A DNA stretch of 64,000 bases from a virus. Positions 1 to 64,000 of this stretch are shown here, piece after piece (within the stretch, counting starts at the first letter, position 1; the number at the start of each line of letters is the position of its first letter). The stretch lies in the IMG/VR virus record IMGVR_UViG_3300031555_005249, one strand, 5' to 3'. The translations under genes were made by a program, and so were the position numbers. The notes below the pieces were generated by a model, which was not told where the DNA came from, made no database searches, and saw nothing but the letters and a program-made list of their open reading frames with translations.

Positions 1-506
1 AGACGTGCCAAAGAATTAGCAATTCTTGCAGTATTCATAAGTTTCTTAAGGTCAGCTGGATCTTGTTTAATAGTATGAATAGCCTGATGCGCCATAGAGC
101 GAATAGCTTGGCGCAAATCATAGCGCGCAACTTTTTCTCTCTCGGCAAGAGGAAATAGCTCTTCCCACATATCTTTATAAAGAGGATTGATAATGCAATA
201 GTCAGTAAACATAATCTCAAGAAAGTTGATATTCTGCTTTTTCCAGTTACTTACCATATGCATAATGGTCATACACTCACATACTTCAAAGTCTTTTCCT
301 TCTTCTGTAAAGATATGAAGATGTTTTACATCATAAGGCTTCAGCGCCAAATGATAAAGGTCAGGAATAACAATGCACTTGGTGTCGACATCAGAATCAG
401 GTGTATTAGTATTATAATTCCAAGAACCGTAAAGAAAGACACCAAGAACTGCTTCCTTACCATAGTATTCAATAGCACGAGAATAGTGCTGGTCTAATCT
501 TGACAT
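1..506 (-). CDS. nucleotidyltransferase-fold protein (partial, runs off window start)
   Basis: Own minus-strand translation from ATG at 506-504 (MSRLDQHYSRAIEYYGKEAVLGVFLYGSWNYNTNTPDSDVDTKCIV...) stays open to position 1. Contains the GS-x(n)-DxD nucleotidyltransferase signature (LYGS...DSDVD). Absent from the ORF track because no stop falls inside the window. Confidence 0.55.
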   Translation of the reverse strand, partial: MSRLDQHYSRAIEYYGKEAVLGVFLYGSWNYNTNTPDSDVDTKCIVIPDLYHLALKPYDVKHLHIFTEEGKDFEVCECMTIMHMVSNWKKQNINFLEIMFTDYCIINPLYKDMWEELFPLAEREKVARYDLRQAIRSMAHQAIHTIKQDPADLKKLMNTARIANSLAR

Positions 507-514
507 TACATCTG

Positions 515-811
515 TCATTCTTGTTCTCTCTTTGTAATAGCTATTGCTTCTTCAAGAGCTGCAATAAGTTGCGGACCAAGTTCGGAGCGTTCTTCCTTTT
601 CATCTATCCTTAGAAATTCAAGAAGATCACCCAAGTCAAATACTTCATAGCAATCAGTGCTAATGATAGTCATATCACTAACATTATCATAGTTTTTATC
701 AACTTTGCCAGCTGCTTCTGCGAAAGATTCTGCGCAAACTATTCCTTGATTTTGACGCGTTTCGCCATCAATAAACCAAGTAACTTTATAAAGCCAAAAA
801 TTATCTGTCAT
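515..811 (-). CDS. hypothetical acidic early protein
   Basis: ORF-track ORF, TGA stop, no internal TAG. Consensus promoter immediately upstream at 848-880. Confidence 0.55.
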   Translation of the reverse strand: MTDNFWLYKVTWFIDGETRQNQGIVCAESFAEAAGKVDKNYDNVSDMTIISTDCYEVFDLGDLLEFLRIDEKEERSELGPQLIAALEEAIAITKREQE

Positions 812-847
812 TTCTTTTTTCTCTCTTTCTTTCTTTTGTGTATATAT

Positions 848-880
848 ATATTATATCATAATTTTTTATAAAAATCAATT
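848..880 (-). promoter_or_regulatory. sigma-70-type promoter, TTGATT-17-TATAAT
   Basis: Read on the minus strand: -35 TTGATT (plus aatcaa at 873-878), 17-nt spacer, -10 TATAAT (plus attata at 850-855). AT-rich upstream tract. Confidence 0.6.
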
Positions 881-894
881 AAGAAAGAGAGTTT

Positions 895-1212
895 TTAATC
901 TTCTTTTTTTAACTGGCTATATCTGTTTACAATATAATCATACAAATCAGAGGCAGTAGGACAAAGTTTCTCAAATTCACCTTCATTAAAAAGCCAATGA
1001 CAAATATAATCTCCACAATCTACGACGTTTTCATCTAATCTTGCCAATCCAAGTGGATCAACTTCATTACTTAGCGCCATCGTGAAAGCATCCATCATAT
1101 TATCAATAACAGTTTCGTTAATGCCAAGAATATCAAATGCTTTTGGCACGTCTCCTGTAAAATACTGTTTGATAGTATCTGCCATCGTTATAAAATTTTT
1201 CTTTTCAATCAT
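895..1212 (-). CDS. hypothetical protein
   Basis: ORF-track ORF with TAA stop. Confidence 0.55.
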   Translation of the reverse strand: MIEKKNFITMADTIKQYFTGDVPKAFDILGINETVIDNMMDAFTMALSNEVDPLGLARLDENVVDCGDYICHWLFNEGEFEKLCPTASDLYDYIVNRYSQLKKED

Positions 1213-1224
1213 TTTTCTTACTCC

Positions 1225-1518
1225 TTATACTATAAAGTTATGCTTTCGCGCTTCAGCATTGAGCCAATTTTTAAACTTACGACAATCGCTTATGTTCTTC
1301 CAACAATAGACGAGTACATTACGTTCTTCATTATATTTAATTCTATCTGGTTTAAACTTTTCGATTATCAGTTTAACATAATCAGCAGGAGAGATACCTA
1401 ACATGCGCGCAGGTACCCACCATTCAAAGCGAACACTTGTTACATCAGAGGTATCATTACAATACCACATTCCATTATTTTCCCACTCAGTATAGCGGAG
1501 TAATTGTGCTTTTGCCAT
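1225..1518 (-). CDS. hypothetical protein
   Basis: ORF-track ORF with TAA stop. RBS upstream. Confidence 0.55.
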   Translation of the reverse strand: MAKAQLLRYTEWENNGMWYCNDTSDVTSVRFEWWVPARMLGISPADYVKLIIEKFKPDRIKYNEERNVLVYCWKNISDCRKFKNWLNAEARKHNFIV

Positions 1519-1601
1519 ATAGTATCTCTCCTTTTAAAAATAAATTACAGACCTAAAGCTTTTAGCAAACCTGCAACCTTTTGTTTTTCCCATTCAGAAA
1601 C

Positions 1602-1853
1602 CTAAACTGGTTCTATACGCTCAGGGGTCGGCGCCGTCATCTTTGGCGCGGGAAAATCTCCAGGCATTGCATTATCTGCGCCGCACGTAACGTTTTCTTT
1701 GGCACACGTTAAAACGCATTTAACTTGTAGTGATTGACCATCTTCAATACCACATATTCTTATCTCCTTGGCATCGTTATATAAAAAACTTCCAGGAAAC
1801 ACCTCTAAAATCTTCGCTTGAATTTCTTTTTTTAACTGTTGTCCTTTTGCCAT
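1602..1853 (-). CDS. hypothetical small early protein (MAKGQQLKKEIQAKILEV...)
   Basis: Internal ATG of ORF 1602..1913 preceded by an AGGAG RBS. The stop is TAG and is followed by 19 in-frame sense codons (VSEWEKQKVAGLLKALGL) before a TAA. Confidence 0.5.
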   Translation of the reverse strand: MAKGQQLKKEIQAKILEVFPGSFLYNDAKEIRICGIEDGQSLQVKCVLTCAKENVTCGADNAMPGDFPAPKMTAPTPERIEPV

Positions 1854-1882
1854 ATTATAATTCTCCTTTATTTTTTGTATAA

Positions 1883-1915
1883 TTATTATATCATATTTTT
1901 TATAAAAAATCAATC
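1883..1915 (-). promoter_or_regulatory. sigma-70-type promoter, TTGATT-17-TATAAT
   Basis: Minus strand: -35 from plus aatcaa at 1908-1913, -10 from plus attata at 1885-1890, spacer 17 nt. Confidence 0.6.
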
Positions 1916-2740
1916 AATATTTTTCCAATGAAGTTTTTCTCCTGTAATAGGATGTTTTCCTGCGCTCTTTTTTCTACCTGCTAAATAATCTAAGATACCT
2001 GTTGAAGTTTTGAGTCCCGCCCATGCAGCTGCTTCTTTTCGAGAAGAAAATATTTCTCCAGTTTCAACACACTAAATCTTTTTACTTTGGCACTCTTTAG
2101 CTCTTTGCTTTTGATAATCAGAAGTAGTTTTTCCATACATTGGATTTTTTTCTCCAAGTTTAGCTTGTCGAATTTTTTCTTTAGCTTCTTCGCTATGTCC
2201 TTTTCCTTGTGTAGGAGTTCCATGTTTAGTAATATAGGCTTTACGAGTTTCACTGATACTTTTTCTCCCCTCTTCTGACATTTCCCAGTGTCTAGTTTCC
2301 CGAGCAACTCTTTGTTTTTCAATATACTCCGGATCCTACCACTTATTTTTCATTAATTGTGACATCTTTTCACGATGAGAATCTTCTTGCCAAAGAGCTT
2401 TAGCATGCTCACTTAGTTTTTGTCTAGTGTCATTTGAAACATTTCTATTTAAACCGCCTGCTTGAATATTATATCCTTTTTCTTTATTAGTTGAATTATA
2501 ATGTTTTATCCAATAAGCTTCTCGTTCATTAGCCTAGTTTAAAGTTAAATTTGTTTCTAAAATAATATGCTCAAACTAGTCCCAGCCATATTTATTAATT
2601 GCGTGAAAAAAATGAGGACAGTTTTCATATCGTTTTCCATTGTCTCCCCAACGATATTCAGGTTTCTAATTTGTCTATCCAATATAAACCTTACCATTAA
2701 CCTTATTTTTGTGCATATAAATACAATAATTATTTGTCAT
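1910..2740 (-). CDS. GIY-YIG homing endonuclease (with NUMOD3-like repeat and C-terminal HTH), TAG-recoded
   Basis: Own minus-strand translation from ATG at 2740-2738 (RBS AAAGGAG): MTNNYCIYMHKNKVNGKVYIG[TAG]TN[TAG]KPEYRWGDNGKRYENCPHFFHAINKYGWD[TAG]FEHIILETNLTLN[TAG]ANEREAYWIKHYNSTNKEKGYNIQAGG...KNKW[TAG]DPEY...GKGHSEEAKEKIRQAKLGEKNPMYGKT...SKKI[TAG]CVETGEIFSSRKEAAAWAG...WKNID then TGA. Six in-frame TAG and no TAA/TGA across 276 codons. GIY-YIG catalytic motif, NUMOD3-like GHSEEAKEKI and an I-TevI-like C-terminal DNA-binding region are all present. ORF-track piece 2072..2281 lies in this frame. Confidence 0.7.
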
Positions 2741-2858
2741 AAATTTTCTCCTTTAATATGTTTATTTAAGCCTTATTGACTTCATTAATATATTATTTTT
2801 GTATTAAATAATTTATATAACTTTAACCTGAATTTTTTCACTATTCAACTACTTTAAA

Positions 2859-3680
2859 TCAATTATTCTTTTTCTTTTTAATGACAAGATTCTTTTGTTT
2901 TAGCTTTTCACTGATATTAAGAACTCGATCACAGATAGAACAATGTTCGCCTTTCATACATTTTCGTCCACAACTTTTACGCAATTGCGCAAACCCTGGT
3001 ACGATGCGACTAGAGTCAAAAGATAAATCAAAATCAAGAATAATTTGATTTAAATCTCCAAGCCAAACTCCTTTTTTATAGATTCTATATAAAATCTCTT
3101 GTCTATTGGTTGGGCCCCAGAATTCAAGAGTCGAAATGCAATCTTCATATTCTACTACATCTTCTGGACGAATAAAGAATTTTTTGAGCGCCGGTCCAGA
3201 TTGAATGCTTCCTTGAGCTACATTTGGAAATGCTCTAATCTGCACCCCATAATTGTCACATACCTTCTTTGCGCGCTTCAGATCAAAGCAAATATCTTCT
3301 GCAAGATAAACTTCCGAAACACCTTGTTCTACAAGATAATGTAGTTGGTCAAAATTGACTACTGTATCTCCAGTAAAATAAGGTATCTCTAAACTTTGTA
3401 TACATTCTACCATCATTTCAGACATTACAGTAAAATATCCTACTTCTTTAAAACATACTGTAAAACCTAGCTCAGGATATTTTTGATGAATTGCATTAAG
3501 TTTTTTCCATTCTTTTGCTTCATAGAAATCTTGAAGATTTGTTATCCTTAAAATAATTTTCTTGTTTGAATACTTTTGCATAAAAGGAACAAGCTCTTTA
3601 TCTTGTCTATCATAAAGAATCGCAATTTCATCAAAGGCATTTAAGTTTATTTTATTGGAAAATAAAGCACAATATTTCAT
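2859..3680 (-). CDS. hypothetical protein with C-terminal Cys cluster (CGRKCMKGEHCSICDR)
   Basis: 273-codon ORF, TGA stop, no internal TAG. C-terminal Cx3Cx5Cx2C putative metal site. Confidence 0.55.
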   Translation of the reverse strand: MKYCALFSNKINLNAFDEIAILYDRQDKELVPFMQKYSNKKIILRITNLQDFYEAKEWKKLNAIHQKYPELGFTVCFKEVGYFTVMSEMMVECIQSLEIPYFTGDTVVNFDQLHYLVEQGVSEVYLAEDICFDLKRAKKVCDNYGVQIRAFPNVAQGSIQSGPALKKFFIRPEDVVEYEDCISTLEFWGPTNRQEILYRIYKKGVWLGDLNQIILDFDLSFDSSRIVPGFAQLRKSCGRKCMKGEHCSICDRVLNISEKLKQKNLVIKKKKNN

Positions 3681-3703
3681 ATTATTAATCTCCTTTTACG
3701 AGT

Positions 3704-3742
3704 AAAAAACAGGCGGCGATAATCAATCCCGCCGCCTGTTTT
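3704..3742 (-). terminator. rho-independent terminator for gene 3777..4166
   Basis: Hairpin AACAGGCGGCG...CGCCGCCTGTT followed on the minus strand by a T-tract. Confidence 0.5.
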
Positions 3743-3776
3743 AAGTCTTAAGTTCAAATATTACGTTCTATTGCTA

Positions 3777-4166
3777 TTACTCAGCATCAGTATCAACGGG
3801 AAGAGTGTAAGCTGTCTTTGTCTTACCATCCTCAGTCTTTACCTTGCACTTTGCAATTGCGCCAGACTCAACAAGGTTGTTAAGCTTAGCCTGAATCTTA
3901 TGAACAGTAAGCTCGCCGCTCTCGTCATTCATTGCAACAAGAATGTCGTCTCTTGTCTGAGGCTCGTTAGTAATTACTGCAAAGACGTTGCCTTGAAGCT
4001 CGTCGCCTTCAGCTCTCTTAGCGGCTGCGCGCTCTCTGTTCTTTGCATTTTTCTTGTCAAGCTTTGCAAGCTCGTTCTCTGCGTACTCTACGAATTCTGC
4101 GTTGTCTGCATAAAGCTCCTTCCACTCGGTGAGCTTCATAGCTGTTGTTCTCTTTGTGTCTGCCAT
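3777..4166 (-). CDS. small early protein, member of a 3-paralog family (with 12369..12779 and 13351..13755)
   Basis: ORF-track ORF with TAA stop. Shares length (~130 aa) and layout with two other early proteins: N-terminal helix, central K/R/A-rich segment, C-terminal KV.T..K.YTL-like motif. Confidence 0.55.
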   Translation of the reverse strand: MADTKRTTAMKLTEWKELYADNAEFVEYAENELAKLDKKNAKNRERAAAKRAEGDELQGNVFAVITNEPQTRDDILVAMNDESGELTVHKIQAKLNNLVESGAIAKCKVKTEDGKTKTAYTLPVDTDAE

Positions 4167-4213
4167 TGTTTTTTTCTCCTTAAAAATTAAATTATTTTTT
4201 TTATTTGGTGTTA

Positions 4214-4246
4214 TTATTATACCAAAAATTTTTTATTTTTTCAACT
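4214..4246 (-). promoter_or_regulatory. sigma-70-type promoter, TTGAAA-17-TATAAT
   Basis: Minus strand: -35 from plus tttcaa at 4239-4244, -10 from plus attata at 4216-4221, spacer 17. Confidence 0.5.
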
Positions 4247-4278
4247 TTGGGTATATTGCCCACGAATAATTTTTATTA

Positions 4279-4539
4279 TTACTCGTTTCTGCTTTTCCCA
4301 TTCTTTACATTTATATTATACCAAAAATTTTTGGATTTTTCAAGTGAAGCCTTTGAACTAACTTTAAATCCTCGTAATACAAGAAATATGAATCCTGTAA
4401 TTAAACAGCTTGTGATAGTACCTAGAACTGCGATCCCTATACCTGCGGCTATTGGCGCAGTAGGAACAGCTATGATACATGCTGCTAGTCCAAGCCAAAA
4501 CATTGCGATAGTTATTAAATAGATAATTGCAACTGCCAT
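4279..4539 (-). CDS. small membrane protein (2 predicted TM helices)
   Basis: ORF-track ORF with strong RBS GGAGG. Hydrophobic N-terminal 60 aa. The C-terminal coding overlaps the tandem promoter region. Confidence 0.45.
   Translation of the reverse strand: MAVAIIYLITIAMFWLGLAACIIAVPTAPIAAGIGIAVLGTITSCLITGFIFLVLRGFKVSSKASLEKSKNFWYNINVKNGKSRNE
4313..4345 (-). promoter_or_regulatory. second (tandem) promoter, TTGAAA-17-TATAAT
   Basis: Same architecture ~100 bp upstream of the previous promoter: plus tttcaa at 4338-4343 and attata at 4315-4320. Confidence 0.45.
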
Positions 4540-4556
4540 TTTTTAACCTCCTTTCT

Positions 4557-5423
4557 TTACCATTCTCTATATCCAGAGTAATCGAAAAGGATTGGCGCCC
4601 CATTAAGATATCCTATATTTGCGGCTCTTAAATCTCCTATTCGATATTCATCAAGGAAGTCATATAGTCTTTTTAGTTCCTCTTGTCCATAACAAGCAAT
4701 AAAATCTGCTACCCATATATCGTTAAAAGCGATAATATCTAGCTCCTGACAAACTTTATCTGATATTTTCTTTTTCTTTTTATAGTCATCACTATTGTAA
4801 TCAATTCCCATTTCATCAAGAGGAATACATCTTTGCTGATAATAAATAGGTGTTTCATCTATCATACCAAGGAAACCTTCTTCAGCGAAATAGGCGCCCA
4901 AACCTGCCTCAAGCGCGTGTTCATAAAGTATAGTTTCCAGCGCGCAATAGTTCCAAGGTTCAATATATTGTTCTTCATCATGAGGCAGTTCGATATCATT
5001 TGCGTATTCAAGATCTGTATACCATATCCTATCTCCTTCATCTGGCTCAGGATATTTGGTATCATAGTCTTTCATTTTTTCGTCCATTTTTTGACGAGCA
5101 AGTTGTATATCACCGTTACATTTGATAAGCATTTGTTGCGCCCATTCTTCATAATAGTCATCTCTTGCTGATTCCCAATCACAATAGGCATCGTCATAAC
5201 TATCCTGCTCAAATACGCAATGAAAAGGAATTTTAATAACATAAGGCTCACCTTTAATAAGCAATACAGCTTTCGATATTCCTCCATCAAGAGAAAATTC
5301 AAAAGGCGGTTGAGCTTCACGTATAGGATCTTCAAGATAAGCCTCTGTATCTTTTAAGTTAAATCCAGAATCAAGTACTGGGATTGTATTTTTTAAGAAA
5401 TTTAGTATTTCTTGTTTTGTCAT
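4557..5423 (-). CDS. hypothetical acidic early protein (288 aa)
   Basis: ORF-track ORF with TAA stop, no TAG, D/E-rich. Promoter at 5461-5493. Confidence 0.55.
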   Translation of the reverse strand: MTKQEILNFLKNTIPVLDSGFNLKDTEAYLEDPIREAQPPFEFSLDGGISKAVLLIKGEPYVIKIPFHCVFEQDSYDDAYCDWESARDDYYEEWAQQMLIKCNGDIQLARQKMDEKMKDYDTKYPEPDEGDRIWYTDLEYANDIELPHDEEQYIEPWNYCALETILYEHALEAGLGAYFAEEGFLGMIDETPIYYQQRCIPLDEMGIDYNSDDYKKKKKISDKVCQELDIIAFNDIWVADFIACYGQEELKRLYDFLDEYRIGDLRAANIGYLNGAPILFDYSGYREW

Positions 5424-5460
5424 TTATATATTTATTTCCTCTCTGATTTTTTCTTATACT

Positions 5461-5493
5461 TAATTATAACATAAATTAAATAAAAAATCAATA
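5461..5493 (-). promoter_or_regulatory. sigma-70-type promoter, TTGATT-17-TATAAT
   Basis: Plus aatcaa at 5486-5491 and attata at 5463-5468, spacer 17. Confidence 0.55.
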
Positions 5494-5524
5494 AAAAACA
5501 GAGCGGCGCGAATGCGTCGCTCTG
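5493..5524 (-). terminator. rho-independent terminator after gene 5563..5781
   Basis: Hairpin CAGAGCG-N12-CGCTCTG with an A-tract on plus, which reads as a T-tract after the hairpin on minus. Confidence 0.5.
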
Positions 5525-5562
5525 AGAGGCGTAAAGTGATTATTCGGCGCCGTCATAAACTG

Positions 5563-5781
5563 TTATCGTTGGTTTATCTTTTTCGATACCTGTTGAATAA
5601 TATATTCCTGTTCTGATTCAAATCCATCATCGAGCAATCCATACTGCTTCATAACCTCGTCAAAAATTTTTTTATCTGCAATATCGACATCATCGTAATA
5701 TAAATCTACAAGATAATTAATTGCTTTTTCAACATTTTCATAATGCTGAGCTATTGCTATATTTAAAGGATTAAAGTTCAT
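5563..5781 (-). CDS. hypothetical small protein
   Basis: ORF-track ORF with TAA stop. Its start overlaps the stop of the upstream gene (ATGAACTTTAA). Confidence 0.5.
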   Translation of the reverse strand: MNFNPLNIAIAQHYENVEKAINYLVDLYYDDVDIADKKIFDEVMKQYGLLDDGFESEQEYIIQQVSKKINQR

Positions 5782-6013
5782 TAGGCGTAACCTCCTCTAT
5801 GGTATAATAACAAGCATCATAGATTTCGTCTGAATTCACGTCGGGAAGTTTAGCAAAAATGACATCTGCGTGCATATCAAGATAAGCTCCAACACACTCT
5901 TCTGCGCAGTATTCCATTTCCTCTTTATTTGTAATATCGACGCGGTCACAGATAAATTCTTCGATAAGTCCATGTAGATAAGAATTTCCAATAGTAACTT
6001 TAATAGCGTTCAT
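5771..6013 (-). CDS. hypothetical small protein (MNAIKVTIGNSYLHG...)
   Basis: Internal ATG of ORF 5771..6058 with a GAGAGGAAA RBS. TAA stop. Confidence 0.5.
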   Translation of the reverse strand: MNAIKVTIGNSYLHGLIEEFICDRVDITNKEEMEYCAEECVGAYLDMHADVIFAKLPDVNSDEIYDACYYTIEEVTPNEL

Positions 6014-6046
6014 TTTATTTCCTCTCTTTTCTTTTTTATTACATAT

Positions 6047-6079
6047 ATATTTTATCATATTTTTTGAAAAAAATCAATT
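6047..6079 (-). promoter_or_regulatory. sigma-70-type promoter (TTGATT-17-TAAAAT, weaker -10)
   Basis: Same sequence family as the other early promoters (atatattttatcatattttttgaaaaaaatcaatta). Confidence 0.4.
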
Positions 6080-6121
6080 AGAAAGCAAAAGGTGGTGATA
6101 ATATAGCAGATAAGAAGTTAA

Positions 6122-6154
6122 ATTTGACTTTATTTTAATTTTATATTATAATTA
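6122..6154 (+). promoter_or_regulatory. plus-strand sigma-70-type promoter, TTGACT-17-TATAAT (divergent from 6047-6079)
   Basis: ttgact at 6124-6129, tataat at 6147-6152, spacer 17. Drives the nested plus-strand gene block. Confidence 0.55.
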
Positions 6155-6187
6155 ATATGAATAAAAGAAATAAAAGGAGAAAGATAC

Positions 6188-6667
6188 GTGGAAATAATTG
6201 GATTAATTATTTTAATAGCTGGATTAATATTTATTGGATTTGACTATGGACGTATGTTAATTAAGAATCGGCGCCTATAGGCAAAATTAGGTGATGATTC
6301 GGCGCCTTACACACCTACAAGGAATATTATGGTAATGGATGAATATTGCCCTTATTTAGTTAAATTAACGACACTATGTATTAAAGCTCATGGAGATGCT
6401 AATATTAAAATTACAAAATATGATAGTAGTCAAGAGAATGTTGGTGTGATTAAAGTGTATTTTGATAATGATGATGAACTATTGGTTTATTAGTATGGTA
6501 AAGCAAAGATTAAAGAGTTAACAAATAGAGAAAAGAAGAATTATGCTAATAAAATTTTTCTTGACTATAAGTTACCAGAGGGTGCGGCCGGCGCAGTAAT
6601 AAAAGATTTAGGATTAATGAATCACATGGTTTATTTCGGCTTTTGTGATGAAAGGAGTGTAAAATGA
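6188..6667 (+). CDS. hypothetical protein with N-terminal TM segment, TAG-recoded (2 in-frame TAG)
   Basis: GTG start after an AAAAGGAGA RBS. Frame stays open across 159 codons with only two TAG codons, no TAA/TGA. Terminal TGA overlaps the ATG of 6664 (ATGA). Confidence 0.4.
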
Positions 6668-7071
6668 GTAATTGGGCAAAAACAGGTGAAGCTTATTTTG
6701 GAGATTCTTTTGATAGAAAAATAACTCTTGGACCTGGGGAATTGAGTTTTAGCGCTAATAATTGCGTGATAGATCAAGATGCTTTATCTTCTATAGTAGG
6801 ATATGATAGTGCTAATACTTATGCAATGGCAACTAGTTATGAAAAGCCAATAAGTATAGGCTACTGTGGAGATATAAGTGCTAAGGCAGATTCTGTTAGC
6901 GCTTTACAAGTGGATATTTCAGCAAGAGTAGATCAGCTTGAAGAGAAGCTTGATACAGTAATGGCGCGCATTGATGAGTTAAAGCAGTCTGTTTCACGTA
7001 CTTCAAGATTGCGTTCGTTATTAAGAACGTTGCATTATAATAGCGAAGTTGAAAGTGGCGCCAACTTTTGA
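6664..7071 (+). CDS. hypothetical protein
   Basis: ORF-track ORF, RBS GAAAGGAG, no TAG. Confidence 0.55.
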   Translation: MSNWAKTGEAYFGDSFDRKITLGPGELSFSANNCVIDQDALSSIVGYDSANTYAMATSYEKPISIGYCGDISAKADSVSALQVDISARVDQLEEKLDTVMARIDELKQSVSRTSRLRSLLRTLHYNSEVESGANF

Positions 7072-7328
7072 TGTAAGCTGCTAAGGGTGCAGATTGGCGC
7101 ATGAACCAACACGATTTTGCTACGATTTTAATTGAACTTGCTTTTGATAAAAGGCGGCATGACAACAGATTGTTGCAAAACTATTAAAGATGATGCGATA
7201 AGGAAAATATAGAAAAGAGTATATCGTCGAAAAATTGGCAAATTAAGGTAGTATTATGGAAAAAATTTTGGACAAAAATAGATACAATTACTACCTTAAT
7301 TTTTATATAATAGTGAAAGGAGTTAGTA

Positions 7329-7526
7329 ATGACTCGTGAAGAAATAATATTTTAGTTAAAGGAGATGCGCGCAAAAGGTTATACGTATAAGTTGATTGCG
7401 AAAGAGGCAAAATTAGATAATCCTGATTAGCTTTATAAGTTTATCAATAGAGATGCTCCTGCTATTTGGGTGAAGCAGCAATTAGAGAACTATTTGCGCC
7501 GAGTAAACGGAAATGGGTCAAATTAA
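7329..7526 (+). CDS. small HTH-like protein, TAG-recoded (2 TAG)
   Basis: RBS AAAGGAG. Translation MTREEIIF[TAG]LKEMRAKGYTYKLIAKEAKLDNPD[TAG]LYKFINRDAPAIWVKQQLENYLRRVNGNGSN, TAA stop. Confidence 0.4.
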
Positions 7527-7551
7527 AGAAAGAGTGATTTACACTCGAAAA

Positions 7552-7689
7552 ATGGCGTACGAATTACGCAAGTTGGGTTTTAAGATTATTAGAGTGATAC
7601 CTGATGAGAAGAAACCTTATTTTGATAATTATGTATTTGAAGATAGTCTTGAGTTACAAGAGGCTATGCGCAAATTATCTTAGGTTTAA
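7552..7689 (+). CDS. small hypothetical protein (1 TAG before TAA)
   Basis: Translation MAYELRKLGFKIIRVIPDEKKPYFDNYVFEDSLELQEAMRKLS[TAG]V then TAA. Weak RBS, so tentative. Confidence 0.3.
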
Positions 7690-7714
7690 AATAAGGAATC
7701 GGAGGTATCGGATA

Positions 7715-8398
7715 ATGATTAAAGAATTTAAGAATAATCCTGTAAGAGATTTTGGTAACGTATATCAGACTATGTTGTCACAGATAAAAAAGAGATATGA
7801 GAAAGATCCTGTACAAGCTGGAGAATTAGCTATTAGTTTTATTGAATATGTATTAACAGGTGATATTAGTAGTGACGATGATATTATTGAAGGCTTTGTT
7901 GAAGGATATAAGGTTACGACTAAAAAGAATCAAGATAAATATGATGCTAAGGTCGCTGCAACAAGAGACGCGCTAAAGCCAATTGCAGATATGTATAATA
8001 GGGGTATGACACAGGCGGCGATTGCGCGTGAGCTAGGTGTTCAGCCGCCCGCTATTTCAAAGAAAATGTCTACCATTCGTACACAGTTTCCAGAGTTGTT
8101 AGATAATGAAGGAAAATTAAAGAAAGTTTCCGAAAATTCTGGAAATAATGGAAAGTTTCCAAAAAATGAGGAAAGTATAGAAAAAGTTTCTGAAAATTCT
8201 GGAAATATTAAGAAAGAAGAAGAAAGTTTAGAAACGTTTCCAAGTTTCCAAAGTTTCCACAATAATAATAACTATAATAACAATAATAACTAGAATAATA
8301 ATAATGAAGTTTCCATTTCGCCTCGCGGCGAGTCAGGGCTTCGCCCCGACACCCCTGCGGCTTCGCCGATAAAGAAGATTGGAGGGTTTGAGTTTTGA
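7715..8398 (+). CDS. HTH DNA-binding protein (sigma-region-4-like motif GMTQAAIARELGVQPPAISKKM) with repeat-rich C-terminus; 1 in-frame TAG
   Basis: RBS GGAGGT. Internal ATG of ORF 7604..8293, continuing through the TAG at 8291 to a TGA at 8396-8398. Contains GTTTCC iteron-like repeats at the DNA level (see repeat feature). Confidence 0.5.
8120..8260. repeat. iteron-like array, 6 copies of GTTTCC(A/T) followed by an AT-rich AATAATAAC tract
   Basis: GTTTCC at about 8126, 8155, 8186 (GTTTCT), 8236, 8244 and 8253. The last three are tandem with ~8.5-bp periodicity. The AT-rich low-complexity stretch spans 8261-8310. Confidence 0.4.
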
Positions 8399-8790
8399 GG
8401 GGAGTATATGTAATTGCTGATGATATGGGAAGAGTTTACTATGTGGGACAGAGTGAATAGTTGGAAAATAGAACATGGGGACATTTAGCTAAAATAAAAC
8501 AAGATGAGAATAAATATAAGAAAAATAAATTATATTGGATATTGGGTAGATTGAATGATTTAAAAGTTGGGCTTCATTGTTATTTATTAGAAGAGTATCC
8601 GTCATGGAATAGAATCGATATTAAGACAAGAGAAAAAGAAAATATTCGATTGTTAAAACCTGTATTAAATACTTAGGTTCCTACTGATTGCATTTGTTAT
8701 ATGAAGAATATTTGGAATGCGGTAACAGCGGCAGTTCAGGCAGATGAAAATGGAAGATGGGATTTTAAAGGATGTAGGAAAATATGGTGA
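8395..8790 (+). CDS. small GIY-YIG nuclease-family protein, TAG-recoded (2 TAG)
   Basis: TTG start overlapping the upstream TGA. Translation ..RGVYVIADDMGRVYYVGQSE[TAG]LENRTWGHLAKIKQDENKYKKNKLYWILGRL... carries the GIY-YIG signature (GVYVI...VYYVGQS...R...H). ORF-track piece 8461..8676 lies in this frame. TGA stop. Confidence 0.5.
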
Positions 8791-8877
8791 AGATGTGGAG
8801 AAATTATAGTAGAGTGGAGAGTTGTCCTGCGACCGAATCCAGAACCACTTCCACTCATCTCTCGTCTTCGTTATCCC

Positions 8878-8910
8878 TATTGATTTATAATAAAATATAT
8901 GATATAATAA
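8878..8910 (+). promoter_or_regulatory. plus-strand sigma-70-type promoter, TTGATT-17-TATAAT
   Basis: ttgatt at 8880-8885, tataat at 8903-8908, spacer 17. Confidence 0.55.
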
Positions 8911-8942
8911 TTATAGAAAATATAAGAAAGGAAATAATACCA

Positions 8943-9314
8943 ATGAATATTGAAGATATGATCATGAATGGTGCATCTGAAGAAGAGATTGCAGAAGCTA
9001 TAGACCAGATTCGCGCCAAGAGAACCTTGAAAATGGAAGAAGAGCGTCAGGCGCGCGAATCTCAAAAGAAGAAAGATGAAGAGCAGACCGCGAAAGAGGC
9101 GCTTAAGGCAGAGGCTCGCGCGCATTTCATCAATGCTGTACTTGCATATAGTGAGGCTTTTGACCTTTTGGAAGAGGGAGAGAGCTGGACTGAAGAAGAT
9201 CTAAAAGAGGTGGAAGAGTACCTTATTCAGATTGAAGGAATAATTCCTATGTATGCTAAGATGATGAAGAAGAAAAAGGAATTCGGATTTGGAGATCTTT
9301 TTGGATTGATATAA
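8943..9314 (+). CDS. hypothetical E/K-rich coiled-coil protein
   Basis: Internal ATG (MNIEDMIMNGASEEE...) of ORF 8784..9314 with RBS AAGGAAATAATACCAATG. TAA stop, no TAG. Confidence 0.5.
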   Translation: MNIEDMIMNGASEEEIAEAIDQIRAKRTLKMEEERQARESQKKKDEEQTAKEALKAEARAHFINAVLAYSEAFDLLEEGESWTEEDLKEVEEYLIQIEGIIPMYAKMMKKKKEFGFGDLFGLI

Positions 9315-9606
9315 GCGCCGGTCCAGGTTATAGAAGTATAAATATAGAGAATAGAGCGTTGGGTAAAACCCGGCGCTCTTATTGTTTTACCTCTTGACGC
9401 GACGAAGGCGCATTGGCGCCGAGGAGCGAAAGTTAAAAATTTTTCAAAAGTAGATAATTGTATTACCTTAATTTTAATATAACAATGACAAAGAAATACA
9501 TTGTCACTAAGAAAGATTGTAACGAATTATTAAACTACTTAATTTTATAGTCATTATAAAAGTCATTACAATCTTTCCAATACTAAAAGAAAGGAGATGA
9601 ATTATA

Positions 9607-10314
9607 GTGAAACTTGTTGAAGGTAAAATAACTTTAGCTAATTTGGCTACTTGGCTAGGAGTATCTGCAGGCACCCTGCGCAATAATAAAAGTAAGTATT
9701 TAAATATTTTAGCTCGCTATTGCCGATATCATGAAGAAGGAACTACCAAAAAGACTCTTTATATTGATGAAGTATACGAAGCAGAATATTCGGCGCTATA
9801 GGGTCCAAAACCTTATCAAAGAGTAAAAGAGTTAACAAGAGAGGGTTGGAGCGCAGAAGGGCTAGATAGTTGTGCTCTTGTTGCAAGTCGTAATTTTCCT
9901 ATTCTATAGCAAGAGGGATACACAATTACAGAAAATACCAATTATAATTATACTTGTTAGAGCAGAACGGAACTTTGGGGCAGTCCTATGAAGCGCACAA
10001 ATGGTGAGCTTGGCTATTGTCGTTATGAGTATTGTAAAATTGGACCTTAGGGCAAGCTTGTTCCGCTTAATGAGGAAGAATAGAAGATTAAGCGCTAGAT
10101 CACAGAGAAATACTTTGGTAATTTAGAAGATTTTACTCTTGGGATAGCTGATGATATTAAAACTGGTAAGATTACTGCGGAAGAGGCTGGTATTGCATTA
10201 GCTAATTTAGGTAGTCATGGAGAATATTTAGCTTGGAAGAATGAACTTGAGGCTAGACTAGGTTGTAAGATTTATAAAGGAACAAGAATACATAATGAAG
10301 AGAGTGCGTTTTAA
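9607..10314 (+). CDS. HTH-domain protein (N-terminal ITLANLATWLGVSAGTL), TAG-recoded (about 7 TAG)
   Basis: GTG start after an AAGGAG RBS. ORF-track piece 9607..9801 continues in frame through TAG codons to a TAA at 10312-10314. No TAA/TGA inside the 236 codons. Confidence 0.45.
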
Positions 10315-10335
10315 TGCGCACTCTTTTTGCCGTGT
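10300..10335 (+). terminator. rho-independent terminator
   Basis: Hairpin AGAGTGCG-TTTTAAT-GCGCACTCT followed by TTTTTGCC. Confidence 0.5.
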
Positions 10336-10484
10336 ATTTATTTTTACTATGCATTTCTAGCAAAAGTACTACACGTAGTAAAATCAATACACGATGAATG
10401 TGGTAATTTGCTAAGTTTTTTAATCATACTCAGCCTATACTTCGCTTGATAATAAATAATATTAGGTACATTTGCAACCTTTCT

Positions 10485-10565
10485 GCGTTACCCTTTTTTA
10501 AGGCAACGGCAACTATAAGTAAGGAGTATGAGAAGTTGTTGCCTTGTTTTAAGGTAACAGAAGCG
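10485..10565. other. long imperfect palindrome in a ~550-bp non-coding region
   Basis: cgttaccctttttt-aaggcaacggcaact...agttgttgccttg-ttttaaggtaacag. No convincing ORF between 10335 and 10900. Confidence 0.3.
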
Positions 10566-10914
10566 CCTTTCCATTTTATTACATTTTTACCAAATTTTGG
10601 TAATACGCATCTATACTACCCTCAAGTCACGGCCTCCCCTTAACTCATTAACCAATAGTAGCTCCTTTCTTCTTTACTATTGTCATCTTTTATTCTTTTC
10701 ACTATAATTATACCATAATTTTCACTAAAATTCAACTTTTTCTCTTGGATCTAGGCGGCAATCATCATATTTTTCATTTCTGCGACCAAATTTTAGCATT
10801 ATTGAAAGAACAAAAACAAGGAAAATACATTAGAAATATGAGTTTTTGATAAAATATTCATATATTATGCGAAAAAATTGATAAAAATGCTAATTATAGG
10901 AAAAAATAATGAAA

Positions 10915-11160
10915 ATGAAACAACCAAAAATCGCGGGCGTTATAGTGGAAAGCACTGGACTAGAGCGATGACGGCTCTTTGCGATTGTCCGCGGCCCGAG
11001 CATATGCGCGTGCGCGCTATAGAGGTAGAATTAAGGGAAAACAGTGACTGCGCCAAACAACTATTTTTCGGTCGGTATAATATGGAAGAGATGGTAGATT
11101 CTGGAAACGGGGCTAGCCGGTGGCTAGCGACCCGCGCAATTATGAACAAAGTGTGAACAA
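10915..11160 (+). ncRNA. GC-rich structured element, candidate ncRNA of unknown family
   Basis: About 245-nt island of ~60% GC in a ~30% GC context. It holds several perfect local hairpins (AGAGC-gatgacg-GCTCT; TATGCGCG-tg-CGCGCTATA; GGCTAGCC-ggt-GGCTAGC) and long-range complementarity (CGCGGG at ~10922 with CCCGCG at ~11135). A bidirectional terminator follows at 11180-11215. Overlapping ORFs on both strands (10878..11156 and 10940..11149) translate to Arg/Ser-rich low-complexity sequence. Confidence 0.3.
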
Positions 11161-11179
11161 GGGCGCAGATAAAAAAAAC

Positions 11180-11215
11180 AGAAGGCTTTACCCTCTGTTT
11201 TCTTTTAGTGACATT
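11180..11215. terminator. bidirectional rho-independent terminator
   Basis: Hairpin AACAGAAGG-ctttac-CCTCTGTT flanked by an A8 tract upstream and TTCTTTT downstream. Terminates the plus-strand element and minus gene 11222..11464. Confidence 0.5.
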
Positions 11216-11221
11216 TGGCGC

Positions 11222-11464
11222 TCAATCCTCTGTCACCTCTTCCTCTCCGTTTTTATCATACAATTTTCCGTCTGTACAACAGCCGTCATAGGTCAGGCGC
11301 ATATATTCTATCCAATGATGACCGCAGTTATGACATCTGCGCTCTATTGAGATTATCTCGTATAAGTCACCATTCTGTTCGGTGACATCTATCTCGGGGT
11401 CACTTGAATTATAGACCTTTTCAAACTCGCCGCATTTCGGACATTCGTATTCTCTTGTTTTCAT
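11222..11464 (-). CDS. zinc-ribbon protein (CPKC...CHNC)
   Basis: ORF-track ORF with TGA stop. Two CxxC pairs. Confidence 0.55.
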   Translation of the reverse strand: MKTREYECPKCGEFEKVYNSSDPEIDVTEQNGDLYEIISIERRCHNCGHHWIEYMRLTYDGCCTDGKLYDKNGEEEVTED

Positions 11465-11748
11465 TCTTCTTCCTCGCTTTCTTCGGGAATATCATAAGAT
11501 AGGATTGTTCCATAGTATATGGCAGTATACAAATTGCGCCATCGTTTTTCGCAATTAAGACATTGATAAGTTTCCTCAACGAAGCCGTTGTTGTCATTTG
11601 GATATTCAAATGGATTTACTCCACTTCCATCATTCCAAACGATATTATCAGATTTGCAAAAAGGACACACAATCCCTGCTTTGGGAAGTCTTACCATAGT
11701 ATTATTGGCGGTATAGTTTCCTGTTTGTAATTTCTTATATATATTCAT
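11461..11748 (-). CDS. zinc-ribbon protein (CPFC...CLNC), acidic C-terminal tail
   Basis: ORF-track ORF. Its TGA overlaps the next start (ATGA). Confidence 0.55.
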   Translation of the reverse strand: MNIYKKLQTGNYTANNTMVRLPKAGIVCPFCKSDNIVWNDGSGVNPFEYPNDNNGFVEETYQCLNCEKRWRNLYTAIYYGTILSYDIPEESEEEE

Positions 11749-11784
11749 TCCTCTTCCTCGCTTTCGTAGTGGGGGTGACTTTCG

Positions 11785-12255
11785 TCACCCCTCGGTAAAG
11801 TAGGTGTCAAATTCGCCTTTAGTTTTAAGCGATTCAAGACCTTTCTTCGTGTATCTCGTCAAGTCAAGCTTAAAGTATTCACCGCCTTGCTTGAACACTA
11901 TCATTTTACCCGCCTTGACGATTTTACAGTAGTCTGCATTTTCCGATATAGCGGTTTCGATTGCTTGGATAATTCCGTTCTTAGTTTTATCCTCTTTCAC
12001 TACCCTCTCGCGCTGTGTCTTTTGCTTATACTCGGTTGATTTAGCTTTATGAACCGTTGCGCTAACTCGATTCTCTTTAGCTTTTGCGGTGAGTGCTTGT
12101 TCTTCTTCGTTGTCGATATAATCGTTATCAAAGAGCCAAAGGTCAACCGCCTCTTGCCGTGAGCATTTAAGCATACGCATATTCAGCTCTATTGCCTCAT
12201 TCGGTACTCGCACTGTGCGCCCGTTCTCAAGGGTATAAAGGCTATAATCTGCCAT
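11785..12255 (-). CDS. hypothetical protein
   Basis: ORF-track ORF with TGA stop. Promoter at 12290-12322. Confidence 0.55.
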   Translation of the reverse strand: MADYSLYTLENGRTVRVPNEAIELNMRMLKCSRQEAVDLWLFDNDYIDNEEEQALTAKAKENRVSATVHKAKSTEYKQKTQRERVVKEDKTKNGIIQAIETAISENADYCKIVKAGKMIVFKQGGEYFKLDLTRYTKKGLESLKTKGEFDTYFTEG

Positions 12256-12289
12256 TGGTTTTTACCTCTCTTTCTGTCCTCTTGACATA

Positions 12290-12322
12290 TATATTATACC
12301 ACACTCTTGGTCATTTGTCAAG
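12290..12322 (-). promoter_or_regulatory. sigma-70 consensus promoter, TTGACA-17-TATAAT, with AT-rich UP-like tract
   Basis: Plus tgtcaa at 12316-12321 and attata at 12293-12298. Upstream (minus sense) AAAAAATTTTTCAAAAAC tract. Confidence 0.65.
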
Positions 12323-12368
12323 AGGTTTGGTAAAAGTTTTTGAAAAATTTTTTTGGTATGAGGGAGAA

Positions 12369-12779
12369 TTACTCTCCCTCTACCTCGTCTACTACCCCGT
12401 AATTAAGGGAGTAGTATGCAACTTTCTTTTCAAGGGTGCGCTTAAAGTCTGCGCTCTTGGACACGATAGCGGTAATCATCTGTGACGATACGTTATCTCC
12501 GTTAGCTCTCTTATACTCTTTGATAGAATCGACCTTGAGGAGTGAGCCAACGGTCATTCCCTTTTCATCTACACACTCGGCGAGAGCGTCCTTGATAAGT
12601 TCGGTTACTGCGAGAGCGTCTTTCTGCGCAGGAGTGAGAGAAGCGGACTTTGAGTTCTTACGGGAGAGAAGCTCTATCTCGTGAGCCATAACATCTGCCC
12701 ACTCGGTTTTGCCGTTCTCTATGAGGAACGCTTTGATGTTCTCAAAATTCTCTCTCTTGGTGATTTTCTTTTCTGCCAT
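12369..12779 (-). CDS. small early protein, paralog family member
   Basis: ORF-track ORF with TAA stop inside the hairpin loop. Paralog of 3777..4166 and 13351..13755. Confidence 0.55.
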   Translation of the reverse strand: MAEKKITKRENFENIKAFLIENGKTEWADVMAHEIELLSRKNSKSASLTPAQKDALAVTELIKDALAECVDEKGMTVGSLLKVDSIKEYKRANGDNVSSQMITAIVSKSADFKRTLEKKVAYYSLNYGVVDEVEGE

Positions 12780-12856
12780 AGTTTTCTACCTTTGCGATCT
12801 GTGACCGCCCTTTCAAAATTTTTTATTTCAAGAGGATTTTCCTCTTGATTACATAT

Positions 12857-12889
12857 ATATTATATCACAAGTTTGTGATTTTGTCAAGG
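12857..12889 (-). promoter_or_regulatory. P1 promoter, TTGACA-17-TATAAT
   Basis: Plus tgtcaa at 12882-12887 and attata at 12859-12864. Confidence 0.65.
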
Positions 12890-12996
12890 GGTTTTTGAAA
12901 AGTTTTTCAAAAATTTTTTATTTTTTTCAGTGGTTGCAACTACGGGACGATGCCTCGCAAGGTCGTTCTATCCGTCACCGCCCCTTGACTACGATA

Positions 12997-13029
12997 ATAT
13001 TATATCATAAAAAGATAAATTTGTCAATA
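12997..13029 (-). promoter_or_regulatory. P2 promoter, TTGACA-17-TATAAT, ~130 bp upstream of P1, with conserved leader ATTATCGTAGTCAAGGGG
   Basis: Plus tgtcaa at 13022-13027 and attata at 12999-13004. The 25-nt block ccccttgactacgataatattata recurs at 15301-15325. Confidence 0.55.
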
Positions 13030-13080
13030 GAAAATGGGAAAATAATTTGCACAAATTTGAGAGGAATTTTGGTGAGAAAA

Positions 13081-13097
13081 TTGTGCAACTTGCACAA
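13081..13097. promoter_or_regulatory. palindromic operator-like site TTGTGCAAcTTGCACAA
   Basis: Perfect 8-1-8 palindrome, with an additional half-site TTTGCACAAA at 13047-13056. The same motif occurs at 15409-15425 and 19508-19525, and half-sites at ~15375, ~16819, ~18296 and ~19079. Confidence 0.45.
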
Positions 13098-13140
13098 AAA
13101 CGCACAAATCGGCCCAGCGGCGGCCGCCGTTGGGCCGGTC

Positions 13141-13169
13141 AAAAAAAGACCTCTGCCGTCGCAGAGGTC
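13141..13169 (-). terminator. rho-independent terminator (minus) plus adjacent GC hairpin 13111-13136
   Basis: Plus A7 then hairpin GACCTCTGC-cgtc-GCAGAGGTC, which reads on minus as hairpin followed by a U-tract. Second hairpin GGCCCAGCGGCGGCCGCCGTTGGGCC. Confidence 0.5.
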
Positions 13170-13350
13170 TATCCTCGAGGTTGACCATTCTCGCTTTCTC
13201 GCCACTCCTTGCGCATAGGGGACTTTGGTTTTAATGGTCTGCAAAGGCGTGTGATTTGAACACACATCTGTTGGAAACGAAACCAACTGTTCTTCCATTA
13301 AACTACCCTTTGTTATGTATGAGGGGCGCATTTGCGCCCCTGTGCCTCAC

Positions 13351-13755
13351 TCACGCAAGGCGAAAGTAAGTGACCTTTTTGTCAATGGTCTTGACTACAT
13401 CACCGCAGTCAACGAGCTTTTTAAGCATAGAGGAAACTCGCTGTGAAGATGTTTCCTTACCATCTGCCCACTCAAACTCTGCGATACGAGAATCCTTTGC
13501 TATCGCACCGCACTGCATACCCTTTACATCGGTTGCTTCTGCGAGAACATCATGAATGAGGTCAAGGAAAGTATCAACTTCCTCTGCGCGCTTTGCGCTG
13601 ACCTTACCACTCTTGCTTTCAAGCTGACCGAGCTTCTTTTCGGCAAACTCGATTACTTTATCCATAGGGATTGTGGTCGGCTCTCCGCTTGCCATCTTGA
13701 TGATTTCCTCATACATCTGCTTCTGTGTGTACTTGATTTCCTTGATTTCTGCCAT
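13351..13755 (-). CDS. small early protein, paralog family member
   Basis: ORF-track ORF with TGA stop. Paralog of 3777 and 12369. Confidence 0.55.
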   Translation of the reverse strand: MAEIKEIKYTQKQMYEEIIKMASGEPTTIPMDKVIEFAEKKLGQLESKSGKVSAKRAEEVDTFLDLIHDVLAEATDVKGMQCGAIAKDSRIAEFEWADGKETSSQRVSSMLKKLVDCGDVVKTIDKKVTYFRLA

Positions 13756-13832
13756 AATTTTTTTCCTCTCTTGCTATTAGGTTGCAACCCTTTAATTTTA
13801 TTTATCAGAGGTATTCCCTCTTGATTACATAT

Positions 13833-13865
13833 ATATTATACCATACTTTTTGGTATTTGTCAATA
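13833..13865 (-). promoter_or_regulatory. sigma-70 consensus promoter, TTGACA-17-TATAAT
   Basis: Plus tgtcaa at 13858-13863 and attata at 13835-13840. Confidence 0.65.
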
Positions 13866-13906
13866 GGTTTTTGAAAAATTTTTTATTTTTTTTCTTGGGT
13901 AGAGGG

Positions 13907-14626
13907 TTATTCACCCTCTACCTCTTTGCGCTTATGAAAGGGATATACCCATTCACCCTCTGGAGTTAAGCAACCGAGTTTCGTGCGCTCTTGGAAGATA
14001 TTACAACCTCTTTTTCCAAGTTCACAAAGAATACGGAGTTCCCATTGAACATCGGAAAGTGCGGTATGTTCCTCAACAAAATCTTTATCTTGGTTAAGAA
14101 ATGCGGTTACACCCTCAACAGAGGTCGGTATATATTTACCACTTGGAGTGCGGAGTTCGTGTTCGTTGCAAAATGCGATATAATCTGCGGTAGAGCATAT
14201 GTCGTATTGTGCATTACACCATATATCTATAACCTCGATTTTGTCAAGTGGATTCAAAATACCGAGCGCAGTTGCGGTTCTGCGGAATTTGTCCTCGTCA
14301 AACTCGGAGTTATAGGCAAAGCCATACTGTATGCCATATCGGTCAATATCTCTTGCTATTTGCTCAAATATCTGTTTTTCGGTACGGAGTATTGCCGTTC
14401 CGTTCTCAACATTCAAGTCAAACTTTGCGAGTTTTTCTGCTTTGACGAACATATCATTCAAGAGCCAAATGCGGTTGTGATAATGTTTGCCTACAAGATA
14501 GTCTTTGCCTTTGAGTATCTTATACTTAAAGGTTGTTAAGTCAACATCTGCTATACAATAGCCTATGTTAAGTAGTGTTTGGGTACAACACCCTGCGGTT
14601 TCGGTATCAAATACCATAATGTTCAT
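13907..14626 (-). CDS. DEDDh-type 3'-5' exonuclease (DnaQ-like)
   Basis: MVFDTETAG (Exo I D-x-E motif) and HTALSDV (Exo III). 239 codons with no TAG, TAA stop. Confidence 0.65.
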   Translation of the reverse strand: MNIMVFDTETAGCCTQTLLNIGYCIADVDLTTFKYKILKGKDYLVGKHYHNRIWLLNDMFVKAEKLAKFDLNVENGTAILRTEKQIFEQIARDIDRYGIQYGFAYNSEFDEDKFRRTATALGILNPLDKIEVIDIWCNAQYDICSTADYIAFCNEHELRTPSGKYIPTSVEGVTAFLNQDKDFVEEHTALSDVQWELRILCELGKRGCNIFQERTKLGCLTPEGEWVYPFHKRKEVEGE

Positions 14627-14683
14627 TTTTTCTTTTCCTCTCTTTCTGTCATAGGGAGTAGCCCTCGCTCTCCACTCGACATA

Positions 14684-14716
14684 TATATTATATCACATCT
14701 TGACGAATTTGTCAAG
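14684..14716 (-). promoter_or_regulatory. sigma-70 consensus promoter, TTGACA-17-TATAAT
   Basis: Plus tgtcaa at 14709-14714 and attata at 14686-14691. Overlaps the 3' end of upstream gene 14712..15158. Confidence 0.6.
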
Positions 14717-15158
14717 AGGTTTTACAAAATTTTTTCAAAATTTCAAAAATTTTTTCGGGCGGAAATGCGTCACCCTTAGTCCACTCAAGGCGGTTGCGCT
14801 CTTCATCGTCAAACAGTATGCCCTCACTCTTGGCTACGGACGATTTGGGTGTGCCATATGGAACGATATGCAATTCATCAAAAATAACGGACTTCAAGTG
14901 CTTTTTGAGCCATTTGCGCTTGGCTTTAGTGACCGCCTTGTTATAGTCCTCAGTTGCGGCTTTAGACAGCCACGATATAACACCTATATGAACGCCATTG
15001 CGCTGAGCCTTATTCAATGCTCTTGCAAGTGCAGACATATTGTGCATAGGTCTTGCTTCTTCATATGGGCGCGTTCGCTTGGCTTCAAGGTCATCGAGCC
15101 AGCCTTCGACCGCATAAAGGTCAGCAACGGTGCCGTCAAGGTCTAAATAAATTGTCAT
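14712..15158 (-). CDS. HAD-superfamily 5'(3')-deoxyribonucleotidase-like protein
   Basis: N-terminal IYLDLDGTVADL (DxDGT HAD motif I). ORF-track ORF with no TAG. Confidence 0.6.
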   Translation of the reverse strand: MTIYLDLDGTVADLYAVEGWLDDLEAKRTRPYEEARPMHNMSALARALNKAQRNGVHIGVISWLSKAATEDYNKAVTKAKRKWLKKHLKSVIFDELHIVPYGTPKSSVAKSEGILFDDEERNRLEWTKGDAFPPEKIFEILKKFCKTS

Positions 15159-15190
15159 TTGGTTTAGTTCCTTTCTTCCTTACTGCTCTT

Positions 15191-15223
15191 ATATTATACC
15201 ATACTTTGAGCGATTTGTCAAGG
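15191..15223 (-). promoter_or_regulatory. P1 promoter, TTGACA-17-TATAAT
   Basis: Plus tgtcaa at 15216-15221 and attata at 15193-15198. Confidence 0.6.
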
Positions 15224-15315
15224 GGTTTTTGAAAAATTTTTTCAAAAATTTTTGAGTGTCCACTGATTAGCAAGTCCATTTCACTGCTTTTGTTTCTCAC
15301 CCCTTGACTACGATA

Positions 15316-15348
15316 ATATTATACCACAAAGGGCGCAAAAAGTCAAGC
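15316..15348 (-). promoter_or_regulatory. P2 promoter, TTGACT-17-TATAAT, with conserved leader
   Basis: Plus agtcaa at 15341-15346 and attata at 15318-15323. Same conserved block as at 12981-13005. Confidence 0.55.
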
Positions 15349-15408
15349 GGTTTTGGGAATTTTCTTTTCGTCAATTTGCACAAACTTTTGGCGAAAAAAT
15401 GCGTGGAA

Positions 15409-15425
15409 TTGTGCAATTTGCACAA
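15409..15425. promoter_or_regulatory. palindromic operator-like site TTGTGCAAtTTGCACAA
   Basis: Second copy of the 8-1-8 palindrome, with half-site TTTGCACAAA at ~15375-15384. Confidence 0.45.
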
Positions 15426-15459
15426 AAACGGCGCCACACCGATCGGTGGCGCGCCGACC

Positions 15460-15486
15460 AAAAAGAGGGAGATTAATCTCCCTCTA
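15460..15486 (-). terminator. rho-independent terminator overlapping stop of 15473..15682; GC hairpin 15431-15452
   Basis: AAAAAG then hairpin AGAGGGAGAT-TA-ATCTCCCTCT. The TAA stop sits in the loop. Confidence 0.5.
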
Positions 15487-15682
15487 TTATGATTTTATTG
15501 ATAACTTTTGCATAGTCTTCTTGCGCTCTTCGGAATGCTTGTGCCGCAGTATGCAAAGGGCATTCTTCGCAATCAATTTCGCCGCACTGTATATGAATGC
15601 AGGGGTCAATCATTATAGCTTCAAGAGTGTCGTGCTGTTCTGTTGCGGTTATTGTGACTATGATTTTCATATTTACCTCCAA
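15473..15682 (-). CDS. hypothetical small Cys-rich protein
   Basis: ORF-track ORF with TAA stop. Confidence 0.5.
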   Translation of the reverse strand: MEVNMKIIVTITATEQHDTLEAIMIDPCIHIQCGEIDCEECPLHTAAQAFRRAQEDYAKVINKIIIEGD

Positions 15683-15933
15683 ATTAAATTGATAAGATAA
15701 TAAGTATTCATCGCAAATAATGCGACATTAAGTATTACAAGATTTATGCGCCTTGCGCTAAAGCAAAATGCGGTTGCGATTGCCGAGCCGATGAAGAATA
15801 ATACTGTCATATCGGCGCCACACATAACACCTATTGCGCAAGCGGTATAGATTAGTGCGGTGATATCGGTGATATCAAATTCATAGGGGCGGTCAAGGCT
15901 GAAATAGGTTTTTAGTTTACCAATCAAAGTCAT
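15673..15933 (-). CDS. small membrane protein
   Basis: ORF-track ORF, hydrophobic throughout. Confidence 0.5.
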   Translation of the reverse strand: MTLIGKLKTYFSLDRPYEFDITDITALIYTACAIGVMCGADMTVLFFIGSAIATAFCFSARRINLVILNVALFAMNTYYLINLIWR

Positions 15934-16105
15934 CTACCTCTTCTTCCTCATAATCATTAGTATAATAATATTGCGTGGTTTTGAACTCTTTACCACAACC
16001 GCATTTATATTTGCGACTTGCGACAATTTGCTCTCCGTCCTCTTCATATTTTGCCGATAAATATTTAACTTGGGCGGTGCTACCGCAATTTGGACATTTA
16101 ATCAT
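15917..16105 (-). CDS. zinc-ribbon protein (CPNC...CGC)
   Basis: ORF-track ORF with acidic C-terminal tail. Confidence 0.5.
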   Translation of the reverse strand: MIKCPNCGSTAQVKYLSAKYEEDGEQIVASRKYKCGCGKEFKTTQYYYTNDYEEEEVDDFDW

Positions 16106-16305
16106 TTTAATTTAAGCTCCTTTCTAATATTGATAATTCCACGAAATTCTGCGGTATAGATTGCTTCACAGTGAGGGCAACAAACTTTAGCCTCAAAATC
16201 TGCTTCATACCCGTCAAAATTCCATATCTTTGCATCCACATCTCCACAGAACAAGTCATCTCTGGTTATAAGTTTATCGCAATTTGGGCATTTAATCATT
16301 TTCAA
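16102..16305 (-). CDS. zinc-ribbon protein (CPNC...CPHC)
   Basis: ORF-track ORF. Confidence 0.5.
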   Translation of the reverse strand: MKMIKCPNCDKLITRDDLFCGDVDAKIWNFDGYEADFEAKVCCPHCEAIYTAEFRGIINIRKELKLK

Positions 16306-16489
16306 ATTCTCCTTGATATTCTCTTATTGTGCAATATCCACTCCAACGCCATTCAAGGCATTGTTGATTGATATATTCTTGTGCCTGTTCTTGACTATCA
16401 AAGATAGGCGGTTTATTATCTCCTATGAATCCTTTATGCAAGAAGCCGTTTGGACAAGAGCGAGTATGAATATAAATTACATATTGCAT
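16292..16489 (-). CDS. hypothetical protein (MQYVIYIHTRSCPNGF...)
   Basis: Internal ATG of ORF 16292..16825. The upstream part of that ORF overlaps the tRNA and promoter, so it is discounted. Confidence 0.45.
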   Translation of the reverse strand: MQYVIYIHTRSCPNGFLHKGFIGDNKPPIFDSQEQAQEYINQQCLEWRWSGYCTIREYQGEFEND

Positions 16490-16509
16490 AAGTATTACCT
16501 CTCTTTTTT

Positions 16510-16584
16510 TGGTGAAGCGAATGGGAATTGAACCCACAACGCAGTTGAATAGTGTCAACCTCATTACCTTTGTGATACCGCTTC
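16510..16584 (-). tRNA. candidate amber-suppressor tRNA (anticodon loop contains CUA), CCA encoded
   Basis: Minus-strand read GAAGCGGTATCACAAAGGTAATGAGGTTGACACTATTCAACTGCGTTGTGGGTTCAATTCCCATTCGCTTCACCA. Hand fold gives a 7-bp acceptor stem (GAAGCGG/TCGCTTC, one GU) with discriminator A + CCA, a T-arm GTGGG-TTCAATT-CCCAT with canonical TTCAA T-loop, and an anticodon arm GTTGA-CACTAT-TCAAC whose loop centre is CTA. The D-arm is short (3 bp) and the anticodon loop is 6 nt by hand, so it is non-canonical or my fold is imperfect. Sits between genes under a consensus promoter ~7 nt upstream. Confidence 0.55.
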
Positions 16585-16595
16585 TTATTACATTT

Positions 16596-16628
16596 ATATT
16601 ATACCATATAATCTTGCTTTTGTCAAGA
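16596..16628 (-). promoter_or_regulatory. sigma-70 consensus promoter driving the tRNA, TTGACA-17-TATAAT
   Basis: Plus tgtcaa at 16621-16626 and attata at 16598-16603. The predicted TSS falls a few nt upstream of the tRNA 5' end. Confidence 0.6.
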
Positions 16629-16779
16629 GGTTTTCGAAAAATATTTGCAACTATTTTTCTTATCTCCGATACTTTCCTACTCAAAGCTTTCGTGTCCGTT
16701 CTCTTGTTGTACACCAAGTTTCTGATTTCCATTCCTTGCAAGTTAATTTCTCCGCACGAGGTTCCCCCTCTTGACATTA

Positions 16780-16812
16780 TTATTATATCATACAATCGGG
16801 AAAATGTCAAGT
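16780..16812 (-). promoter_or_regulatory. second upstream promoter (P2-type), TTGACA-17-TATAAT
   Basis: Plus tgtcaa at 16805-16810 and attata at 16782-16787. TGCACAA half-sites at ~16819 and ~16860. Confidence 0.5.
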
Positions 16813-17013
16813 GGTAATGTTGCACAAAGTTTCAACAAAAAAATGGCGGGAAGTGTACAAAATGCACAAAACGGAACGCGCCGGCCGGGCTCGTTCCGCT
16901 CGGATTTCAGGCAAAAAAGAAAAAACCCAGAACTCATGAAAAGCTCTGGAAATTTGTTGAGAGGTCTACTTCGTGGAAATTCGGACTTGGCGCGACCGCC
17001 TTCGTCCGTCAGC

Positions 17014-17316
17014 TTAATGGCTGAAGTGTTTCAACACGTCTTGTACATTGTACTCATTTTCATCATCACTCATAATTATAATTTTATTTTCCCATTCAGC
17101 AGGAATGCTTAAAATTTTAAATGTTTCCTTTAAGAATGAAATCATATTCGTACAATCATTTTTTTGATTGTCAGAATGAAAGAGAAGGGCGCCCAACTCT
17201 TCACAATAAAGTGCATGAAGTGGATAGTCTTGCGCCGAGAGGGTTTCCCAATCAAGGGGAGTAAGTGATGATTCAAAAGAAGTGATGACAAGAGCGTGGA
17301 TGAAGTGATACTTCAT
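17014..17316 (-). CDS. hypothetical protein
   Basis: ORF-track ORF with TAA stop. Confidence 0.5.
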   Translation of the reverse strand: MKYHFIHALVITSFESSLTPLDWETLSAQDYPLHALYCEELGALLFHSDNQKNDCTNMISFLKETFKILSIPAEWENKIIIMSDDENEYNVQDVLKHFSH

Positions 17317-17357
17317 ACCGCGTGACCTCCTTGTATCTCTTATTTCTTTTTACATTT

Positions 17358-17390
17358 ATATTATAATATAAAATTTTATAAAAATCAATG
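17358..17390 (-). promoter_or_regulatory. sigma-70-type promoter, TTGATT-17-TATAAT
   Basis: Plus aatcaa at 17383-17388 and attata at 17360-17365. Confidence 0.55.
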
Positions 17391-17398
17391 GGTGTGGA

Positions 17399-17605
17399 TT
17401 ATTCCACACCCAAGAGTTCCTTTATTTTATTGACTACTTGCTCTTGTGCTTGTTTCAGAATGTAATAATCACAATTATCAAGTGTTGCAATATAATCATC
17501 TACCGCTATGCGGATTTCAATTTCATTACTATTATGATTAAGATCATACTCCTTAATGATTTCTTTTTCATTGATTTCTACGCCCGTAGTAATCTCTATA
17601 TACAT
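17399..17605 (-). CDS. hypothetical small protein (MYIEITTGVEINEKE...)
   Basis: Internal ATG of ORF 17399..17725 with an AAAAGGAGAAAACAAT RBS. The stop lies in a hairpin loop. Confidence 0.45.
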   Translation of the reverse strand: MYIEITTGVEINEKEIIKEYDLNHNSNEIEIRIAVDDYIATLDNCDYYILKQAQEQVVNKIKELLGVE

Positions 17606-17648
17606 ATTGTTTTCTCCTTTTGCGAATTTCCAAATTTTTCCAATGCGC

Positions 17649-17906
17649 CTACCAAGCGACTCGGATATGATATCTACCTTCAAAAAGGTTTTTTTCAATC
17701 TCAGCCTTGTAGCCAAATTTTTCAAGATTCGCTCTTATGAGTTCGACCTCATCTTTGGAAACCTCTTTTACTCCACTGAAATAACCTTGTGAAGCCCTTT
17801 TTTTGATGAAGCGCAACATCTCTTTCATTGCCCACGAATGCATGAATTGGTTTTGATTATTTTCTGCCATCTCTCTTGCTTCCTTTGCGGTCATAGGGTT
17901 TTTCAT
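17649..17906 (-). CDS. hypothetical protein; stop is TAG with a 22-codon in-frame extension to TGA
   Basis: ORF-track ORF. Stop codon is TAG (plus cta at 17649-17651), followed in frame by AHWKNLEIRKRRKQYVYRDYYGRRNQ then TGA. Confidence 0.5.
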   Translation of the reverse strand: MKNPMTAKEAREMAENNQNQFMHSWAMKEMLRFIKKRASQGYFSGVKEVSKDEVELIRANLEKFGYKAEIEKNLFEGRYHIRVAW

Positions 17907-17935
17907 AAGTATTTCCTCTCTTTCTTTTAGTATAT

Positions 17936-17968
17936 ATATTATACCATACTTTTATATATTTGTCAAGT
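17936..17968 (-). promoter_or_regulatory. sigma-70 consensus promoter, TTGACA-17-TATAAT
   Basis: Plus tgtcaa at 17961-17966 and attata at 17938-17943. Confidence 0.6.
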
Positions 17969-17980
17969 AGTTTTTGAAAA

Positions 17981-18205
17981 TTATTTGAAAAAAATTTCAA
18001 GCACAATTACATCGTCGCAACAACCCTCAATAGTTATTTCCATACTATCTATCTTGCGGTTAGCATACTCTTTAATATGCTCACATTCTTTAACATACCA
18101 ATCGATTGATTGAGCACCAAGCCATTGTTCTGCTTTGAGTAAGAAGTTGTCATAAATGCGGATTTTATCTATGTTGTAGATAAGCGGAAGTTGTGCAAGT
18201 GTCAT
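17981..18205 (-). CDS. hypothetical small protein
   Basis: ORF-track ORF. Confidence 0.5.
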   Translation of the reverse strand: MTLAQLPLIYNIDKIRIYDNFLLKAEQWLGAQSIDWYVKECEHIKEYANRKIDSMEITIEGCCDDVIVLEIFFK

Positions 18206-18235
18206 AAGTCATTTTCCTCTCTTTCTTTTACACTT

Positions 18236-18268
18236 ATATTATACCACAAATATCGGGAATTGTCAATA
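18236..18268 (-). promoter_or_regulatory. sigma-70 consensus promoter, TTGACA-17-TATAAT
   Basis: Plus tgtcaa at 18261-18266 and attata at 18238-18243. TTTGTGCAAA half-site at ~18296. Confidence 0.6.
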
Positions 18269-18384
18269 GGTAATAATCAACAAAGTTTTGCGCCGATTTT
18301 TGTGCAAAATGCCAGCCCACAGATAAAACGGCTCGGCGCGCCCGATGCCGAGCCGCCAAAAAACAAAAGAGGGCAATCGCCCTC

Positions 18385-18765
18385 TTAGGTTTGATATTTA
18401 GTTATCTCTGTGGAAGAGCTTTGCGCCACCATTAGCGAAATACACCTTTGCATTGTATCGAGTTCAACCACTCTGATGACTTTGCCTTTAGCATACGCAT
18501 ATCCGCACTCCCAAGCTGATCCAAGGTCACCATTGGCGCCTTCGCAAAAATAGAGAATTTCATCACATTCATCTATTGCTTGAACGTCGTGTTGGAATAC
18601 CTTGCGCGCCCATTCGGAGTTAGGTAAAGCTTTAGCATTAGGTATCTCTAATTCGTGGGGAACGTAAACTTTATATCCTAACTGTCGTAAGAGTTTTGCG
18701 TGCTTGTTTATTCTGTCCTTTTGGCTTTCGGTAAACATAGCACTTGCTATATAAAACTTTTTCAT
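18385..18765 (-). CDS. nucleoside 2-deoxyribosyltransferase-like protein
   Basis: N-terminal FYIASAMF plus GSAWECGYAYAKGK resemble the Nuc_deoxyrib_tr family signature. TAA stop. Confidence 0.5.
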   Translation of the reverse strand: MKKFYIASAMFTESQKDRINKHAKLLRQLGYKVYVPHELEIPNAKALPNSEWARKVFQHDVQAIDECDEILYFCEGANGDLGSAWECGYAYAKGKVIRVVELDTMQRCISLMVAQSSSTEITKYQT

Positions 18766-18790
18766 ATCTCACCTCTTGATAGTGGATAGA

Positions 18791-19009
18791 TTATTCATCT
18801 ATCCACTCTTTTACTTTATAGGCTGTAACCTCGACAATATCAGCGGTGAATTTTATCTCTCCCGTAAAGTTATAGATTACGTAAGTATTACCTCTGTTAT
18901 TTGTCGTAAACTCTCTTGCAAACTGAATTGCCATACTAAGATCGTCAAAATCAGCAATATGTTTGCCGTCCGCATAGACGCCATAGTCAAGAATGTCAAA
19001 TTTTACCAT
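18791..19009 (-). CDS. hypothetical small protein
   Basis: ORF-track ORF. The stop lies in a hairpin loop (AGTGGATAGAT-tattc-ATCTATCCACT). Confidence 0.5.
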   Translation of the reverse strand: MVKFDILDYGVYADGKHIADFDDLSMAIQFAREFTTNNRGNTYVIYNFTGEIKFTADIVEVTAYKVKEWIDE

Positions 19010-19041
19010 AATATTAATACCTTCCTTCCTTTACTGTGCCT

Positions 19042-19074
19042 ATATTATATCATATTACTTGCCTCTTGTCAATA
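19042..19074 (-). promoter_or_regulatory. sigma-70 consensus promoter, TTGACA-17-TATAAT
   Basis: Plus tgtcaa at 19067-19072 and attata at 19044-19049. TTTGCACAAA half-site immediately upstream. Confidence 0.6.
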
Positions 19075-19107
19075 GGCATTTTGCACAAAATTTTGCGGCG
19101 GGTCTTG

Positions 19108-19416
19108 TTAACAATATACAAGACCCATATCACGCCAACGGAGAATAGAAATTTGAGAGCAGGCGCGCCCGACCTCAAGCGCTTTTTTCAAGGTACTTTC
19201 GCGATGGCTCTTGTCTATGTAATAAACTCCAGAACTATACCATATACCACAGTTGCCTTCGTATGCCTTAACGGCGTTGATTGCTTCGCGCGGGTCACGG
19301 GTTTCGATACCTTCGGTGGCTACTTGGTAGCCTGTTTTGAACGTGACGCGCTGACCCTTTTTGAGAGTTAAGCCGTCATTATCTTTAAGTTTGAGAATCG
19401 AGCGAATGTTAATCAT
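19108..19416 (-). CDS. hypothetical protein
   Basis: ORF-track ORF. Confidence 0.5.
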   Translation of the reverse strand: MINIRSILKLKDNDGLTLKKGQRVTFKTGYQVATEGIETRDPREAINAVKAYEGNCGIWYSSGVYYIDKSHRESTLKKALEVGRACSQISILRWRDMGLVYC

Positions 19417-19446
19417 AGGTGTTTCCCCTTCCTTTATCTTACGTAC

Positions 19447-19479
19447 TTATTATACCATAAAAGCGGGAATTTGTCAATA
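19447..19479 (-). promoter_or_regulatory. sigma-70 consensus promoter, TTGACA-17-TATAAT, with upstream palindrome 19508-19525
   Basis: Plus tgtcaa at 19472-19477 and attata at 19449-19454. TTTGTGCAAcTTGCACAA sits ~30 bp upstream of the -35. Confidence 0.6.
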
Positions 19480-19593
19480 GGCAAAAGTAACAAAGTTTTG
19501 ATAGTAAATTTGTGCAACTTGCACAACTATGCGTAAAGCGTCACGCCGCGGCCCTTGGCGTGACGGCGAAAAAAAAAGAGGGCGCAAGCGCCC

Positions 19594-19794
19594 TCATATG
19601 AAGTCGGCAAATTGGTCTTCCACCCAAGCCATTATAAGAGGATTAAAGGTTTGTATCTCAACCTCTACGCATGAGGGATGGACTTGGAGAAGAATTGCCT
19701 CTCCTGCGTTATTAGCGGCGAGGAATGAGCAGACTTTTTGCACCGCCATACCGCTTTCAAAAGTTTTATTAAGCATAAAATTCTTATACTGCAT
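19594..19794 (-). CDS. hypothetical small protein (MQYKNFMLNK...)
   Basis: Internal ATG of ORF 19594..19995 with an AGGAGA RBS. The TGA stop lies inside terminator hairpin AGAGGGCGC-aa-GCGCCCTC, which is preceded by A9. Confidence 0.4.
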   Translation of the reverse strand: MQYKNFMLNKTFESGMAVQKVCSFLAANNAGEAILLQVHPSCVEVEIQTFNPLIMAWVEDQFADFI

Positions 19795-19822
19795 ATATAT
19801 CTCCTTTCTTATGGGGATTGCC

Positions 19823-20110
19823 TTAGCAATCCCCCGTATAGCAACCCATATAGGGGTCAAAGCCGTTTTCATCAGGCTCTTCTTCCTCATAGTCATACCA
19901 GTCGTCATTATAATAGAGGGTCTCAGAGCCGTGATGGTAAATGATGCGCGCCATATCTGTCGCCTCTGCTTCAGTAAGATAGCCATTAGCAACAAGCTCT
20001 ATAAGTCTGCCTATTGCAAGAGAATGAGTATCTTCAAGTCCAAATTCCGTACAAGCAAGATTGAAGCAAGTCTGCAAGTCGAGTTTTGTGTAATCCATAA
20101 TGCACCTCAT
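19823..20110 (-). CDS. hypothetical acidic protein
   Basis: ORF-track ORF. The stop lies in a hairpin loop (GGGGATTGC-ctta-GCAATCCCC). Confidence 0.5.
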   Translation of the reverse strand: MRCIMDYTKLDLQTCFNLACTEFGLEDTHSLAIGRLIELVANGYLTEAEATDMARIIYHHGSETLYYNDDWYDYEEEEPDENGFDPYMGCYTGDC

Positions 20111-20148
20111 AGTATTTATTTGAGAGTCTATTCCCTCTCTTCTTGCCT

Positions 20149-20181
20149 ATATTATATCATATATTCTTGCATTTGTCAATG
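20149..20181 (-). promoter_or_regulatory. sigma-70 consensus promoter, TTGACA-17-TATAAT
   Basis: Plus tgtcaa at 20174-20179 and attata at 20151-20156. Confidence 0.6.
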
Positions 20182-20384
20182 AATAAAATGTAAACAATAT
20201 ATGAATTATGGGACGGGATCCAATCATAGTTTATTCAATCAATTGAAATAAAAAATTTACAAATTGTTCACAAATTGCTTTAACGGTGCGCGCCGACCGT
20301 GCCCGCACCGAGCGATATAAAAAGGCGCGCCAAAGGTCACCCTAAGGCGCGTTATAGTGTTGATATGAGATGCTAAGGGCGCGC

Positions 20385-20678
20385 TCAGGCGCCCTCATCA
20401 TCAAGCTGACTCTCTATAAATGGTATGATGATATTGAATATTTCAACTTCTTTATTGGTTAAGCCTATAATATCGCAATATGCTATTGGCTCTGCTATAT
20501 CTTTATATACCGTGCGTACTGAGGGGCTTAAATGGTATGGGTCAATATAAGGGTCGCTATCACTATCACCCCACATTCTGTCACCTTTGACATCGTATAT
20601 TGCCAATACATCGCCGAAGTAGCGGGCAAGATATTCTGCCCATTGTGTAAACTCATTTTGTATGCTTATTCTTTTCAT
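20385..20678 (-). CDS. hypothetical protein
   Basis: ORF-track ORF. Confidence 0.5.
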   Translation of the reverse strand: MKRISIQNEFTQWAEYLARYFGDVLAIYDVKGDRMWGDSDSDPYIDPYHLSPSVRTVYKDIAEPIAYCDIIGLTNKEVEIFNIIIPFIESQLDDEGA

Positions 20679-20682
20679 TATA

Positions 20683-20898
20683 TTATTCCCCCATTATCTC
20701 CGCTATTGTGTTATCATATATTCTTTTTGCTTTAGTAACGCCATATTGAAACGATATAATACCCTTACGATAGTCATCTAATATATGCCCTATGGCGATA
20801 GTTGTAGGGTGTTCAAGTCCTAACTCTTTACACGCTTTATTAAAGTATCTTCTTATGCTCATAATATTCTCCCTTCTTGAGAGGTGGATTATCTCCAC
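20683..20898 (-). CDS. hypothetical small protein
   Basis: ORF-track ORF. Confidence 0.5.
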   Translation of the reverse strand: MEIIHLSRRENIMSIRRYFNKACKELGLEHPTTIAIGHILDDYRKGIISFQYGVTKAKRIYDNTIAEIMGE

Positions 20899-21233
20899 CT
20901 CTCACCTCTCTCTATATCAAAGTAATATATAATTTCATCAGCGTCAATGAATTTATTTAAGTCAAGACCGCTATTGTAAAACAAGTCATTTAATTCATCA
21001 AGATTATTATAGTCATAAGGGTCAAACTCATAAAGTTCATCTTCATTATTGCAAAATGGGCAAGGGTCATTGTATTCCATAGCATACTGAGGAAGAGTCA
21101 CTTTATGACACTTGCTACAATAAAGTAAATCTGTTAAACGGGCAGGGCGAGTAACTATTTTGTTATTAAGATAAAACGTCGCAAGATATTTGTTATTGTA
21201 TTCATTGTGCTTTGTGTTAATAGTAATTTTCAT
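20889..21233 (-). CDS. zinc-ribbon-containing hypothetical protein (CSKC...CPFC)
   Basis: ORF-track ORF. The stop lies in a hairpin loop (GAGAGGTGGA-ttatc-TCCACCTCTC). Confidence 0.5.
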   Translation of the reverse strand: MKITINTKHNEYNNKYLATFYLNNKIVTRPARLTDLLYCSKCHKVTLPQYAMEYNDPCPFCNNEDELYEFDPYDYNNLDELNDLFYNSGLDLNKFIDADEIIYYFDIERGERWR

Positions 21234-21275
21234 TATTATATACCTCTCTTTTCTTTATCTTGACGGGGCTATTAT

Positions 21276-21440
21276 ATAGCCCCGTATAATTTCATAGGGT
21301 TACTTATATTGATTTTCTCTTGAGTGTTTTCTAACTGTTGTATTAAAGCTTTTTCCTCTAACTCTTGTAAAGCAAGTTCAAACTCATACTCTCGACGGTT
21401 ATCAATGTGCTTGTCGACCACTATTTTATTTTTCATTATC
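21276..21440 (-). CDS. small hypothetical protein (MKNKIVVDKHIDNRREYEFELALQELEEK...)
   Basis: Own translation with RBS AAAGGGGGTG. The TAA stop lies inside the palindrome GGGGCTAT-TAT-ATAGCCCC. Confidence 0.35.
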
Positions 21441-21540
21441 TTCACCCCCTTTGTCTATAATGGTAATAGCAATTTTTGCAACAAGTGCAATTAAACCTAT
21501 TACTAACCAAGTGCCAATAAATTCACCTAACATTTTTTTA
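21427..21540 (-). CDS. small TM peptide (MLGEFIGTWLVIGLIALVAKIAITIIDKGGEDNEK)
   Basis: Own translation with RBS GAGAGGTAAAAAAATG. Stop overlaps the next start. Confidence 0.3.
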
Positions 21541-21833
21541 CCTCTCTGTTTTGATTTTTTGTTTGCGCTCTCTCTCTTGGAGCATACTCATTGTATCACT
21601 TCTTTTTGAACTCCAAGTTTCGAAATTATGAACTTTTTGTAAATCCGACGGGATTTTTCAAATTTTTTTTGTTAACAACTACACAACAATCTCGACATCT
21701 TTTGTTCATAATTTATTCATAACTTTTTTAGTTATTTTCGGGAAAAAAATTATTCACAATTTGTTCACAATTCCGCTCACGACATCTCCCTCCTAGAATA
21801 TTTCTTTTATTTCAAAAAACGAACTTCTAACAA

Positions 21834-21866
21834 CAAAAGAGGGATTTTAACAAATCCCTCTTTGCT
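21834..21866 (-). terminator. rho-independent terminator after lipase gene
   Basis: Hairpin AAGAGGGATT-tgttaaa-ATCCCTCTT followed on minus by TTGTTGTT. Confidence 0.45.
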
Positions 21867-21898
21867 TCTCATATTCAATTGAAAATTACGCACACGTA

Positions 21899-22558
21899 TT
21901 ATAGTTCCTTAAAACGCTCGTTTTCTATTTCTCCTAGACTCTTTCGAATCTCTTCAGGATAATGATGTTTTACGCATTTAAAAATATTCTTTTTACCCAT
22001 TGGATATAATTCGCCAACATGGCGGAAAAAGAAGCATATAGGCGGCAAATGTGTAACTATATCACTTCCATTTCTAAACATGGTGAAATGTGCCCAGCGC
22101 TCTCTTAATTCTTTCTTAACGCGCCAGCCGCCATAGATTCTAGGTCCATCAAATCCAATACCGGTTAACCCCTCTGCGCGCAAGTCTTCTCTATGAAACC
22201 ACACAGCTTCATGACATAATGCGGCAAGAGCTGCGCCATGACTATAACCAACTACTACAATACGTTTCCACCTATAATCGCCGCTAAATCCTTTCTCGGT
22301 TGCGCGCCTAATAACAATATCTTCTATTGTTTTCCAGCACTTTAAGAAGCCTCCATGTACCCTATATTTTATCTTCATATCTTTATAGGGGCGGCGCCAG
22401 TAGGCGAAGTTAGCGCACCAATCTAGCTTACCGCGACTTGGCTAGAAAAAGATGTAAAGTGTCTTATCGCTCTCCAAAAATGCATAATTTACTTTGCCCT
22501 CTGCCTCTTGGTACTCAATCCAATTATTGCACCAATTAAATAACTATACTAAATTCAT
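21899..22558 (-). CDS. class-3 (Lipase_3 / alpha-beta hydrolase) lipase-like protein, TAG-recoded (2 TAG)
   Basis: ORF-track piece 21899..22378 has the GxSxG nucleophile elbow (VVVGYSHGAALAALC). Own upstream extension in frame gives MNLV[TAG]LFNWCNNWIEYQEAEGKVNYAFLESDKTLYIFF[TAG]PSRGKLDWCANFAYWRRPYKDMKIKYRVHGGF..., matching the Lipase_3 N-terminal region (..FRG(T)...W..N...VH.GF). Upstream in-frame TAA at ~22580. Confidence 0.6.
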
Positions 22559-22717
22559 GGCGCGCCCACCCTTAGCCGCTTAAGGTAACTGTCTAAGGAA
22601 GATATAACCTAGACCGGCGCTCTCTTAAAATAATAATCATCTCTTTTCTCCTTTCATATGATGATACTATTATTATAACAGATTTTTTTATAAAGTCAAG
22701 TACTTATTTCATTAACC

Positions 22718-22750
22718 TCTTGACATAGTAAAAATTTTTTGGTATAATTT
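22718..22750 (+). promoter_or_regulatory. plus-strand sigma-70 consensus promoter at start of morphogenesis block, TTGACA-17-TATAAT
   Basis: ttgaca at 22720-22725, tataat at 22743-22748, spacer 17. Confidence 0.6.
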
Positions 22751-22778
22751 ATTTAAAGATAGATGAAAGGAGTTTTGA

Positions 22779-23951
22779 ATGGATACATTACAAACTTTAG
22801 ACGACCTTTTGTCTGATGAGGATTTAGATATTGAAGACTCTTCTGAACAAGAGGAAGAAAATATAGAAGAGAAAATTATCACTGAAGATATTGCGCAAAC
22901 TATAAAATTAGATTATAAGTTAGCTACCTGCGAAGAGCGCTCGGCGTTGGTTAATAAGATTATAGCCCAAACCCCTGCCGCCTCTTTAACAAATCGTTAT
23001 TTAGAAATTTTAGGCGATTATATTATGGGAGGTATCACAAAAGAAGAACGTAAATCGCACCTATACCTTACTGACAATAGAATGATTACTGTTGCAAGGC
23101 GCGAAACGTCTTTTGAAGGTTTGGCAGAAAAATTTGAAAATGGAGAAGATGGTATTTATAATTTAATGACAAATGATAAAAATATTATCTTTGCACCAAA
23201 AAATACAATCACTGAAGAAGATATAGAAAATGTTCCTGGTCTTAAGCAATTGCGCGAGGCTATTATTCAAATTGAAGAGGAGGGGAAACGTGCTATAGGA
23301 AAGCGCAAATACCTTCTCAAAAAGCAACTCATAGAAATGCGTAAAGACCAATATATCTTAAAGAATTCATATTAGGCCCCCATGGTTTGCACTCCTTGTG
23401 CAAAAGGAGCAAATAAAATTGATTTAAGTGAAAAAAAATATGTAGATGAAAATGGAGATCCACAAAGCACAGGTTTAATTTCTTTTTTTAAACCAGAGCA
23501 TATTCAAGCAATTTTAAATAATTATAATGCTTTAAAAATAGAGACTAAAGGTAAATATTCTAGTGACTTTTTTTATTTGATGGAAGATTTTGATAAATTA
23601 TTACATAAGGCATTAGATAATTATCCTATGTATTTTGATATTGTAAAAATGAAAGTAAATGGAAAAACAAATATTGAAATTCAAAAAATGTTAAAAGAAA
23701 AACATAATACAAGTTTTACTGTGTAGTACATTTCCAGTCTATGGTGTAAAAAAATTCCTAAAATTATAGCTGAGAAAGAACAGCATGACTTCTTAATCTG
23801 GTATTATCGTAATGAACAAAAAGGCCCATGGAAGCGTTGCTCTTGTTGTAAAGAATTTAAACCAGCTAATTCGCGCTTTTTCTCTAAGAATCGCACAAGT
23901 AAAGATGGATTTTATAGCATTTGCAAAATGTGCCGCAATAAGAAAAAATAA
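22779..23951 (+). CDS. hypothetical protein with C-terminal zinc ribbon (CSCC...CKMC), TAG-recoded (2 TAG)
   Basis: ORF-track ORFs 22779..23375 and 23382..23726 share a frame and are separated only by TAG. The frame continues past a second TAG (23724) to a TAA at 23949. RBS GAAAGGAG. Confidence 0.55.
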
Positions 23952-24032
23952 GGACAAAAATAATTATATATATACGCTTAATTTTATAAATCAATAAAGG
24001 CAAGCAAAATATAATTAAGAAAGGAGATTCTA

Positions 24033-25244
24033 ATGGCTAAATATCATTGTAATAAATGCAATAAAGAATTAGAAGAAATTAATTTTTATAAGTATAGAGA
24101 TGGTAGTTATGTAGAACTTTGTAAAAAATGTTTGACAATGCATGTTGATGTTTTTGATCCTAGCACTTTTACATGGCTATTAGAAAAATTAGACGTTCCT
24201 TATATCCCTCAAGAGTGGAACGCAGTAATTGAAAATAAAATGGCGAAAAAGCCAGATAAGCCTATTTCACATTCTGCTGTATTTGGATCTTATTTATCGA
24301 AGACTAAATTAAAACAGTGGAAGGATTATTATTGGGCAGATAATGAGCGTATTCAAGAATTATATTATCAACAAAGCGCGCAGGCTTCTGCGGAAAAGGC
24401 TGAACTTGATGCGATGTATCAGGAGTAGTTTGAAGCGGGTCAGATTTCAGAAGCATAGTATAAAACTCTTACCTCCCCAAAGGCGCGCAATGATTCTATG
24501 ATGGCGGCGCTTAGCGCAGGTGGCCCTTATTTAGGAGAAAATAACTCTTTTAATGAGAATGATTTTATTGATGACTCTGCATTACCCGATTTATCTGCGC
24601 AAATGACACAAGAAGAAAAGATTACCTATGCAATGAAATGGGGTAAGTTATATAAGCCTAGTGAATGGATAGAGCTTGAAACAGATTATCAAAAGATGAA
24701 AAAATCATTTGATATTCAAGATGCAGACTCTGAAAATACATTAATTCTTTTATGTAAAACAAATTTAAAAGCTAACCAAGCTATTGACTGTGGCGATATC
24801 GAAGGCTTTTAGAAATTATCAAAAGTATCTGAATCATTGCGTAAATCAGCTAAGTTTACAGCAGCGCAAAATAAAGAACAAAAAGATGATTATGTAGATT
24901 CTATTGGATAGCTTATCGCTATTTGCGAAAAAGATGGTTTTATTCCAAGGTTTGCGACAGATATACCTCAAGATAAAGTTGATATGACTTTACGAGATAT
25001 GAATGAATATGTGCGTAAGCTAGTTACCCAAGATTTAGGCTTTGGACAACAAATTGAAGACTCTTTAAAGAAAATTATGATTCAAAATGAAATGAATCGT
25101 GAGGCGGAAGCGCGCCAGGCAGAAGAGGGTGATGACTTTGACCCTTATGCGCCAACGGAACTCGAGGATGAAGATATTGTTGCGCATTATGACAATTTAC
25201 TAGAGATGAGACAAAAAGATCGAGATTTACTCGAGAAAGAGTGA
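24033..25244 (+). CDS. hypothetical protein with N-terminal zinc ribbon (CNKC...CKKC), TAG-recoded (about 4 TAG)
   Basis: ORFs 24033..24428, 24498..24812 and 24984..25244 share a frame and are separated only by TAG codons. TGA stop at 25242-25244. Position upstream of the large terminase suggests a possible small terminase or packaging accessory, but this is unverified. Confidence 0.5.
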
Positions 25245-25248
25245 AGCT

Positions 25249-26997
25249 ATGGCAGTTCAAGATCTAATTAATCTCGCCCTTTGTGGAGACCAGAAAAAAA
25301 TAGGGTTGTCAAAAGAACGCATTATGAAATAGATACCAATAGTGCGGTAGTATGTTGCCTATTGGCGCGAATATCCTGATATGTTTGTAGAATTCTTATG
25401 CGGTCCAGAGAACAAAGAAAATTTTTAGTTATTTTTTTATTAGCGTTTATTTTTACGCGCAGTTATGCGTCATAGATATGCCTATGCAACGTTTCCTCGT
25501 GCGTATTCAAAAAGTTTTCTCTCAGTACTTGTATTAATGCTAAGATGTATACTATATCCTGGTAGCCATTTATTCGTTACCACAGGGGGTAAAGAGCAAG
25601 CGGCAGGTATTGCTAAAGAAAAATCAGACGAGCTTTGCAAATTAATACCTGGATTAAAGAATGAGCTCGATATGACAAGAGGTAAGACTAAAACAAGTAA
25701 AGATAATATTGAATTAATATTTAAAAATGGTTCAAAATTAGATATTATGGCGGCGCGCCAGTCGTCTCGTGGTAAACGTGCTACCGGTGGTCTAATGGAA
25801 GAGTGTATTCTTATAGACTAGACCTTGCTGAACGAAGTTATTATTCCTACAATGAACGTAGATCGAAGATTATCAGACGGTTCCCGCGTAGAGGAGGAAA
25901 CTGTTAACAAGAGTCAGATTTATGTGACGACCGCAGGATGGAAGAATAGCTTTGCTTATGAAAAACTTATAGAGTTGCTAATTCGTCAAATTATTTATCC
26001 TGATGAAGCAGTTGTTATGGGTGGAACCTGGCGTATTCCAGTTATGGAAAAATTACTAAAAAAGAGCTTTATTGAAGAACTAAAATTAGACGGAACTTAC
26101 AATGATGCTTCCTTTAGTCGAGAATATGAATCAGAATGGAGTGGAGATGCTGAAAATGCCTTCTTCTCTGCTGAAAAATTTGATAAGCATCGTCAATTAT
26201 TACAACCAGAATACGAGTATTCCGGACGTACGTCAAAGAGTGGATATTACGTACTTGGCGTCGATGTGGGTCGTCTTAAGTGTACAACTGAAGTTTGTAT
26301 TTTCAAAGTCACTCCTTAGGCGCAAGGCGCAGCTTTAAAATCTTTAGTCAATCTCTATTCCTATGAAGCCGAGGACTTTGAAGCACAAGCTATTAAAATT
26401 AAAAAGTTATTTTATAAATACAAGGCTCGTATGATCGCAATTGACGCCAATGGACTTGGAGTTGGTTTAATAGACTTCATGACCAAAGGACAAGAGGATC
26501 CAGAAACAGGTGAATATTTGCCGCCTTTTGGAGTTGATGGAGGCACATCTGATGAGTTTAATGAGCAGTATAAGAAAGTTAAAGGCGCCGGAGTGGAAGA
26601 AAATGCAATGTATTTAATTAAAGCTAATGCGCCTATTAATACAGAAGCTCATACTTACGTACAAACTCAATTGGTTGGAGGTAAAATTAAACTTTTAATT
26701 GATGAAACTTAGGCTAAAACAAAATTAATGGCAACAAAGATGGGACAAGAAATGGATGCGTCCAAGCGCGCCGATTATTTAATGCCATTTACACAAACTA
26801 CAATTTTGCGTGAGTAGCTTTTGAATCTTGTAGAAGATAACGAAGGTACAAATATTATTCTTAAGCAATCATCTCGCGGGATTCCAAAAGATAAGTTTTC
26901 TGCTTTTGAATATGGATTATATTATATTAAGCAAGAAGAAGACCGTAGTCGAAAACGTAAAAAGAGAAATATATCAGAGATGATGTTCTTCTCTTGA
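25249..26997 (+). CDS. terL: terminase large subunit, TAG-recoded (about 7 TAG)
   Basis: Single frame from ATG 25249 through ORF-track pieces 25465..25821, 25825..26319 and 26431..26712 to TGA at 26995. Carries ATPase-like FPRAYSKSF / ILID motifs, YVTTAGW coupling motif, and C-terminal RNaseH-like nuclease Asp motifs (YYVLGVDVGR; IAIDANGLGVG). Confidence 0.7.
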
Positions 26998-27070
26998 TAA
27001 AAATTAGGACAATTTTAAATAAATTATAACTTATAATTTTTATATAACAATAGTAAAGGAGTGAAGAGAT

Positions 27071-27427
27071 ATGAAAGCAAGTCGAGGCGAAATTAAAATT
27101 TGTGATATTTTAACCGAGGCTGGCGTCTCTTTTACAGAAGAGTATTCATTTTCCGATCTTGTTGGTTATACTAAAACCCCTTTAAGATTTGATTTTGCAG
27201 TATTAGACGATGATGGAGAGGTTGATTTTTTAATTGAATATTAGGGTATTCAACATTATGAACCTAAGTCTAAATTTGGCGGAGTGGCTGGATTGCGCCA
27301 ATAGCAATACTACGATATGTTAAAAAGGGAGTATTGTAAAAAACATAATATTCCCTTGGTTTTAATTCCTTATTATGATGAAGGAAGAATAAACTACGAT
27401 TATATCTTTAAGGCCGCTGGCTATTGA
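27071..27427 (+). CDS. small PD-(D/E)XK / DUF559-like endonuclease (homing-endonuclease-like), 3 TAG
   Basis: MKASRGEIKICDILTEAGVSFTEEYSFSDLVGYTKTPLRFDFAVLDDDGEVDFLIEY[TAG]GIQHYEPKS... resembles the D..(D/E)xK core of Vsr/DUF559-type endonucleases. Inserted between terminase and portal genes. TGA stop. Confidence 0.45.
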
Positions 27428-27454
27428 CAAGATTGAAAATTTTGAATATAATAT
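27422..27454 (+). promoter_or_regulatory. plus-strand sigma-70 consensus promoter, TTGACA-17-TATAAT
   Basis: ttgaca at 27424-27429, tataat at 27447-27452. Confidence 0.55.
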
Positions 27455-27469
27455 TTAGAGAAAGAAGAG

Positions 27470-29074
27470 GTGCTTAGTTTGGACGAAAGAATAGAGCAAA
27501 TTCATAAAAAAGGCTTTAACATGAGCACCCCAAGAAGTATCCCAACAGAAGGGAATGTAATTCCTGAATTAGATTATTCACGAATAAAAATAGGAATTAA
27601 GGCGCTTGATGATGCAGTTATAAATCTAGGAGCATATAAAAAACTAAATCCTAATATGACAAAAGAAAGGATTTAGAAGGCAATTGTAACTGGAGATATA
27701 GAATTTATGCGTGAAGCATCTAATTTTTATTTTAAAATAAGTGGTATCTATTCAAGACTATGTAAACACTTAGCTAATTTTTATAGATATGATTGGTTTA
27801 TTACTCCTTATGTTAAAAATGCTACTCCAGAAAAGGTTATTGATGGCTTTAATAAATGGAATGAGTATTTAGATAATTTTGGAGTAAAAGAGAATTTAGG
27901 CGATATAGCTTTGAAAGTATTGCGTAATGGATGCTATTATGGATATATTATAAAAACAGACAATGGCGCTTACCTTTAGGAGCTATTACCAAAGTATTGC
28001 CGCAGCCGCTTTAGTGTCAAAGGGCGCCCGGCGGTTGAATTTAATATGAAATTCTTTAATGACTATTATAGAGATGAAGATTATCGTATTCAAGTGTTGA
28101 AAATGTTCCCTAAGGACTTTCAAAAAGGTTATACTGCTTTTATAAATGGAAAGCTGCCACCTGTTGAGCCGGGGGATACTGCGGGATGGTATCTACTTGA
28201 TCCAGAATGTGCTATTAAGTTTAATATTAATGGCGAAGATTATCCTCCTTTTATTTCAGTTATTCCACATATTATTGATTTGGATGCTGCGCAAGAGTTG
28301 GATAGAAAGAAAATGGCGCAAAAACTTCTAAAAATTATTATTTAGAAAATGCCATTAGACAAAAATGGTGATTTAATATTTGATGTTGAGGAAGCACAAG
28401 AGCTTCACAATAATGCAGTTAAAATGTTGGGCAAGGCTATTGGTATTGATGTATTAACGACTTTTGCAGATGTAGAAGTCGCTGACATGGCTGATAAAAA
28501 TACTGCTACTACTATTGATGAATTAGAAAAGGTTGAAAGAACCGTGTATAATGAGTCAGGTACGGCATAGAATTTATTTAATACTGATGGTAATATTGCT
28601 CTTGAAAAAAGTATTCTTGATGACGAAGCTAATTTATATAATCTTATTCTTTAGTTTCAATCATTTTTGAATTAGCTTATTGAAGATAAGAAAAATAAAA
28701 AATTGTATTATAAAGTTCAAATATTACCAACTACAATTTATAATTATAAAGATATGTCAAAAATTTATAGAGAGCAAAGCGCGCAAGGAGGTTGTTCTAA
28801 GGTTCTTGCAAGTGTTGCACTTGGGCAATCTTATGCTTCAGTAATAGCCACAGCGAAATTTGAAAATGAAATTCTTGATGTATCTAACCTTTTCCAATCG
28901 AAATAGTAGAGGGAAGAGGCAAAAGCAAAAATGAAAACAGATAATAACAAAACTACTAATCCTGCAAATAAACAGGAAGAAGTTGTTGTTGAAAAGAAAA
29001 AAGTCGGGCGCCAAGAGAAGCCTGATGATCAAAAGTCAGAAAAGACAATTAAAAATCGCGAAGCCATGAGCTGA
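27470..29074 (+). CDS. portal protein, TAG-recoded (about 8 TAG incl. tandem TAG-TAG)
   Basis: ORF-track pieces 27470..27676, 27707..27979, 28046..28345, 28349..28570 and 28703..28906 all lie in one frame, separated only by TAG. The frame continues to a TGA at 29072. Size (~530 aa) and position between terminase and prohead protease fit a portal. The start (GTG 27470 versus ATG 27518) is uncertain. Confidence 0.55.
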
Positions 29075-29091
29075 GGAGAGGAGAAACGGAA

Positions 29092-30453
29092 ATGCACAAA
29101 TCAGTTGCTACGATAAACTCTCCTGAGTTTATCAATTTAAAACCACTTGATATTAATCCTTTAATGTCTGCATGTGAAATTAAAGTTTTGTATGTTGGCG
29201 AAAATCGTAATAGGTCATATATAACCAAGGATGTTGCAACCGAAATGGCTAAGACATTACGAGGTGCGCCTATTGTAGGTTATTATAAAGAAGACATTGG
29301 AGACTTTAGAGACCACGGACAAGAAGTTATTATTGATAACGATGGGATTAAATTTAATTGCAAAACTGTTCCTTATGGTTTTGTAGCTCCAGATGCAAAG
29401 GTATGGTTTAAAGAATTTGAAGATACTAATGACTTTGGAGAAACTATTTTGAGAGAATATCTTATGACTACAGGATATTTGTGGACTGGCCAATTTGAGG
29501 AATGTAAATCTGCTGTTGAGGGCGATGGCAAGCCGCACTCGATGGAATTAGATGAAGCAACCGTTAAAGGACATTGGGAAACAAATACCAAAGGCATGGA
29601 TTTCTTTATTATAAATGACGCAATTTTTTCAAAACTTTGCATTTTGGGCGACGATGTTGAACCTTGTTTTGAAGGCTCAAGCATAAAAGCACCAAATGTT
29701 AGTGCGTCTTTTACGAAAGTAGATGATACTTTCAGACAAACATTATTTACTATGATGCAGGATTTAAAGACTGCATTAGGAGGAGGTCAGCAAATGATAG
29801 ACGCTATCGTCGATAATGCTGTAGTTGAAGAGCCTATTGTAGCGCCTGCGGCAGAACCTGCTGCGGAACCTATTATCGAGCCTGAAACTCCAGTAGAACC
29901 TTCTTTTGCTGCATCACAAGAGCCAGCTGTTGATACACCTGCAGTGGTTGAAGAGCCTGCGGCAGAACCTGTCGTAAATCCTGAAGACCCTGCTCCTGTA
30001 GATCCTGAACCGGCGCCCGCGCCTTCAATAGAAGAGCAGTTTACTGCACTTCAGCAGGAACTTGAGGAAGAAAGAACTGCACACTCTGCGCTTGCAGAAC
30101 AGTATGCGCTACTTCAATCTCAGTATAATACCCTTTCAGCTGAGCACCTAGAACTTGTTGAATTTAAAAGACAAAGTGACGATGCAAAGAAAGACGAAAT
30201 GATTGGAAAATTCTATATGCTTAGCGATGAAGATAAGGCAGAGGTCTTATTTAATAAAGCTAATTACACTGTAGAAGAAATTGAAGAAAAACTTTCTGTA
30301 ATTTGTTTCAGAAAAAAGGTCAATTTTGAATTAGAGGATAACTCTAAAAATAATAATAAAGTAGAGCAACCACCTGTGACATTTAATATGTCCAACCCTG
30401 GTGCTTCAATGCCTGCTTGGTTACAAGCAGTTGAAAATGCAAAAAATAAATAA
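29092..30453 (+). CDS. prohead protease (HK97-family) fused to scaffold domain
   Basis: N-terminal region is HK97-type prohead-protease-like. The C-terminal half is Pro/Ala/Glu-rich followed by a coiled coil (EEQFTALQQELEEERTAHSALAEQYALLQSQYNTLSAEHLELVEF). No TAG across 453 codons. RBS GAGGAGAGGAG. Confidence 0.6.
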   Translation: MHKSVATINSPEFINLKPLDINPLMSACEIKVLYVGENRNRSYITKDVATEMAKTLRGAPIVGYYKEDIGDFRDHGQEVIIDNDGIKFNCKTVPYGFVAPDAKVWFKEFEDTNDFGETILREYLMTTGYLWTGQFEECKSAVEGDGKPHSMELDEATVKGHWETNTKGMDFFIINDAIFSKLCILGDDVEPCFEGSSIKAPNVSASFTKVDDTFRQTLFTMMQDLKTALGGGQQMIDAIVDNAVVEEPIVAPAAEPAAEPIIEPETPVEPSFAASQEPAVDTPAVVEEPAAEPVVNPEDPAPVDPEPAPAPSIEEQFTALQQELEEERTAHSALAEQYALLQSQYNTLSAEHLELVEFKRQSDDAKKDEMIGKFYMLSDEDKAEVLFNKANYTVEEIEEKLSVICFRKKVNFELEDNSKNNNKVEQPPVTFNMSNPGASMPAWLQAVENAKNK

Positions 30454-30473
30454 TTTTAAGGAGGACATATAAC

Positions 30474-30971
30474 ATGGCTACTATTAAGCGTGTTGGATTT
30501 GGTCAAGTCGAGCCTAATCATCTTTCCGCTCAAAGAAATGGTCAAGTTTACGCTTCTCTTCCTTGCAATAAGGATATTGCAATCCTTGAAAATGGTCAGT
30601 TTGTAAAATATGACTATGCAAAGAATGAAGTTAACTTTACTGGCGAAGGCGAGTGGATGCTCGTTATGAATGAAGTCAAGCTTTATGATGACTTCTGGAG
30701 AGAGTCTTACAAAGATTTTGCTCTTATTAAAGATAATTATAATAATGGTGTTATGGCGCCTAGAGTTTTAAAGACTATGCCTGGCGACATTTACACAACA
30801 AACTGCCTTGAGGACGCTAATACCTCTGGCAAAGCTACTTTCACTGGCACAGAGGAAATTGAGGTTGGCACTGAGCTCAAGATCAATGCTAAAGGTTTCC
30901 TTTCTACTAATGGAACTAGCGATATTGTATTCCAAGTTGTAAAAGTTTACACAATGCCTGATGGCCAATAG
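30474..30971 (+). CDS. head decoration / minor capsid protein
   Basis: 165-codon ORF between the protease-scaffold and major capsid genes. No TAG. RBS AAGGAGG. Confidence 0.45.
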   Translation: MATIKRVGFGQVEPNHLSAQRNGQVYASLPCNKDIAILENGQFVKYDYAKNEVNFTGEGEWMLVMNEVKLYDDFWRESYKDFALIKDNYNNGVMAPRVLKTMPGDIYTTNCLEDANTSGKATFTGTEEIEVGTELKINAKGFLSTNGTSDIVFQVVKVYTMPDGQ

Positions 30972-31016
30972 GGCGTCAAGGTTATGCGTATTAAATAATA
31001 AGGGAGGGATATAGTA

Positions 31017-32069
31017 ATGGCATTAGATAGAAATAGTTTATTTACATTAGGTCACCGCGTTGCTGACGCTAATCCTTCTGCTCCCGTTGCTTATTCTTTT
31101 GAGGATAAGAGTTATAGCTATGCAGATTTAAATAATGCTTTCCGTGCAGAGCTTAAGGATCTTATTGGTACATATGCTCTTTGGAGAGAGAACCATAATA
31201 CAGTTTATACTCTTATGGAGGAAATTATCACTGATAAGCTTCCTGCTAAAGTAATGCAACAATATGGCGCATTTGCTGAAGTTAAGACATATCGTCAAGG
31301 CGAAAAGCCTGTATTCGTTCAGAGAATTACCGAGGCTTCCAAGAGACGTGCAAAGCAGTTTATTGCAATGCCTGCAGGTCTTGCTGGTCGTTATGAGGTC
31401 TTTAAGCTTGATGGACGTAGCTACGAAGTAAAGACTTCTGCAATGGGTGCAGCATGTCAGATCGCTATTGAGGAATTCCTTGATGGTAGAATTGATATGG
31501 CTACAGTTCTTGATATTGTTATGGAAGGTATGGATGATAAGATCTATGCTGAAATCGCAAATGTTCTTATCGCTGCTGTTGAGAATATTCAAGATGCTAA
31601 CAAGGTTCTTGCTGATAGCTTCGTTGAGGCTGAAATGGACGCTCTTCTTGCAGTTGCGGACACTTATGGAAACGGTAGATCGACGATTTATTGTACATTT
31701 GAGTTTGCTTCTCAAATGCTTCCTGACAATGCTTGGGATCAAGGAAGAATGTCTGATAGTATGAAGGATGAGTACTGGAGAAATGGTCGTCTTGCAAACT
31801 ACAAGAACCATCAAGTCATCGTTCTTCGTCAATCTTTTGTTGATGAAACAAATACTGAAAAGGTTATCGATCCTTCATATGCTTGGATTATTCCTGGCGG
31901 CGCTGAGAAGCCAATCAAGATCGCTTTCGAAGGTGATACAATGATTAAAGAAGAAGATAATGAAGACTGGTCTAAGAGCATCCACTTCTATAAGAAGGTT
32001 GGCGTTGCGGCTATGATCAACAATGATATCTGTGTTTATAAGAACAGATCTCTTAAGAAAACCAGATAA
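31017..32069 (+). CDS. major capsid protein (HK97-fold candidate)
   Basis: 350-codon ORF directly after protease/scaffold and decoration genes. No TAG. RBS AAGGGAGGGA. A terminator hairpin follows. Confidence 0.6.
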   Translation: MALDRNSLFTLGHRVADANPSAPVAYSFEDKSYSYADLNNAFRAELKDLIGTYALWRENHNTVYTLMEEIITDKLPAKVMQQYGAFAEVKTYRQGEKPVFVQRITEASKRRAKQFIAMPAGLAGRYEVFKLDGRSYEVKTSAMGAACQIAIEEFLDGRIDMATVLDIVMEGMDDKIYAEIANVLIAAVENIQDANKVLADSFVEAEMDALLAVADTYGNGRSTIYCTFEFASQMLPDNAWDQGRMSDSMKDEYWRNGRLANYKNHQVIVLRQSFVDETNTEKVIDPSYAWIIPGGAEKPIKIAFEGDTMIKEEDNEDWSKSIHFYKKVGVAAMINNDICVYKNRSLKKTR

Positions 32070-32085
32070 TTAAACTTGAACTTTC

Positions 32086-32121
32086 AGAGGGAAGAGAAGA
32101 AGGTGGGTCTTCCTTCCCTCT
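32086..32121 (+). terminator. terminator / attenuator hairpin after capsid gene
   Basis: AGAGGGAAG...CTTCCCTCT 9-bp stem with a weak T-tract. Confidence 0.4.
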
Positions 32122-32155
32122 TAAATTCTAAATGGAGATAAAAGGAGATATAATT

Positions 32156-32734
32156 ATGTTAAATAATACTGATAAAATCAGAGTAGAAAATCGCGCAAAT
32201 GCGATTGTTTGTTACAGAGTACCAGAATCTAAGGTTATTAGACGTTTTGAGCCAAAAGAAACAAAAGAAATTCCTATGGGCGAATTGCGTCAAGCAGTAC
32301 AAATCCCAGGTACTTATAATCTAATAGCTAGTGATTTGATTCTGCATAGTAAAGAAGCTGTTGAAGAACTAATTCCAGATGCAGAACCTGAGTATTTTTA
32401 TGATAAAAATGATGTTCTTTTTCTTCTTGAAAAAGGCACTTTAGATCAACTTAAAGATGCATTAGATTTTGCGCCTGAGGGTGTTATTGATCTAATTAAA
32501 GAAGAGGCTGTTCTTACAGAACTTAACGACATGAAGAAAAGAACTGCAATTTTTGAAGCTACTAATTTTAATGTAACTAAAGCAATTGAGCTTAGACATG
32601 AAGCGCAAAAGGAAACTAAAGTTGAAACTAAGACCAGACGTGCGGCGCCAATCGGTGAAGCAGAGACTGAAGAAACAACTCAAGCGCCTGTGCGCAGAAC
32701 GGCTATGCCCAATAAATACACTATTGTAAAGTAA
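32156..32734 (+). CDS. hypothetical structural protein (head-tail region)
   Basis: Internal ATG (MLNNTDKIRVEN...) with RBS AAAAGGAGATA. No TAG, TAA stop. Confidence 0.5.
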   Translation: MLNNTDKIRVENRANAIVCYRVPESKVIRRFEPKETKEIPMGELRQAVQIPGTYNLIASDLILHSKEAVEELIPDAEPEYFYDKNDVLFLLEKGTLDQLKDALDFAPEGVIDLIKEEAVLTELNDMKKRTAIFEATNFNVTKAIELRHEAQKETKVETKTRRAAPIGEAETEETTQAPVRRTAMPNKYTIVK

Positions 32735-32752
32735 TATTAAGGAGGTGTTCGT

Positions 32753-33229
32753 ATGCCAGTAACATCAACACCTTTTTCCGTAGTGCATGATAGATTTTTA
32801 TCGAAAATAACTGACGATATGTATATGGAAATTACTCCAGAAGAAACCGCCGCAGCATTGAATGAGCTTCTTGATAGCGCAATACCGTGGTTTGAATTTC
32901 CTAGGGTTAATTTAAACGATAAAACAAATGAAGTATTTAATGCTTCATTAAGTGATGAAGAAATTAATATTCTTGCTATATATATGATAGTCGAATGGAT
33001 TGGATATCAATTGGCTAATATTGAATTGATTCGTATGAAGTATAGTGGAAGTGATTTTAAATTTACTTCTCAAGCTAATCATATGCACAAGCTTAAAGAT
33101 ATGCAAAAGGAATATGAAAGAAAAGGATTCCATTTGCAAAGACTTTATAAACGGAGAAAAGCAGATAGTAAAGGTATTATGAAATCTACTTTTGGAAGTA
33201 TTATGGAATCTTCTTTTAAGGAGGACTAA
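32753..33229 (+). CDS. hypothetical head-tail connector-region protein
   Basis: ORF-track ORF, RBS AAGGAGG, no TAG. Confidence 0.5.
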   Translation: MPVTSTPFSVVHDRFLSKITDDMYMEITPEETAAALNELLDSAIPWFEFPRVNLNDKTNEVFNASLSDEEINILAIYMIVEWIGYQLANIELIRMKYSGSDFKFTSQANHMHKLKDMQKEYERKGFHLQRLYKRRKADSKGIMKSTFGSIMESSFKED

Positions 33230-33231
33230 AT

Positions 33232-33543
33232 ATGCTTTTAAAGTATGATTATAATATAGGTAAAGAAGCAATAAAAATTAGTTTTACTCGATTAACTAAT
33301 TAGATATATAAGCTTCTCCCATTGCGTGAAGAAGGGAGCGATTGGCGCAAACCTTTAATCACAATTATGGAAGAGCTTTAGGGTATGAATAGGTTATTTC
33401 TCGATCAATAGCCTAATCTATATAAATTACTTTGTAAATTAGAAGGACTATTTACTCTTGATTCTGAAGAAGATTTTATGACTTATCGTGGAATCATTTT
33501 TGAGTGTCTGAGTATTTTAAGTGAATTACAACAATGTCTTTAA
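33232..33543 (+). CDS. hypothetical protein, TAG-recoded (3 TAG)
   Basis: Own translation MLLKYDYNIGKEAIKISFTRLTN[TAG]IYKLLPLREEGSDWRKPLITIMEEL[TAG]GMNRLFLD[TAG]QPNLYKLLCKLEGLFTLDSEEDFMTYRGIIFECLSILSELQQCL then TAA. Confidence 0.4.
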
Positions 33544-33596
33544 ATAATTTAAAAACAAGATTACAATATCATGGCGGCGCCAAGTAGATTGATCGA

Positions 33597-34523
33597 ATGA
33601 CGGAAGATAAGAAAAGAAGTTTGAATAAAGCTTTATTATATTCTTATTAGTCAGCTACTGCAATCCTTGAAGATGGGCGCGAATTTAGATGTCTTATTAA
33701 TCCAAATAAAATTAGTATGGAAGCAGATGATAAAATGTTATCTATTCCATTTGAAGATATTTGTTTAAATAAAGAAAGGCCAGAAGGAGAAAAAACTTCT
33801 GAAGGAAAAGAGATTATTGGAGTTAAAAGTGGAAGTCTTATTCAATGGAAAGAGAATGGAACCTATTGGTTAGTATATTCACAGTATCTCCAAGAAACTG
33901 CTTATTTTAGAGGCTTGATGCGCCAATGTGATGCCGAAGTAGAATGGGAAGATGATAATGGTAATAAACATCGTCGTCGAGTATATCTTAAAGGCCCTGA
34001 TGAAAAAGGTATCGATTGGCAAAAAACTAAGAATTTTATTTTTAACGATTTAAATTATACTGTAGAAATTTATATTTCTAATATATAGGAAACAAATGAG
34101 TTCTTTCATAGATTTAAAAAAGTAAAAATTCAAGGAAGACCATTTGAAGTACAAGCAGTCGATGATTTATCAACAGATGGTATCTTGACTGTTTATCTAA
34201 AAGAAGACTATACGAATGTCTGGGAAGAGGTTGCGCCCGAGGCTAAAGAAGAAAATGCTGATGCCTTAAAGGGAAATGATGTAACAACTCCCGTAATCGA
34301 AGGTCCTACTGAGGTATATCCATACGATATTGTTGAATATAAGGTGCGCAATAGTGCGCCTGGCGCGTGGGTATTGAGTAATCATAGGGCGCAGATTATC
34401 GAATCGAATGAGTCTTCTGTTAAAGTTGAAATCACTACAGGTAAAAGTGGTAGTGTTAGTTTAATATATAAAATTGATGGTATTAATGATATTATTCACA
34501 ATATCGAGATATTGTCATTATGA
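33597..34523 (+). CDS. hypothetical head-tail / tail-completion region protein, TAG-recoded (2 TAG)
   Basis: ATG at 33597 is in frame with ORF-track ORFs 33717..34088 and 34185..34523 across two TAG codons. TGA stop. Confidence 0.45.
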
Positions 34524-34540
34524 GATAAAAGGAGTACACT

Positions 34541-35131
34541 ATGAAGAGAGATACAATTGCTAAACCTTTAGAATCATCCTTTCTTTCATGTGAACGTGAT
34601 ACGGAAACTATATTAAAAAAATTATTTATTGATAGCCGCCAGCACAGTAAGATTTTAAAACGATTACTTGTTGTTACAAATAACGATTGCTTAATTGATA
34701 CGAGTGCAAAATATCAAGATGCTGAAAATATGAGTATTAAATAGCTTATTGATCAAGGATATATTATTACGTCTCCAGTAATAAAGCAAAATGAGCATGA
34801 ATAGTTAAAGGCGGCATTGGTGATTAGTTTTGACAATTTCTTGCCAAATGGAACTAATCCAGAGTTTAGAGATTGCTCAGTAAATATTGATGTATTATGT
34901 CCTCTTGATTGTTGGGATTTAACTGATTATCAACAGCGACCTTTTAAAATTGCGGGTTATGTTGATGGTATTTTAAATAAGGCAAAATTATCTGGAATAG
35001 GAGAACTAAATTTCTTGGGCGGCAATGGGCCAATTATAGATGGAAACGTAGGGATGTTTTCTTTAATCTATCGTGCTGTGCATGGAACCGATGATATCCT
35101 TCCAGATGATGAATATCATGGCACTGAATAA
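34541..35131 (+). CDS. hypothetical protein, TAG-recoded (2 TAG)
   Basis: ORFs 34541..34744 and 34817..35131 are in one frame across TAG codons. TAA stop. Confidence 0.45.
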
Positions 35132-35879
35132 TGAGTTGCTCTTACTCTCTGGAGCAGATATTCCTTTTGTCGAAGGCACGGTAACAATTCATTAGCCTAC
35201 GATATATGAAATCTCTTTAATTGGAGAGGAAACATTATTTACTGGTTGTGAGTTGTTGAGGTTTTCAAAAGATATGTTAAATTCTGAGGACAAAATTAAA
35301 TTATCTAATTATACTGATTTTAATATATTAATGTCAATAATGAATGATAAAAGTGGGTCAATGATATTTAATATATCTTGTGCTAAATAGGTGTTAGATT
35401 TAATCTTTCCCTTTTATACTGTTGAATTGGCGCCCAATGCGATACTGCTTGTTGACGCTAATGATAAATTTACACAATGCGGTGAAATTAATGATACTAA
35501 TTTCCTTGTATTTAAAGATGTTCTGACTCAAATGTTTTGTTTGAAAAGGGCATCGTCTACACAAGATTATAATGTGTAGGGTGAGTTAGCGAAGAAAATT
35601 GCAGACAAATTTAAACGCAGACAAAAATAGCTTGCCGAACTATCTGCGAAACCAAACAAGATTGCAATTTTTAGTAGATATATTTCAATATTAACAGTTG
35701 GAGAGCATAAAGATATGAATTCTTTTATGAAATACACTGTTTATCAATTATTTGATGAGTTTTAGCGCTATGAACTTAAAACGGGATATGATATTTATTT
35801 CAAAGCTCGTACGGCTGGCGCTAAAGACATAAAAGAGCCTGAAGATTGGATGAAAGATCTCCATAATGAAGGCGCTTAA
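35118..35879 (+). CDS. hypothetical tail-region protein, TAG-recoded (about 5 TAG)
   Basis: Own translation from ATG 35118 (MALNNELLLLSGADIPFVEGTVTIH[TAG]PTIYEISLIGEETLF...) passes through ORF 35391..35579 to a TAA at 35877. The start overlaps the upstream gene. Confidence 0.4.
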
Positions 35880-35914
35880 TAAAAAACTTAAAATATTTTA
35901 AGGAGGACAACTCT

Positions 35915-36838
35915 ATGCAATTTGGTATTAGAGAAATATGCGACGTCGTATTTAAGGCTAAAAATGCTGGAAACCTTGGTTCCTTTAAGTATGTTGCAGG
36001 ACAGCCTGTTCTTTATATTGACAGCGCAAAAACTTCCACAATGGAAGGCGCAGCTACCACTGTTTATGCTCAGGGTGGTAAGGGTAATGCGCGTTTGATC
36101 GCTTGGGAAGGTGAGAGAACTCTTACTTTCACGGTTGAAGACGCACTTCTTTCTGAGCTTGGATTTGCTATTCTTTCTGGCGCTGGTCTTTTAAAGGCTG
36201 GTGAAAAAGTTGGAGAGAATACTCATGTTGCTCATGTTCATTCTACTTCTAGAACTGTTATTGGTACAGATGGAAAAATCGATCTTAGTGATGTTCTCGG
36301 TGAGAATGAAACTATCGATGAAGCTTCTCCTGTTTTTGTTATGCTAATGGAGCATGGTTCGCTTAAGAATATTCTTACTGGTTGCACTATTGCAGAAGAT
36401 GGTAAATCAATTACTGGACCCATCCAAATGGACGGTGAGACGGCGGTTGAAGCAGATGTCTTTGTTGACTTCTATATTCAAAAGACAGCTGGTGTTACAG
36501 AAATGACTATTGATATGGAGAACTTTGCAGGTTATTATTATGTTGAAGCATCTACTCTCTTTAGACGTCAATCTGACGGTAGAGACTTACCTGCTGAGCT
36601 TATTTTCCCGAACGTTAAAATTCAATCTAACTTCACATTCTCAATGGCTTCTACTGGTGATCCTTCTACATTTACATTCACAATGGATGCAATGCCTGGA
36701 TACACTCGTTTTGATCGTTCTAAGAAAGTTCTTTGCGCAATGCAAGTTGTTGACGAAGATACTAGCGATGACAAGGATCCTGATAAAGATTCTGCTGATT
36801 TGATAGCAGATGCAGAAAAACTTTATCCTATTGCTTAA
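35915..36838 (+). CDS. major tail protein (candidate)
   Basis: 307-codon ORF, no TAG, strong RBS AAGGAGG, acidic C-terminus. A strong terminator follows. Position upstream of chaperone and tape-measure genes. Confidence 0.5.
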   Translation: MQFGIREICDVVFKAKNAGNLGSFKYVAGQPVLYIDSAKTSTMEGAATTVYAQGGKGNARLIAWEGERTLTFTVEDALLSELGFAILSGAGLLKAGEKVGENTHVAHVHSTSRTVIGTDGKIDLSDVLGENETIDEASPVFVMLMEHGSLKNILTGCTIAEDGKSITGPIQMDGETAVEADVFVDFYIQKTAGVTEMTIDMENFAGYYYVEASTLFRRQSDGRDLPAELIFPNVKIQSNFTFSMASTGDPSTFTFTMDAMPGYTRFDRSKKVLCAMQVVDEDTSDDKDPDKDSADLIADAEKLYPIA

Positions 36839-36864
36839 GCAGTAAGTAATTAAATAGTATTTAA

Positions 36865-36895
36865 AAGGCGGTGGGTGGTCCACCGCCTTTTTATT
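36865..36895 (+). terminator. rho-independent terminator
   Basis: Hairpin GGCGGTGG-gtggt-CCACCGCC followed by TTTTTATT. Confidence 0.6.
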
Positions 36896-36915
36896 ATGAG
36901 TAAAAGGAGGTATGT

Positions 36916-38676
36916 ATGAGTAAGCTTGGAGATTATATTCATGTTAGCTGGAAAAATTATCGATTATATGGTACTACTAAACAAGGCCCTAGTAATTTTG
37001 ATCCTATGATTTTTGCTCATCATAGAACAGAGGTTGCGCGCGAAATTTTAAAAACTAAAGAAATAAATAATATTGCAAAATTAGAATAGCAATACAATAG
37101 TGGAGCAAAAAAGTTAAATTCATTTATATCTAATGTTATTGCACATAAAAATGATAATAAAGATTTTTTAACTTAGCTTTTAAGTATTATTAGTAAAAAT
37201 TATAAATCTATTTCAGATTATATTATAAAAGGATTAAAATGGGATCCTCATAGAGAATGCATTATTTATGATCCTGAAATTACTACTGAAGCATTAAAAG
37301 CGGATGAAGTAAATGCGCAAAAAACAATGCAAAATTTTCAACGACAATCTGGTATACATATCGACCCATTGGTAACGCATCTATAGTCAATAAAAAGTAA
37401 ATTATCAAAATTAAATGAAAGTTCTTTAAAAATTGGATTATTAGCTACTTGTCAAAGTTACATTTTATCTTTGCAACAAGCGAAAGGTGAAGATAGTTTA
37501 TTAGCAGATTCAATTAGGGTAATTACTCGTGGTAAGGTACAAGGCGGTTTTTTATCAATAGCAGAAGAAACAAAATAGGGGAAAAAAGGTTTTTTAAATG
37601 GATTTTTAGCTGATATTTAGAAGCTAACTGCATAGTCATTGAGCGCAATTAGAATTTAGAATAATATTGGAGCAGAATTAGCAGAAATTATGGGTACTGT
37701 TATTAGTGAAAATCTTAATAATCTTTCTAGAACTGCGCTGGAAGAATATTTTAAGTCATTCGTTAATTCTAATAAAACTACTATGGGGCGCGCAATGACG
37801 AAAGCTTGGACAAAAAAAGTAAATGGAAATATGACGGGCGCAGGTATTGGATCTATTGAATTAAATTTAGATAATATTGATTTAGGAACTTTATTTGATG
37901 ATAAAAACTCTCATAGAAAAGCTATTCAAAAATATGAGTCTAAAAAAACGGGAGAAATTAGTTACTCAATTGAATCTTTTTCTGATACAGTTTAGCAAAA
38001 AGCGGATTTCATTGTTACTTTAAAAGATAATACACAATTTGGAGTGTCTATGAAAAATTATGATATGTCTGATATTTCAGCTATTGAAACAAAAGTTGGA
38101 ACAAAAATTCCTAATAGCATTGCTTTACAGGATTCTAGTTTAGCTTTATATCTAGGAGCATTAGAATTGAAACACAAACCTGGAAACTTAGGCAATCATT
38201 ATTTATAGATTTTAAGCCAATAGAGAGGATATGAGAATGGAAAATATGCGGCTGAAATATAGCGAATGCGTACGTAGGCTAATCAAGCTTTATCTTTATA
38301 TATTTTATGGAGCGCAATGACTGGGCGCGGTCAGGGTAGAGGTTTTAGTAATTAGTTTGCTGATATTTTAGCTATTTATGATAAAGCAGATAAATTTGCT
38401 GCTATAACTGGTTTTAGAAGAATTCGTTTATATAGCATGAGAGATATTTTAAAAGATATTATGACTATGACTCAGGATTCTTTTAATTAGGTGGCAATAT
38501 TTACACCTCGTATTTCTCAAATTCTATTAGATAATAAAAGGGTAGGTGATAAACCTGATTTTGCATTGGCAAAAGAGCGTATTTCTAAATTAGTTATTCA
38601 TGCAAAATCATAGAATATAGCGGTTTCTTTATCTAAAATATATCTTAATACTATTGCAGGTATTTCTTATAAATAA
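36916..38676 (+). CDS. large hypothetical tail-region protein (~586 aa), TAG-recoded (about 17 TAG)
   Basis: ATG 36916 (RBS AAAAGGAGG) is in frame with ORF-track ORF 37690..37995 and continues to a TAA at 38674. Only TAG interrupts the frame. Confidence 0.45.
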
Positions 38677-38683
38677 TATTTAA

Positions 38684-38716
38684 ACTTGACTTTTTAAAAA
38701 TTTTTTCTTATAATAT
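38684..38716 (+). promoter_or_regulatory. plus-strand sigma-70 consensus promoter, TTGACT-17-TATAAT
   Basis: ttgact at 38686-38691, tataat at 38709-38714. Confidence 0.55.
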
Positions 38717-38757
38717 ATATGTAAGAACTAAGTAAGAGTAAAAGGAGATTAAAGAAT

Positions 38758-39285
38758 ATGAATTATTCTAATTTTAATATTCATCTTAATAAAGATGTAA
38801 AAACTATTGAATATAATAATAATACTATTAATATATTATAGTATCTTCCTATTGAAGAAAAAAATAGTATTATTCAACTCGCACTTCAAAATAGTGAAGA
38901 AAATGGTATTTATAATGTATTAATGTTAGATATGTATTTTAAACTTTATATTGTATATTCTTATACAGATATTGAATTTACAGAAGATGAAAAAGATAAT
39001 CCTGTTAAGCTATATGATGAGTTGTATAGCGAGGGATTAATACAAGCAATTATATCGGCGATTCCTATTCATGAATATGAATATCTTTGCGATAACCTTA
39101 AACATATGATGGATCTTAAACTTCAATATCGCAATACTATTGCATCTGTAATTAATAATTTTGTAGAGAATCTACCTATTAATGCAAATGCGGCAAAGGA
39201 CATTATTGAGAAGTTTAATCCTGAGGATTTTCAAGAGGTATTAAAGTTTGCACAAGCTGCAAATGGCAATCGTCCAATTAATTAA
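38758..39285 (+). CDS. tail assembly chaperone (candidate), 1 TAG
   Basis: RBS AAAAGGAGA. ORF 38923..39285 extends upstream in frame across one TAG to an ATG at 38758. Acidic protein immediately upstream of the tape-measure gene. Confidence 0.45.
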
Positions 39286-39307
39286 GGTCAAAATAAGATA
39301 AATTTAA

Positions 39308-39352
39308 TACCCTAACTATTATATATTAGTAGTATAGGGTATTTTATTTTAC
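39308..39352 (+). terminator. terminator-like hairpin between chaperone and tape-measure genes
   Basis: ATACCCTA-N19-TAGGGTAT 8-bp stem followed by TTTTATTTT. Confidence 0.35.
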
Positions 39353-39380
39353 CTAAAACGAGAAACAAGGAGGATATATA

Positions 39381-42300
39381 ATGGCTAATTAGGAAAGAAT
39401 TAATTTCTAGGTTGGTTTTAATGTAGATTAGTCTGGTTTAAATTAGTTAAAAACAAGTTTATCTAATTTATAGAATATGAAACCAGCGGACTTAACTAAT
39501 ATTAAAAATTTGGCTGAGGCTAAAAAAGAATTATCTATTATTCAACAAGAGGCTAAGAAAGTATAGAATGCACTTGAAGCTAGTTTTAATCCTACGTTAG
39601 GCACGCATAACATTGATATTTTTAAACAAAAATTAATAGAAAATGGTGCTTCTATTTAGGATATAAAAAATAAATTTGCATCTGCGGGTGCCGAAGGTAC
39701 AACTGCATTTAGAAATTTAGCAACAGCAATTTCATCAACTAAATTACCGCTTCAAGAGACACATAATTTATTGCGCTCTATGGGCACTACATTGATGAAT
39801 ACTATTAAATGGTCTATTGCATCTTCAGCTTTATAGACGATCACTTCTTCTGTTCAATAGGCATGGAATTATACTAAATAGCTAGATAAATCATTAAACA
39901 ATATTATGCTTGTTACTGATAAAAGCGCAGAGTCAATGGAGAAATTTGCGCGTCAAGCAAATAAAGCGGCTAGGGAATTAGGTAAAAGTACTAAAGATTA
40001 TGCCAATGCTGCTTTAATATATTACCAACAAGGTTTATCTGAAGAAGAGGTAAGAGCTAGAACAGAAACAACGCTGAAAGTTGCAAATGTTACGAAACAA
40101 AGCACAGAAATGGTTTCTGAACAATTAACCGCGGTTTGGAATGGTTATAAGGTATAGGCGCAAGAAGCTGAAGCTTATATCGATAAAATTGCAGTTGTAG
40201 CAGCAACAACCGCAGCCGACTTAGAAGAGCTCTCTACTGGTATGTCTAAAGTTGCTTCTGCGGCTAGCAATATGGGAGTTAATATTGATTAGTTAAATGC
40301 AATGTTAGCAACTGTTATTTCCGTTACGCGCCAGGCGCCTGAGTCTGTTGGTACAGCATTTAAAACCATTTTTGCTCGTATTAGTGATATTGAAGCGGGC
40401 TTAGATGCAGAAGCTACTCTTGGAGAATACACAAAACAAATGTCGCAATTGGGCTTTGATGTTTTAGATGCGAATAATAAACTACGCGATATGGGTAGCG
40501 TTGTTGAGGAAATTGGTAGTAAATGGAATACATTGTCGCGTGAACAATAGATTTCATTGGCATAGACAATGGCTGGTACTCGTCAGTATAATAATCTTTT
40601 AGCGTTATTTGAAAACTGGAGTATGTATGAGAAGTCTGTACGAGATTCTGCTACTGCAACCGGATTTTTACAAGAACAACAAGAAAAATATTTAGATTCT
40701 GTTGAAGCTCATTTAGAACAATTAAGCGCGGCAGGTGAGCGTGTATATGATGCTTTGTTTGATTCAAAAAGTACTAATAATCTTATTGATATTTTAACTG
40801 ATTTTGTTACATTTTTTGGTAATGCTATTGAATCAATAGGGGGCGGCGGTACTTTATTAATGGCTATTTTACCAGTAATGACTAAATTATTTTCTGGTAG
40901 TTTAGCATCTGGCATGGCTACATTTGTTACTAACATTCAAAATGCATAGCAGTCTGCTCAATCGCTGCGTGGATTATTAGAGAATATTAAAGAAATTCGT
41001 TTAAATGGGGATACTTTGACTTCTGATTATGATGAAAAAATTAGCGCTTTAAGAGAAAATTTAGTATTATTAAAGCAATAGGGTATTATTACAAATGAAA
41101 CTTTTAATAATTTAACAGATACTATTAATGCTTTTGCAAATGCAGCTAATGAATACGAGAAATCTATAGAAGCTTATGATCCTACTACAATAGGAGATTA
41201 GTATACAAAAATTTTATAGCGTGGCTTTAATATGCCTCCTGCTGGAAGTAAATCCTCTGTCACAGAAGAGTCTGCATAGCTTTATATAAATCGTTTATCT
41301 GAATATGCTCGTGAAAATCCATTTTCAAATGAAGATTTTATAAGAATGGAAAATTCAAGTGTTGAATATATGGATGCTTCTGCTGAAAATTCTTATAAGA
41401 GATTATATTTTGAGTTAGAGAATGTTTAGGCTGCATATAACGAAACTATAAAACGTGCATAGAATTTAACAAAAATTATTAACAATACATCATGGGATAA
41501 ATTTAAGCAAGAAGGAAGCCCTGCGGTTAAAAAGTTTAATGACGAACTTCAGCATACGTTAAATGATGTTAATAAAATTTCATAGTCTGGATTACTTTCT
41601 GGATAGGACTTAACTCATTTTAATAAATATGCGTCAGTATTAAAAGGATTTAATAAAGATACAAAAATTACTCAAGAATAGTTTGATCAAATATAGACAG
41701 CCGTGTCTGAAATTGAGCGTTTAACTAAACGCGCAATGGGCAAGGGCAATACAGAAGCTAAAAAGATGTAGCAATCTTTACGTGAGCTTGGCGCAGCGGG
41801 GGTTGAGGCAAAATCTACTATGGATTAGTTTGGTGTGGCTGCTGAAATGGCATTGCGTAAAGCTAACCTTGAAAAGCAAATTAATTCATTTATTCAATTA
41901 ACATCTAATATTAGTATGGCAATTTCTGCGTTGACAATATTGTCTAATTTAGGTTCTATTTGGAAAAATGAAGATTTAACTGTTGGAGAAAAACTGTTAT
42001 AGACATTATAGAATACTGTTACTACAATATCATTATTAAGTCCATTGATTACAGGTCTAATTAAATTATATAGTACCCATAATGCTAAACTTGCAGAAAA
42101 AAATATTTAGACTGCTCAAGAAATTGCTTTAACACAAATTTTAACAACATTAAAAGATAAAGAAGCTAATGCAGAAACTAAACTGTGGGCAGCCAAATGT
42201 TTAGTAGATTTAGCCGGGGATGAAATAAATGATGAACTACGCGAAGAAATTAATAATCATATTTTAAACGGTGAAGCATTAGATAATGAAACTATAGCAA

Positions 42301-45300
42301 TTTTAAAAAATGCTGCTGCTAAAAAAATTGCTAATAATACTGATAATCCTTCTTTTAAAGATACAACGAAAGATATTTTTGATAGTGGGAAAAATAAATT
42401 TAAAGATTTTGGTAGTGGATTCAAAGAAGGCTGGAAAGGCACTGATTTAAAAGGCGTTAAAGGATGGAAAGCAGGTGGCGCAGGAGCCAAGGCAGGCGCA
42501 GCAAAAGGTGGCGCTGCTGGTATTGGACAAGCTATTGGAGCGGTGGCGCCTTATATTGCAGCATTTGCAGCAGTGGCCGCGATTATTACAGGAACTGCAG
42601 CAATCGGCATTGCTGTTTAGAATAAAGAGCAAAAAGCTTTTGAGCAAGCAACAGAAGCTGCAAAAGCTCAATAGGCACAATTACAAGCCACACAACAAGA
42701 ATGGGATAATTTATAGTCTTCTATTTCAAATCTAGAAAATGCTAAAACTGCTTTAGAAGATTTAACTGAAGGAACGGTTGAATGGAATAAGGCTTTAACA
42801 GATATTAATAATCAAGTCTTAGATTTATTAACTAAATATCCTGAATTAGCATCATATATGGAGCGCGATCCTATTACTGGAGAATTATCTATTGATCCAG
42901 AAGGCTTAGAGCTAATATAGCAGAAATAGTATGAAGAACTACAACGTGCTACATCTCGTACCTTACTTACAGATATGGCTGCCGATCGCAAGGAATATGA
43001 GTATGCTCGTAAAGAATATGTAGAAGGTTCTAGTTTTGGAGGTCAAGCAGGTGCAGATTTAGCAGCGGGAGCAGGTGCCATTGGCGCCACAGCAGGAGCT
43101 GGTATTGGCGCAATTTTTGGACCGTTAGGTATGGTTATCGGCGCAGCTATTGGTGGAGTTGGCGGCTTAATTGTTACAGCGATTACGGATGCAAATGAAG
43201 ATACTAAAGCTCAAAACTTAGAATCTGATGAATCTTATCGCAAAGCTATGGATGCCTATACCGCTGGTAACACAGCTGTTTTTAATTCTTATGAAACATT
43301 AGCAAAGGTTTTAGGTAAAACAACGAATGAGTTAACGGATACTGAAAGAGCATTGGTTGATAATACTGCAGAGACTAAGGCTTTAGCTGAAGCTTATCGT
43401 GCAAATGAAGCAGGAAAATAGGATAAATATATTGAGCTTGGTAAATCTATATTAGGAGAAGGCTATTCTTTAGGTGAGTATTATGCAGCAGGAGAAAAGG
43501 CTGATACAGAATACTAGGCCTCATTAGAATAGGTTAAATCTCAATATGCTGGTTTTGATCAAGCAGACAAAAAAGCAGGAATAGATTATTTAAAAACATT
43601 AGGGTTAGATGAGAGTAATTTTGTAGGCACTAAAGGTTCTAATAGATTTTAGTATATCGATGCGGAAGGCAATGAACAAGATATATCGATGACTTAGATA
43701 TATGCGGCTTTAGCTTCAGATATGGCTTCAGATTTAGCCAAATCGACTAAAGGCATTACGACAATGGCATTGGCGCCAATTGTAAATAAATTTCAAGATG
43801 AAACTGCAAAATCTGCTGTATCATTATTAAGATCTGGTAATGCAAATTATGAAAAGTTAAATAAGGCTGCCTTAAAAGAATTAACATCAGTTACATTAAC
43901 CGCCGAAGAATTAACTAAATTAAGTGAAGCAACTGGTAAATCTGCAGATGATTTATTGAGTGTTCATGAGGCTGCTGTGACGGCAGCTAACGCCTCATGG
44001 GATAAAGTAACTTTAGATATGCCTATTCATATGCAAGCTGCTTTTACTACATTAGAAAACTCAATTACAACTGATTTATTAAGTCCTGAGCAGTGGGCTG
44101 CATTTAGTGGATATTTTACTGAATTATGGGAGCGCTATGGCGCAGAATCAGCTAATAAATTTGCTGCCGTATTTACTTCTATGGGTGAAGCATCAGATGA
44201 TGTTATCGTAGCAATATAGGAAATAGATTGGTCTTCTATTGATAATGTTGAAAATGAAATTAAGAGAATTTTTACAGATTTAAATGTTACAGTTCCTAAT
44301 GATGTTTTTGATGATTTTACGGCACAATGGCGTGCTTTGTGGGGCCAGGCCATTACTCTTGAAGAGCTTCAAGATAGTTATGCTAATTTTCAATCTATTA
44401 TGCAAAAAGTTGCAAAAGAGAGTAAGATTGCATAGGATGAATATGATAAGTTATCAGATAAACAAAAAGAGTATTTTACCGTTTTAGCTGACGGTACAGC
44501 ATTATTAATTGGTAATGCTAATGAATTATACTAGCAAGGTAAAAAAGACGAGAGAGAAAAGTTTTTTAATAGTTTAAATATTAGTCAAGGTAATTTACAA
44601 AATTATACATAGAAAAATATTGAAGCAAATAAAGCAAGAGATGACCTAAATAACCTTGATAGAGTATCAAAGTTTATTGATGTATCAAATTTAAATATTC
44701 CAAACACAATAACAGTTTCAAATATACCTAATTTGACAAGTGGAGAGGCTTCTTTTGATACAATTGTTGCTGCATTTACAGGAAATAAAACTGGAGATCT
44801 AACATGGTCTAAAAATTAGACACAAATTATAAATGCAGCTTGGGAAAAAATAAATAATGCTTCAGCATCAGATTTATATTATAATAAGGATAAATTTTTA
44901 CTTTCTGGAGGTTTTGGCCATTGGGGGTAGAGCCGAGTAAAGGAACAAAATGCCTTACAAGGGTTTAATACTTTATTTTCAGATTATATAGATATATTAA
45001 TAAAGAAAAAAGTAGCAGCCGGAGATTTAATTGAAAATAAAGATTATGACACTTATGAAAAAGAATATAATGAGCTGCAAGGTAAAATTGAAAGTGAAGT
45101 AAGTAACACGACTATAAATGAAGAACAAAGAAAGTATGATGGTGTAATGCATCAGCTGCTTACTACTTATGATTCTGTCACAGAGCTTGAAAATGCATTA
45201 ATTAATGGAACAGCAATTAAAGATTTTGTAAAGGGAGATATTTATACTGTTACAGAAGACTAGAAAAAATAGGCTATTGAAGCTATTGAACTTCGTACTG

Positions 45301-48300
45301 TCATTAATTCGTTATAGGGACAAGAAAATGAATTAAATTTAGATAGTTTTAATATTTTTAAAAAGAATTTTTCATCTCAGGAAGAAGCTTTAAAACAGCT
45401 AATTTTAGGACATAAAGATTTATCGCATTTAATTACTGATAATACTAATGAACTTGAATATTTATAGAAAGCTTATGAGTCTTTAGGTAAAAGTGAATAG
45501 CTTGATAATTTAATAAAATAGTCATCTTTATTGTCAAAAAATATTAATTTAACTCGGTAGTCATTAGGACGTGATGTTCAGCTTGATAAGACAATTATTG
45601 AAGCTAATTTACAAAATGTTGCTACAAATATGCAAGCAACTGGCATTAAAGTTGACGCAGCTTTGTTTAGAAAAATGTTTGCTGCAGATGGAACTTTTGA
45701 TGCGAGTAGTTTAGTAGCGTTAGAAACATATTATGCTGAAAATGTATCAGAAATTATAAATAATCCTATTTTAAAAGAGAGTTGGAATAATTTATTTGAA
45801 GCGATAGAAAAATCATAGTCTAATTATGAAGAAAACTATAATGCATGGCTTGATAGTATTTATAATTCATTTGATAAAAATCTTGAAGTATTAGAAATAA
45901 AACTAGAATTAGCTTTTGATAAAACAGATTTTGAAAGAGCTTATAATGATTATATTAAAACTATTTATGATGATGATTATGTAAAAATAGGAGAAGTTTT
46001 ATTAGGAGATATTAATACTTATGCAGATGATATTAACAATATTAACGAAGCAATTAAGGGCCTCAATGAGGGATTAATAATTTCAGAGGAGACTTTTGAG
46101 AAATTTTCATAGCTACCTGCTGAAATTACTTAGGCTACTTATGATGCTATGGATGACAGTGCCAAAAAGTTTTATGATGAAGATACCTTAAAACTTCGTA
46201 CAGACATTTATACGTTAAAAGGTGCTGAAGAGAAAAAATAGGAACTTTTAAACCAGTTAATGGAAAAAGGTCTGTCCCTTGAAGAGGCGCGCGCCGCAGT
46301 TTATGACCATATTAATTCGTACTTAGATGATGTATCTAGTGCATATGAAACTTATATTGGATACCTTGAAGATATTTCAGAGATATTGGAACAATAGGTT
46401 TCTTTAAATGAATTACTTTATGGAGATAAAGCATTTAAATATTTAGATGGTTATTATAAATCTGCTTTAAGCAATCAAACGAAAATAACAGAAAAGCGTA
46501 GAGAAGATTATGAGACTTAGCTTAAAGAATATGAATTAGTAAAAGATAGCGAAGAATTGAGCCCAGAATAGGCTGAAAGATATTTAACTGCTCGCTCTAA
46601 TTATTTAAGTGAATTGGTTAATAAAGCTACTCTTATTACTGAACAATTTGCAAATGATGTCAAAGTAACCATTGCAAACTTTGAAGAAGAGGTATTTGGT
46701 AATACTGTTGCATCTCTTAAAGAAGAGTGGGAATGGTTCAAAGATATGAGTGATGATTATCTGGATTAGATTGATGCTGGCTATGGTATTGATGCTATTG
46801 AAATAGCTTTTGAAAAGGCATTATAGTCTACTAAATTATCTGTTAATGCGCAACAAAAACTAAATGATTTAAGAAATCTTGAATTAAAGGCTTTGCGCAA
46901 AAAGGATAAATTAACTCAATATGATTTAGATAGGGCGCAAAAGCGTTTAGACTTATTACAAGCAGAAATTGCTCTTCAAGAAGCTCAAGAAAACAAAACT
47001 CAAATGCGCCTAATGCGCGGAGCAGATGGTACTTATAGTTATCAATATGTTGCTGATTAGAGTAAAATTTTAGAATAGCAAGAAGCTTTAAATAAGGCGC
47101 AATAGGAACTAGTTAACTTAGACGAGGAAGAGTTGAAAAAGACTTTGGACAATGTAGCTTCTCTTTGGGAAGATTGGCAATAGACTGTCTCTGAAAAGAT
47201 TACTAGTGGCGAATGGGATAAGGAAGAAGATGCTCAAGAGTATACAGATAAATAGTTAGCGCGATTTAAAGATAGTTAGCTTCGAACAAAAGAGTTACTC
47301 GATAAGCTTGGCTGGAGTGCAGAAGATGCATAGATTAATTTAGGTTTAGATTATGAGTTAAGTGAAATTTTTACCTGGTTATAGTCAGATTGGGCCGAAA
47401 GTATGACCACTGCAGAAAGTACTTTTGCAGATAAGTCGCAAGAGATTATAGCTGAAATTTTTGCATCTAAAAAAGAAGCCGATGAACAACTAAATAATAT
47501 AAATATGGCTTTTAAAGGTATTTCGGATAATTTATTATCTGACACAGATGGTATTTTATCAAAATAGGAATAGGTTATTGAAAAATTAGAGGCAATACGT
47601 AAGGGTATATTAGGAGACGGAGAAGAAAAAACTGAAAGTCTACTATCTAGTATAAAAGGGTTAGAAGGTGCAATTTCAGAATACACTGGTACAATCGCTC
47701 AGACGGTTCAAGGGGCTATTAATAATGGATTAGGACTTTAGGGCGGTGGATCTCCTGATACCAATCTTAGTCTTAGTAAAAGTGATATTGAAGATGCTCA
47801 ATATTTTCTTAATAATAAAGGATTTACAGTTACAGATACAGTATCGACTTCTGGTGGTGCAAAACCTGGAGACACTAGCTTAACAATAACTGGAGAATTG
47901 GACTCAGGTACCGAAGAAGCGATTAAAGAGTATTAGCTCCGAATGGGATTAGCTCCTACTGGTAAATTAGACGCTCAAACTTGGGAGGCAATGAAGAAAG
48001 ATCCAGAATGGGAAAAATCCAGTGGAATTAATGATGCAGGTTCCGATCATCTTGATTTTATTGACAATGAATAGAATATAAAAGATTTGGCGCGTACTTT
48101 AACTGAGATGGGTCATGGTTTGTTTTACGAGGATTTAACAACATATACGGGCGCTCTTAGAGACATGGTGGCAAAGATTCAAGAAAGAGCTGGTTTACCT
48201 GTCACTGGTTTAATGGATAAAAATACCTAGTAGTTAATTGAAAGAATAGGCTCTTATTAGACTGCTACTAGATTAAAATAGTATAATGAAATGTTTAATA

Positions 48301-48809
48301 AGAATTATTCATCATGGGCAGCTCTCAATCAAAGTGGAGATTTATCTAAAAACATAACGCAAAACCAAAACTCAAATGATAGAAGTGGAGTATATTTAGA
48401 TAATGCTGAAGAGGTTCTCAATTTTACAGAACTTTATAATAATTATAGACGATTATCTAAGTTTGATACTGGTGGTTACACAGGAGACTGGGGCGCCGAG
48501 GGCCGACTTGCGATGCTTCATGAGAAAGAAATAGTTCTCAATAAACAAGACTCTTCGAATTTCCTTGATGCACTTGATATTCTCCGCACTTTAAATCTTT
48601 CGATGGTTGATTAGATGGCGAATTACAATTTTGGTTTTACGCATTCTCAAGCGGCATGGGAAGCGCTTAATAGTTCGACTATTGAATAGATTGTTAATAT
48701 TAATGCGGAGTTCCCGAATGCTACTGACAAGGACGAAATTAAAGAAGCTTTTGAAGACTTGGTTAATTTAGCATTGTAGTATACAGGTAAGAATTCTCGA
48801 GTTAAATAA
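39381..48809 (+). CDS. tail tape-measure protein (3142 codons), heavily TAG-recoded (on the order of 100 TAG)
   Basis: ATG 39381 with RBS AAGGAGG. All ORF-track pieces 39906..40157, 40302..40550, 40569..40949, 42975..43421, 43722..44219, 45630..45818 and 48291..48614 lie in frame 0. Stretches I translated between them contain only TAG, with no TAA/TGA. Contains a TP901-family tape-measure core (ELSTGMSKVASAASNMGVNID[TAG]LNAMLATVISVTRQAPESVGTAFKTIFARI), Gly/Ala-rich putative TM segments, a peptidoglycan-binding-like repeat (EEAIKEY[TAG]LRMGLAPTGKLDAQTWEAM) and the C-terminal tape-measure motif (FDTGGYTGDWGAEGRLAMLHEKEIVLN). TAA stop at 48807-48809. Confidence 0.75.
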
Positions 48810-48811
48810 AA

Positions 48812-48850
48812 TAAGGCGGCTAAGGGCAACTTTAGCCGCCTTTGGGCATT
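48812..48850 (+). terminator. terminator hairpin after tape-measure gene
   Basis: GGCGGCTAA-gggcaacttt-TTAGCCGCC. Confidence 0.45.
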
Positions 48851-48915
48851 TCTATTTAATTTATTTATTATAATTTTTATATTTTTAGAAGAGAAAAAAG
48901 GAGGTATAATAATTT

Positions 48916-51900
48916 ATGAGTAATAAATATGCTGATAATTTATTTCAAGCTATTGAAAAAATAGCCAATACTAATTCAACTTGGAGAGTTGTTACTGGTG
49001 AAATCGTAAATTGCACTGCATATATTGATGGACAATACGTTTATAAAGTGCGGTATGAAGGAAATATAAGAACCGTTAATACTCCTTTGAGTTTGGCAGA
49101 AGGCGATTTAGTTAGACTAGGAGTAGATAATACTAATACAATAAGCGGAGAGCAATGTTTTATTTTAGAGAAAATTATTTCTAATACATTGACAGAAACT
49201 CAAAAAATATCAAAATCATATACTAGAAAAGGAACTGTGCTTTCTATTGATGAAGAATTTGATTATTCCCCGCAAGAATTAGTATTATATGATATAGAGG
49301 TGCCTGATGATTCGATTATTTCTAAAGAAGAAATAAATAATTTAAATGTTAGTTTAAACGAAGAAGATTTTGACCATATAGTTTTAAGTTTAAATTATAC
49401 TTCGGCAATAGCTTCTACGAAAAATAGAGCATTGGTGGTTACTATAAAAGATGACTCAAAGCCCGCGAAAGAGATTCTAATAACTCTATCATTTTTATAG
49501 ACTTCTTTAATTCAAAAAGAAGTTGCTTAGGTTAGTGAATTTATAAAAACAGAAGGTAGAATCTATACTATTACCAAAGTTGTGTTAAAGGGTCTTGAGG
49601 AAGGAGACAAAGTATCTAATATCAACATTTATTGCGCCAAAAAGAAAGAAACTTCTGATTTGTTTGAGGTTATTATCAAGGCGCGTGATGGGTTAACTTT
49701 TGTCTAGAATGATGTTGATTCAATCTAGGTCAGCGCCTATTTATAGTTTAAAGATGCAGGTTTTAGCTAGGCTTTTGATAATAGTAATGTAACGTATGCA
49801 CTTTATGCATATAATGGTGCAGACACTTGGATTCAAAAAATAGCTCCAGGTACAGAAACTACATTTAGTATTCAACGCGATTGGATTTTTAATCAAACAA
49901 GAAAATTTAAAGTTGTTATTAGATACAATGGAGAGGATTTCGAAAAAGAGTTTACTGTTCGTAATTTAGCGGCGTCAAAGATTGACGTTATTGTTAGCTC
50001 TTCTCAATAGAATAAGGATTATTATCTTGATGATAATGTTATATTAATAGGTAGTCCTGGAGAGGGTTATACTTACTCTTGGTATAAAGCCGATACATTA
50101 GGTGGAGAATGGAGCGAATAGTTTGGTAAGACGGATGCTTCACTTATAGTTCAGAATGCAGATATTGTGGATCAAGATGAGTATTTATTTGTCGTTTATA
50201 AGAATGTTGAATATGTGGGTGAAGCTTCGATATCAGTCTTTAACAAGTAGGCGCTTGAAAAAAGTATGATTTCTTTTAGTATTTAGTATTTATCTTCAAA
50301 AAAAGAGCCTAAAGAAGATACTGACGGTTGGCAAAATGAAATGCCAGAAAAAGAAAATGATAAATATATTTGGCAAAAAATAGAGCGAATTTATATTAAC
50401 GGATTAAAGTTGGTTTCTATTATTAATATAAGTGGCGCAGACGGAACACCTGGCGCGCCGGCGATTTCAATACAATCTAATGTTGAGACTTTAACTTTTA
50501 TTAAGTCAAGCATTGGCAATATAAGTCCTGCCTCAATAGGCTCTATTATAATTACAGTCAATAAAGGCGGGGTTGCAGATACAGTCACAAATTATTTTTG
50601 TAAATGGTATAAAGGTACTGATTCTAATATAATAAATTCTAATTTATCTTCTAATAAGAATATTGAAAATGGTATATTTACTTTGGATATTGAAAATATG
50701 GCTATTGGATAGGTTGTTTATAAAGTTGAGGTTTATCAAGGTGAAACCACCGCTACAGATCCTCCATTGATAGGAACTAAAACTATTACAATAATTTGTA
50801 ATGCAGCTCAAGTTAGTTATACTTTAGTTCCTGATAAGAAATAGATTACTATTACTTCTGAAATGCTAATTGATTCGTCTAAACTTCCAAAAGTGCGTTT
50901 AGACGTTTATAAAAATGAAGCCGGAATATCAACTCCTATTTTAATACAAGATATCAATAACTCAAAGATAGCGCCTAGTATCGAAATAAATGGTAGTAGA
51001 ACAATAACATCATTAGTCGAGGGTGAAACAGACTAGACTAAAATACGTTATTTTCAATACTCTATTACAGAAAATGATTTGAAAACTGCCGAAAATATAA
51101 TCTTTACTTTAAAAGTAGCTGACCAATTAAATACAACTGCTAAAGAATGGGATACCGAAACTTTAAGTTTTATTATTACAGTTGATAAAATAGAGCCATA
51201 GTACGCAGGAACTTTAACTTCAGCTTAGCCGGATATAGAATCAGATGCTATTGAGAACAGTGAGACAGAAAAGAGTTTAGTTCCAGGTGGTTGGTCTACA
51301 TCTCTTGATAAAGTCGTTCAACTTTCAGGTATTTTATATATTTGGTATCGAGAAAAAATATATTTTAGTAATGGAACATATGATTTTACCGATCCAAGAG
51401 TTGATAGTTCTGAAATGGCTTTAAGAGACTGGGCAGTAAGTGAAAATAAAACTTTAATTGATGGTTCAAAAATTTATACTGGATCCATTAGCGCTGATAA
51501 AATAAATGTTGATAATCTTAATGCGCTTGCCGCCGAAATTGGCGGTTGGAGTATAAATGACTATGGCATTTACAAAGACGATGGAGATAGTAAATCAGCA
51601 ATGGTTTCTACCTCTGGAGAATAGCGTTTTGCTTCTGGAGGTACTATAGCTTGGGAAAATATTATAAGTGGAATAGAGTGGGATAGCGATAGGGAAAATG
51701 TTATTATTACAACAGACGATACTCATAAATTTAAATTTTCTTTTAGATTTAAAGGTAGACCATATTCAATGCCTTATGAAGGTAAAATTGGAGAATAGGT
51801 GTTTTCTTATACTAATTTTCAAACTTGGTTATCTAACGTGTTTAATCCATAGTTAACACTATATTATAAATAGATTAATATTAATAATGGTGAACAAGAA

Positions 51901-53880
51901 GCTTCTTGGTAGTTATTAAATAAAAATGTATATAGCTTTGAATGGAAAGAGCCAAAACAAAATAAAATTGAATGCACTGGTTAGATAAATAATACAGCTG
52001 GTTTAAGCGGCGGTCTGATTTTAAAAGTAGTAGTCATATATAAGAATTATGATTTCTCTGGAATGACAAAGCCTACGTATGAAGTAACAGCAGATGGTAG
52101 TATGTCAGCAAAGTTAGGCTATATTGGTGGTTGGAAAATTGATGAAAATAGTATTAGTGTTGAGAATGAGAGTTTCTCCCTTATATCAGACGATAGTAGT
52201 ATGGGAATATCACTTTTAGGTGGAGGAAACTCACCGCACCGTATAGTTGTAGGCGGAAGCGGTGGAGGTGGCAGCGGTGATGGTGATAATAGCGGTGGCG
52301 ATGATAATGGTGGTAGTGGAGATTCTACTACTATAACAGTTTTAGTTTCGAAAGAGAAAAGCATAACTCTGTCAGCTTAGAAGACTGAAGCAAAACAATT
52401 TTTACATGAAGGTGTAGATAGTACGTTTATATTAAACTCAATAGAAGGAGAAGGGGGTTCTTATATTACTTCTATTGAATATAATCCTGATACTAAGTAG
52501 ATTACTGTCTATTATAGTAATCCAACCTCTTCAGATGCTTAGATAACTATTGGATATACTGTTCATACTTATTAGACTATACCAAATACAACTACGAGTA
52601 GTGCTAATTTAACTGCAAGTAGTAGTACTAGCTCAAGCAACTATACTTTTTAGTTATTAGCAGACGGTAGCCTGTATGCGAGCGCCGTAGATATTAAAGG
52701 TACTATTACTACAGAAAATGGATATATTGGTGGTTGGAATATCGGTCCAAATGGATTATACAGTCCCAAATTAGCATCTGGCTCAATATTTAGTTTAAAT
52801 AGTACTGGCATTGGTAGTTATGATTATCCTTTATTATAGTTACTTAGCTCTTTTAATATTCCTTCAGATATTAAAGATAGCATAAAATTAGAAGATTTGG
52901 GAGTACTTATAGAAAAGGAAGAATATATGTTAAAAGCATCAGCAAGATTTTCGTTCAATGGTCTTTCGGTAGACGAGTTTAATGCGCAGTATGGTTACAA
53001 TTTTACAGTTAGTATACGTAATGAAGGAGATTTTTAGTATATAACATTTACATATGGAGCGGAACTAAATGTTAAAACAGTAAAAATTGACATATTTGTT
53101 GATAATGTTTTTTCTACTTATTCTTTTGCCGTACTTCCTCGACATTTATATTATTCTACTGGAAATTTATCTGGTGACATCTACTATGGTGACTGGATTA
53201 TATTCGATGGCTTATATTTTCAAAACGGTTCTGACAATGGCGCGACTCCCTTTGGTACAAGTTTAAAATATATTGAAAGTGGTTATCCAACCATATTTTC
53301 TACAGCTACTGCTTTAAAAGAAGATCCTAACAGTGGAAATATAATAATATAGCCAGGGGAATATTTTACAGTTATTCTTAATCAAACAGTTTATTCTTCA
53401 TGGTCATGGACGCTTATTAAAAGGAAAGCTGATGAAAAGACAGTTTTTTTACTTACAGGTTCAAATGGCGATCCTCTTGCCTTTTTAGACTATAATGGTA
53501 ATTTATTTGCTCAAACTGTAAATTCAACAGGTAGTGACTAGAGAATAAAAAATTCGATTCAAGCTATTCCTTTTTAGTACGAAGAAGCTTATGATAATTT
53601 TGAACCTGTTATTTATAAATATAATGATGGAACCTCAGACAGATATCATACTGGTTTTATTGCACAACCAATGGCACAGGCGATCGAAGATGCAGGCTTA
53701 ACATTGCAAGATTTTGCTGCAGTATGCAAGCCAGCCTATGACGGTGGTACTTGGGGTATTCGTTATGGAGAAATTGTTTCGCTGAATACATGGCAAATTC
53801 AAAAAGCTAAAAAACGTATCACGGCACTTGAACAAGAAGTTTAGAATTTAAAAGATATAATTACTTCATTGGTTAAATAA
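48916..53880 (+). CDS. tail fibre / receptor-binding protein with C-terminal S74-type intramolecular chaperone domain, TAG-recoded; may comprise more than one gene
   Basis: ORF-track pieces 48916..49500, 50341..50712, 51415..51624 and 52063..52380 are all in frame 1. The interval I translated (49501-50340) contains only TAG. C-terminus ...YHTGFIAQPMAQAIEDAGLTLQDFAAVCKPAYDGGTWGIRYGEIVSLNTWQIQKAKKRITALEQEV matches the auto-cleaving chaperone (peptidase S74) of tail fibres. Gly-rich linker GGSGGGGSGDGDNSGGDDNGGSGD. TAA at 53878. Confidence 0.55.
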
Positions 53881-53914
53881 CCAATGAAGTAATTATCTGA
53901 AAGGAGAATTAATA

Positions 53915-54202
53915 ATGGCTTTACAAAAACCAATAATTTAGCAGAATGGAGTAGTAACGCACTATCATCGTATTAGTAATTTGCATTTAAGCTCATAGGA
54001 AGAAAAACAGCATATTTTTTCTGTAGTTGTTGATTCCTATCTCTCAGAAGAGTCGCGTCGAGCAGATATTCATGATATATATGCAAGTGCTAGTTTTATT
54101 ATTTAGGCTGAATGGTATGAAGTTGACCATTATGGCGCCTTAATTCTCATTTATCAAAAGTTAAAAGAACTTAAATTCTTTGAAGGCGCTACAGATTGCT
54201 GA
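53915..54202 (+). CDS. small hypothetical protein, 3 TAG
   Basis: RBS AAAGGAGAA. MALQKPII[TAG]QNGVVTHYHRISNLHLSS[TAG]EEKQHIFSVVVDSYLSEESRRADIHDIYASASFII[TAG]AEWYEVDHYGALILIYQKLKELKFFEGATDC then TGA. Confidence 0.35.
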
Positions 54203-54317
54203 TTAAAATTCTTATCAAAATGATTTAATCGAATTATTTTAGTTTTTATATATTTATAGACAAAGAGAGAAATAATTTATTTCTCTCTTTGAATTTTAAG
54301 ATAGGAGGTTATTGAAT

Positions 54318-54650
54318 ATGGTTATTCAACAAAATTGTAATTTTATTGAAAATGCCAGTGCTCCTATTGTATCAAAAACATTTTCTAATGCGGCAAGCGA
54401 CACCTTAACGCTGCAAATAAGTGGCGCTAATGGTAAGTATTATCTTGAAGGACGCAATAATTCTATGGGTGACTGGTTTGCGCTCGCAGGTATTAGCTTA
54501 AGTGACTTCTCTGCCCACCGAGGAGTGTTTACAAAAGCTGGTATCTATGAGATTGGCGTAGTCGGTATTCGTGAAGTACGCGTACGAATAGAATCAGTAG
54601 AAGGAAATGTTTCTATTTTTGGACAAATGATAAGCACGGAGGAGACGTAA
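54318..54650 (+). CDS. hypothetical structural protein
   Basis: ATG 54318 with RBS TAGGAGG (the ORF track starts at the alternative TTG 54312). No TAG. Confidence 0.5.
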   Translation: MVIQQNCNFIENASAPIVSKTFSNAASDTLTLQISGANGKYYLEGRNNSMGDWFALAGISLSDFSAHRGVFTKAGIYEIGVVGIREVRVRIESVEGNVSIFGQMISTEET

Positions 54651-54651
54651 G

Positions 54652-55539
54652 ATGGCGATAGATATTATTGCAAGAGGTCTTGCGACTTCGCTTATTGGTT
54701 CAGATGGACGAATTTCTTCAGATAAACTACCTGTGATGGGCGCAGTCCCAGAAGGCGCGACATTTTATCCAGTTGGCGCCATTACGGACCCTAAGCAGCT
54801 TGAAGGCAAAACATCTGAAGAGATTCTTTTAATGATGCTTTACGGCGTAGTAAGTCCCACCCTTACGAATCCTAGTTTAGCAGTTGAAGTTACCTCAGGA
54901 TTAACAGCTGTTGCTGGAAAACCCGTTACTATTAATGGAACTCTAGTTTTTGATCGAGGCGCAATATCGCCTGCCTATGGTACCTCAGGGTATCGCGCGG
55001 GCGCCCCATTATCATATACAATAAATGATATTGAAGTCCCTTCTGCTACTTTCACCATTGATTTAATACCTATTGCAGGTGAAAATATAATAAACTGCAC
55101 TGTTTATTATGCAGAAGGAGAACAGCCATTAAACAGTATTGGATAGCCTTTTGATTTACCTTTATCTGCAGGTTATTTAACGACAAGCTTTACTATTGTC
55201 GGTACCCATCAAATATATACTGCTGATGGTAAAGAGTTAGATTTTACTTGGTTTGAAGATGAAAATGGCGCCGGATACGAAGTTGAATTATTAATAGAAA
55301 CAGGAAATACAAAGCAATCTTTTGCAGTTAATGCTAATTTAAAAGTTATTGGTATTAAACAATTTGAGACAATGACTCAAACATGGCAATGGATTGGAGG
55401 TAGTCCTGAAGCATCATTAGCTACTTTTGATACATCTTTAATTGAAGGAGACTCCTTAGATTAGTCTGATGACTATATGGTATATACTCATAATGGTTCT
55501 AAGACTGGTAATAGAGAATTGCGTATTTACGTAGAGTGA
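54652..55539 (+). CDS. hypothetical structural protein, 2 TAG
   Basis: ORF 54652..55146 continues in frame across TAG codons to a TGA at 55537. Confidence 0.45.
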
Positions 55540-55557
55540 AAGGGGTATAGATAAGAT

Positions 55558-56424
55558 ATGGCAAGAGAAAAAGGTACATTTCTAGTCTCAGCTAATTATG
55601 AGCCGCAAAAAGCTGCCCCATTCGATGCGCGGGCTTTGGTTGAAACTAAAGCAGATTTATTTGCGGCAAATACATGGGCTATAAATAACGAATTGTGGAT
55701 TTATAAAGGTATGATAGTTGCAGTTGCAACTGACATTGAGCCTAAAAACAATGGTATTTATATGCTCTTAGACGATGTAAATTATTTTAATGAAGATGCT
55801 TGGCTTAAAATGTCTGACTCAACCATGGACGGCGAGTCTGCTGGTGAGGTTCTAGGTCAATTAAATTCTTATAAAGAGACTAACGATGCGGTAGTTGCTG
55901 CTATCAATGGTAAGATTGGAACTCCTGGTGAGGGACAAAATGATGAAGGCGATACGCTTTATAGCTTAATTGCAGAAGCGCAAACTCAGGCTAATAAAGG
56001 TGTTGCCGATGCGAAGACAGCGAATGACGCAATTGCAGCGTTAACCAATGGCGCAATTGCTACTAATACATCTGACATTAGCGCAATTAAAGGTAGACTT
56101 ACTACTCTTGAGACAGAAGTTCTTCCTATTATCAATAAGCATAGTGATATTCTTGCAGGCATTGGCGGCGATGGTGAAAAAGCAACAGTTAAGGCATATG
56201 TTGATGATGCTATTGCAGCAATTCCTACTTATGAACTTCCTGCAGCTACTGCTGAAACTCTTGGTGGAGTTAAGTCTGCGGCTGATGTTGACGGGAAAGC
56301 AGTTACAAATGCAGTTTATGTTGATGCAACTAGCAATGTTGGTAGTGTAAAAACTATAAGCACAGATATATTAGTCCAAGGGGTCGAAGAGCTTATTCTT
56401 AATGGCGGTAGCGCCAAGGCTTAA
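55558..56424 (+). CDS. fibre-like structural protein (Ala-rich coiled segments)
   Basis: 288 codons, no TAG, TAA stop. RBS AAGGGGTATAGATAAGATATG. Confidence 0.5.
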   Translation: MAREKGTFLVSANYEPQKAAPFDARALVETKADLFAANTWAINNELWIYKGMIVAVATDIEPKNNGIYMLLDDVNYFNEDAWLKMSDSTMDGESAGEVLGQLNSYKETNDAVVAAINGKIGTPGEGQNDEGDTLYSLIAEAQTQANKGVADAKTANDAIAALTNGAIATNTSDISAIKGRLTTLETEVLPIINKHSDILAGIGGDGEKATVKAYVDDAIAAIPTYELPAATAETLGGVKSAADVDGKAVTNAVYVDATSNVGSVKTISTDILVQGVEELILNGGSAKA

Positions 56425-56518
56425 TTATAAGCCACTTAATATATAAAATATAAGACGCCTTAGGGTGACCTTTGGCGCCGATTAAATAAATTCATAATTT
56501 AAAGGAGATTTTAAAATT

Positions 56519-58033
56519 ATGGCGAAACAAATTAATACTCGTATCATGCTTAAGCATGATAGCTTAACTAATTGGAATGAATCCTCTATAGTTCTTAAGC
56601 CAGGTGAAGTTGGTATAGCATATGTAGATGTTACAACCACTGATGCCAAGGGCAATATTATTCATGTTCCTACTGCTCTTTTAAAAGTAGGTGAAAATGT
56701 AGAGAATTCTACCAAAACTTTTAAAGAGCTTCCCTTTATGTCTGCTATTGCAGCTGATGTTTATGCATGGGCAAAGAAGAGCGGAATTGAAGTAGTAGAC
56801 GAAGGAGAGGGAGAGGTTCTTTCTGATGTAACTTGGGAGAATGACAAACTCGTTCTTCATAGATTAGATGTTGTAACTCCAGCAGAACTTACAACGGCTC
56901 TTGGAAGTTACTATACAAAAGATGAAATTGATGGCAAGATTGAGGAAATCAGTCAGTCTATTTCGGACCTTGACGTATCTGCTCTTGAAGGTAGAGTTGA
57001 TGCAGTAGAGACTGCTGTCGAAACAACACTCCCTGGTCAAATCAGCGCAGTAGATGCAAAATTTGCAAGCTATACAACAACAGCTGCGCAACAAGCAATT
57101 GATGCGGAACAGGATCGTAGACTTGGCGTTATCGAGGGTGATTATGTAAAATCTGCTGATATTGCCAACTTTGAAACAAAAGAGAATGTTCAGAAGGTTG
57201 CAAACGATCTTGCAGGATATCAAACTTCTAATGACGCAGCTCTTGCAGCAGTAAAAGCAACAGCTGATGCGGCTGCAGTTAAGACTGAGGTTGAGACAGC
57301 TCTTGCTGATAGATATACTAAAACCGAGGCAGATGCTGCTTTTGATGCAAAAGGCAGTGCTGATCAAGCATTAACCGATGCTAAGGACTATACTGATACC
57401 CAAATTCAAGCTATCATGGGTGGAGAAGTCGATGAAGCTTATAACTCTTTCTTAGAGATTCAGAATTTCTTAAAGGCTGATGAAACTGCTACTGCTCAGC
57501 TTGTTGAAAAGGTAAATGCGAATGAGGCGGCCGCAGCTGCAGCTCAGGCAAAGGCTGATGCTGCACTTCCTACAGCTACCGCGGAGGCAGATTACTTAAA
57601 GAAAACAGATGCATCTACCATTTACGAGCCTATTGGTGCACAAGCTGCTGCAGAGGCTACTGCTAAAGGTTATACCGATACAGAGATTGCAAAGCTTAGC
57701 AATGTTTATGATGCTAAGGGTGCTGCTGCTGATGCACAGGCGGCTGCTATCGCAGATGCTGCGGGCAAGTATGAGACAAAAGGTACTGCTCAAGGTATTG
57801 TTGACGCTTTAAACCTTGCTCAAACTTATGAGCCTATTGGCGCAGAAGGTAGAGCTATTGCTGCGGCAAAGACTGAAACTGAGAACCAGATTGCAGCTCT
57901 TGGTATTGAAGATTATGCAAAGAGCGCAGATGTGGCTACTACATATCGCGCAAAGGCAGATAAGATTACTTCTGATGATCTCTCTGACGAAGTTTTCATC
58001 TTTAATTGCGGAACAGCATCTACTGTTATATAA
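56519..58033 (+). CDS. tail/head fibre protein with conserved N-terminal fibre domain (IMLKHDSLTNWNESSIVLKPGEVGIAYVD...) and long Ala-rich coiled coil
   Basis: 504 codons, no TAG, RBS AAAGGAG. A terminator follows. Confidence 0.55.
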   Translation: MAKQINTRIMLKHDSLTNWNESSIVLKPGEVGIAYVDVTTTDAKGNIIHVPTALLKVGENVENSTKTFKELPFMSAIAADVYAWAKKSGIEVVDEGEGEVLSDVTWENDKLVLHRLDVVTPAELTTALGSYYTKDEIDGKIEEISQSISDLDVSALEGRVDAVETAVETTLPGQISAVDAKFASYTTTAAQQAIDAEQDRRLGVIEGDYVKSADIANFETKENVQKVANDLAGYQTSNDAALAAVKATADAAAVKTEVETALADRYTKTEADAAFDAKGSADQALTDAKDYTDTQIQAIMGGEVDEAYNSFLEIQNFLKADETATAQLVEKVNANEAAAAAAQAKADAALPTATAEADYLKKTDASTIYEPIGAQAAAEATAKGYTDTEIAKLSNVYDAKGAAADAQAAAIADAAGKYETKGTAQGIVDALNLAQTYEPIGAEGRAIAAAKTETENQIAALGIEDYAKSADVATTYRAKADKITSDDLSDEVFIFNCGTASTVI

Positions 58034-58053
58034 TAAATTAAACAGATATTTGA

Positions 58054-58090
58054 AAGGCGCTAATAGTTAGCGCCTTTCTTTTTTTGGTCA
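58054..58090 (+). terminator. rho-independent terminator
   Basis: AAAGGCGCTAA-tagt-TAGCGCCTTT followed by CTTTTTTTGG. Confidence 0.55.
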
Positions 58091-58161
58091 TTTTAAGTTA
58101 ATCTCATTTAATGAATTTTAATATATAATTAGAGAATTACTGGGAAAGGAGGAATTCCTAC

Positions 58162-58668
58162 ATGGCTGAATTAATTGGAACATTTGGTGCTGGTACTGTA
58201 ATTATTATTTTATTAATTGCGATTCCAGCCATTGTTAATTTTATCTCTTGGTGTAAAAAAATATGGTCTACAAGAGAGAAGTTTAAAGAAGAAAATATCC
58301 AAAAAGGTAAAAAGATAGAAGCGGAAACTGAGCAAAAAGAGGCGCGTCTCGTGAAGCATGAAGACAGAATTAAGTTATTAGAAGATAACTTAATTGAAAT
58401 GAAAAAAATTAATGAAGCGCAAAGTAAAGAGTTAACTCGTTTGCGTAAATCTGATAGATTAGCAATCAAAACATGGATAAAAGAATAGCATGAAAAGTGG
58501 ATTAGATTAGGATGTATTGATAACTACACTTTAGATTTACTTGAAGAAAGATATGCTATTTATAAAGAAGAAGGCGGCAACAGTTGGGCTAAGAAGCTTA
58601 TGGACGAGCTTCGCGCCCTTCCCACAGTAACCGTAGTTGCTATATCAGATATTCATGAATAGGAATAA
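58162..58668 (+). CDS. membrane-anchored coiled-coil protein (holin-like candidate), 2 TAG
   Basis: N-terminal TM helix (GAGTVIIILLIAIPAIVNFISW) followed by a charged coiled coil. ORF 58162..58488 continues across a TAG to a TAA at 58666. RBS GAAAGGAGG. Confidence 0.4.
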
Positions 58669-58698
58669 GATATATGGAGATAAAAGGAGAAAAAGATT

Positions 58699-60054
58699 AT
58701 GGCAACACAAACACTTTATCCACCTATTATTGATACTGCAAAAGGAACAGTTTTCACTAATTAGGGTATAACTGTTTATTTTAATTTAATAAACAAAATA
58801 ATCTCTAACAAAGATAAAATTTTAATAAAACAAGAAGACATTGAAACTGGCAACATAGATTGGCAACTTTTAACCAGTTCTAATAATAGTATTAAAGCTA
58901 ATTATATAGATGGTTTTAAAGATATACTTATTTATCTATATTTAATAGACACTTCTGTTTCTACTACTCCTGTAGAAGGATGGAAGGATTGGTTAAAAAA
59001 TACTAATAATAAATCTTTACACTCAGAAGCGAGTACTGGAGTGAGATTTAATTATTTGACTCAAATTCCTAGTTTAGATATAAGTTGGACGAATATTGGT
59101 CGTAATAATACAATATCTATAACAGGACAAGATAGTTTATCTGAGGAAGATTTTATTACTTATTTTGCATTTACTTGTGCGGGAAAAACTTAGGAATTTT
59201 ATTCTTCTCTACCTACAGATTTTAAGTTTATTTTATCATATAATTTAGTTGGAACCGCTATTAATTATCAATATACTTATAAAACTTTTAAAGGATATGT
59301 ATATTCTGGATCTGGCTTAAGAGAATGGACGGCATCAAACGAATCTTTGGCGCCCATTACTTATTCTTTTGAAAAAGAATATAGTATTAAAATATCTAAT
59401 CCTAATGGTTATGAGATATATAAGAAAATAGACGAACAAGAACACAGTTTAGGCACTGATACTGATATAACCGATTATCTTTTAGAAGGTTCTCATGATG
59501 TTTATTACTATAATAACCCTGATGCCTCTGTTATAAATGAACCTCATATCGTGATAAATAAAGTCTTTGATGATATGTTTTTATTGTCTAAAAATAAAAC
59601 ATTACGTATTAGATTTAATCCAGATATATCTAGCTATAAACGCAACGTAGCAGATGTAATCACTGCCACATTAGGGGGCGCCTATCCATTTGTAAGACGC
59701 AACGGCGCACAAAAATATCGCACTTTTACTATTAATGGTATGATTTCCTACGAAGGCGAAGATTTAACTGATGATAGATCTTTACTTAATGAAATTACAT
59801 TATTATCCGATGATTCATATGATAATCATGTAATTAATGAACGTAAATATCGCGATAAGGTTTTAGACTTTCTTTATACACCAGATATTAAATTGTTTAA
59901 ATCAACTCAAGAGGGTAATATTTTTGTTTATTTATCTAACATTTCATTGACCCCTGAGAAGACGCTTTGGCGCTCAATTTACTCCTTTTCTTGCACTGCG
60001 ACAGAAGTTGCTCCTTAGTATGACATGTTTAAGTTGGAGTCAATAGGAGGTTGA
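58699..60054 (+). CDS. siphovirus tail component (Dit / Sipho_tail-like), 3 TAG
   Basis: ATG 58699 (RBS AAAAGGAGAAAAAG) is in frame with ORF-track ORF 59347..60018. Only TAG interrupts the frame, and the TGA stop is at 60052. Confidence 0.5.
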
Positions 60055-60056
60055 TT

Positions 60057-62267
60057 ATGGCAAAATATAGCTACTTATCTAATCCTTAGATATTAAGATA
60101 TGTTGATAATTTAATAGTAAAAGAACAATATGTTAAAATTATTTTATTCAACATGAATGACGAACCTCTTGAATCTATTGAAGGGTTTGCCACTACCGGT
60201 AGTATTTCAGTAAATGGTTAGTCTTCAATGCGTAGAACTGGCTCTTTAACAATGTTAACTTATACGGATAAAGATATTTGTAAAAATCCTAATTTTATAA
60301 TGAATAAAGTAACTGATATTAATAATAAATTATCAATGAATAAAAAGATTGAAATTGAAGTTGGTATTAAAAATACTGGCGCATAGTATTTAGAATATTC
60401 TATCTTTTGGTTCCCTGTTGGAGTTTATGGAATTACAGATGCTTCTGTGAGTTCAAATAATTCGGGTATTCAAATATCTTTAAAATTTAATGATAAAATG
60501 GCATTTTTGAATGGCTCTTTAGGAGGTACTTTTTCAGTTAAGACAACGCATTCTCCTATTTATGTAGAGGGCGGTGATCCTGAGCCTGTTTTAAATCGTA
60601 AATTAATTGAATCTCTGGTACATGATGCAGGTGGTATTCCTAAAGAAAAAATTATTATTGAAGATGTTCCCTTTTAGATTAAAAATGCAATTCGATGGAC
60701 ATCAAATTATCCAGCTTATTTAAAGCATATAGATGGTAACAAATATGAGTTAACATTAGGATAGGCGCCAAATGATGGAGCTATTGATGAATATATTTTT
60801 GGAGATGCTATTGGATATCAAATGACTAATTTTACTTATGGCGCAGGTGATAGTCAAGCAGAGTTAACTTCTAATGCAGGTGAAACTATTGAATCTGTCT
60901 TAAACAAGATAAAAAATACTATGGGTAATTATGAGTTTTTCTTTGATTTAGATGGGAACTTTAGATTTAGAGAAATTAAAAATTATCTTAATGAAGGTAG
61001 TGCTATTAACAATCTTGTAGATGCTATTAATGATAAATATTTTATTAATTAGTCGCGAGGTAAATCAATCTACTCTTTTGATAATACTAATTGTACTGTT
61101 TCCTATTCTAATAATCCACGTTATAGTGAAATTAAAAATGATATTATTGTATGGGGGTAGACTGCTAAAAATAAAACCCCAATTTGTTATCATTTAATTA
61201 TTGACACACCGCCTTAGTCTGGTAACGAATACTGGGTTGTGTTTTAGATGGATGCAGATGGTACATAGAGAGCTAAAGCAGTATGGGATGTGTAGCCTGA
61301 GAATGATAAACTTAGTGCAAAAAAAGTAAGGACTTAGGACTGGCGCCAAGAACTCTATATGTAGTATATTAGAGATGGAGTTCAAACTCCTTTGGCTAAA
61401 GAGTTAATTTAGAATTTGCCTTTGATTTATAATGTTCAATATGGAATAGAAGCCGATAATATTAAGCCTGGTGATAACGGCTTCTTTTATGATAATTAGC
61501 CTGATGCAACACCTTATTTTATAGATATGATAGACCCTAATCTTTTTGGCGGAGATAATATTATACCAATTTTAGCCAAAAAAACAGCAACGGTAATTAT
61601 ACCTGCCACATAGAGCGGAACGGAAAAAATTCCATATGAAGGGATGGATAGTATACTTAAATTACATTCTATTGAAGGCGAAGAAACAGCTTGCATTACT
61701 TCTATTGAACATGATGCTAATTATATTATTATAAAATATAACAACACAACCGATACATTACTTTCTATAATTATTAATTATTCTGTTGTTACTGGTTATT
61801 AGACTATACAATCAAATACAATAGGTGTTACAGGTTTAGAATCAATAAAATAGTTTGGAGTTTAGACTATAGGCCGCCGACAAAAAGTTATTAATGATTC
61901 AAAAGTAAACTGTGTCTTTGCGCCAGTGCTAAAAGATATTTTATATGTTGAAAAAGCAGAAGATGCATCTGCTAATCAAAAGTATATTATTGCAGATACT
62001 TCGATTCAATCAGCTATTGGAATAGGCGTAGCAACTAATTCAGCATATGATTTAGTACGCAGTGCATTACATTAGTACACTAGTTACAATAATAGTATTA
62101 GTTTATCTTGTATGCCTATTTATCATTTAGAGCCAAATACTCGTATTACAGTAAATGATGATGATAGTGATATTCATGGAGACTATATTATAAATAGTTT
62201 AACAGTTCCACTTACAGCGAATGGAACAATGAGTATAAGCGCAAGTCGTGCGATTGAAAGAATATAA
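60057..62267 (+). CDS. tail-associated (Tal / prophage-tail endopeptidase-like) protein, about 25 TAG
   Basis: ATG 60057 is in frame with ORF-track ORFs 60447..60677 and 60822..61052 and continues to a TAA at 62265. I translated the whole 737-codon frame and found only TAG interruptions. Confidence 0.5.
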
Positions 62268-62269
62268 TA

Positions 62270-62310
62270 AAAATAAAGGAACTCATTTTGAGTTCCTTTT
62301 TTATTGAAAG
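62270..62310 (+). terminator. rho-independent terminator
   Basis: AAGGAACTCA-tttt-GAGTTCCTT followed by TTTTTATTG. Confidence 0.6.
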
Positions 62311-62349
62311 AAATAATTTAATACGATTTTAATTGATTACTGTTAAAAT

Positions 62350-62385
62350 GATTTCCTCATCATATGGATGAGGATTTTTTTATTC
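62350..62385 (+). terminator. second tandem rho-independent terminator
   Basis: TCCTCATC-atatg-GATGAGGA followed by TTTTTTTATT. Confidence 0.55.
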
Positions 62386-62482
62386 TCCTGTTAAATTTCA
62401 AAATTTATATCAAAATTTATTAAAGCGATTAAGTAAATTTTAATATAAATTTGAACAAGAGTGAAAGGAGAAATAAACTCGA

Positions 62483-62968
62483 ATGAATATGTATAATAAT
62501 CTAACTCAACAGACACCCTATATGTATGGATATGGGATGCAACCACAGTATCAGAGAATGATGCAGACTCAACAGACAGATTAGAGTGCGCCTAGCGTTG
62601 CTCCATAGCAGCAATATACCGCGCCTATAATGATGTCACAAGGCAATTACATTAAAGGTCGTCCAGTAGTCTCGATTGATGAAGCAAGAGCTAGTCAAAT
62701 CGATTTAGATGGATCGCTCTATGTTTTCCCAGACTTAGGAAATAAGAAGATTTATACCAAACAGATTAACATGGATGGCACTGCCGCTTTTAATGTATTT
62801 GAATTAAGCACTCCAAGTGAAGCTGCGCCGGCGCCGGTGTATGTTACTAAGGATGAGCTTGATGAAATTTTGGCAAGTTTTAAGGCAAGTTTGGTTTAGG
62901 AAAAATCACAAGAACCTGGACCGGCGCGCAATGTAAAAGCGCAAGTAAATGCGCCATTTAATCTATAA
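62483..62968 (+). CDS. hypothetical Q-rich protein, 3 TAG
   Basis: RBS GAAAGGAGAAA. ORF 62630..62899 extends upstream in frame across TAG codons to an ATG at 62483. TAA stop. Confidence 0.4.
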
Positions 62969-62979
62969 GGAGGTAAAAT

Positions 62980-63228
62980 ATGGCTTACAATGTAGACCCC
63001 GCATATTTATTAATGCAAATGCGTTAGGGCAAAAATCCAGAACAATTAATGATTGATATTCTTGAAGGAGAAGCGTCACAAAATCCTATTATGGGTAATC
63101 TCTTGTCAATGGCAAAAGATAATCGTACAGCAGATATTGAAAAATTCGCACGTAATCTTGCCAAAGAACAAGGAATTGATTTTGATAAAGAGTTCAGTAG
63201 GTTCAAAAAGCAGTATTTTGGACTCTGA
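62980..63228 (+). CDS. small hypothetical protein, 1 TAG
   Basis: RBS AAGGAGGTAAAATATG. MAYNVDPAYLLMQMR[TAG]GKNPEQLMIDILEGEAS..., TGA stop. Confidence 0.4.
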
Positions 63229-63261
63229 ATCTAAATATATTTTTATAAAGGAGGACATAAT

Positions 63262-63711
63262 ATGTTCAACACTTCAAATGGATATTCTTTATCCGACATC
63301 GCCGCAGTAACAGGCGGCAACAGAGGAAATGGAGGTTTCGGTGACGGCTTTGGTGAGAACGGTTGGTGGATCATCTTATTGTTTCTTTTCACTGGATGGG
63401 GAAGAAATGGTTGGGGCAACAACGGAGGCTCTGAAGGAGGCGCAGGTTACATTTTAAATCCTTACTTCTATGGAGCTAACTTTGGTGGATCAGCTTGTGC
63501 AACTAAAGATGATGTTCGCGCTGCAGTCGATCAGCAAACTTTAATTTCTAAACTTGATAACCAAACTTATGGTTTAGCTGATAGCACATACGCATTAAGT
63601 AATGCTATCACAACAGGATTCCACGGAGTAGATAACGCTATCTGTACTCTTGGATATCAAAACCAAGCTGGATTTACAGCCCTTGGTAACCAGATCGCAG
63701 AATGCTGCTAA
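63262..63711 (+). CDS. Gly-rich protein with one TM helix (WWIILLFLFTGW) and C-terminal Cys pair
   Basis: ORF-track ORF, RBS AAAGGAGGAC, no TAG. Confidence 0.5.
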   Translation: MFNTSNGYSLSDIAAVTGGNRGNGGFGDGFGENGWWIILLFLFTGWGRNGWGNNGGSEGGAGYILNPYFYGANFGGSACATKDDVRAAVDQQTLISKLDNQTYGLADSTYALSNAITTGFHGVDNAICTLGYQNQAGFTALGNQIAECC

Positions 63712-63887
63712 AGTCATTGGCAGCCTAATAGGTAACTATTAGAAAACAATTCGGAGAATTGCTGGAAGGCTAATTTCACAAAATAAAAAATTAAGGACAA
63801 AAATTATTCATCCATTAAACTCAATTTTAAATATATATTGAACAATGAAGTTCATAATTCAATATAGAATAATAAAGGAGATTAAAA

Positions 63888-64000
63888 ATGGAAGAAAATA
63901 AGTTTTATGTATATGAATGGTATAATGTTGATACCAATTATGTCTTTTATGTAGGCAAAGGCTGCGGGAAACGATATCGAGAGATGGCGCGCAGAAATCA
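63888..64000 (+). CDS. GIY-YIG endonuclease N-terminus (partial, runs off window end)
   Basis: RBS AAAGGAGATTAAAAATG. MEENKFYVYEWYNVDTNYVFYVGKGCGKRYREMARRN fits the GIY..YIG..R signature. Confidence 0.4.
   Translation, partial: MEENKFYVYEWYNVDTNYVFYVGKGCGKRYREMARRN

Follow-up and report, generated by a model that had tools for sequence, protein, structure and literature searches.

Gene 1 and gene 2, two minus-strand genes of the window (the whole 64,000-nucleotide stretch of phage DNA analysed here), each carry a TAG that is followed by an in-frame open stretch, and comparison with their relatives assigns the two TAGs different meanings. The TAG at codon 84 of gene 1 is most likely decoded as glutamine, with a 102-aa protein as the functional product. 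The TAG of gene 2 is, judged from the same kind of comparison, a real stop, and the read-through stretch behind it is an incidental, non-coding spacer. An earlier, sequence-only reading had taken the two TAGs as a translational timer or isoform switch. A purpose-built switch is not supported for either of them and nothing indicates selection for a timer, as the gene 1 TAG is not conserved in recoded relatives and the relatives of gene 2 have TAA at the corresponding position.

The phage is, on the evidence of its DNA, a large siphophage of about 135 kb with a Firmicutes-type host, and it uses TAG as glutamine in part of its genome (genetic code 15). Both TAGs and both open stretches pointed out in the sequence-only reading are present, with 18 and 26 sense codons after the respective TAG. 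The count of 19 given there for gene 1 is reached only when the TAG itself is included, and the 22 codons given for gene 2 (at about 17583-17648) proved to be 26, at 17571-17648. The statement that almost every other early gene ends at TAA or TGA was borne out, the stops of 35 minus-strand genes being 25 TAA and 10 TGA. That reading missed the TAG-bearing homing endonuclease gene, the lipase-like gene and the plus-strand island listed in Table 1. The lengths of the two stretches are no evidence and lie within chance, because runs as long as these occur in about a third of control genes: in 33 other minus-strand genes, the run of codons without TAA or TGA past the true stop was at least 18 codons long in 36% and at least 26 codons long in 33%. 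The question can thus be settled by comparison with relatives only. Sequencing error was considered as a source of the TAGs in genes 1 and 2 and was ruled out by their identity in many independent assemblies.

Table 1. Coordinates of the features discussed in the text (positions in the window unless a contig is named)
Feature	Position	Strand	Description
Gene 1, complete ORF	1545..1853	-	102 codons including one in-frame TAG, then TAA
In-frame TAG of gene 1	1602..1604	-	codon 84, probably read as Gln
C-terminal tail of gene 1	1545..1601	-	18 codons and TAA; short linker, then predicted amphipathic helix
Promoter-like site upstream of gene 1	1885..1913	-	TTGATT-17-TATAAT with TG
GIY-YIG/NUMOD3 homing endonuclease gene	1910..2740	-	6 in-frame TAGs; directly upstream of gene 1
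Plus-strand island	6188..10314	+	inside minus-strand region; 7 genes
Sole tRNA in the window	13241..13312	-	Rfam tRNA, 44.6 bits
Next gene 3' of gene 2	17399..17605	-	AAAGGAG RBS and ATG (17605) within the gene 2 read-through stretch, other frame
Read-through stretch after gene 2	17568..17648	-	26 codons (17571-17648) and TGA; intergenic spacer and out-of-frame overlap with next gene
Nucleotide-conserved motif TTGGAAAAATTTGGAAATTCGCA	17621..17643	-	just 3' of the gene 2 stop; about 23-28 nt
Gene 2	17649..17906	-	85 codons, TAG stop 17649-17651
Promoter-like site upstream of gene 2	17938..17966	-	perfect TTGACA-17(TGn)-TATAAT; one of 13
Lipase-like gene	21899..22558		2 internal TAGs
Large terminase	25324..26997		8 TAGs
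tRNA array	L006 3246..6245	same strand as gene 1 operon	starts 18 nt after the operon's last gene

The TAG of gene 1 and the conserved tail behind it

Gene 1 starts with an ATG at 1853-1851 and runs for 83 sense codons to the TAG at 1604-1602; another 18 sense codons (VSEWEKQKVAGLLKALGL) lead to a TAA at 1547-1545. The gap between this TAA and the ATG of the next gene (1518) is 26 nt long and includes an RBS before the ATG, and the same spacing was found in relatives. At least 11 independent assemblies have this TAG unchanged. ENA assemblies with identical DNA already call a protein of 102 aa with Q at the TAG (P0136).

A homolog search with the gene 1 read-through product as the query returned 230 homologs, and the details that follow come from the best 120 of these. 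All but one of the 120 listed homologs were 101-103 aa long and covered 100% of the query, with 66-87% identity over the full length. The only short one was P0004, of 83 aa and 100% identical, which is the standard-code call of gene 1 itself. The junction stop is not kept among relatives: at the TAG column, a sense residue is present in 119 of the 120 listed homologs, most often Q (42), K (34) or A (33), and in a few cases E, V, T or D. The closest relative among those listed (87% identity) has Q there, encoded by CAA, and the codons opposite the TAG in five relatives for which the DNA was compared were CAA, AAG, AAA, GCG and GAA. The TAG was confined to one near-clonal lineage.

The tail holds the best-conserved piece of the C-terminal half of the protein, the motif EKQxVAxLLKSLGL. 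Four of its residues do not vary among the listed homologs (E89, K90, V93 and L100), and conservation reaches at least 90% at L97, G101 and L102. In the window, none of the invariant tail residues has changed, the frame is unbroken and the TAA is in place. Comparison of six DNA sequences gave a pS of 0.69 and a pN of 0.245 for the tail (pN/pS 0.35), compared to a pN/pS of 0.235 for the core, which indicates that both tail and core are under purifying selection in this frame. The sequence-only reading had asked whether the extensions are conserved in relatives, and the answer differs between the two genes, as the stretch after gene 2 carries 1-nt indels. Its claim that gene 1 natively ends at TAG and gains an extra tail is contradicted by these comparisons: the tail is the ancestral, conserved C-terminus, and relatives have a sense codon at the junction.

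In the AlphaFold2 prediction built from a 70-sequence alignment, the protein starts with a helix and continues through three strands and a Pro-rich linker of low confidence to a C-terminal helix, the last at residues 87-99 with block pLDDT values of 82-89. Searches of the gene 1 protein against Pfam, PHROGs and NCBIfam gave nothing significant, a profile search of PDB sequences gave no match, and Foldseek of the model found nothing with E < 0.1 in PDB or BFVD. A tblastn search with gene 1 against the phage collection also returned no match. By its homologs, gene 1 is a member of an uncharacterised conserved phage protein family of about 102 aa. The C-terminal ...LLKSLGL bears what we take to be a loose likeness to C-terminal sliding-clamp-binding motifs, from which we make no claim.

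We propose that the TAG of gene 1 would be an ordinary internal glutamine codon, in the linker of a conserved 102-residue protein and at a position that tolerates substitution, the true stop being the TAA at 1545, on the assumption that the TAG is decoded during translation of the mRNA. It would most likely have arisen by CAA/CAG to TAG drift after the lineage had gained amber decoding, since in L026, a recoded relative, the codon at this site is GCG and single TAGs are scattered over other genes of the region. The 83-aa form would then be a product of a standard-code gene caller, or of RF1 acting without suppression. Where RF1 does terminate, the product would be an 83-aa protein without the conserved helix, and full-length output would be tied to amber decoding.

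Gene 2 and the stretch that follows its stop

Gene 2 runs from an ATG at 17906-17904 through 85 codons to the TAG at 17651-17649, behind which 26 sense codons (AHWKNLEIRKRRKQYVYRDYYGRRNQ) lead to a TGA at 17570-17568. L028-L030 have the same TAG, and more than 20 contigs are recorded with the 85-aa product. All 15 homologs of gene 2 were 81-85 aa long and aligned only to residues 1-85 of the 112-aa read-through query; weak PHROG matches also stopped at the TAG position. Four distinct relatives (L003, L004/L005, L037/L038 and L039/L040) have ...AW followed by TAA at the homologous position. The stretch after the stop has a 1-nt insertion in L003 and a 1-nt deletion in L004, and the genes 3' of gene 2 differ between relatives, being non-homologous, with one relative having no adjacent gene. 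A search of viral contigs with gene 2 found no relatives.

The TAG of gene 2 can be regarded as a real stop because its homologs end there, relatives have TAA, and the following stretch contains indels together with the RBS and ATG of the next gene. The sequence-only reading had proposed that suppression adds a tail to gene 2. Suppression would indeed add 26 aa, but the tail is not conserved and the TAG stands at the homologous stop. The 112-aa product of a uniform code-15 call (P0137) is most likely an over-extension of gene 2.

Directly behind the gene 2 stop, about 28 nt are conserved at the nucleotide level (GCG-ATTGGAAAAATTTGGAAATTCGCA). Within them, the motif TTGGAAAAATTTGGAAATTCGCA is near-invariant DNA in L004, L037 and L039 despite the different downstream genes, and it has no second copy in the window. 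A role in 3' regulation or processing is possible.

The TAG of gene 2 would have arisen from TAA by a single A-to-G change. Gene 2 presumably terminates there while it is translated with host RF1 unopposed, expression timing being taken from promoter-like sequences only. If this TAG were suppressed, the protein would gain a basic tail of 26 aa that is not under selection, and ribosomes would run on across the start of the next gene.

Decoding of TAG across the genome

When TAG was counted as sense, the total ORF length in the window rose from 47 to 79 kb; the longest ORF, of 512 aa before, became one of about 3150 aa with 82 TAGs inside it. Another ORF, of 1655 aa, contains 32 TAGs, and both are plus-strand ORFs in the part of the window that begins at 22.8 kb. 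Between 8 and 82 TAGs each are present in the terminase, tape-measure-sized and tail genes, and conserved genes that are fragmented by the standard code are made whole again by TAG-as-sense translation. Late genes have 193 in-frame TAG, 66 CAG and 315 CAA codons, a TAG share of 34% of Gln-type codons. Their use of TAG is very uneven: several late genes are free of it (29092..30453, 31017..32069, 32156..33229, 35915..36838, 55558..58033 and 63262..63711, plus strand), among them the capsid-like gene, which is 44-50% identical both to Phass-1 and to a fecal phage contig, and adjoining late genes have 15-30 TAGs per 1000 codons.

The meaning of TAG was taken to be glutamine because TAGs in the large terminase align with glutamine in homologs. 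This protein shares 43-46% identity with its counterparts in Geobacillus virus E3 and Enterococcus phages and 42.5% with the Phass-1 terminase. Seven terminases were aligned, that of the window and six homologs (Geobacillus virus E3, Enterococcus phage VRE9_4 and Phass-1 among their sources); one TAG of the window falls in a column with Gln in 6 of 6 homologs, and two further TAGs stand opposite Gln in the closest homolog. The Phass-1 terminase has a TAG of its own, which aligns with an invariant Gln column. The homing endonuclease was also tried as a guide to the meaning of TAG and was dropped, the endonuclease of the relative L026 being only 36% identical; the residues opposite the TAGs there were L, S, N, E, Q and R, which is uninformative. 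The base after sense TAGs was A in 59 cases, G in 51, T in 49 and C in 34, and the TAGs of gene 1 and gene 2 are both followed by G, so this sequence context did not discriminate sense from stop.

Gene 2 lies in a block (11.2-21.4 kb) of 24 genes with 70 CAA/CAG codons and no internal TAG. This block is, on codon counts, truly standard code, because late genes of the same genome have TAG at 34% of their Gln-type codons. On the minus strand, 13 perfect promoter-like sites of sigma-A type, TTGACA-17(TGn)-TATAAT, are spread over 12.3-20.2 kb (12293..20179), one of them directly upstream of gene 2. One more perfect promoter-like site is on the plus strand at 22720..22748, ahead of the first plus-strand gene.

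Gene 1 belongs to a separate block (0.9-6.0 kb), outside the strictly TAG-free early block. The promoters of its block have degenerate -35 hexamers, TTGATT or TTGAAA, and the -35 hexamer of the promoter-like site of gene 1 is weaker than those of the perfect promoters of the TAG-free block. L001 and L002 have the same promoter arrangement ahead of gene 1, and in about 100 nt read upstream of gene 1 in L001 there is a terminator-like hairpin followed by the promoter. The surroundings of gene 1 are not purely standard code, because its endonuclease neighbour has six TAGs. This endonuclease gene stands between the preceding gene and the promoter of gene 1; at the same place, L026 has a GIY-YIG gene (9069..9938), 36% identical and without TAG. 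In the plus-strand island, five of the seven genes have TAG (13 TAG vs 25 CAA/CAG), and one of the island genes (8395..8790) has a GIY-YIG-like start. Promoter-like sites with degenerate -35 hexamers (TTGATT, TTGAAA or TTGAAT) occur at 0.85-10.7 kb as a second class, which suggests that two promoter classes coincide with the TAG-free and the TAG-tolerant blocks.

The search for a suppressor tRNA covered about 74 kb of the ~135-kb genome. In the window, neither ARAGORN nor Rfam nor a custom scan for anticodon loops gave a tRNA-CUA; there was none either in flanks reaching 3.6 kb beyond its left and 6.6 kb beyond its right end (L006, L013 and L016), or in the relatives L001, L002, L024 and L026, the tRNA arrays of two relatives included. 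In L006, a tRNA array begins about 265 nt past the left end of the window, straight after the operon headed by gene 1, and ARAGORN called eight tRNAs in it. A class II tRNA-Tyr(GTA)-like sequence at about 6155..6245 of L006 was seen by eye and was not called by ARAGORN. The tRNA arrays of the relatives hold 15-20 tRNAs, none with a CUA anticodon. The tRNA of the window has an 8-nt anticodon loop, TTTCGTTT, for which ARAGORN gave a four-base anticodon, 'tcgt'; it is not a CUA suppressor. It sits in the early block with the perfect promoters, and a strong terminator-like hairpin comes after it, at 13170..13147. A tRNA with an 8-nt loop is also present in a relative ('ggat', L024 8846..8920).

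No match was returned by a nucleotide search of the first 12 kb of the window against the phage collection, by a scan of viral contigs with a neighbouring 105-aa protein, or by metagenome scans aimed at the remainder of the genome. Past the right end of the window, within 6.6 kb, L016 has a minus-strand block (4210..7653) after a SprT-like gene, which encodes dUTPase/dCTP deaminase-like, NrdD-like and NrdG-like proteins.

Alternative readings and relation to known systems

The TAG of gene 1 might be a selected gate, whereby an 83-aa protein is made early through RF1 termination and the 102-aa protein later through amber suppression, as a timed isoform switch. Such a gate would fit the position of the conserved helix, which lies wholly downstream of the TAG, as well as the sigma-A-like promoter of the gene's own, the operon that runs straight into the tRNA array past the left end of the window, and the temporal code-switch model already published for such phages. 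We nevertheless consider it quite unlikely. A sense codon occupies the site in the 119 full-length listed homologs and in the recoded L026, the linker column is variable and tolerates Q, K, A, E, V, T and D, and in relatives single TAGs are strewn over different genes of the region, as expected from drift. Because the TAG occurs in one near-clonal lineage and at a position that tolerates many residues, there is no sign of selected coupling in gene 1. If the codon-84 TAG did hold back the helix until amber-to-Gln decoding is switched on, with gene 2 still stopping at its TAG, the two genes would form a natural internal reporter of a timed code change within one infection; we regard this as unlikely. 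The TAG could also be a recent nonsense mutation with an untranslated tail that is beginning to decay in this lineage, and two details of the tail agree with that. Gly95 in the window's protein occurs in none of the 119 full-length listed homologs, and the sole polymorphism over about 4.2 kb in more than 10 otherwise identical assemblies, at position 1549 (CTG to CGG, in L007 and L022), is the nonsynonymous L102R. It alters the near-invariant last residue, at which Arg is found in none of those 119 homologs. Together they could mean that the tail is under relaxed constraint in this lineage, although the signal is weak, with one polymorphic site (n = 1). The intact invariant residues, frame and TAA of the tail count against decay, as does its rarity score, which ranked 19 of 120 and is no outlier; moreover, the same genome decodes 193 late-gene TAGs and six in the adjoining endonuclease gene. 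A nonsense mutation is therefore very improbable in our judgment.

As to gene 2, its extension might be a functional conditional tail or a device coupling translation to the downstream gene. The first ~10 read-through codons (A[HPY]WKNLEIR) look conserved, since the DNA motif lies there, and read-through would cross the RBS and ATG of the next gene. The motif is without synonymous variation, however, which points to a nucleotide-level element and not to a peptide. The relatives stop at TAA, which amber suppression does not read, the frame is broken in L003 and L004 by their 1-nt indels, the downstream genes differ or, in one relative, are absent, and the homologs end at 81-85 aa in 15 of 15 cases. 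We give this reading next to no weight. Decoding of codon 84 as glutamine in gene 1 and termination at TAG in gene 2 remain the readings that we prefer.

In programmed stop-codon read-through, which gives isoforms such as the A1 protein of phage Q-beta, the stop itself is conserved and both forms are functional. Gene 1 resembles such cases in having a stop codon followed by an in-frame coding extension, with two products possible, but its TAG is lineage-specific and its relatives encode the long form only. Genes 1 and 2 thus fail as a programmed read-through pair because the junction stop is not conserved. Condylostoma and Blastocrithidia have ambiguous stop/sense codons, the meaning of which probably depends on where in the mRNA they stand. 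The phage shares with them one triplet that is sense in one gene and terminator in another of the same genome; unlike in these ciliates and trypanosomatids, the determinant proposed in phages is the time or availability of the suppressor machinery.

Known recoded gut phages have TAG-to-Gln, mixed-code genomes (10.1101/2021.08.26.457843, Borges et al.; 10.1101/2022.06.29.495998, Mgcod; PMC9523058, Peters et al.; PMC10607447). As in these phages, the TAGs of the present genome are mostly in structural and late genes, an early block is free of TAG, and TAG is aligned with Gln. Phass-1 is a TAG-to-Gln phage of 135,976 bp with 36 tRNAs, three of them tRNA-Sup-CTA genes (PMC10607447), and one of its suppressor tRNAs lies in a tRNA array downstream of its minus-strand early genes. 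The present phage is like Phass-1 in its genome of about 135 kb, in having a large tRNA array downstream of minus-strand early genes and in its terminase (42.5% identical); it differs in that no suppressor tRNA was seen in the ~74 kb examined, and the relationship is only distant. Gene 2, an early gene that is free of internal TAG and ends at TAG, is like the case in the Methods of Borges et al. (10.1101/2021.08.26.457843), where integrase C-terminal 'extensions' point to the recoded codon as a legitimate stop; unlike in the integrase case, the homologous TAA stop of gene 2 was checked here directly in the DNA of relatives. The case is an instance of known mixed-code TAG-to-Gln phage biology and involves no new mechanism.

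Neither translation table 11 nor table 15, if used uniformly, yields the right proteins in mixed-code phages: table 11 would cut gene 1 to 83 aa, with loss of its most conserved motif, and table 15 would over-extend gene 2 to 112 aa. Both wrong forms already sit in public protein catalogues. The corrected gene models would be 1545..1853 for gene 1 and 17649..17906 for gene 2. With one TAG that is probably read and one that presumably terminates, each in a gene with its own host-type promoter, the two genes would offer a simple test of the published temporal code-switch model.

Follow-up and report, generated by a model that had tools for sequence, protein, structure and literature searches.

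A predicted mobile GIY-YIG homing endonuclease gene, rich in TAG codons read as glutamine, in the early operon of a recoded tailed phage

Comparison with homing endonuclease I-TevI, encoded in the td intron of phage T4, is of particular use in considering the gene described here, which has the same catalytic fold, with the Tyr/Tyr/Arg/Glu/Asn residues conserved, and is predicted to share the arrangement of an N-terminal nuclease, an extended NUMOD3 linker and a small C-terminal DNA-binding module. The synthesis of I-TevI is also delayed, through late promoters and sequestration of the ribosome-binding site. The present gene differs in being free-standing between two genes rather than in an intron, in lacking the Cys4 zinc-finger cluster and in having a leader without an RBS-sequestering structure; any delay here would stem from amber codons. 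The Seg and Mob genes of T4-like phages are closer in placement, being intergenic GIY-YIG genes of variable presence that have their own upstream control region and travel with an adjacent gene, but they belong to another phage group, are detectably related to our gene only in the GIY-YIG domain and are not written in a recoded genome.

The idea of a delayed, recoded endonuclease is not new. Borges et al. (bioRxiv 10.1101/2021.08.26.457843) proposed it for the TGA-recoded endonuclease of a group I intron that lies within an early gene of Agate phages, with the nuclease made only late. Both cases concern an early-region homing endonuclease of a recoded gut phage that is enriched in the reassigned stop codon; theirs is intron-encoded and involves TGA read as Trp, while ours involves TAG read as Gln and a free-standing cassette. 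The nearest described relative of our phage, though a distant one, is phAss-1, whose portal protein is 39% identical, with no match at the nucleotide level. It is assigned to the "Caudoviricetes code 15 clade" and reads TAG as Gln by means of a tRNA-Sup-CTA (PMC10607447; OQ749652). The two phages are alike in that TAG is recoded to Gln in their virion genes, their genomes measure about 135 kb, and small genes in a long operon lead into a tRNA array that shares the operon's strand; in phAss-1 this array holds the tRNA-Sup-CTA. In text searches of the phAss-1 paper (PMC10607447), neither GIY-YIG nor any treatment of recoded endonucleases turned up.

The DNA analyzed here is a stretch of 64,000 nucleotides from IMG/VR record IMGVR_UViG_3300031555_005249 (hereafter the window). 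It is a segment of a tailed phage that depends on TAG readthrough, with 8 TAGs in the gene for terminase, 7 in that for portal and 82 in a single gene of 3142 codons. The features of the endonuclease locus, in the direction of transcription, are:

2859-3680, minus strand: 273-aa gene flanking the cassette upstream, free of TAG, function unassigned
2857-2862, minus strand: leftover TTGATT, a -35 hexamer that overlaps the TGA with which the 273-aa gene ends; it marks the left insertion junction
2741-2858, minus strand: cassette leader, 118 nt, with a near-invariant block AAATTCAGGTTAAAGTTATATAA (2813-2835) and the ribosome-binding site GGAG (2748-2751)
1910-2740, minus strand: free-standing homing endonuclease gene of the GIY-YIG/NUMOD3 type, with 276 codons, among them six sense TAGs, and a TGA stop
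2666-2677, minus strand: TAG codons 22 (2675-2677) and 25 (2666-2668), within the motif YIG-Q-T-N-Q
2072-2578, minus strand: the four other sense TAGs, at codons 55 (2576-2578), 69 (2534-2536), 135 (2336-2338) and 223 (2072-2074)
1885-1913, minus strand: sigma70-type promoter of the 102-aa gene, with -35 TTGATT (1908-1913), a 17-nt spacer and a TG-extended -10 TATAAT (1885-1890)
1545-1853, minus strand: downstream flanking gene, 102 aa, with one sense TAG at codon 84 (1602-1604)

The endonuclease frame runs on the minus strand from an ATG at 2740 through 276 sense positions to a TGA at 1912-1910, with TAG at codons 22, 25, 55, 69, 135 and 223 (top coordinates 2677, 2668, 2578, 2536, 2338 and 2074). 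No TAA or TGA occurs before the terminal TGA, though about 15 would be expected in a random 276-codon frame at 35% G+C (P for none, 1.5e-7), while TAG is not avoided, the six observed comparing with a chance expectation of 5.6. The original prediction, made by a model from the letters and a list of open reading frames, had described the region as debris in the standard code, and ORF calling with that code does leave it in fragments, as do the JGI calls for L010, L012 and L013 among its relatives. It had also named in-frame TAA or TGA codons as what would speak against it, and proposed that reading through the six TAGs gives a complete endonuclease with GIY-YIG, NUMOD3 and helix-turn-helix (HTH) parts. 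The frame and the first two of these parts are borne out; the HTH is without Pfam support. Translated with TAG as Q, the product scores above the Pfam gathering cut-offs both for GIY-YIG (PF01541, 36.0 bits against 22.6) and for NUMOD3 (PF07460, 38.6 bits against 20.4, residues 179-208), and it matches PHROG 314, "homing endonuclease", with E = 7e-37.

In the alignment with I-TevI that had been suggested as a check (1LN0/1MK0, phmmer E = 2e-4), all five catalytic residues correspond, Y8, Y19, R30, E74 and N91 matching I-TevI Y6, Y17, R27, E75 and N90, and they are invariant in 59 homologs. An AlphaFold model built with these homologs has a mean pLDDT of 90.9, and its N-terminal domain superimposes in Foldseek on the I-TevI catalytic domain (1mk0) with a TM score of 0.78, an rmsd of 2.5 A and 34-36% identity. 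The last 55 residues are modeled as a strand-strand-helix-helix-strand module (helices 234-240 and 247-253), which in structure comes closest to the small DNA-binding domain 8b6e_A (E = 0.024, TM 0.82); the I-TevI DNA-binding domain is absent among the structural matches of the module, and Pfam gives no match at E <= 1 for residues 203-276. The module is putatively HTH-like, as judged from its predicted fold. A zinc finger of the I-TevI type is absent, with only scattered cysteines (C6, C41, C216 and C224) and no CxxC pairs, which sets the gene apart from I-TevI itself but not from the wider GIY-YIG family. With dN/dS of 0.10-0.25 against its orthologs, the gene is intact and under purifying selection. 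An intron-encoded endonuclease was ruled out, there being no Rfam intron and the flanking genes being separate and intact at sites that lack the cassette.

Megablast of window positions 1-6000 against a phage collection gave no match, nor did the 102-aa gene in that collection, and the 273-aa gene had no confirmed match in viral contigs. A search of viral and metagenome contigs with the endonuclease returned relatives at 56% identity or less only, because the tblastn step used for confirmation breaks at TAG; orthologs were found by exact-protein look-ups instead. The database homologs with Q at the TAG columns had themselves been called with TAG as Q, which makes that comparison circular, and the test was therefore redone at the codon level with nine sequences: four orthologs from recoded genomes, two orthologs free of TAG (L181 and L182), whose exact translation needs only the standard code, and three homologs that come from cultured phages. 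Opposite the TAG columns these have Q 42 times, followed by E (18), N (12) and K (10); scored with BLOSUM62, the same columns sum to 214 for Q, 128 for E and 67 for K. At columns 22 and 25 the TAG-free orthologs L181, L182 and FA70 have CAA or CAG. The proposal that TAG stands for Gln is thus upheld by ortholog codons that are not TAG, and by these alignments TAG is decoded as Gln in the source phage. The further statement that the TAGs fall at family Gln positions holds for five of the six sites, but not for codon 55, where the family normally has Asn. As to the host, the promoters of the window (TTGAxx-17-TGnTATAAT) and its strong GGAG ribosome-binding sites suggest a member of the Firmicutes.

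The endonuclease stands out from its surroundings in how often TAG is used among all Gln codons:

endonuclease, window: 6/16 (37.5%)
other nine genes of the operon, 515-6013: 1/49 (Fisher p = 5.8e-4 vs. the endonuclease)
late block, window: 198/589 (33.6%; p = 0.79 vs. the endonuclease)
endonuclease orthologs in L005, L006 and L179: 16/59
syntenic early genes in L005, L006 and L179: 1/111 (p = 1.2e-7 vs. the endonuclease orthologs)

The TAG sites of the orthologs are at codons 25 and 252 in L005 and 40, 64, 93, 128, 143 and 192 in L006, with eight in L179; since the positions differ, it is the presence of TAG and not its position that is conserved. The operon's other GIY-YIG cassettes are likewise TAG-rich, with 4, 4 and 9 TAGs, while HNH cassettes preceded by the bipartite motif described below have none. 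By the measure of Borges et al., a reassigned stop that is rare in early and common in late genes, the window gives 1/49 vs. 198/589, with 1545-1853 and 6188-6667 as exceptions. The picture of TAG-free neighbors in an otherwise standard-code early block is accordingly right for most of the operon, but has to be qualified for the 102-aa gene, with its one TAG, and for the divergent block at 6188-10314, which uses TAG as well. The TAG in the 102-aa gene is real, because the 18-residue tail beyond it is conserved. Without suppression this gene would give a truncated product of 83 residues, and 0/6 of its orthologs have a TAG in the gene. Since both the 102-aa gene and the sigma70-driven gene at 6188-6667 carry TAGs, the use of TAG extends beyond the late genes.

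The latter gene (6188-6667, plus strand) merits attention in its own right. It lies behind a near-consensus promoter, TTGACT-17-TATAAT, at 6124-6152, and has sense TAGs at codons 32 and 103; in 4/4 aligned orthologs the promoter is kept, along with at least one TAG within codons 27-43, at sites that shift, just past a hydrophobic N-terminus. As an example of a conserved amber gate acting on an early transcript, this gene may be cleaner than the endonuclease. The divergent block also contains a small GIY-YIG ORF (8395-8790, plus strand; 131 aa, Pfam 29.8 bits) with the catalytic domain only and 2 TAGs. Among the late structural genes, several large ones (29092-30453, 31017-32069, 35915-36838, 55558-56424 and 56519-58033, all plus strand) have no TAG while their neighbors are TAG-rich, as might be expected if TAG were avoided in those virion proteins that are expressed most strongly.

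The junctions of the cassette show how it is fitted between its neighbors. As predicted, the TGA stop of the endonuclease (1910-1912) lies inside the -35 box TTGATT (1913-1908) of the next promoter, that of the 102-aa gene; in the window and in L005 the last codons, ATT GAT TGA, form the -35, correctly spaced at 17 nt. At the other edge is the leftover hexamer, the same one that at empty sites serves as the -35 of the 102-aa gene promoter (L014, L016 and L017); there the stop of the 273-aa gene overlaps the -35 TTGATT of a TG-extended promoter, or lies 6 nt before it. In L006 and L179 the entire promoter, the 5' UTR and the old ribosome-binding site stand upstream of the cassette, with 11-23 nt from the endonuclease to the next gene. 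Insertion precisely between a gene and its promoter thus describes the lineage of the window and L005 but not that of L006 and L179, where the cassette lies downstream of that promoter. The two arrangements are consistent with an ancestral duplication of the promoter, with opposite copies then being lost.

The leader block is nearly invariant in orthologs whose proteins are 67-82% identical, and is found only upstream of the endonuclease gene; its exact 20-mer is unique in the window, which ruled it out as a general late-promoter element. A structured leader with I-TevI-like sequestration of the ribosome-binding site was ruled out as well, no RNA structure being found in the leader (z = +0.85, no conserved pairs). 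No terminator was found between the 273-aa gene and the cassette, which makes readthrough transcription plausible. Farther upstream, between the 129-aa and 273-aa genes (3704-3739, minus strand), there is a GC-rich hairpin, ACAGGCGGCG...CGCCGCCTGT, followed by a T-run; its 11-nt loop contains TTGATT. There is no obvious promoter before the start of the 273-aa gene, so that this gene and the endonuclease may depend on readthrough of the terminator.

Comparison with related genomes, which had also been suggested as a check, found the cassette in some and missing from others. The order 273-aa gene, endonuclease, 102-aa gene is seen in the window, in L001-L004 (98-100% identical), in L005, in L006 and in L179, while in L014/L015, L016 and L017/L018 only 57-64 nt separate the two flanking genes. 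Among the carriers the endonuclease is 66-82% identical, vs. 37-59% for the upstream genes; between the window and L005 the figures are 82% and 44-54%, and the synonymous difference pS is 0.53 for the endonuclease as against 0.73-0.74 for both flanks. The endonuclease tree agrees with that of the 102-aa gene but not with those of the upstream genes, and by its 129-aa and 273-aa genes the window falls with the cassette-free L014 and L016 (77-80% and 60-62% identical, respectively). This discordance puts a recombination breakpoint at the cassette's left edge, with the 102-aa gene traveling along; even in the distant L181 and L182 the ortholog is directly upstream of a homolog of the 102-aa gene. 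A gradient of co-conversion was dropped as evidence, as identity falls downstream in comparisons with cassette-free genomes too. Several further nuclease cassettes lie dispersed in the operon and the tRNA array. Together the gene orders and trees argue that the endonuclease is most probably a free-standing mobile cassette. Another variable early-operon insert, TAG-rich and in reverse orientation, lies between the 129-aa and 273-aa orthologs of L005 (7995-8924, minus strand) and L179 (4173-4901, minus strand); it has 5-6 TAGs and is similar to window 27071-27427.

Lining up the ortholog leaders with the upstream regions of TAG-bearing window genes gave a bipartite motif, GGnCA-N25-TTTTwATATA. 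With at most one mismatch it has 5 matches in the window, vs. 0.20 expected, and 0/100 shuffles reached 5; the matches show a sharp spacing peak at 25 nt:

7270-7309, plus strand: motif match
27007-27046, plus strand: motif match
35288-35327, plus strand: motif match
48844-48883, plus strand: motif match
58086-58125, plus strand: motif match

Four of the five stand 20-37 nt before TAG-bearing genes; weaker copies occur at 9442, 39286, 54213 and 62408. The motif is present without mismatch 28-48 nt upstream of the endonuclease orthologs in L006, L179, L181 and L182, and precedes other inserted nuclease genes in relatives, including TAG-free HNH genes. The cassette leader of the window has a degenerate version (GGTTA at 2824-2828 and AAATAATATA at 2789-2798), with the same four mismatches as the leader copy in L005. 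We regard the motif as a candidate phage-specific, perhaps late, promoter. Since it is found at distant orthologs and also precedes late structural genes, it suggests that the cassette was ancestrally a late transcription unit. The product of 22779-23951, which lies behind a consensus sigma70 promoter and matches a PHROG labeled "sigma factor" only, a label that Pfam does not confirm, could be the reader of this motif.

A CUA suppressor tRNA is found neither in the 64-kb window nor in the 3.6-kb extension provided by L183, which is 100% identical to window 1-2981 and reaches 3.6 kb past the left edge (together 67.6 kb of a genome of about 135 kb). The extension includes a tRNA array on the operon strand (L183 3246-6087), starting some 265 nt to the left of window position 1; the first eight tRNAs in it are of ordinary types (Arg-TCT, Arg-ACG, Leu-CAA, Trp-CCA, Ile-GAT, Glu-TTC, Glu-CTC and Ile-TAT). 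In relatives the tRNAs of the array are interrupted by GIY-YIG and HNH cassettes, and in phAss-1, with its equivalent layout, the Sup-CTA lies deep within the array. We infer that the amber suppressor is encoded in the unsampled part of the genome. As the array lies downstream of the early operon on the same strand, the suppressor could be made early, which would shorten any delay. The only tRNA within the window (13241-13312, minus strand; Rfam 44.6 bits) has an 8-nt anticodon loop, TTTCGTTT, and no CTA. ARAGORN calls it as a tRNA with a four-base anticodon, and similar four-base-anticodon tRNAs (agtt, ttgg) occur in L005 (15844-15918) and L179 (10708-10785). An extra Rfam tRNA in L016 was ruled out as a suppressor, being a tRNA-Trp.

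We think it likely that the endonuclease is functional and mobile, and that its synthesis requires amber suppression and is delayed for that reason. The host ribosomes would stop at codon 22 or 25, both of which lie upstream of the catalytic residues R30, E74 and N91 and are the first to block translation if TAG is a stop. Full-length nuclease would be made only when the phage amber-suppressor tRNA(Gln) became active, and it would presumably then cut cassette-free alleles near the junction of the 273-aa and 102-aa genes or within the 102-aa gene. We infer this timing of nuclease synthesis from the sequence. Against it count the absence of a CUA suppressor from the 67.6 kb covered, the TAGs carried by genes outside the late block, the four mismatches in the window's copy of the motif and the TAG-free HNH cassettes that have the motif too. 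With the motif in degenerate form and no terminator ahead of the cassette in the window, the TAG block may be the main control.

It is also conceivable, though rather unlikely in our estimate, that the TAGs are simply tolerated, in that a selfish element not needed early has had CAG drift to TAG unopposed and any delay is a by-product. The endonuclease's TAG share matches that of the late block (37.5% vs. 33.6%, p = 0.79), its six TAGs are about the 5.6 expected, the TAG positions turn over freely between orthologs, and the TAG-free orthologs of L181 and L182, whose loci are well read in the standard code, accord with a gain of TAGs after entry into recoded genomes. However, all four of the recoded-genome orthologs keep one TAG or more before the catalytic core (the first at codon 22, 25, 40 or 23), and every GIY-YIG cassette in these operons is TAG-rich. 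Such tolerance would in any case dispute the purpose only and not the mechanism, the same pattern being predicted by both. We consider it less probable still that the gene has been domesticated, being no longer mobile and used by the phage, for example, in the late cutting of competing phage or host DNA. Its strong purifying selection, its standing as the best-conserved gene of the neighborhood and its place upstream of the 102-aa family, kept even in L181 and L182, would accord with such a role, but close relatives differ in its presence, its tree conflicts with the upstream flank, which points to recent movement, and several other nuclease cassettes are scattered in the same operon and the tRNA array.

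That the gene is dead and decaying and its TAGs are genuine nonsense mutations, as its splitting by standard-code gene callers might suggest, is scarcely credible when TAG alone interrupts the frame (P = 1.5e-7 for no TAA or TGA), dN/dS is 0.10-0.25, all the catalytic residues are kept and full-length orthologs have their TAGs elsewhere; moreover, the essential terminase and portal genes of this phage carry 7-8 TAGs and the 3142-codon gene 82. Suppression-dependent synthesis of a working nuclease remains our preferred reading.

To the case of Borges et al. the window adds another code and another type of element, evidence of mobility from empty sites, replication across genomes and a promoter-like motif that late genes have as well. 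As to annotation, such cassettes are shredded when genes are called in the standard code, as happened in the JGI calls. A broader and distinctly tentative reading, which we do not expect to hold, is that GIY-YIG cassettes landing in the early operons of this clade systematically adopt the late dialect, motif promoter and amber codons together, so that the code acts as both a timer and a one-way barrier. If true, selfish nucleases would be kept silent while the early genes run, and TAG-free copies could pass from standard-code to recoded phages, while TAG-laden copies would not be functional on return. The locus offers a compact natural test case for stop-codon reassignment as a translational timer, with a contrast that repeats in four diverged genomes; and since the gene is mobile, so that TAG-free and TAG-laden versions of it coexist, code-dependent expression and transfer between codes are directly testable.

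Follow-up and report, generated by a model that had tools for sequence, protein, structure and literature searches.

A candidate iteron-type replication origin within the gene of its putative initiator in large TAG-recoded gut phages

The gene for a DNA-binding protein of a large gut phage carries, towards its 3' end, a three-part element of repeat array, AT-rich tract and GC-rich hairpins that is constrained as nucleic acid, keeps its order and orientation across the protein family, and is tied to that gene. From its sequence, and by analogy with known origins, we consider that this cis-acting element (8123-8368) is probably an iteron-type replication origin, and that the protein encoded at 7715-8398 is probably its cognate initiator. 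The DNA analysed is a 64,000-nt virus stretch (IMG/VR record IMGVR_UViG_3300031555_005249), here called the window, and all positions refer to its whole length. It represents a group of large, uncultured, TAG-recoded phages of gut Firmicutes, with contigs of ~120-400 kb. A preliminary description of the same DNA had proposed a candidate origin here, a reading that both the architecture of the region and the comparison of relatives appear to support.

Results

The putative initiator gene (7715-8398, + strand) is an ORF whose translation is 227 aa long if the TAG at 8291 is a sense codon. Residues 14-124 comprise a helical DUF6291-like domain and an HTH of LuxR/GerE/sigma region-4-like type; residues ~133-227 form a disordered tail that is encoded by the DNA module. 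An AlphaFold model of residues 1-135 of the window protein had a pLDDT of 90.5, and in a full-length model of P0001, which is 99% identical to the window protein, residues 133-226 had pLDDT values of 33-46. The protein ends in a conserved F-x-F, of which the C-terminal F is almost invariant in the family. Pfam matches of the window protein to HTH_38 and DUF6291 were weak, the latter scoring 17.8 bits against a curated gathering cut-off of 27.2. Across the family, 24 of 32 members matched DUF6291 (PF19808) over the N-terminal helical domain with E < 0.01 (best 6.7e-07), and DUF6291 proteins are present among the viral structural neighbours of the putative initiator. DUF6291 has no assigned function, and we found no mention of it in the literature searched. 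The putative initiator gave no Pfam match to Phage_rep_O, the lambda O family, and none to Phage_rep_org_N, Rep_Org_C or DnaB_2; nor was a Rep_3 or winged-helix RepA fold found in it. Searches with NCBIfam, and with Pfam on long family members, detected no function-revealing fused domain. Deposited phage genomes yielded no match in a DNA search with 6200-9400 or in a protein search with the N-terminal domain, the gene being absent from cultured relatives. The family, which overlaps DUF6291, comprises more than 100 clusters at 50% identity, and the best reading of these sequences is that the putative initiator belongs to an uncharacterised family combining a DUF6291-like domain with an HTH.

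The first part of the element is an iteron array (8123-8260). Its direct half-sites are GTTTCC at 8126, 8155, 8236, 8244 and 8253 and GTTTCT at 8186, six in 134 bp, which agrees with the six GTTTCC-type repeats in 135 bp counted in the preliminary description. The consensus given there, GTTTCC(A/T), was slightly loose: it holds for GTTTCCA at 8155, 8236, 8244 and 8253, and not for GTTTCCG at 8126 or GTTTCTG at 8186. Inverted copies read GGAAA on the + strand at 8111, 8141, 8150, 8170 and 8201, and GAAAC at 8231; those at 8141, 8150, 8201 and 8231 are the inverted half-sites of the array. Within the array we also identified two 25-nt units of the form AAAGTTTC(C/T)GAAAATTCTGGAAATA (8123-8147 and 8183-8207) and two palindromes, TGGAAAGTTTCCA (8149-8161) and GAAACGTTTC (8231-8240). 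The array closes with three tandem GTTTCCA copies (8236-8259, + strand) that directly adjoin the AT tract; their spacings are 8 and 9 bp, as the earlier figure of ~8.5 bp implied. An outlying GTTTCCA (8086-8092, + strand) falls in the codons of QFPE, a conserved motif with which the HTH domain ends. This copy may be incidental, and the corresponding codons in relatives L005 and L007 do not form the GTTTCCA motif. One more copy (8309-8315, + strand) lies beyond the AT tract as seen from the array.

The clustering of these sites is far beyond expectation. Seven GTTTCC/GGAAAC sites occur in the 240 bp of 8086-8315 versus a mean of ~0.14 (Poisson P ~1e-10, or ~2e-8 to 7e-8 after correction for the number of windows), and this same interval holds six of the eight + strand GTTTCCA copies in the whole 64 kb. 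The array is the only cluster in the window with at least five copies of any 7-mer within 250 bp, and the composite sites GGAAAGTTTCC and GAAACGTTTC are unique to it within the window. Since the motif is not scattered elsewhere in the window, the protein does not appear to be a many-target regulator within these 64 kb. GTTTCC half-sites occupy all three reading frames. When the DNA was aligned with that of relatives, the half-sites stood out as conserved islands, and the differences were indels of whole repeats. Half-site spacings are clustered: 96 of 180 fall at 8-12 bp and 27 at 19-23 bp, with only 10 at 13-18 bp, and there is a further cluster at 28-33 bp.

Directly after the repeats lies a periodic AT-rich tract (8261-8305) of 45 bp, 91% AT, with (ATAATAACT)n periodicity, which we regard as a candidate DNA-unwinding element; the preliminary description had correctly noted a low-complexity AT tract of more than 40 bp at this place. 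When 40-bp loci across the window are ordered by instability, the tract comes about tenth (the least stable site is 8878-8940), and it directly adjoins the most GC-rich 54-nt stretch of the window. In every lineage examined, a hexamer-periodic AT-rich tract comes after the array, in coding and noncoding versions alike. The tract's 3-nt periodicity was compared with DnaA-trios, to which it has no clear fit in polarity and sequence, and DnaA boxes (allowing up to one mismatch) show no enrichment around the module.

The tract also contains an in-frame TAG (8291-8293), at which the standard code would end the ORF (at 8293). Because relatives have a sense codon at this position and continue in the same frame to the same conserved C-terminus, and because TAG is recoded window-wide, read-through to 8398 is supported. 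The earlier statement that the repeats lie inside a coding region thus stands for ORF 7715-8398 with TAG 8291 read as sense, and fails under the standard code. The gene belongs to an early island almost without TAG, the late genes being rich in TAG, and in both the window phage and L009 the gene has in-frame TAG codons only within the candidate unwinding tract.

The third part of the element, three GC-rich hairpins at 8318-8368, where the window is richest in GC, was missed by the preliminary coordinates (8120-8310), which covered the repeats and the AT tract. Hairpin A (8318-8331, - strand; TCGCC-TCGC-GGCGA) has a constant stem and a variable loop in L001, L003, L005 and L024; other lineages have unrelated stems at its position, such as GGAATTC-TTC-GAATTCC in L021 and GGAAAGC-TTC-GCTTTCC in L023. 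Hairpin B (8332-8350, - strand) reads GTCAGGGC-TTC-GCCCCGAC on the top strand and forms eight continuous pairs on the bottom strand around a GAA loop (GCGAAGC). All 72 of its 72 bottom-strand cells are paired, with compensatory changes in five of the eight pairs, a result equalled by none of 500 shuffles, the covariation comprising few independent changes, mainly from L024 and L009. Pairing of hairpin B is 100% on the bottom (antisense) strand versus 88.9% on the top strand. Hairpin C (8358-8368, - strand; CGGC-TTC-GCCG), which belongs to a repeat family, provides a second bottom-strand GCGAAGC; it is present in L001, L003, L024 and L021, occurs with a TTT loop in L022, and is absent from L005 and L023. 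The hairpin DNA GTCAGGGCT(T/G)CGCCCCGACACCCC encodes ESGLRPDT in four lineages; three use a different frame, which gives GQGCAPTP. The GC-rich codons of the module are invariant, without synonymous change, in a genome of 35% GC.

On the gene strand, stems with a C-TTC-G closure are concentrated at the module. Across all loci (321.7 kb), 17 of 23 such stems sit in module zones that make up 3.4% of the sequence, an 80-fold enrichment, and always on one strand; the reverse orientation occurs twice, never near the module. The two such stems at the module are the only ones within the 64 kb of the window. Their GCTTCGC sequences at 8339 and 8361 correspond to the two bottom-strand GCGAAGC motifs, and the two other GCTTCGC copies in the window lie far from the module. 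The folding energy of the hairpin segment did not differ significantly from that of shuffled sequences (z -1.4 to -1.7); hence, the structural case rests on the covariation and the strand asymmetry. We rejected the possibility that the hairpins are intrinsic terminators, there being no T-run and no terminator score at 8318-8368 (sites were scored at 9353 and 10296). We likewise rejected a tRNA-like attP core: ARAGORN and Rfam detected no tRNA, the loops are of 3 nt, the stems covary and no integrase lies nearby. Rfam searches, at the gathering threshold and at permissive E-values, gave nothing relevant.

For comparison, we used 17 related loci whose proteins are 37-87% identical to that of the window. 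The preliminary description had set in advance, as a test of its reading, the loss of the repeats where the protein is conserved; the result was the opposite, with an array in the same position, and an AT-rich tract after it, in all 17 loci. An assumption-free scan of 18 loci (6.4-64 kb) placed the centre of the densest 7-mer cluster in each whole locus between -259 and +303 nt from the stop codon of the gene. The motif itself differs by lineage (GTTTCC, ATATTCC, TACAAA or AATCTA), and it changes together with the recognition helix of the HTH, in the combinations QPPA(I/V)SK with GTTTCC, TQSNVSKKLTK with ATATTCC, VSYR with TAC(A/C)AA, and EKTVSYRM with AATCTA. L013 and L016 have a tail-less protein of 164 aa, with the whole module as noncoding DNA behind the stop codon. 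L007, L011 and L015-L020 have a second array, downstream of the ORF, and in L007, L011 and L017-L020 the AT tract and hairpins come after it; in distant relatives, arrays reach ~30 half-sites over 400-500 bp. In many lineages an array closes with three or four repeats spaced 8-9 bp apart, either beside the AT tract or immediately ahead of the stop codon. Such a closing run is found in L001, L024, L009, L022, L005, L021, L011 and L018. It adjoins the AT tract in the first six of these; in L011 and L018 it ends both arrays, and the downstream one adjoins the AT tract. A box, AAGTAGAT, occurs near the module in six loci of some distant lineages and is absent from the clade of the window. The use of three frames, the lineage-specific motifs, the noncoding version in L013 and the helical phasing together argue strongly that the repeats are selected as DNA and do not represent a peptide repeat.

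Upstream of the gene lies a small ORF (7513-7683, + strand; 56 aa) with a weak DUF5659 match and detectable similarity in L009, L010 and L013; an ORF of 61-68 aa precedes the gene in the loci with gene tables, mostly overlapping its start. The best sigma-70-like promoter match (6124-6152, + strand; TTGACT-17-TATAAT, 11/12), a consensus match only, stands at the head of a small + strand island, and transcription from it would cross the module. Another promoter-like site lies at 8880-8908, and a weak minus-strand match (9/12) at 8431-8403. Downstream of the gene are a GIY-YIG nuclease gene, which is a non-conserved insertion, and then small ORFs without a family match; a P-like helicase-loader gene was not found directly downstream. 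Searches with Pfam and PHROGs recognised no helicase, loader, primase or polymerase beside the gene or in the early regions of the window, and the called genes of related loci with gene tables include no helicase or loader. The GC-skew check suggested in the preliminary description was run on the 64-kb window, where the cumulative skew has its minimum near 6 kb, ~2 kb from the module. The skew follows the coding strand and therefore cannot place an origin in a 64-kb fragment; it speaks neither for nor against one.

Discussion

In our best reading, by analogy, the three-part layout is that of a replication origin with its own initiator. In the scheme we infer, drawn from sequence and from analogy with known origins, the repeats are the protein's binding sites, the tract is where the strands part, the hairpins work once the DNA is single-stranded, and the module is where replication begins. 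The folded N-terminal part of the protein (DUF6291-like domain plus HTH) would bind the GTTTCC half-sites, ~12 in direct and inverted orientation with a phasing of multiples of ~10 bp, so that a multi-protein complex would form on one face of the DNA. The three packed sites at 8236-8259 would set this complex directly against the 45-bp AT tract, which would then melt. Once single-stranded, the bottom strand of the adjoining GC-rich segment could fold into stable GAA-loop hairpins of the GCGAAGC type, and these might limit the bubble, serve as a priming or helicase-loading signal, or both. The disordered tail would be a passenger translation of the DNA element, and its terminal F-x-F peptide may recruit a host or phage replisome component. 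Several observations count against an origin: no replication genes lie nearby, whereas lambda and SPP1 have theirs beside the initiator gene; the ~30-half-site arrays of distant relatives also resemble centromere or incompatibility arrays; DnaA boxes are not enriched, nor is the AT tract the least stable site of the window; and the hairpin segment has no significant folding energy by itself, its covariation coming from few independent changes.

The proposed origin has several counterparts, to which it would be analogous and not homologous. In lambda and Stx phages, iterons and an AT-rich tract lie inside the O gene, where extra iterons add residues to O, and, among the iterons, those closest to the AT tract are critical (PMC7466680). 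As in lambda, the iterons and AT tract described here lie in the linker part of the putative initiator's own gene, between the DNA-binding N-terminal part and a C-terminal part that may bind a partner, and the number of iterons varies among relatives, changing the length of the protein. This bears out the lambda-like arrangement claimed in the preliminary description, namely iteron-like repeats and an AT tract inside the coding region of a DNA-binding protein. Unlike lambda, however, the protein has no sequence or family relation to O, and no P-like loader gene follows. The lambda ori has four to six iterons of 19 bp, whereas the arrays here have 12-30 half-sites of 6-7 bp in mixed orientation; here, too, the AT tract and strand-specific hairpins are also translated, and the ORF needs TAG read-through. 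In the Bacillus phage SPP1, oriL is made up of direct repeats together with an AT-rich unwinding element within gene 38, which encodes the replisome organizer G38P, and another part of the genome has a second, related site (PMC6316719). Both are Firmicutes phages with repeats and an AT-rich element in the gene of a DNA-binding protein, and the second SPP1 site may be compared with the second downstream array of our distant relatives. Homology to G38P was not detected, and nothing here is comparable to the loader (gene 39) and DnaB-type helicase (gene 40) that follow gene 38 in SPP1.

Plasmid replicons of the iteron type (P1 oriR/RepA, R6K, RK2) have phased repeats that are bound by their own initiator and adjoin an AT-rich unwinding element, and in P1 the incC and incA arrays lie on both sides of the end of the initiator gene. 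The module shares with them the phased arrays adjoining an AT-rich tract and, in L017, L018 and L019, arrays flanking the gene end. It differs in lacking a Rep_3/winged-helix fold and DnaA-box enrichment, and in half-sites much shorter than the 17-22-bp plasmid iterons. Mini-hairpins of the GCGAAGC/CCGAAGG type occur at origin priming sites of phage G4 and in ssiA of RSF1010, where they are recognised by the RepB' primase (PMC13037366). The hairpins described here likewise have a GAA loop closed by C-G, lie on one strand and are found in a candidate origin region. G4 and ssiA, however, serve single-strand initiation in ssDNA phages and a plasmid, whereas in the large dsDNA phage described here the hairpins flank an AT tract, and their priming role is putative.

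We weighed the origin reading against other explanations. One, which we think unlikely, is that the module is a transcriptional control region, with the HTH protein as an ordinary regulator and the array as a large operator or enhancer used to repress or activate its own gene or the following operon; in that case the AT tract and hairpins would be part of the border between two transcription units. An HTH of the LuxR/GerE/sigma region-4 type suits such a role, one source labels homologues 'predicted transcriptional regulator', distant lineages have a strong promoter-like sequence and the next gene after the hairpins, and the window has its 8880-8908 site. However, 12-30 phased half-sites far exceed what an operator needs, and the place of the array is the 3' end of the very gene that encodes the regulator, not a promoter. 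The hairpins, with no T-run or terminator score, lie within the ORF in the clade of the window and pair better on the antisense strand; the downstream promoter is beyond them, and in the window the inserted GIY-YIG gene separates the two. A control region would also leave the conserved AT tract and the strand-specific GAA loops unexplained.

That the module is some other DNA-handling site seems more doubtful. It might be a pac site, the protein being akin to a small terminase, or a centromere-like or copy-control array of a plasmid-maintained phage. Yet the gene is 17 kb from TerL (25249-26997) and portal (27521-29074), in the TAG-poor early island and apart from the TAG-rich late genes, and contig ends do not fall at the module. 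Pfam and PHROGs found no small terminase among the neighbouring early genes; in Enterococcus phage H1 the gene upstream of TerL is unannotated and gave no aid to identifying one. A partition role is opposed by the lack of a ParA/ParM-type ATPase or integrase among the called genes within ~10 kb in loci with gene tables, and neither a pac site nor a centromere needs an unwinding tract followed by single-strand-specific hairpins.

It is improbable that RNA is the functional form, in which case the hairpins and AT tract would work in a transcript (an antisense RNA or a primer, for example, or an element governing processing or stability) and the repeats would be secondary. The strand-specific loop sequence and pairing do point to some single-stranded form, and there is the weak minus-strand promoter-like match at 8431-8403. 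But the strand that pairs better runs antisense to the one direction of transcription that has good support, the antisense promoter candidate matches at only 9/12 and lies within the non-conserved GIY-YIG insertion, Rfam gave no match, and phased, lineage-specific arrays that change with the HTH would be left unexplained. Finally, it is scarcely credible that there is no cis element and that the repeats are merely the low-complexity, disordered tail of a protein in an AT-rich genome, where N-rich and D-rich stretches are frequent, given the use of three reading frames, the noncoding modules of L013 and L016, the hairpin DNA kept across a frame change, the helical phasing of the half-sites and the invariant GC-rich codons in a 35% GC genome.

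Within the origin reading, the position of the TAG codon allows a further and speculative step, for which we see only a slim chance: the change of code may gate or re-tune the initiation of replication. Before the TAG-suppression switch, translation would stop at the tract, giving a 192-aa DNA-binding protein without the conserved F-x-F peptide; after it, the full-length putative initiator would be made. The frame of the initiator family would in this case have absorbed the whole origin, from the binding sites to the unwinding tract and the hairpin signals for single-stranded DNA. As part of the same long shot, one stretch of DNA would be both a protein code, in a frame differing among lineages, and a replication code, and the family would be a previously unrecognised one of initiators.

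If the origin reading is true, an origin and an initiator would be named for this phage group, and a function would be given to a family of more than 100 clusters that overlaps DUF6291. It would also supply a rule for finding origins in relatives, namely to look at the gene's 3' end for the cluster in which short repeats are densest. The pairs of motif and recognition helix would form a set for studying the specificity of DNA recognition and for building compatible Clostridia replicons. The module would be a natural case of overlapping codes, in which hairpin DNA is kept in two frames and the unit of repeats, tract and hairpins enters and leaves the reading frame between lineages, and the TAG in its unwinding tract would tie the element to the question of what stop-codon recoding regulates in phages.

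A repeat array, AT tract and hairpins at the end of the HTH gene

The preliminary description proposed a lambda-O-like origin at 8120-8310, made of six repeats in about 135 bp, the last three in tandem, with an AT tract right behind them. We recovered each of these parts. GTTTCC occurs at 8126, 8155, 8236, 8244 and 8253 and GTTTCT at 8186, giving six copies in 134 bp; the last three, spaced by 8 and 9 bp, close the array as a run of direct repeats, and the AT tract follows at 8261-8305 (91% AT, about tenth among the least stable 40-bp loci of the window). Two more GTTTCC copies flank these, at 8086 and 8309, and the inverted form is found at 8111, 8141, 8150, 8170, 8201 and 8231. In the array, two 25-nt units follow the pattern TTTCC-N9-GGAAA, and the palindromes are TGGAAAGTTTCCA and GAAACGTTTC. 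Six of the eight plus-strand GTTTCCA copies in the window fall in this cluster. Its 240 bp contain seven GTTTCC/GGAAAC sites, compared with a mean of 0.14 (Poisson P ~1e-10; ~2e-8 to 7e-8 after correction), and the 64 kb has no similar clustering of any other 7-mer. Outside the cluster GTTTCC occurs at about chance frequency, so the putative binding sites would be restricted, within the 64-kb window, to the protein's own gene.

The element extends further than first described, since GC-rich hairpins adjoining the AT tract had been overlooked. No 54-nt stretch of the window is richer in GC (72%) than the one directly 3' of that tract, 8313-8370, which contains hairpins A (8318-8331, TCGCC-TCGC-GGCGA), B (8332-8350, GTCAGGGC-TTC-GCCCCGAC) and C (8358-8368, CGGC-TTC-GCCG). 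We refer to the array (8123-8260), AT tract and hairpins together as the module.

The protein and TAG recoding

The repeats had been placed inside a coding region, which holds only when TAG 8291 is read as sense; without read-through, the HTH gene does not have its full ORF (7715-8398, +, 227 aa). Read-through is justified because the related phage locus L001 (84% identity) has AAG there and reaches the same C-terminal F-D-F without leaving the frame; a database protein with 99% identity likewise crosses this position and ends GGFEF. In-frame TAGs of the HTH gene are confined to the AT tract in the window (8291-8293) and L009 (10577, 10595, 10613), so the conserved C-terminal peptide would be producible only under TAG suppression. 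L007 and L020, unlike these two, have TAGs spread over the whole gene.

The window protein has weak matches to HTH_38 and DUF6291 and is a borderline member of the latter, which 24 of 32 tested family members match; DUF6291 has no assigned function and no mention in the literature searched. The family comprises ~129 clusters (50% identity) at E <= 1e-30 and 420 at E <= 1e-10. Its layout is constant: behind the N-terminal domain and HTH comes a tail whose peptide repeats are specific to the lineage, then a stretch of dipeptide periodicity (NN, DN, NV, DT or YE) and finally a short end whose last residue, F, is nearly invariant and usually part of F-x-F. Short members (135-164 aa) end directly behind the HTH. 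In a full-length model of the 99%-identical P0001, residues 133-226, the entire product of repeats, AT tract and hairpins, are disordered (pLDDT 33-46).

The window is AT-rich phage DNA (35% GC) whose long-ORF content rises from 15,686 to 26,121 aa once TAG is counted as sense, the longest ORFs reaching ~3,150 aa. In-frame TAGs are concentrated in the plus-strand late block (22.8-64 kb; 22779-64000), with 82 in a 3,142-aa tape-measure-like ORF (39381-48809, +) and 32 in another late ORF (48916-53880, +); the early blocks (minus 895-6058, plus 6254-10400, minus 11222-22558) are nearly TAG-free. A second GIY-YIG-like ORF (YIYMHKNKVNGKVYIGQ...) at 1910-2740 (-) carries six in-frame TAGs amid its otherwise TAG-free block. 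No suppressor tRNA (anticodon CTA) was found in the 64 kb. The sole tRNA gene (13241-13312, -; Rfam tRNA, 44.6 bits) has an 8-nt anticodon loop, a four-base anticodon 'tcgt' according to ARAGORN, and overlaps a probably spurious ORF (13005-13331). A late sigma factor (22779-23951), TerL (25249-26997) and portal (27521-29074) are encoded. The TerL protein shares 42-46% identity with its counterparts in large Firmicutes siphoviruses, namely Geobacillus virus E3, Enterococcus phages of ~140 kb and phAss-1, a TAG-recoded gut phage (PMC10607447).

Conservation points to the DNA

Five independent results agree in pointing to conservation of DNA. One is that the GTTTCC copies use every reading frame, as VS, FP and SF; the other four come from a comparison with loci L001-L024 from other uncultured phages at graded distance from the window. 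Each locus has its own motif stacked at the equivalent place: GTTTCC in the window, L001, L003, L009, L022 and L024; ATATTCC in L005 and L021; TACAAA in L007, L011, L017, L018 and L020; both TACAAA and TACCAA in L015 and L019; and AAATCTAAAA in L013. Absence of the repeats where the protein is conserved would have spoken against the original proposal; the relatives instead have lineage-specific arrays at the HTH-gene end. In an assumption-free scan, the densest 7-mer cluster of every one of 18 loci (6.4-64 kb) had its centre between -259 and +303 nt of the HTH-gene stop codon. L013 and L016 encode a tailless protein and have array (~12 copies, both orientations), AT tract and hairpins all 3' of the stop codon. 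L007, L011 and L015-L020 have one array within the ORF and a second downstream, followed in L007, L011 and L017-L020 by AT tract and hairpins.

The sequence GTCAGGGCT(T/G)CGCCCCGACACCCC encodes ESGLRPDT in the window, L001, L003 and L005 and, in a shifted frame, GQGCAPTP in L021, L022 and L023, the shared frame being regained through a 1-nt indel in L021 and L022. The 27-nt core shows zero synonymous changes among the former four at 43-84% protein identity. In close-relative DNA alignments, half-sites, the short repeat units, are conserved islands, and entire repeats are gained or lost as indels. Half-site spacings (n=180) indicate helical phasing: 96 of 180 are 8-12 bp, 27 are 19-23 bp and 9 are 28-33 bp, with just 10 at 13-18 bp. 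In many lineages the array closes with 3-4 repeats at 8-9 bp spacing, by the AT tract or just ahead of the stop.

The AT tract has 3-nt/6-nt periodicity in L007, L011, L013, L017-L020 and the window (8261-8305), even where noncoding, with units such as (AATGAT)n, (AATGTA)n, (AATGTT)n and (GATATT)n; no feature tested explains it.

The HTH recognition-helix region varies in step with the motif: QPPA(I/V)SK with GTTTCC, TQSNVSKKLTK or AQSTVSKKLTK with ATATTCC, Q(Q)xVSYR with TAC(A/C)AA and EKTVSYRM with AATCTA. This is a phylogenetic correlation and falls short of proving binding.

Strand-specific hairpins

Hairpin B is supported by covariation, with the variants GTTGGGGC-AAA-GCCCCAAC in L024 and GTGGAC-TGC-GTCCAC in L009. 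On the top strand, 88.9% of its cells are paired, with four of eight pairs changed on both sides; for A, B and C jointly, slid controls reached only 29-48% pairing, and none of 500 shuffles attained the covariation score observed. On the bottom strand all 72 cells are paired, with compensatory changes in five pairs, the A·C mismatch of the top strand being a G·T pair. Hairpin A keeps its position with the stem wholly replaced (GGAATTC/GAATTCC in L021, GGAAAGC/GCTTTCC in L023). The loop prevailing in most lineages is C-TTC-G on the gene strand, or C-GAA-G on the bottom strand. In 321.7 kb, 17 of 23 stems closed by C-TTC-G lie within module zones (3.4% of sequence), B and C being the only ones in the window; the opposite orientation yields two, neither at a module. 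GCGAAGC and CCGAAGG form exceptionally stable DNA mini-hairpins at the G4 priming site, N4 hairpin promoters and ssiA, the last recognised by RepB' primase (PMC13037366). We rejected the hairpins as terminators, which they do not resemble. Their folding energy by itself is not significant.

Neighbouring genes

The module sits in a small plus-strand early island, for which 6124-6152 is the best promoter-like match. A GIY-YIG nuclease ORF (8395-8790, +; Pfam E = 5e-07), with in-frame TAGs at 8458 and 8674, overlaps the HTH-gene stop codon with its TTG start. It has a homolog at the equivalent position in L003 only, and thus looks like a mobile homing-endonuclease insertion; it separates the module from a downstream promoter. 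The least stable 40-60-bp duplex stretch of the window (8878-8940) coincides with the promoter-like TTGATT-17-TATAAT, with extended TG, ahead of ORF 8943-9314, whose homolog follows the module in five relatives. In two distant relatives, L011 (near 12442) and L017 (near 2914), CCGATCG forms an eight-copy cluster ~2 kb downstream of the module.

Three similar-looking early proteins of ~130 aa (3777-4166, 12369-12779 and 13351-13755, -) have no Pfam or PHROG match; in 9-10 related loci the second and third are conserved. A DEDDh/DnaQ-like exonuclease-like ORF (13907-14626, -; phrog_20187, weakly matching a DNA polymerase exonuclease subunit) is the only conserved-neighbourhood gene hinting at DNA metabolism; 12 related loci conserve it at a distance of 4-8 kb from the module. 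Several relatives have toxin-antitoxin genes (PemK, MazE, CopG-like) <10 kb from the module (L003 11614-11964; L005 18869-19207; L007 18553-18834; L021 7927-8073; L023 6878-7138); these phages could be kept as plasmids.

Discussion

A phased array of sites for a DNA-binding protein encoded in place, an AT-rich tract and one-strand-specific GC-rich structures follow each other in a conserved order oriented with the gene; iteron-type origins are built this way. Lambda/Stx phages likewise have the origin within the linker-coding part of the initiator gene, where added iterons lengthen the O protein (PMC7466680), and SPP1 has oriL inside gene 38 (PMC6316719). Given this architecture and these precedents, we regard the lambda-O-like reading as supported, and replication quite plausibly starts at the module. 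Against an origin count the lack of a recognisable replisome gene near the HTH gene, a GC skew confounded by gene orientation and the lack of DnaA-box enrichment near the module.

The HTH is of regulator type, which also counts against an origin; that the module is a regulatory operator array seems unlikely. Very long arrays in some relatives resemble centromere or copy-control sites and, with the nearby toxin-antitoxin genes, speak against an origin; a pac or partition site is a decidedly unlikely reading. An RNA element is very improbable, and an Rfam search of the hairpins matched no family. A pure protein repeat is scarcely credible, the GTTTCC copies occupying all three reading frames.

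For the iteron-type origin, we infer four steps. The protein would assemble on the array; the neighbouring AT tract would then melt; bottom-strand mini-hairpins might form, bounding the bubble and/or acting as a priming or loading signal; and the C-terminal F-x-F peptide may recruit a partner.

The module would work like lambda ori/O and SPP1 oriL/G38P with a protein that lies outside those families, homology to either having been tested and not found; lambda and SPP1 have loader and helicase genes adjoining the initiator, whereas the HTH gene is without them. An origin inside its initiator's gene is of an already known kind. New are the putative initiator family, arrays built of short half-sites, an unwinding tract and hairpins translated in alternative frames, a module that shifts into and out of the ORF among lineages, mini-hairpins specific to one strand, and, in a recoded phage, a TAG codon that falls within the candidate unwinding tract.

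Follow-up and report, generated by a model that had tools for sequence, protein, structure and literature searches.

A conserved non-coding element matching no known RNA family between convergent gene blocks of uncultivated gut phages

Introduction

What is the function of a GC-rich segment that lies in a gene-poor gap of an otherwise AT-rich phage genome? It could encode a protein, it could be transcribed into an RNA of its own, or it could be used as DNA. This question is raised by positions 10915–11160 of IMG/VR virus record IMGVR_UViG_3300031555_005249, from which a stretch of 64,000 nt was analysed as a whole (hereafter the window). A preliminary description, made from the letters of the window, saw at this place a structured island and a candidate novel non-coding RNA. 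Public gene callers, on the other hand, assume a protein on the same nucleotides. Orphan large non-coding RNAs such as ROOL and GOLLD are known from phages and Firmicutes, and phages have thousands of candidate intergenic RNA motifs besides (PMC10690425; bioRxiv 10.1101/2024.12.08.627333).

Materials and methods

The first homologous DNA was taken from the contigs of the four protein clusters that were matched by the translation of the ORF crossing the island. A second route to relatives led from 29 homologues of a syntenic 124-aa protein (8940–9314) via contig look-ups to nhmmer searches. Twelve distinct versions of the element were compared: the window (= L005–L010), L001, L002 (= L003), L004, L011, L013, L017, L018, L019, L020, L021 and L068. 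These versions come from gut metagenomes and from one IMG/VR contig (L068, 123 kb). The test of substitutions by codon position covered all frames of both strands.

Results

The late region of the window (22.5–64 kb) is sensible only when TAG is read through, which triples the summed ORF length and gives a longest ORF of 3150 codons. A 350-aa protein of this region is 46% identical to a protein of phAss-1, the type of a proposed group of gut phages that recode TAG to glutamine and have predicted Clostridia hosts (PMC10607447). The element described below belongs to a small lineage of uncultivated human-gut phages with genomes of ~135 kb, in which TAG is recoded in the late genes; these phages are distant relatives of phAss-1. 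A search that covered 86 of phAss-1's 136 kb gave no homologue of the element. The early region of the window can be recognised by strong promoters of the sigma-A type, a family with 16 copies, which precede small genes. The element is located where a rightward gene block and the leftward early block converge, a few kb from a tRNA gene (13241–13312).

The compositional island at 10915–11160 is real, although it is less extreme than the GC content of ~60% that had been claimed. We measured 49.6% (0.496) against a window average of 0.349, and only the top 0.6% of all 246-nt stretches are as GC-rich as this one. The flanks have a GC content of 0.246 (10736–10914) and 0.323 (10330–10735). The gap around the island had been described as free of genes, which is borne out by the public gene callers between 9801 and 10887, and only a single long ORF crosses the island (Table 1). 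The island also ends, as described, at a bidirectional terminator; its last position is 12 nt away from a hairpin that is preceded by an A-run and followed by a U-run. The boundaries of the island were drawn too narrowly, however, because the conserved unit begins ~200 nt further to the left. From the comparison of relatives, the GC-rich island is the 3′ (right-hand) half of a non-coding element of ~480 nt, at ~10716–11205.

Table 1. Features of the element and its surroundings, with positions as in the window.
Feature	Position	Strand	Remarks
Candidate promoter of the sigma-70/sigma-A type, TTGTCA-17-TATAAT	10680–10708	+	11 of 12 consensus positions
Oppositely oriented promoter, TTGAAT-17-TGgTATAAT	10707–10735	−	Member of the 16-copy early-promoter family D1
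A/U-rich 5′ arm, ~25% GC	10716–10915	+	Best-conserved part; no pairs predicted by RNAalifold
92-aa ORF (89 aa from the ATG at 10887)	10878–11156	+	Spurious in our judgement
Tandem unit U1	10916–10998	+	Matched over its full length by the U2 profile, E 0.013
Linker between the units	10999–11052	+	Variable GC hairpin 11006–11017; CUAUAG 11017–11022; GGUAGAAU; AAGGGAAAA 11033–11041
Tandem unit U2, paralogue of U1	11053–11134	+	Matched at 11054–11134 by the U1 profile, E 0.003
Tail with two ATGAACAA/TGTGAACAA motif copies (11142–11149, 11152–11160), then GGGCGCAGAU	11135–11170	+	Sequence
Bidirectional intrinsic terminator, common to the convergent early operon	11171–11205	both	Inverted repeat I1; hairpin and U-run on both strands

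Full-length homologues were found by nhmmer in 12 distinct sequences (E 1e-30 to 1e-156), and the whole element was recovered in every sufficiently long contig that encodes a homologue of the 124-aa protein. A gapped motif search of IMG/VR yielded one true relative, L068, to which two further patterns added nothing. No relative was detected by DNA searches of the INPHARED phage records in near and distant modes, by scans of IMG/VR with the ORF and with a 156-aa neighbour, or by exact searches of IMG/VR and the JGI metagenomes with invariant AT-rich 24–28-mers. The GC-rich 19-mer GCGRTTGTCCGCGGCCCGA gave 32 loci, all of them chance matches in GC-rich genomes, for instance within unrelated coding sequence, and a gapped pattern run against the GTDB genomes gave 13 chance matches.

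Among the first five sequences, the AT-rich part of the element (~10747–10930) is 81–93% identical, versus 45–89% for the island. In L018, the identity values are 0.89 (5′ arm) and 0.77 (island), while the 124-aa gene reaches 0.71 at the nucleotide and 0.56 at the protein level. In relatives whose 124-aa protein is 48–56% identical (67–71% at the nucleotide level), the 5′ arm retains 58–89% and the island with its tail 62–80% identity. Hence, in terms of nucleotide identity, the element is at least as well conserved as the neighbouring 124-aa gene, if not better. The best-conserved part is the AT-rich, unstructured 5′ arm, and conservation is nearly continuous over ~190 bp. Our comparison thus supports purifying selection on the element.

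The ORF that crosses the island has several properties of a gene. It crosses the island and has its stop 12 nt ahead of the terminator, more than 20 contigs carry it in public gene predictions as a hypothetical protein, and three related 'proteins' exist; in total, its translation matched four protein clusters among 5.8 billion. Yet the homologue P0004 is frameshifted and diverges after ~40 residues, and in the homologue P0002 the stop is read through into the terminator. The DNA alignment of the window with L002 contains a local, compensated −1/+1 shift, and L004 has an insertion of 8 nt relative to the window in the ORF region. A comparable ORF is absent from 8 of the 12 versions, both under code 11 and under code 15 (TAG read through), and the homologous gap has no called gene in seven relatives (L011, L013, L017, L018, L019, L020 and L021). 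Substitutions are spread evenly over the codon positions. Third positions show no excess, which holds also for the three sequences that have retained the ORF (23/25/22). Counts were 93/82/88 among eleven sequences and 67/64/68 in a further set (chi-square p 0.81–0.95 over the three sets). The 30 nt around the start codon are invariant, without any synonymous change. Reading of the sequence revealed no Shine-Dalgarno motif before the ATG, and a Pfam search of the ORF returned nothing. ORFs on both strands had been described as low-complexity, which does not apply to the translation of the + strand ORF. Hence, an 89–92-aa protein encoded by the island (10878/10887–11156, +), as the public predictions assume, is very improbable, and we regard a protein-coding gene as effectively excluded.

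Two other ORFs were rejected as well. A minus-strand ORF (MLGPRTTA...) stems from an invariant nucleotide block, and neither its start nor its downstream continuation is conserved. A mini-ORF of 9–20 aa with its start at 10909/10915 occurs in only about one relative in two.

The right-hand half of the element consists of two tandem units, a linker and a tail. Reciprocal searches with profiles of U1 and U2 gave full-length matches and matched nothing else in the window, and the 24 units from 12 phages, each ~83 nt long, align well. Both units have the same order of boxes, namely AAACA, G-Y-R-UAUA-G, UGGAAR, a CUAG-like box and GA(A)ACGG, which opens a GC-clamped stem-loop. In U1, this order becomes AAACA, GYGUUAUAG, a hairpin at 10944–10956 with a GGAAAG loop, the CUGGACUAG box, GACGG and a stem-loop at 10972–10998; the UGGAAR box forms the loop of the 10944–10956 hairpin. 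The third pair of this hairpin is U-A, U-G or C-G among the relatives, as read from the alignments. The U1 stem-loop, which holds the near-invariant GCGrUUGUCCGCGGCCCG, is weak in the copy of the window (z −0.18), but strong in L001, L018 and L068 (z −2.1 to −3.0). Moreover, GACGG in U1 has two mutually exclusive pairings, with GUCCG or with GCCCG, each with 83–85% paired cells.

L004 and L068 also have the linker hairpin, each with a sequence of its own, and the linker has indels of up to 28 nt in relatives. Support for a fold is modest for U1 and the linker hairpin, which over the 12 sequences are 83–87% paired with 2–3 pairs changed on both sides; the linker hairpin itself (helix 3) is 87% paired with two such pairs. 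U2 ends in a GC-clamped stem-loop (11108–11134), the tip of which differs completely between relatives. Six different sequences produce the same interrupted hairpin (−12 to −18 kcal/mol, z −1.5 to −4.3) with asymmetric bulges, and at the fourth position of the clamp, the relatives have a G-C, an A-U or a C-G pair. The variable tips are near-perfect palindromes with a centre of 3–4 bp. L011 and L013 are nearly identical elsewhere, yet have different U2 tips, which points to exchange of the tip between phages. A correspondence between the type of the U2 tip and the type of the adjacent g1 protein was looked for and not found.

Between U2 and the terminator lies a tail of ~30 nt with repeated motifs. 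On the − strand of the window, TGTGAACAA recurs at 20264 and 21761, a count within chance, and repeats resembling the TGAACAA-type motifs of the tail are located at 21690–21775. The tails of L004, L017 and L021 carry TGCACAAAA motifs instead. These resemble the D15 palindromes, a family that precedes early promoters of the window.

How far does this anatomy amount to a fold? The preliminary description reported several perfect hairpins, and local hairpins are indeed present in the window (GCTAGCC/GGCTAGC at 11112–11128, GCGC-GUGC-GCGC at 11006–11017 and AGUG-GAAAG-CACU at 10944–10956). The long-range pairing of CGCGGG with CCCGCG exists in the window too, but relatives that keep one of its arms have altered the other. 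Stability of the whole segment is unremarkable on the + strand (z −0.62), where 52 of 200 dinucleotide shuffles fold as well; the − strand reaches z −2.08, which may owe partly to the included terminator hairpin. RNAalifold on MAFFT sequence alignments found almost no consensus structure and no pairs in the 5′ arm, a column-based covariation scan returned mostly low-complexity U/purine pairs, and the energies of the hairpins showed no consistent strand preference. A long-range helix between 10738–10746 and 11033–11041 was predicted from four sequences, and on reading by hand it looks, tentatively, compensated in L021.

Three other pairings were discarded. CUGCGCC/GGCGCAG (11048/11162) and ACAUUC/GAAUGU, which would close U2, are not conserved, and the CUAGACC box of U1 can pair with GGUCUAG of U2 only in relatives of the GGUCUAG type. 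As judged from the relatives, firm structural conservation is limited to the U2 stem-loop and the terminator. The term 'structured island' overstates the case, with almost no consensus fold predicted by RNAalifold.

The two promoters at the left end of the element overlap at their −10 boxes and point outward. The rightward promoter scores at least 9 at the same position in 6 of the 12 versions (window, L001, L004, L018, L011 and L013) and is weaker or absent in L002, L017, L019, L020, L021 and L068; no position of a + promoter is common to all 12. The leftward promoter has 9–10 of 12 consensus positions in every version, with the TG of an extended −10 box in 11 of them. A second conserved stretch (~10570–10700), leftward of this promoter, has a strong Shine-Dalgarno motif and no conserved ORF. 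The leftward promoter is predicted to drive this stretch as a second short non-coding unit.

At the right end, the stem of the terminator varies in sequence, and its hairpin, A-run and U-run are kept in all 12 versions. The − strand side is strong, with a long U-run facing the early operon. The upstream genes on the + strand end at a terminator of their own (10296–10329), and hence + strand transcription that reaches 11200 should begin inside the gap. Together with the + strand U-run in 12 of 12 versions and the strong minus-side terminator, this argues for transcription of the + strand, and the transcript would start near 10715. On the terminator side, no conserved sequence that could act as an antiterminator by pairing with the 5′ half of the terminator stem was found in the relatives. 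Candidates at 11096–11103 and at 11048–11054 with 11162–11168 occur in the window and are not kept in relatives.

The Rfam searches found no family for the element in the window and 11 relatives, at either gathering or permissive thresholds, which agrees with the failure of the preliminary description to assign one by eye. At gathering level, Rfam 15, with families such as ROOL, GOLLD, HEARO, 6S, tmRNA, RNase P, riboswitches and T-box, recognised only the tRNA at 13241–13312 in the whole window. Permissive searches (E up to 10) of 10500–11400 gave terminator-covering matches or noise only, and those of the 11 related loci gave nothing in the core of the element. ARAGORN finds no tmRNA, again in line with the first reading. 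By these comparisons, it is a conserved non-coding element that matches no known RNA family. The early proposal of a novel non-coding RNA is thus upheld as far as the element is non-coding, under purifying selection and without an Rfam family, whereas action as an RNA is plausible only and the island is not a unit of its own. In summary, the original observation is partly confirmed and its interpretation partly supported.

Discussion

Our preferred reading, in which we place a little less than even confidence, is a + strand RNA that extends from promoter to terminator and acts as a modular binding scaffold or decoy. The element would be an independently transcribed non-coding RNA gene of ~480 nt (+, ~10716 to 11205), at which the host RNA polymerase would start from the sigma-A-like promoter (10680–10708) and stop at the intrinsic terminator (11171–11205). 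Because the element lies inside the early-gene region, the RNA would be made early in infection. It may then act in trans as a modular binding platform or decoy, and a protein partner would sit on the two repeated modules in two copies or as a dimer. The variable hairpin tips would set the specificity, and the conserved A/U-rich arm might offer a surface for sequence-specific binding or base-pairing. We prefer this mechanism because the modules are repeated, the tips exchangeable and the single-stranded arm conserved.

An action as RNA, and not as DNA, is plausible. Several results favour it: the promoter-like site 5′ of the element, the + strand U-run in 12 of 12 versions, the U2 stem-loop that is kept in six sequence versions with asymmetric bulges and a covarying clamp, and the 10944–10956 hairpin with its third pair varying between U-A, U-G and C-G. 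Other results weaken it. The rightward promoter scores at least 9 in only half of the versions and has no position common to all, there is no global thermodynamic signal, almost no RNAalifold consensus and no consistent strand preference in energy, and the window's own U1 stem-loop is weak. Furthermore, the best-conserved part is unstructured AT-rich DNA directly upstream of a leftward promoter that is conserved in all versions, and the tail motifs recur in other intergenic DNA.

These latter results suggest an alternative explanation, in which the element works as DNA. It might be the control region of the leftward promoter (10735–10707), or more generally a protein-bound organising region that separates the two convergent early modules, perhaps an origin-like site, where the AT-rich block, the 83-bp repeats, the palindromic tips and the tail motifs would be putative sites for phage or host DNA-binding proteins. 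This would fit the conservation of the leftward promoter in 12 of 12 versions, which the rightward promoter lacks, and the position of the most conserved sequence, without predicted RNA structure, in the ~200 bp directly upstream of the leftward −35 box. The near-perfect palindromes of the U2 tips resemble operators for dimeric proteins, and TGTGAACAA and TGCACAAAA of the tail recur, in either orientation, in further intergenic regions. The succession of a promoter, an AT-rich tract and direct repeats is also reminiscent of certain phage origins, such as T4 oriF/oriG and iteron origins. However, the conserved sequence extends almost without interruption over ~190 bp and does not break up into short sites with free spacers between them. 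The outer clamp of U2 covaries across asymmetric bulges, which is easier to reconcile with a single-stranded fold than with a symmetric double-stranded operator, and every version keeps the U-run that follows the terminator on the + strand. The likeness to iteron or unwinding-element origins (lambda ori, T4 oriF/oriG), which extends to the position in a non-coding gap, also has its limits. In place of several regular repeats of ~20 bp, the element has two long, unevenly built repeats of ~83 bp that are ~50% alike, and genes converge on the site instead of diverging from it. No initiator gene is adjacent, and no initiator-like or DNA-binding gene is consistently found there. All in all, we consider a function as DNA rather unlikely, yet it is the chief rival of our preferred reading.

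An iteron-type origin in the strict sense was rejected, since two 83-bp units with a 54-bp linker do not make up at least three regular repeats of ~17–22 bp. One DnaA-box-like 9-mer was read from the alignment of relatives, and no initiator gene was recognised among the scanned neighbours.

A further explanation accepts the transcript and places its action in cis. In that case, the element would be a leader with a conditional terminator at 11171–11205, and read-through would be antisense to the early genes at 11222–22378 and shut them down. Termination could be suppressed by a protein, by a ligand on the tandem modules or by an antitermination factor, and the leftward unit would act likewise on the module at the opposite side. 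The layout is suggestive, with two outward promoters between convergent gene blocks, each of which has a non-coding leader and then a terminator downstream, so that read-through in either direction would be antisense to genes. The two exclusive pairings of GACGG are about equally supported, as in a switching element. Tandem domains and antisense control both have precedents among riboswitches: the glycine riboswitch has tandem homologous domains, and B12/AspocR of Listeria is a riboswitch-controlled antisense RNA. Still, no antiterminator pairing is conserved, as the candidates of the window are not kept in relatives. The terminator is strong with a long U-run in all versions, a motif-bearing tail of ~30 nt lies between U2 and the terminator, and there is no match to a riboswitch or antitermination RNA of Rfam. 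We therefore consider this explanation improbable.

Known leaders of this type are the lambda PR′ 6S RNA with Q, the put/nut antitermination RNAs and riboswitch-controlled antisense RNAs. The element shares with them a promoter, a non-coding leader, a strong terminator and the antisense orientation of its read-through. Unlike these leaders, it has no co-oriented gene downstream, no conserved antiterminator pairing and no Rfam match. A classical riboswitch or attenuator leader was rejected, because the genes past the terminator are on the opposite strand and no alternative pairing between a sensor and the terminator is conserved.

Returning to the scaffold or decoy RNA, the closest parallel in mechanism is offered by the sequestering RNAs CsrB and RsmZ. 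In both cases, repeated modules combine a short motif with a hairpin, and an intrinsic terminator forms the end. By this analogy, we consider protein sequestration of the CsrB/RsmZ type the most likely mechanism, and we use the comparison for the mechanism and not as a claim of membership. Unlike CsrB and RsmZ, the element has two full modules plus a few degenerate motif copies, which were defined post hoc, and GGA is not enriched in it according to a hand count.

The resemblance to ROOL, GOLLD and the orphan phage RNAs concerns the setting. The element is phage-borne, several hundred nt long and non-coding, extends from a promoter-like site to a terminator near a tRNA gene, and is conserved across related phages. 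Unlike ROOL and GOLLD, it has no Rfam match, is shorter, is for one half unstructured and A/U-rich, shows weak global structure and contains two paralogous modules.

Possibly, the decoy takes part in a conflict between phage and host. An early-expressed RNA of this kind would be a new type of phage conflict RNA, the modules of which might trap a host nuclease, a defence sensor or a global regulator, and the hairpin tips exchanged between phages would carry the specificity of an arms race. This more specific version of the decoy would explain why L011 and L013 differ only in the tip, and also the place of the element among early genes of the host-takeover type. We nevertheless rate it as a long shot. 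ToxI and pseudo-ToxI, RNA anti-CRISPRs and solitary CRISPR repeats likewise have a tandem unit in an early or host-takeover region of phages, and the variable parts of the element look exchanged between phages, as in ToxI and RNA anti-CRISPRs. In contrast to these systems, its units are old and diverged, and no co-oriented toxin or cas gene follows.

A ToxI-like type III antitoxin was rejected on these grounds, that is, diverged units and no co-oriented gene downstream. A CRISPR array, solitary repeat or RNA anti-CRISPR was rejected because the units are ~83 nt long and diverged and the region contains no family of short tandem repeats. For the CRISPR-type comparison, the GTDB scan, which was made with a family-specific motif rather than with the repeat unit as query, gave chance matches only. 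The template of a diversity-generating retroelement was also rejected, as the 64-kb window holds no second copy and the scanned neighbours have no reverse transcriptase domain.

Gut phages that switch genetic code during infection are common, and the control of their infection programme is poorly understood. The element described here is situated at the junction of two convergent early blocks, beside overlapping promoters that face outward. A practical consequence of our results is that more than 20 contigs carry a spurious annotation of an 89-aa 'hypothetical protein'. Many orphan RNA candidates of phages exist, and it is the architecture and the genomic position that single this element out. 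If it acts as an RNA, it would represent a new family of unusual build, which combines an unstructured conserved arm with two paralogous modules and exchangeable hairpin tips, and it would be a candidate for a regulator of the early phase of infection or for a decoy in that phase.

The element and its neighbourhood in relatives

The element is, judged from its sequence, a mosaic across the related phage contigs. The versions in L011 and L013 are near-identical apart from the tip of the U2 hairpin, the stem-loop that ends the second tandem unit. One tip is common to L013 and L017, another to L011 and L004. The L017 element has an L011-like 5' end and a window-like middle. In nine relatives, the shared terminator is directly followed by a small convergent gene of 54–136 aa with the N-terminus M(T/S)AYEELKAWCEKHL; this gene is missing from the window, as are two more small genes found in L001.

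Public gene predictions place a hypothetical protein at 10878-11156 (clusters P0001-P0004) in more than 20 contigs, the longest of 135 kb. The evidence says that this annotation is spurious.

To the left of the element, the promoter of the second conserved non-coding unit is retained in all 12 relatives, and the core of this unit is conserved (GGGAGGCCGUGACUUGGGGGUAGUAUA...UAUGGAAAGGCGCC). The unit contains a strong AAAGGAG. No conserved ORF was found in it among the 12 relatives, in which the peptides measure 0–27 aa and a start is absent in 5. The repeat hairpin that adjoins the unit was also found in the left flank of L013.

Features of the window and of related contigs
Feature	Location	Strand	Remarks
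Long hairpin of GTTACCCTTTTTTAAGG(C/T)AAC repeats	10490-10560		In the gap from the last rightward gene to the leftward unit
Second conserved non-coding unit	about 10570-10700	-	Predicted leftward transcription; promoter 10735-10707
Strong promoter family, TTGACA-17-TGnTATAAT	16 sites within 829-20179, e.g. 12272, 12838, 13814, 15172	-	
Palindromic motif AATTGTGCAAnTTGCACAAAAAC (D15)	13079-13102, 15407-15430, 16851-16874, 19508-19531		Close to early promoters
tRNA gene	13241-13312	-	Rfam 44.6 bits
Non-coding stretch, about 340 nt	21560-21900		Comes after a terminator
Small convergent M(T/S)AYEELKAWCEKHL gene	L001 724-1276; L011 6510-6743; L013 5858-6268		
Small convergent M(T/S)AYEELKAWCEKHL gene	L017-L021		First gene to the right of the element

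Apparent recoding of TAG in the late region

TAG appears to be a sense codon in the plus-strand genes of the late region (22500-64000). When TAG is counted as coding, the summed ORF length of this region rises from 4559 to 13221 codons and its longest ORF reaches 3150 codons; ORF length in the early region changes little. A 350-aa protein of the late region shares 46% identity with a protein of the distantly related code-15 gut phage phAss-1.

The tRNA gene has an anticodon loop of 8 nt (UUUCGUUU), for which ARAGORN reported the four-base anticodon 'tcgt' without an amino-acid identity. Its identity as a CUA suppressor was rejected.

Early promoters and repeated motifs

The small early genes lie downstream of the minus-strand promoter family, half of whose members (8/16) share a conserved upstream element (repeat families D1, D2 and D4). 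From its sequence, the region spanned by these promoters looks like an early region of the host-takeover type.

The minus strand of the non-coding stretch at 21.7 kb carries four TTATGAAYAA/TTGTGAAYAA repeats, a motif that also occurs in the tail of the element. In L004, L017 and L021, the TGAACAA of the tail is replaced by TGCACAAAA, which is similar to the D15 palindrome. Possibly, this palindromic motif (AATTGTGCAAnTTGCACAAAAAC/TGCACAAAA) is the operator of a phage regulator.
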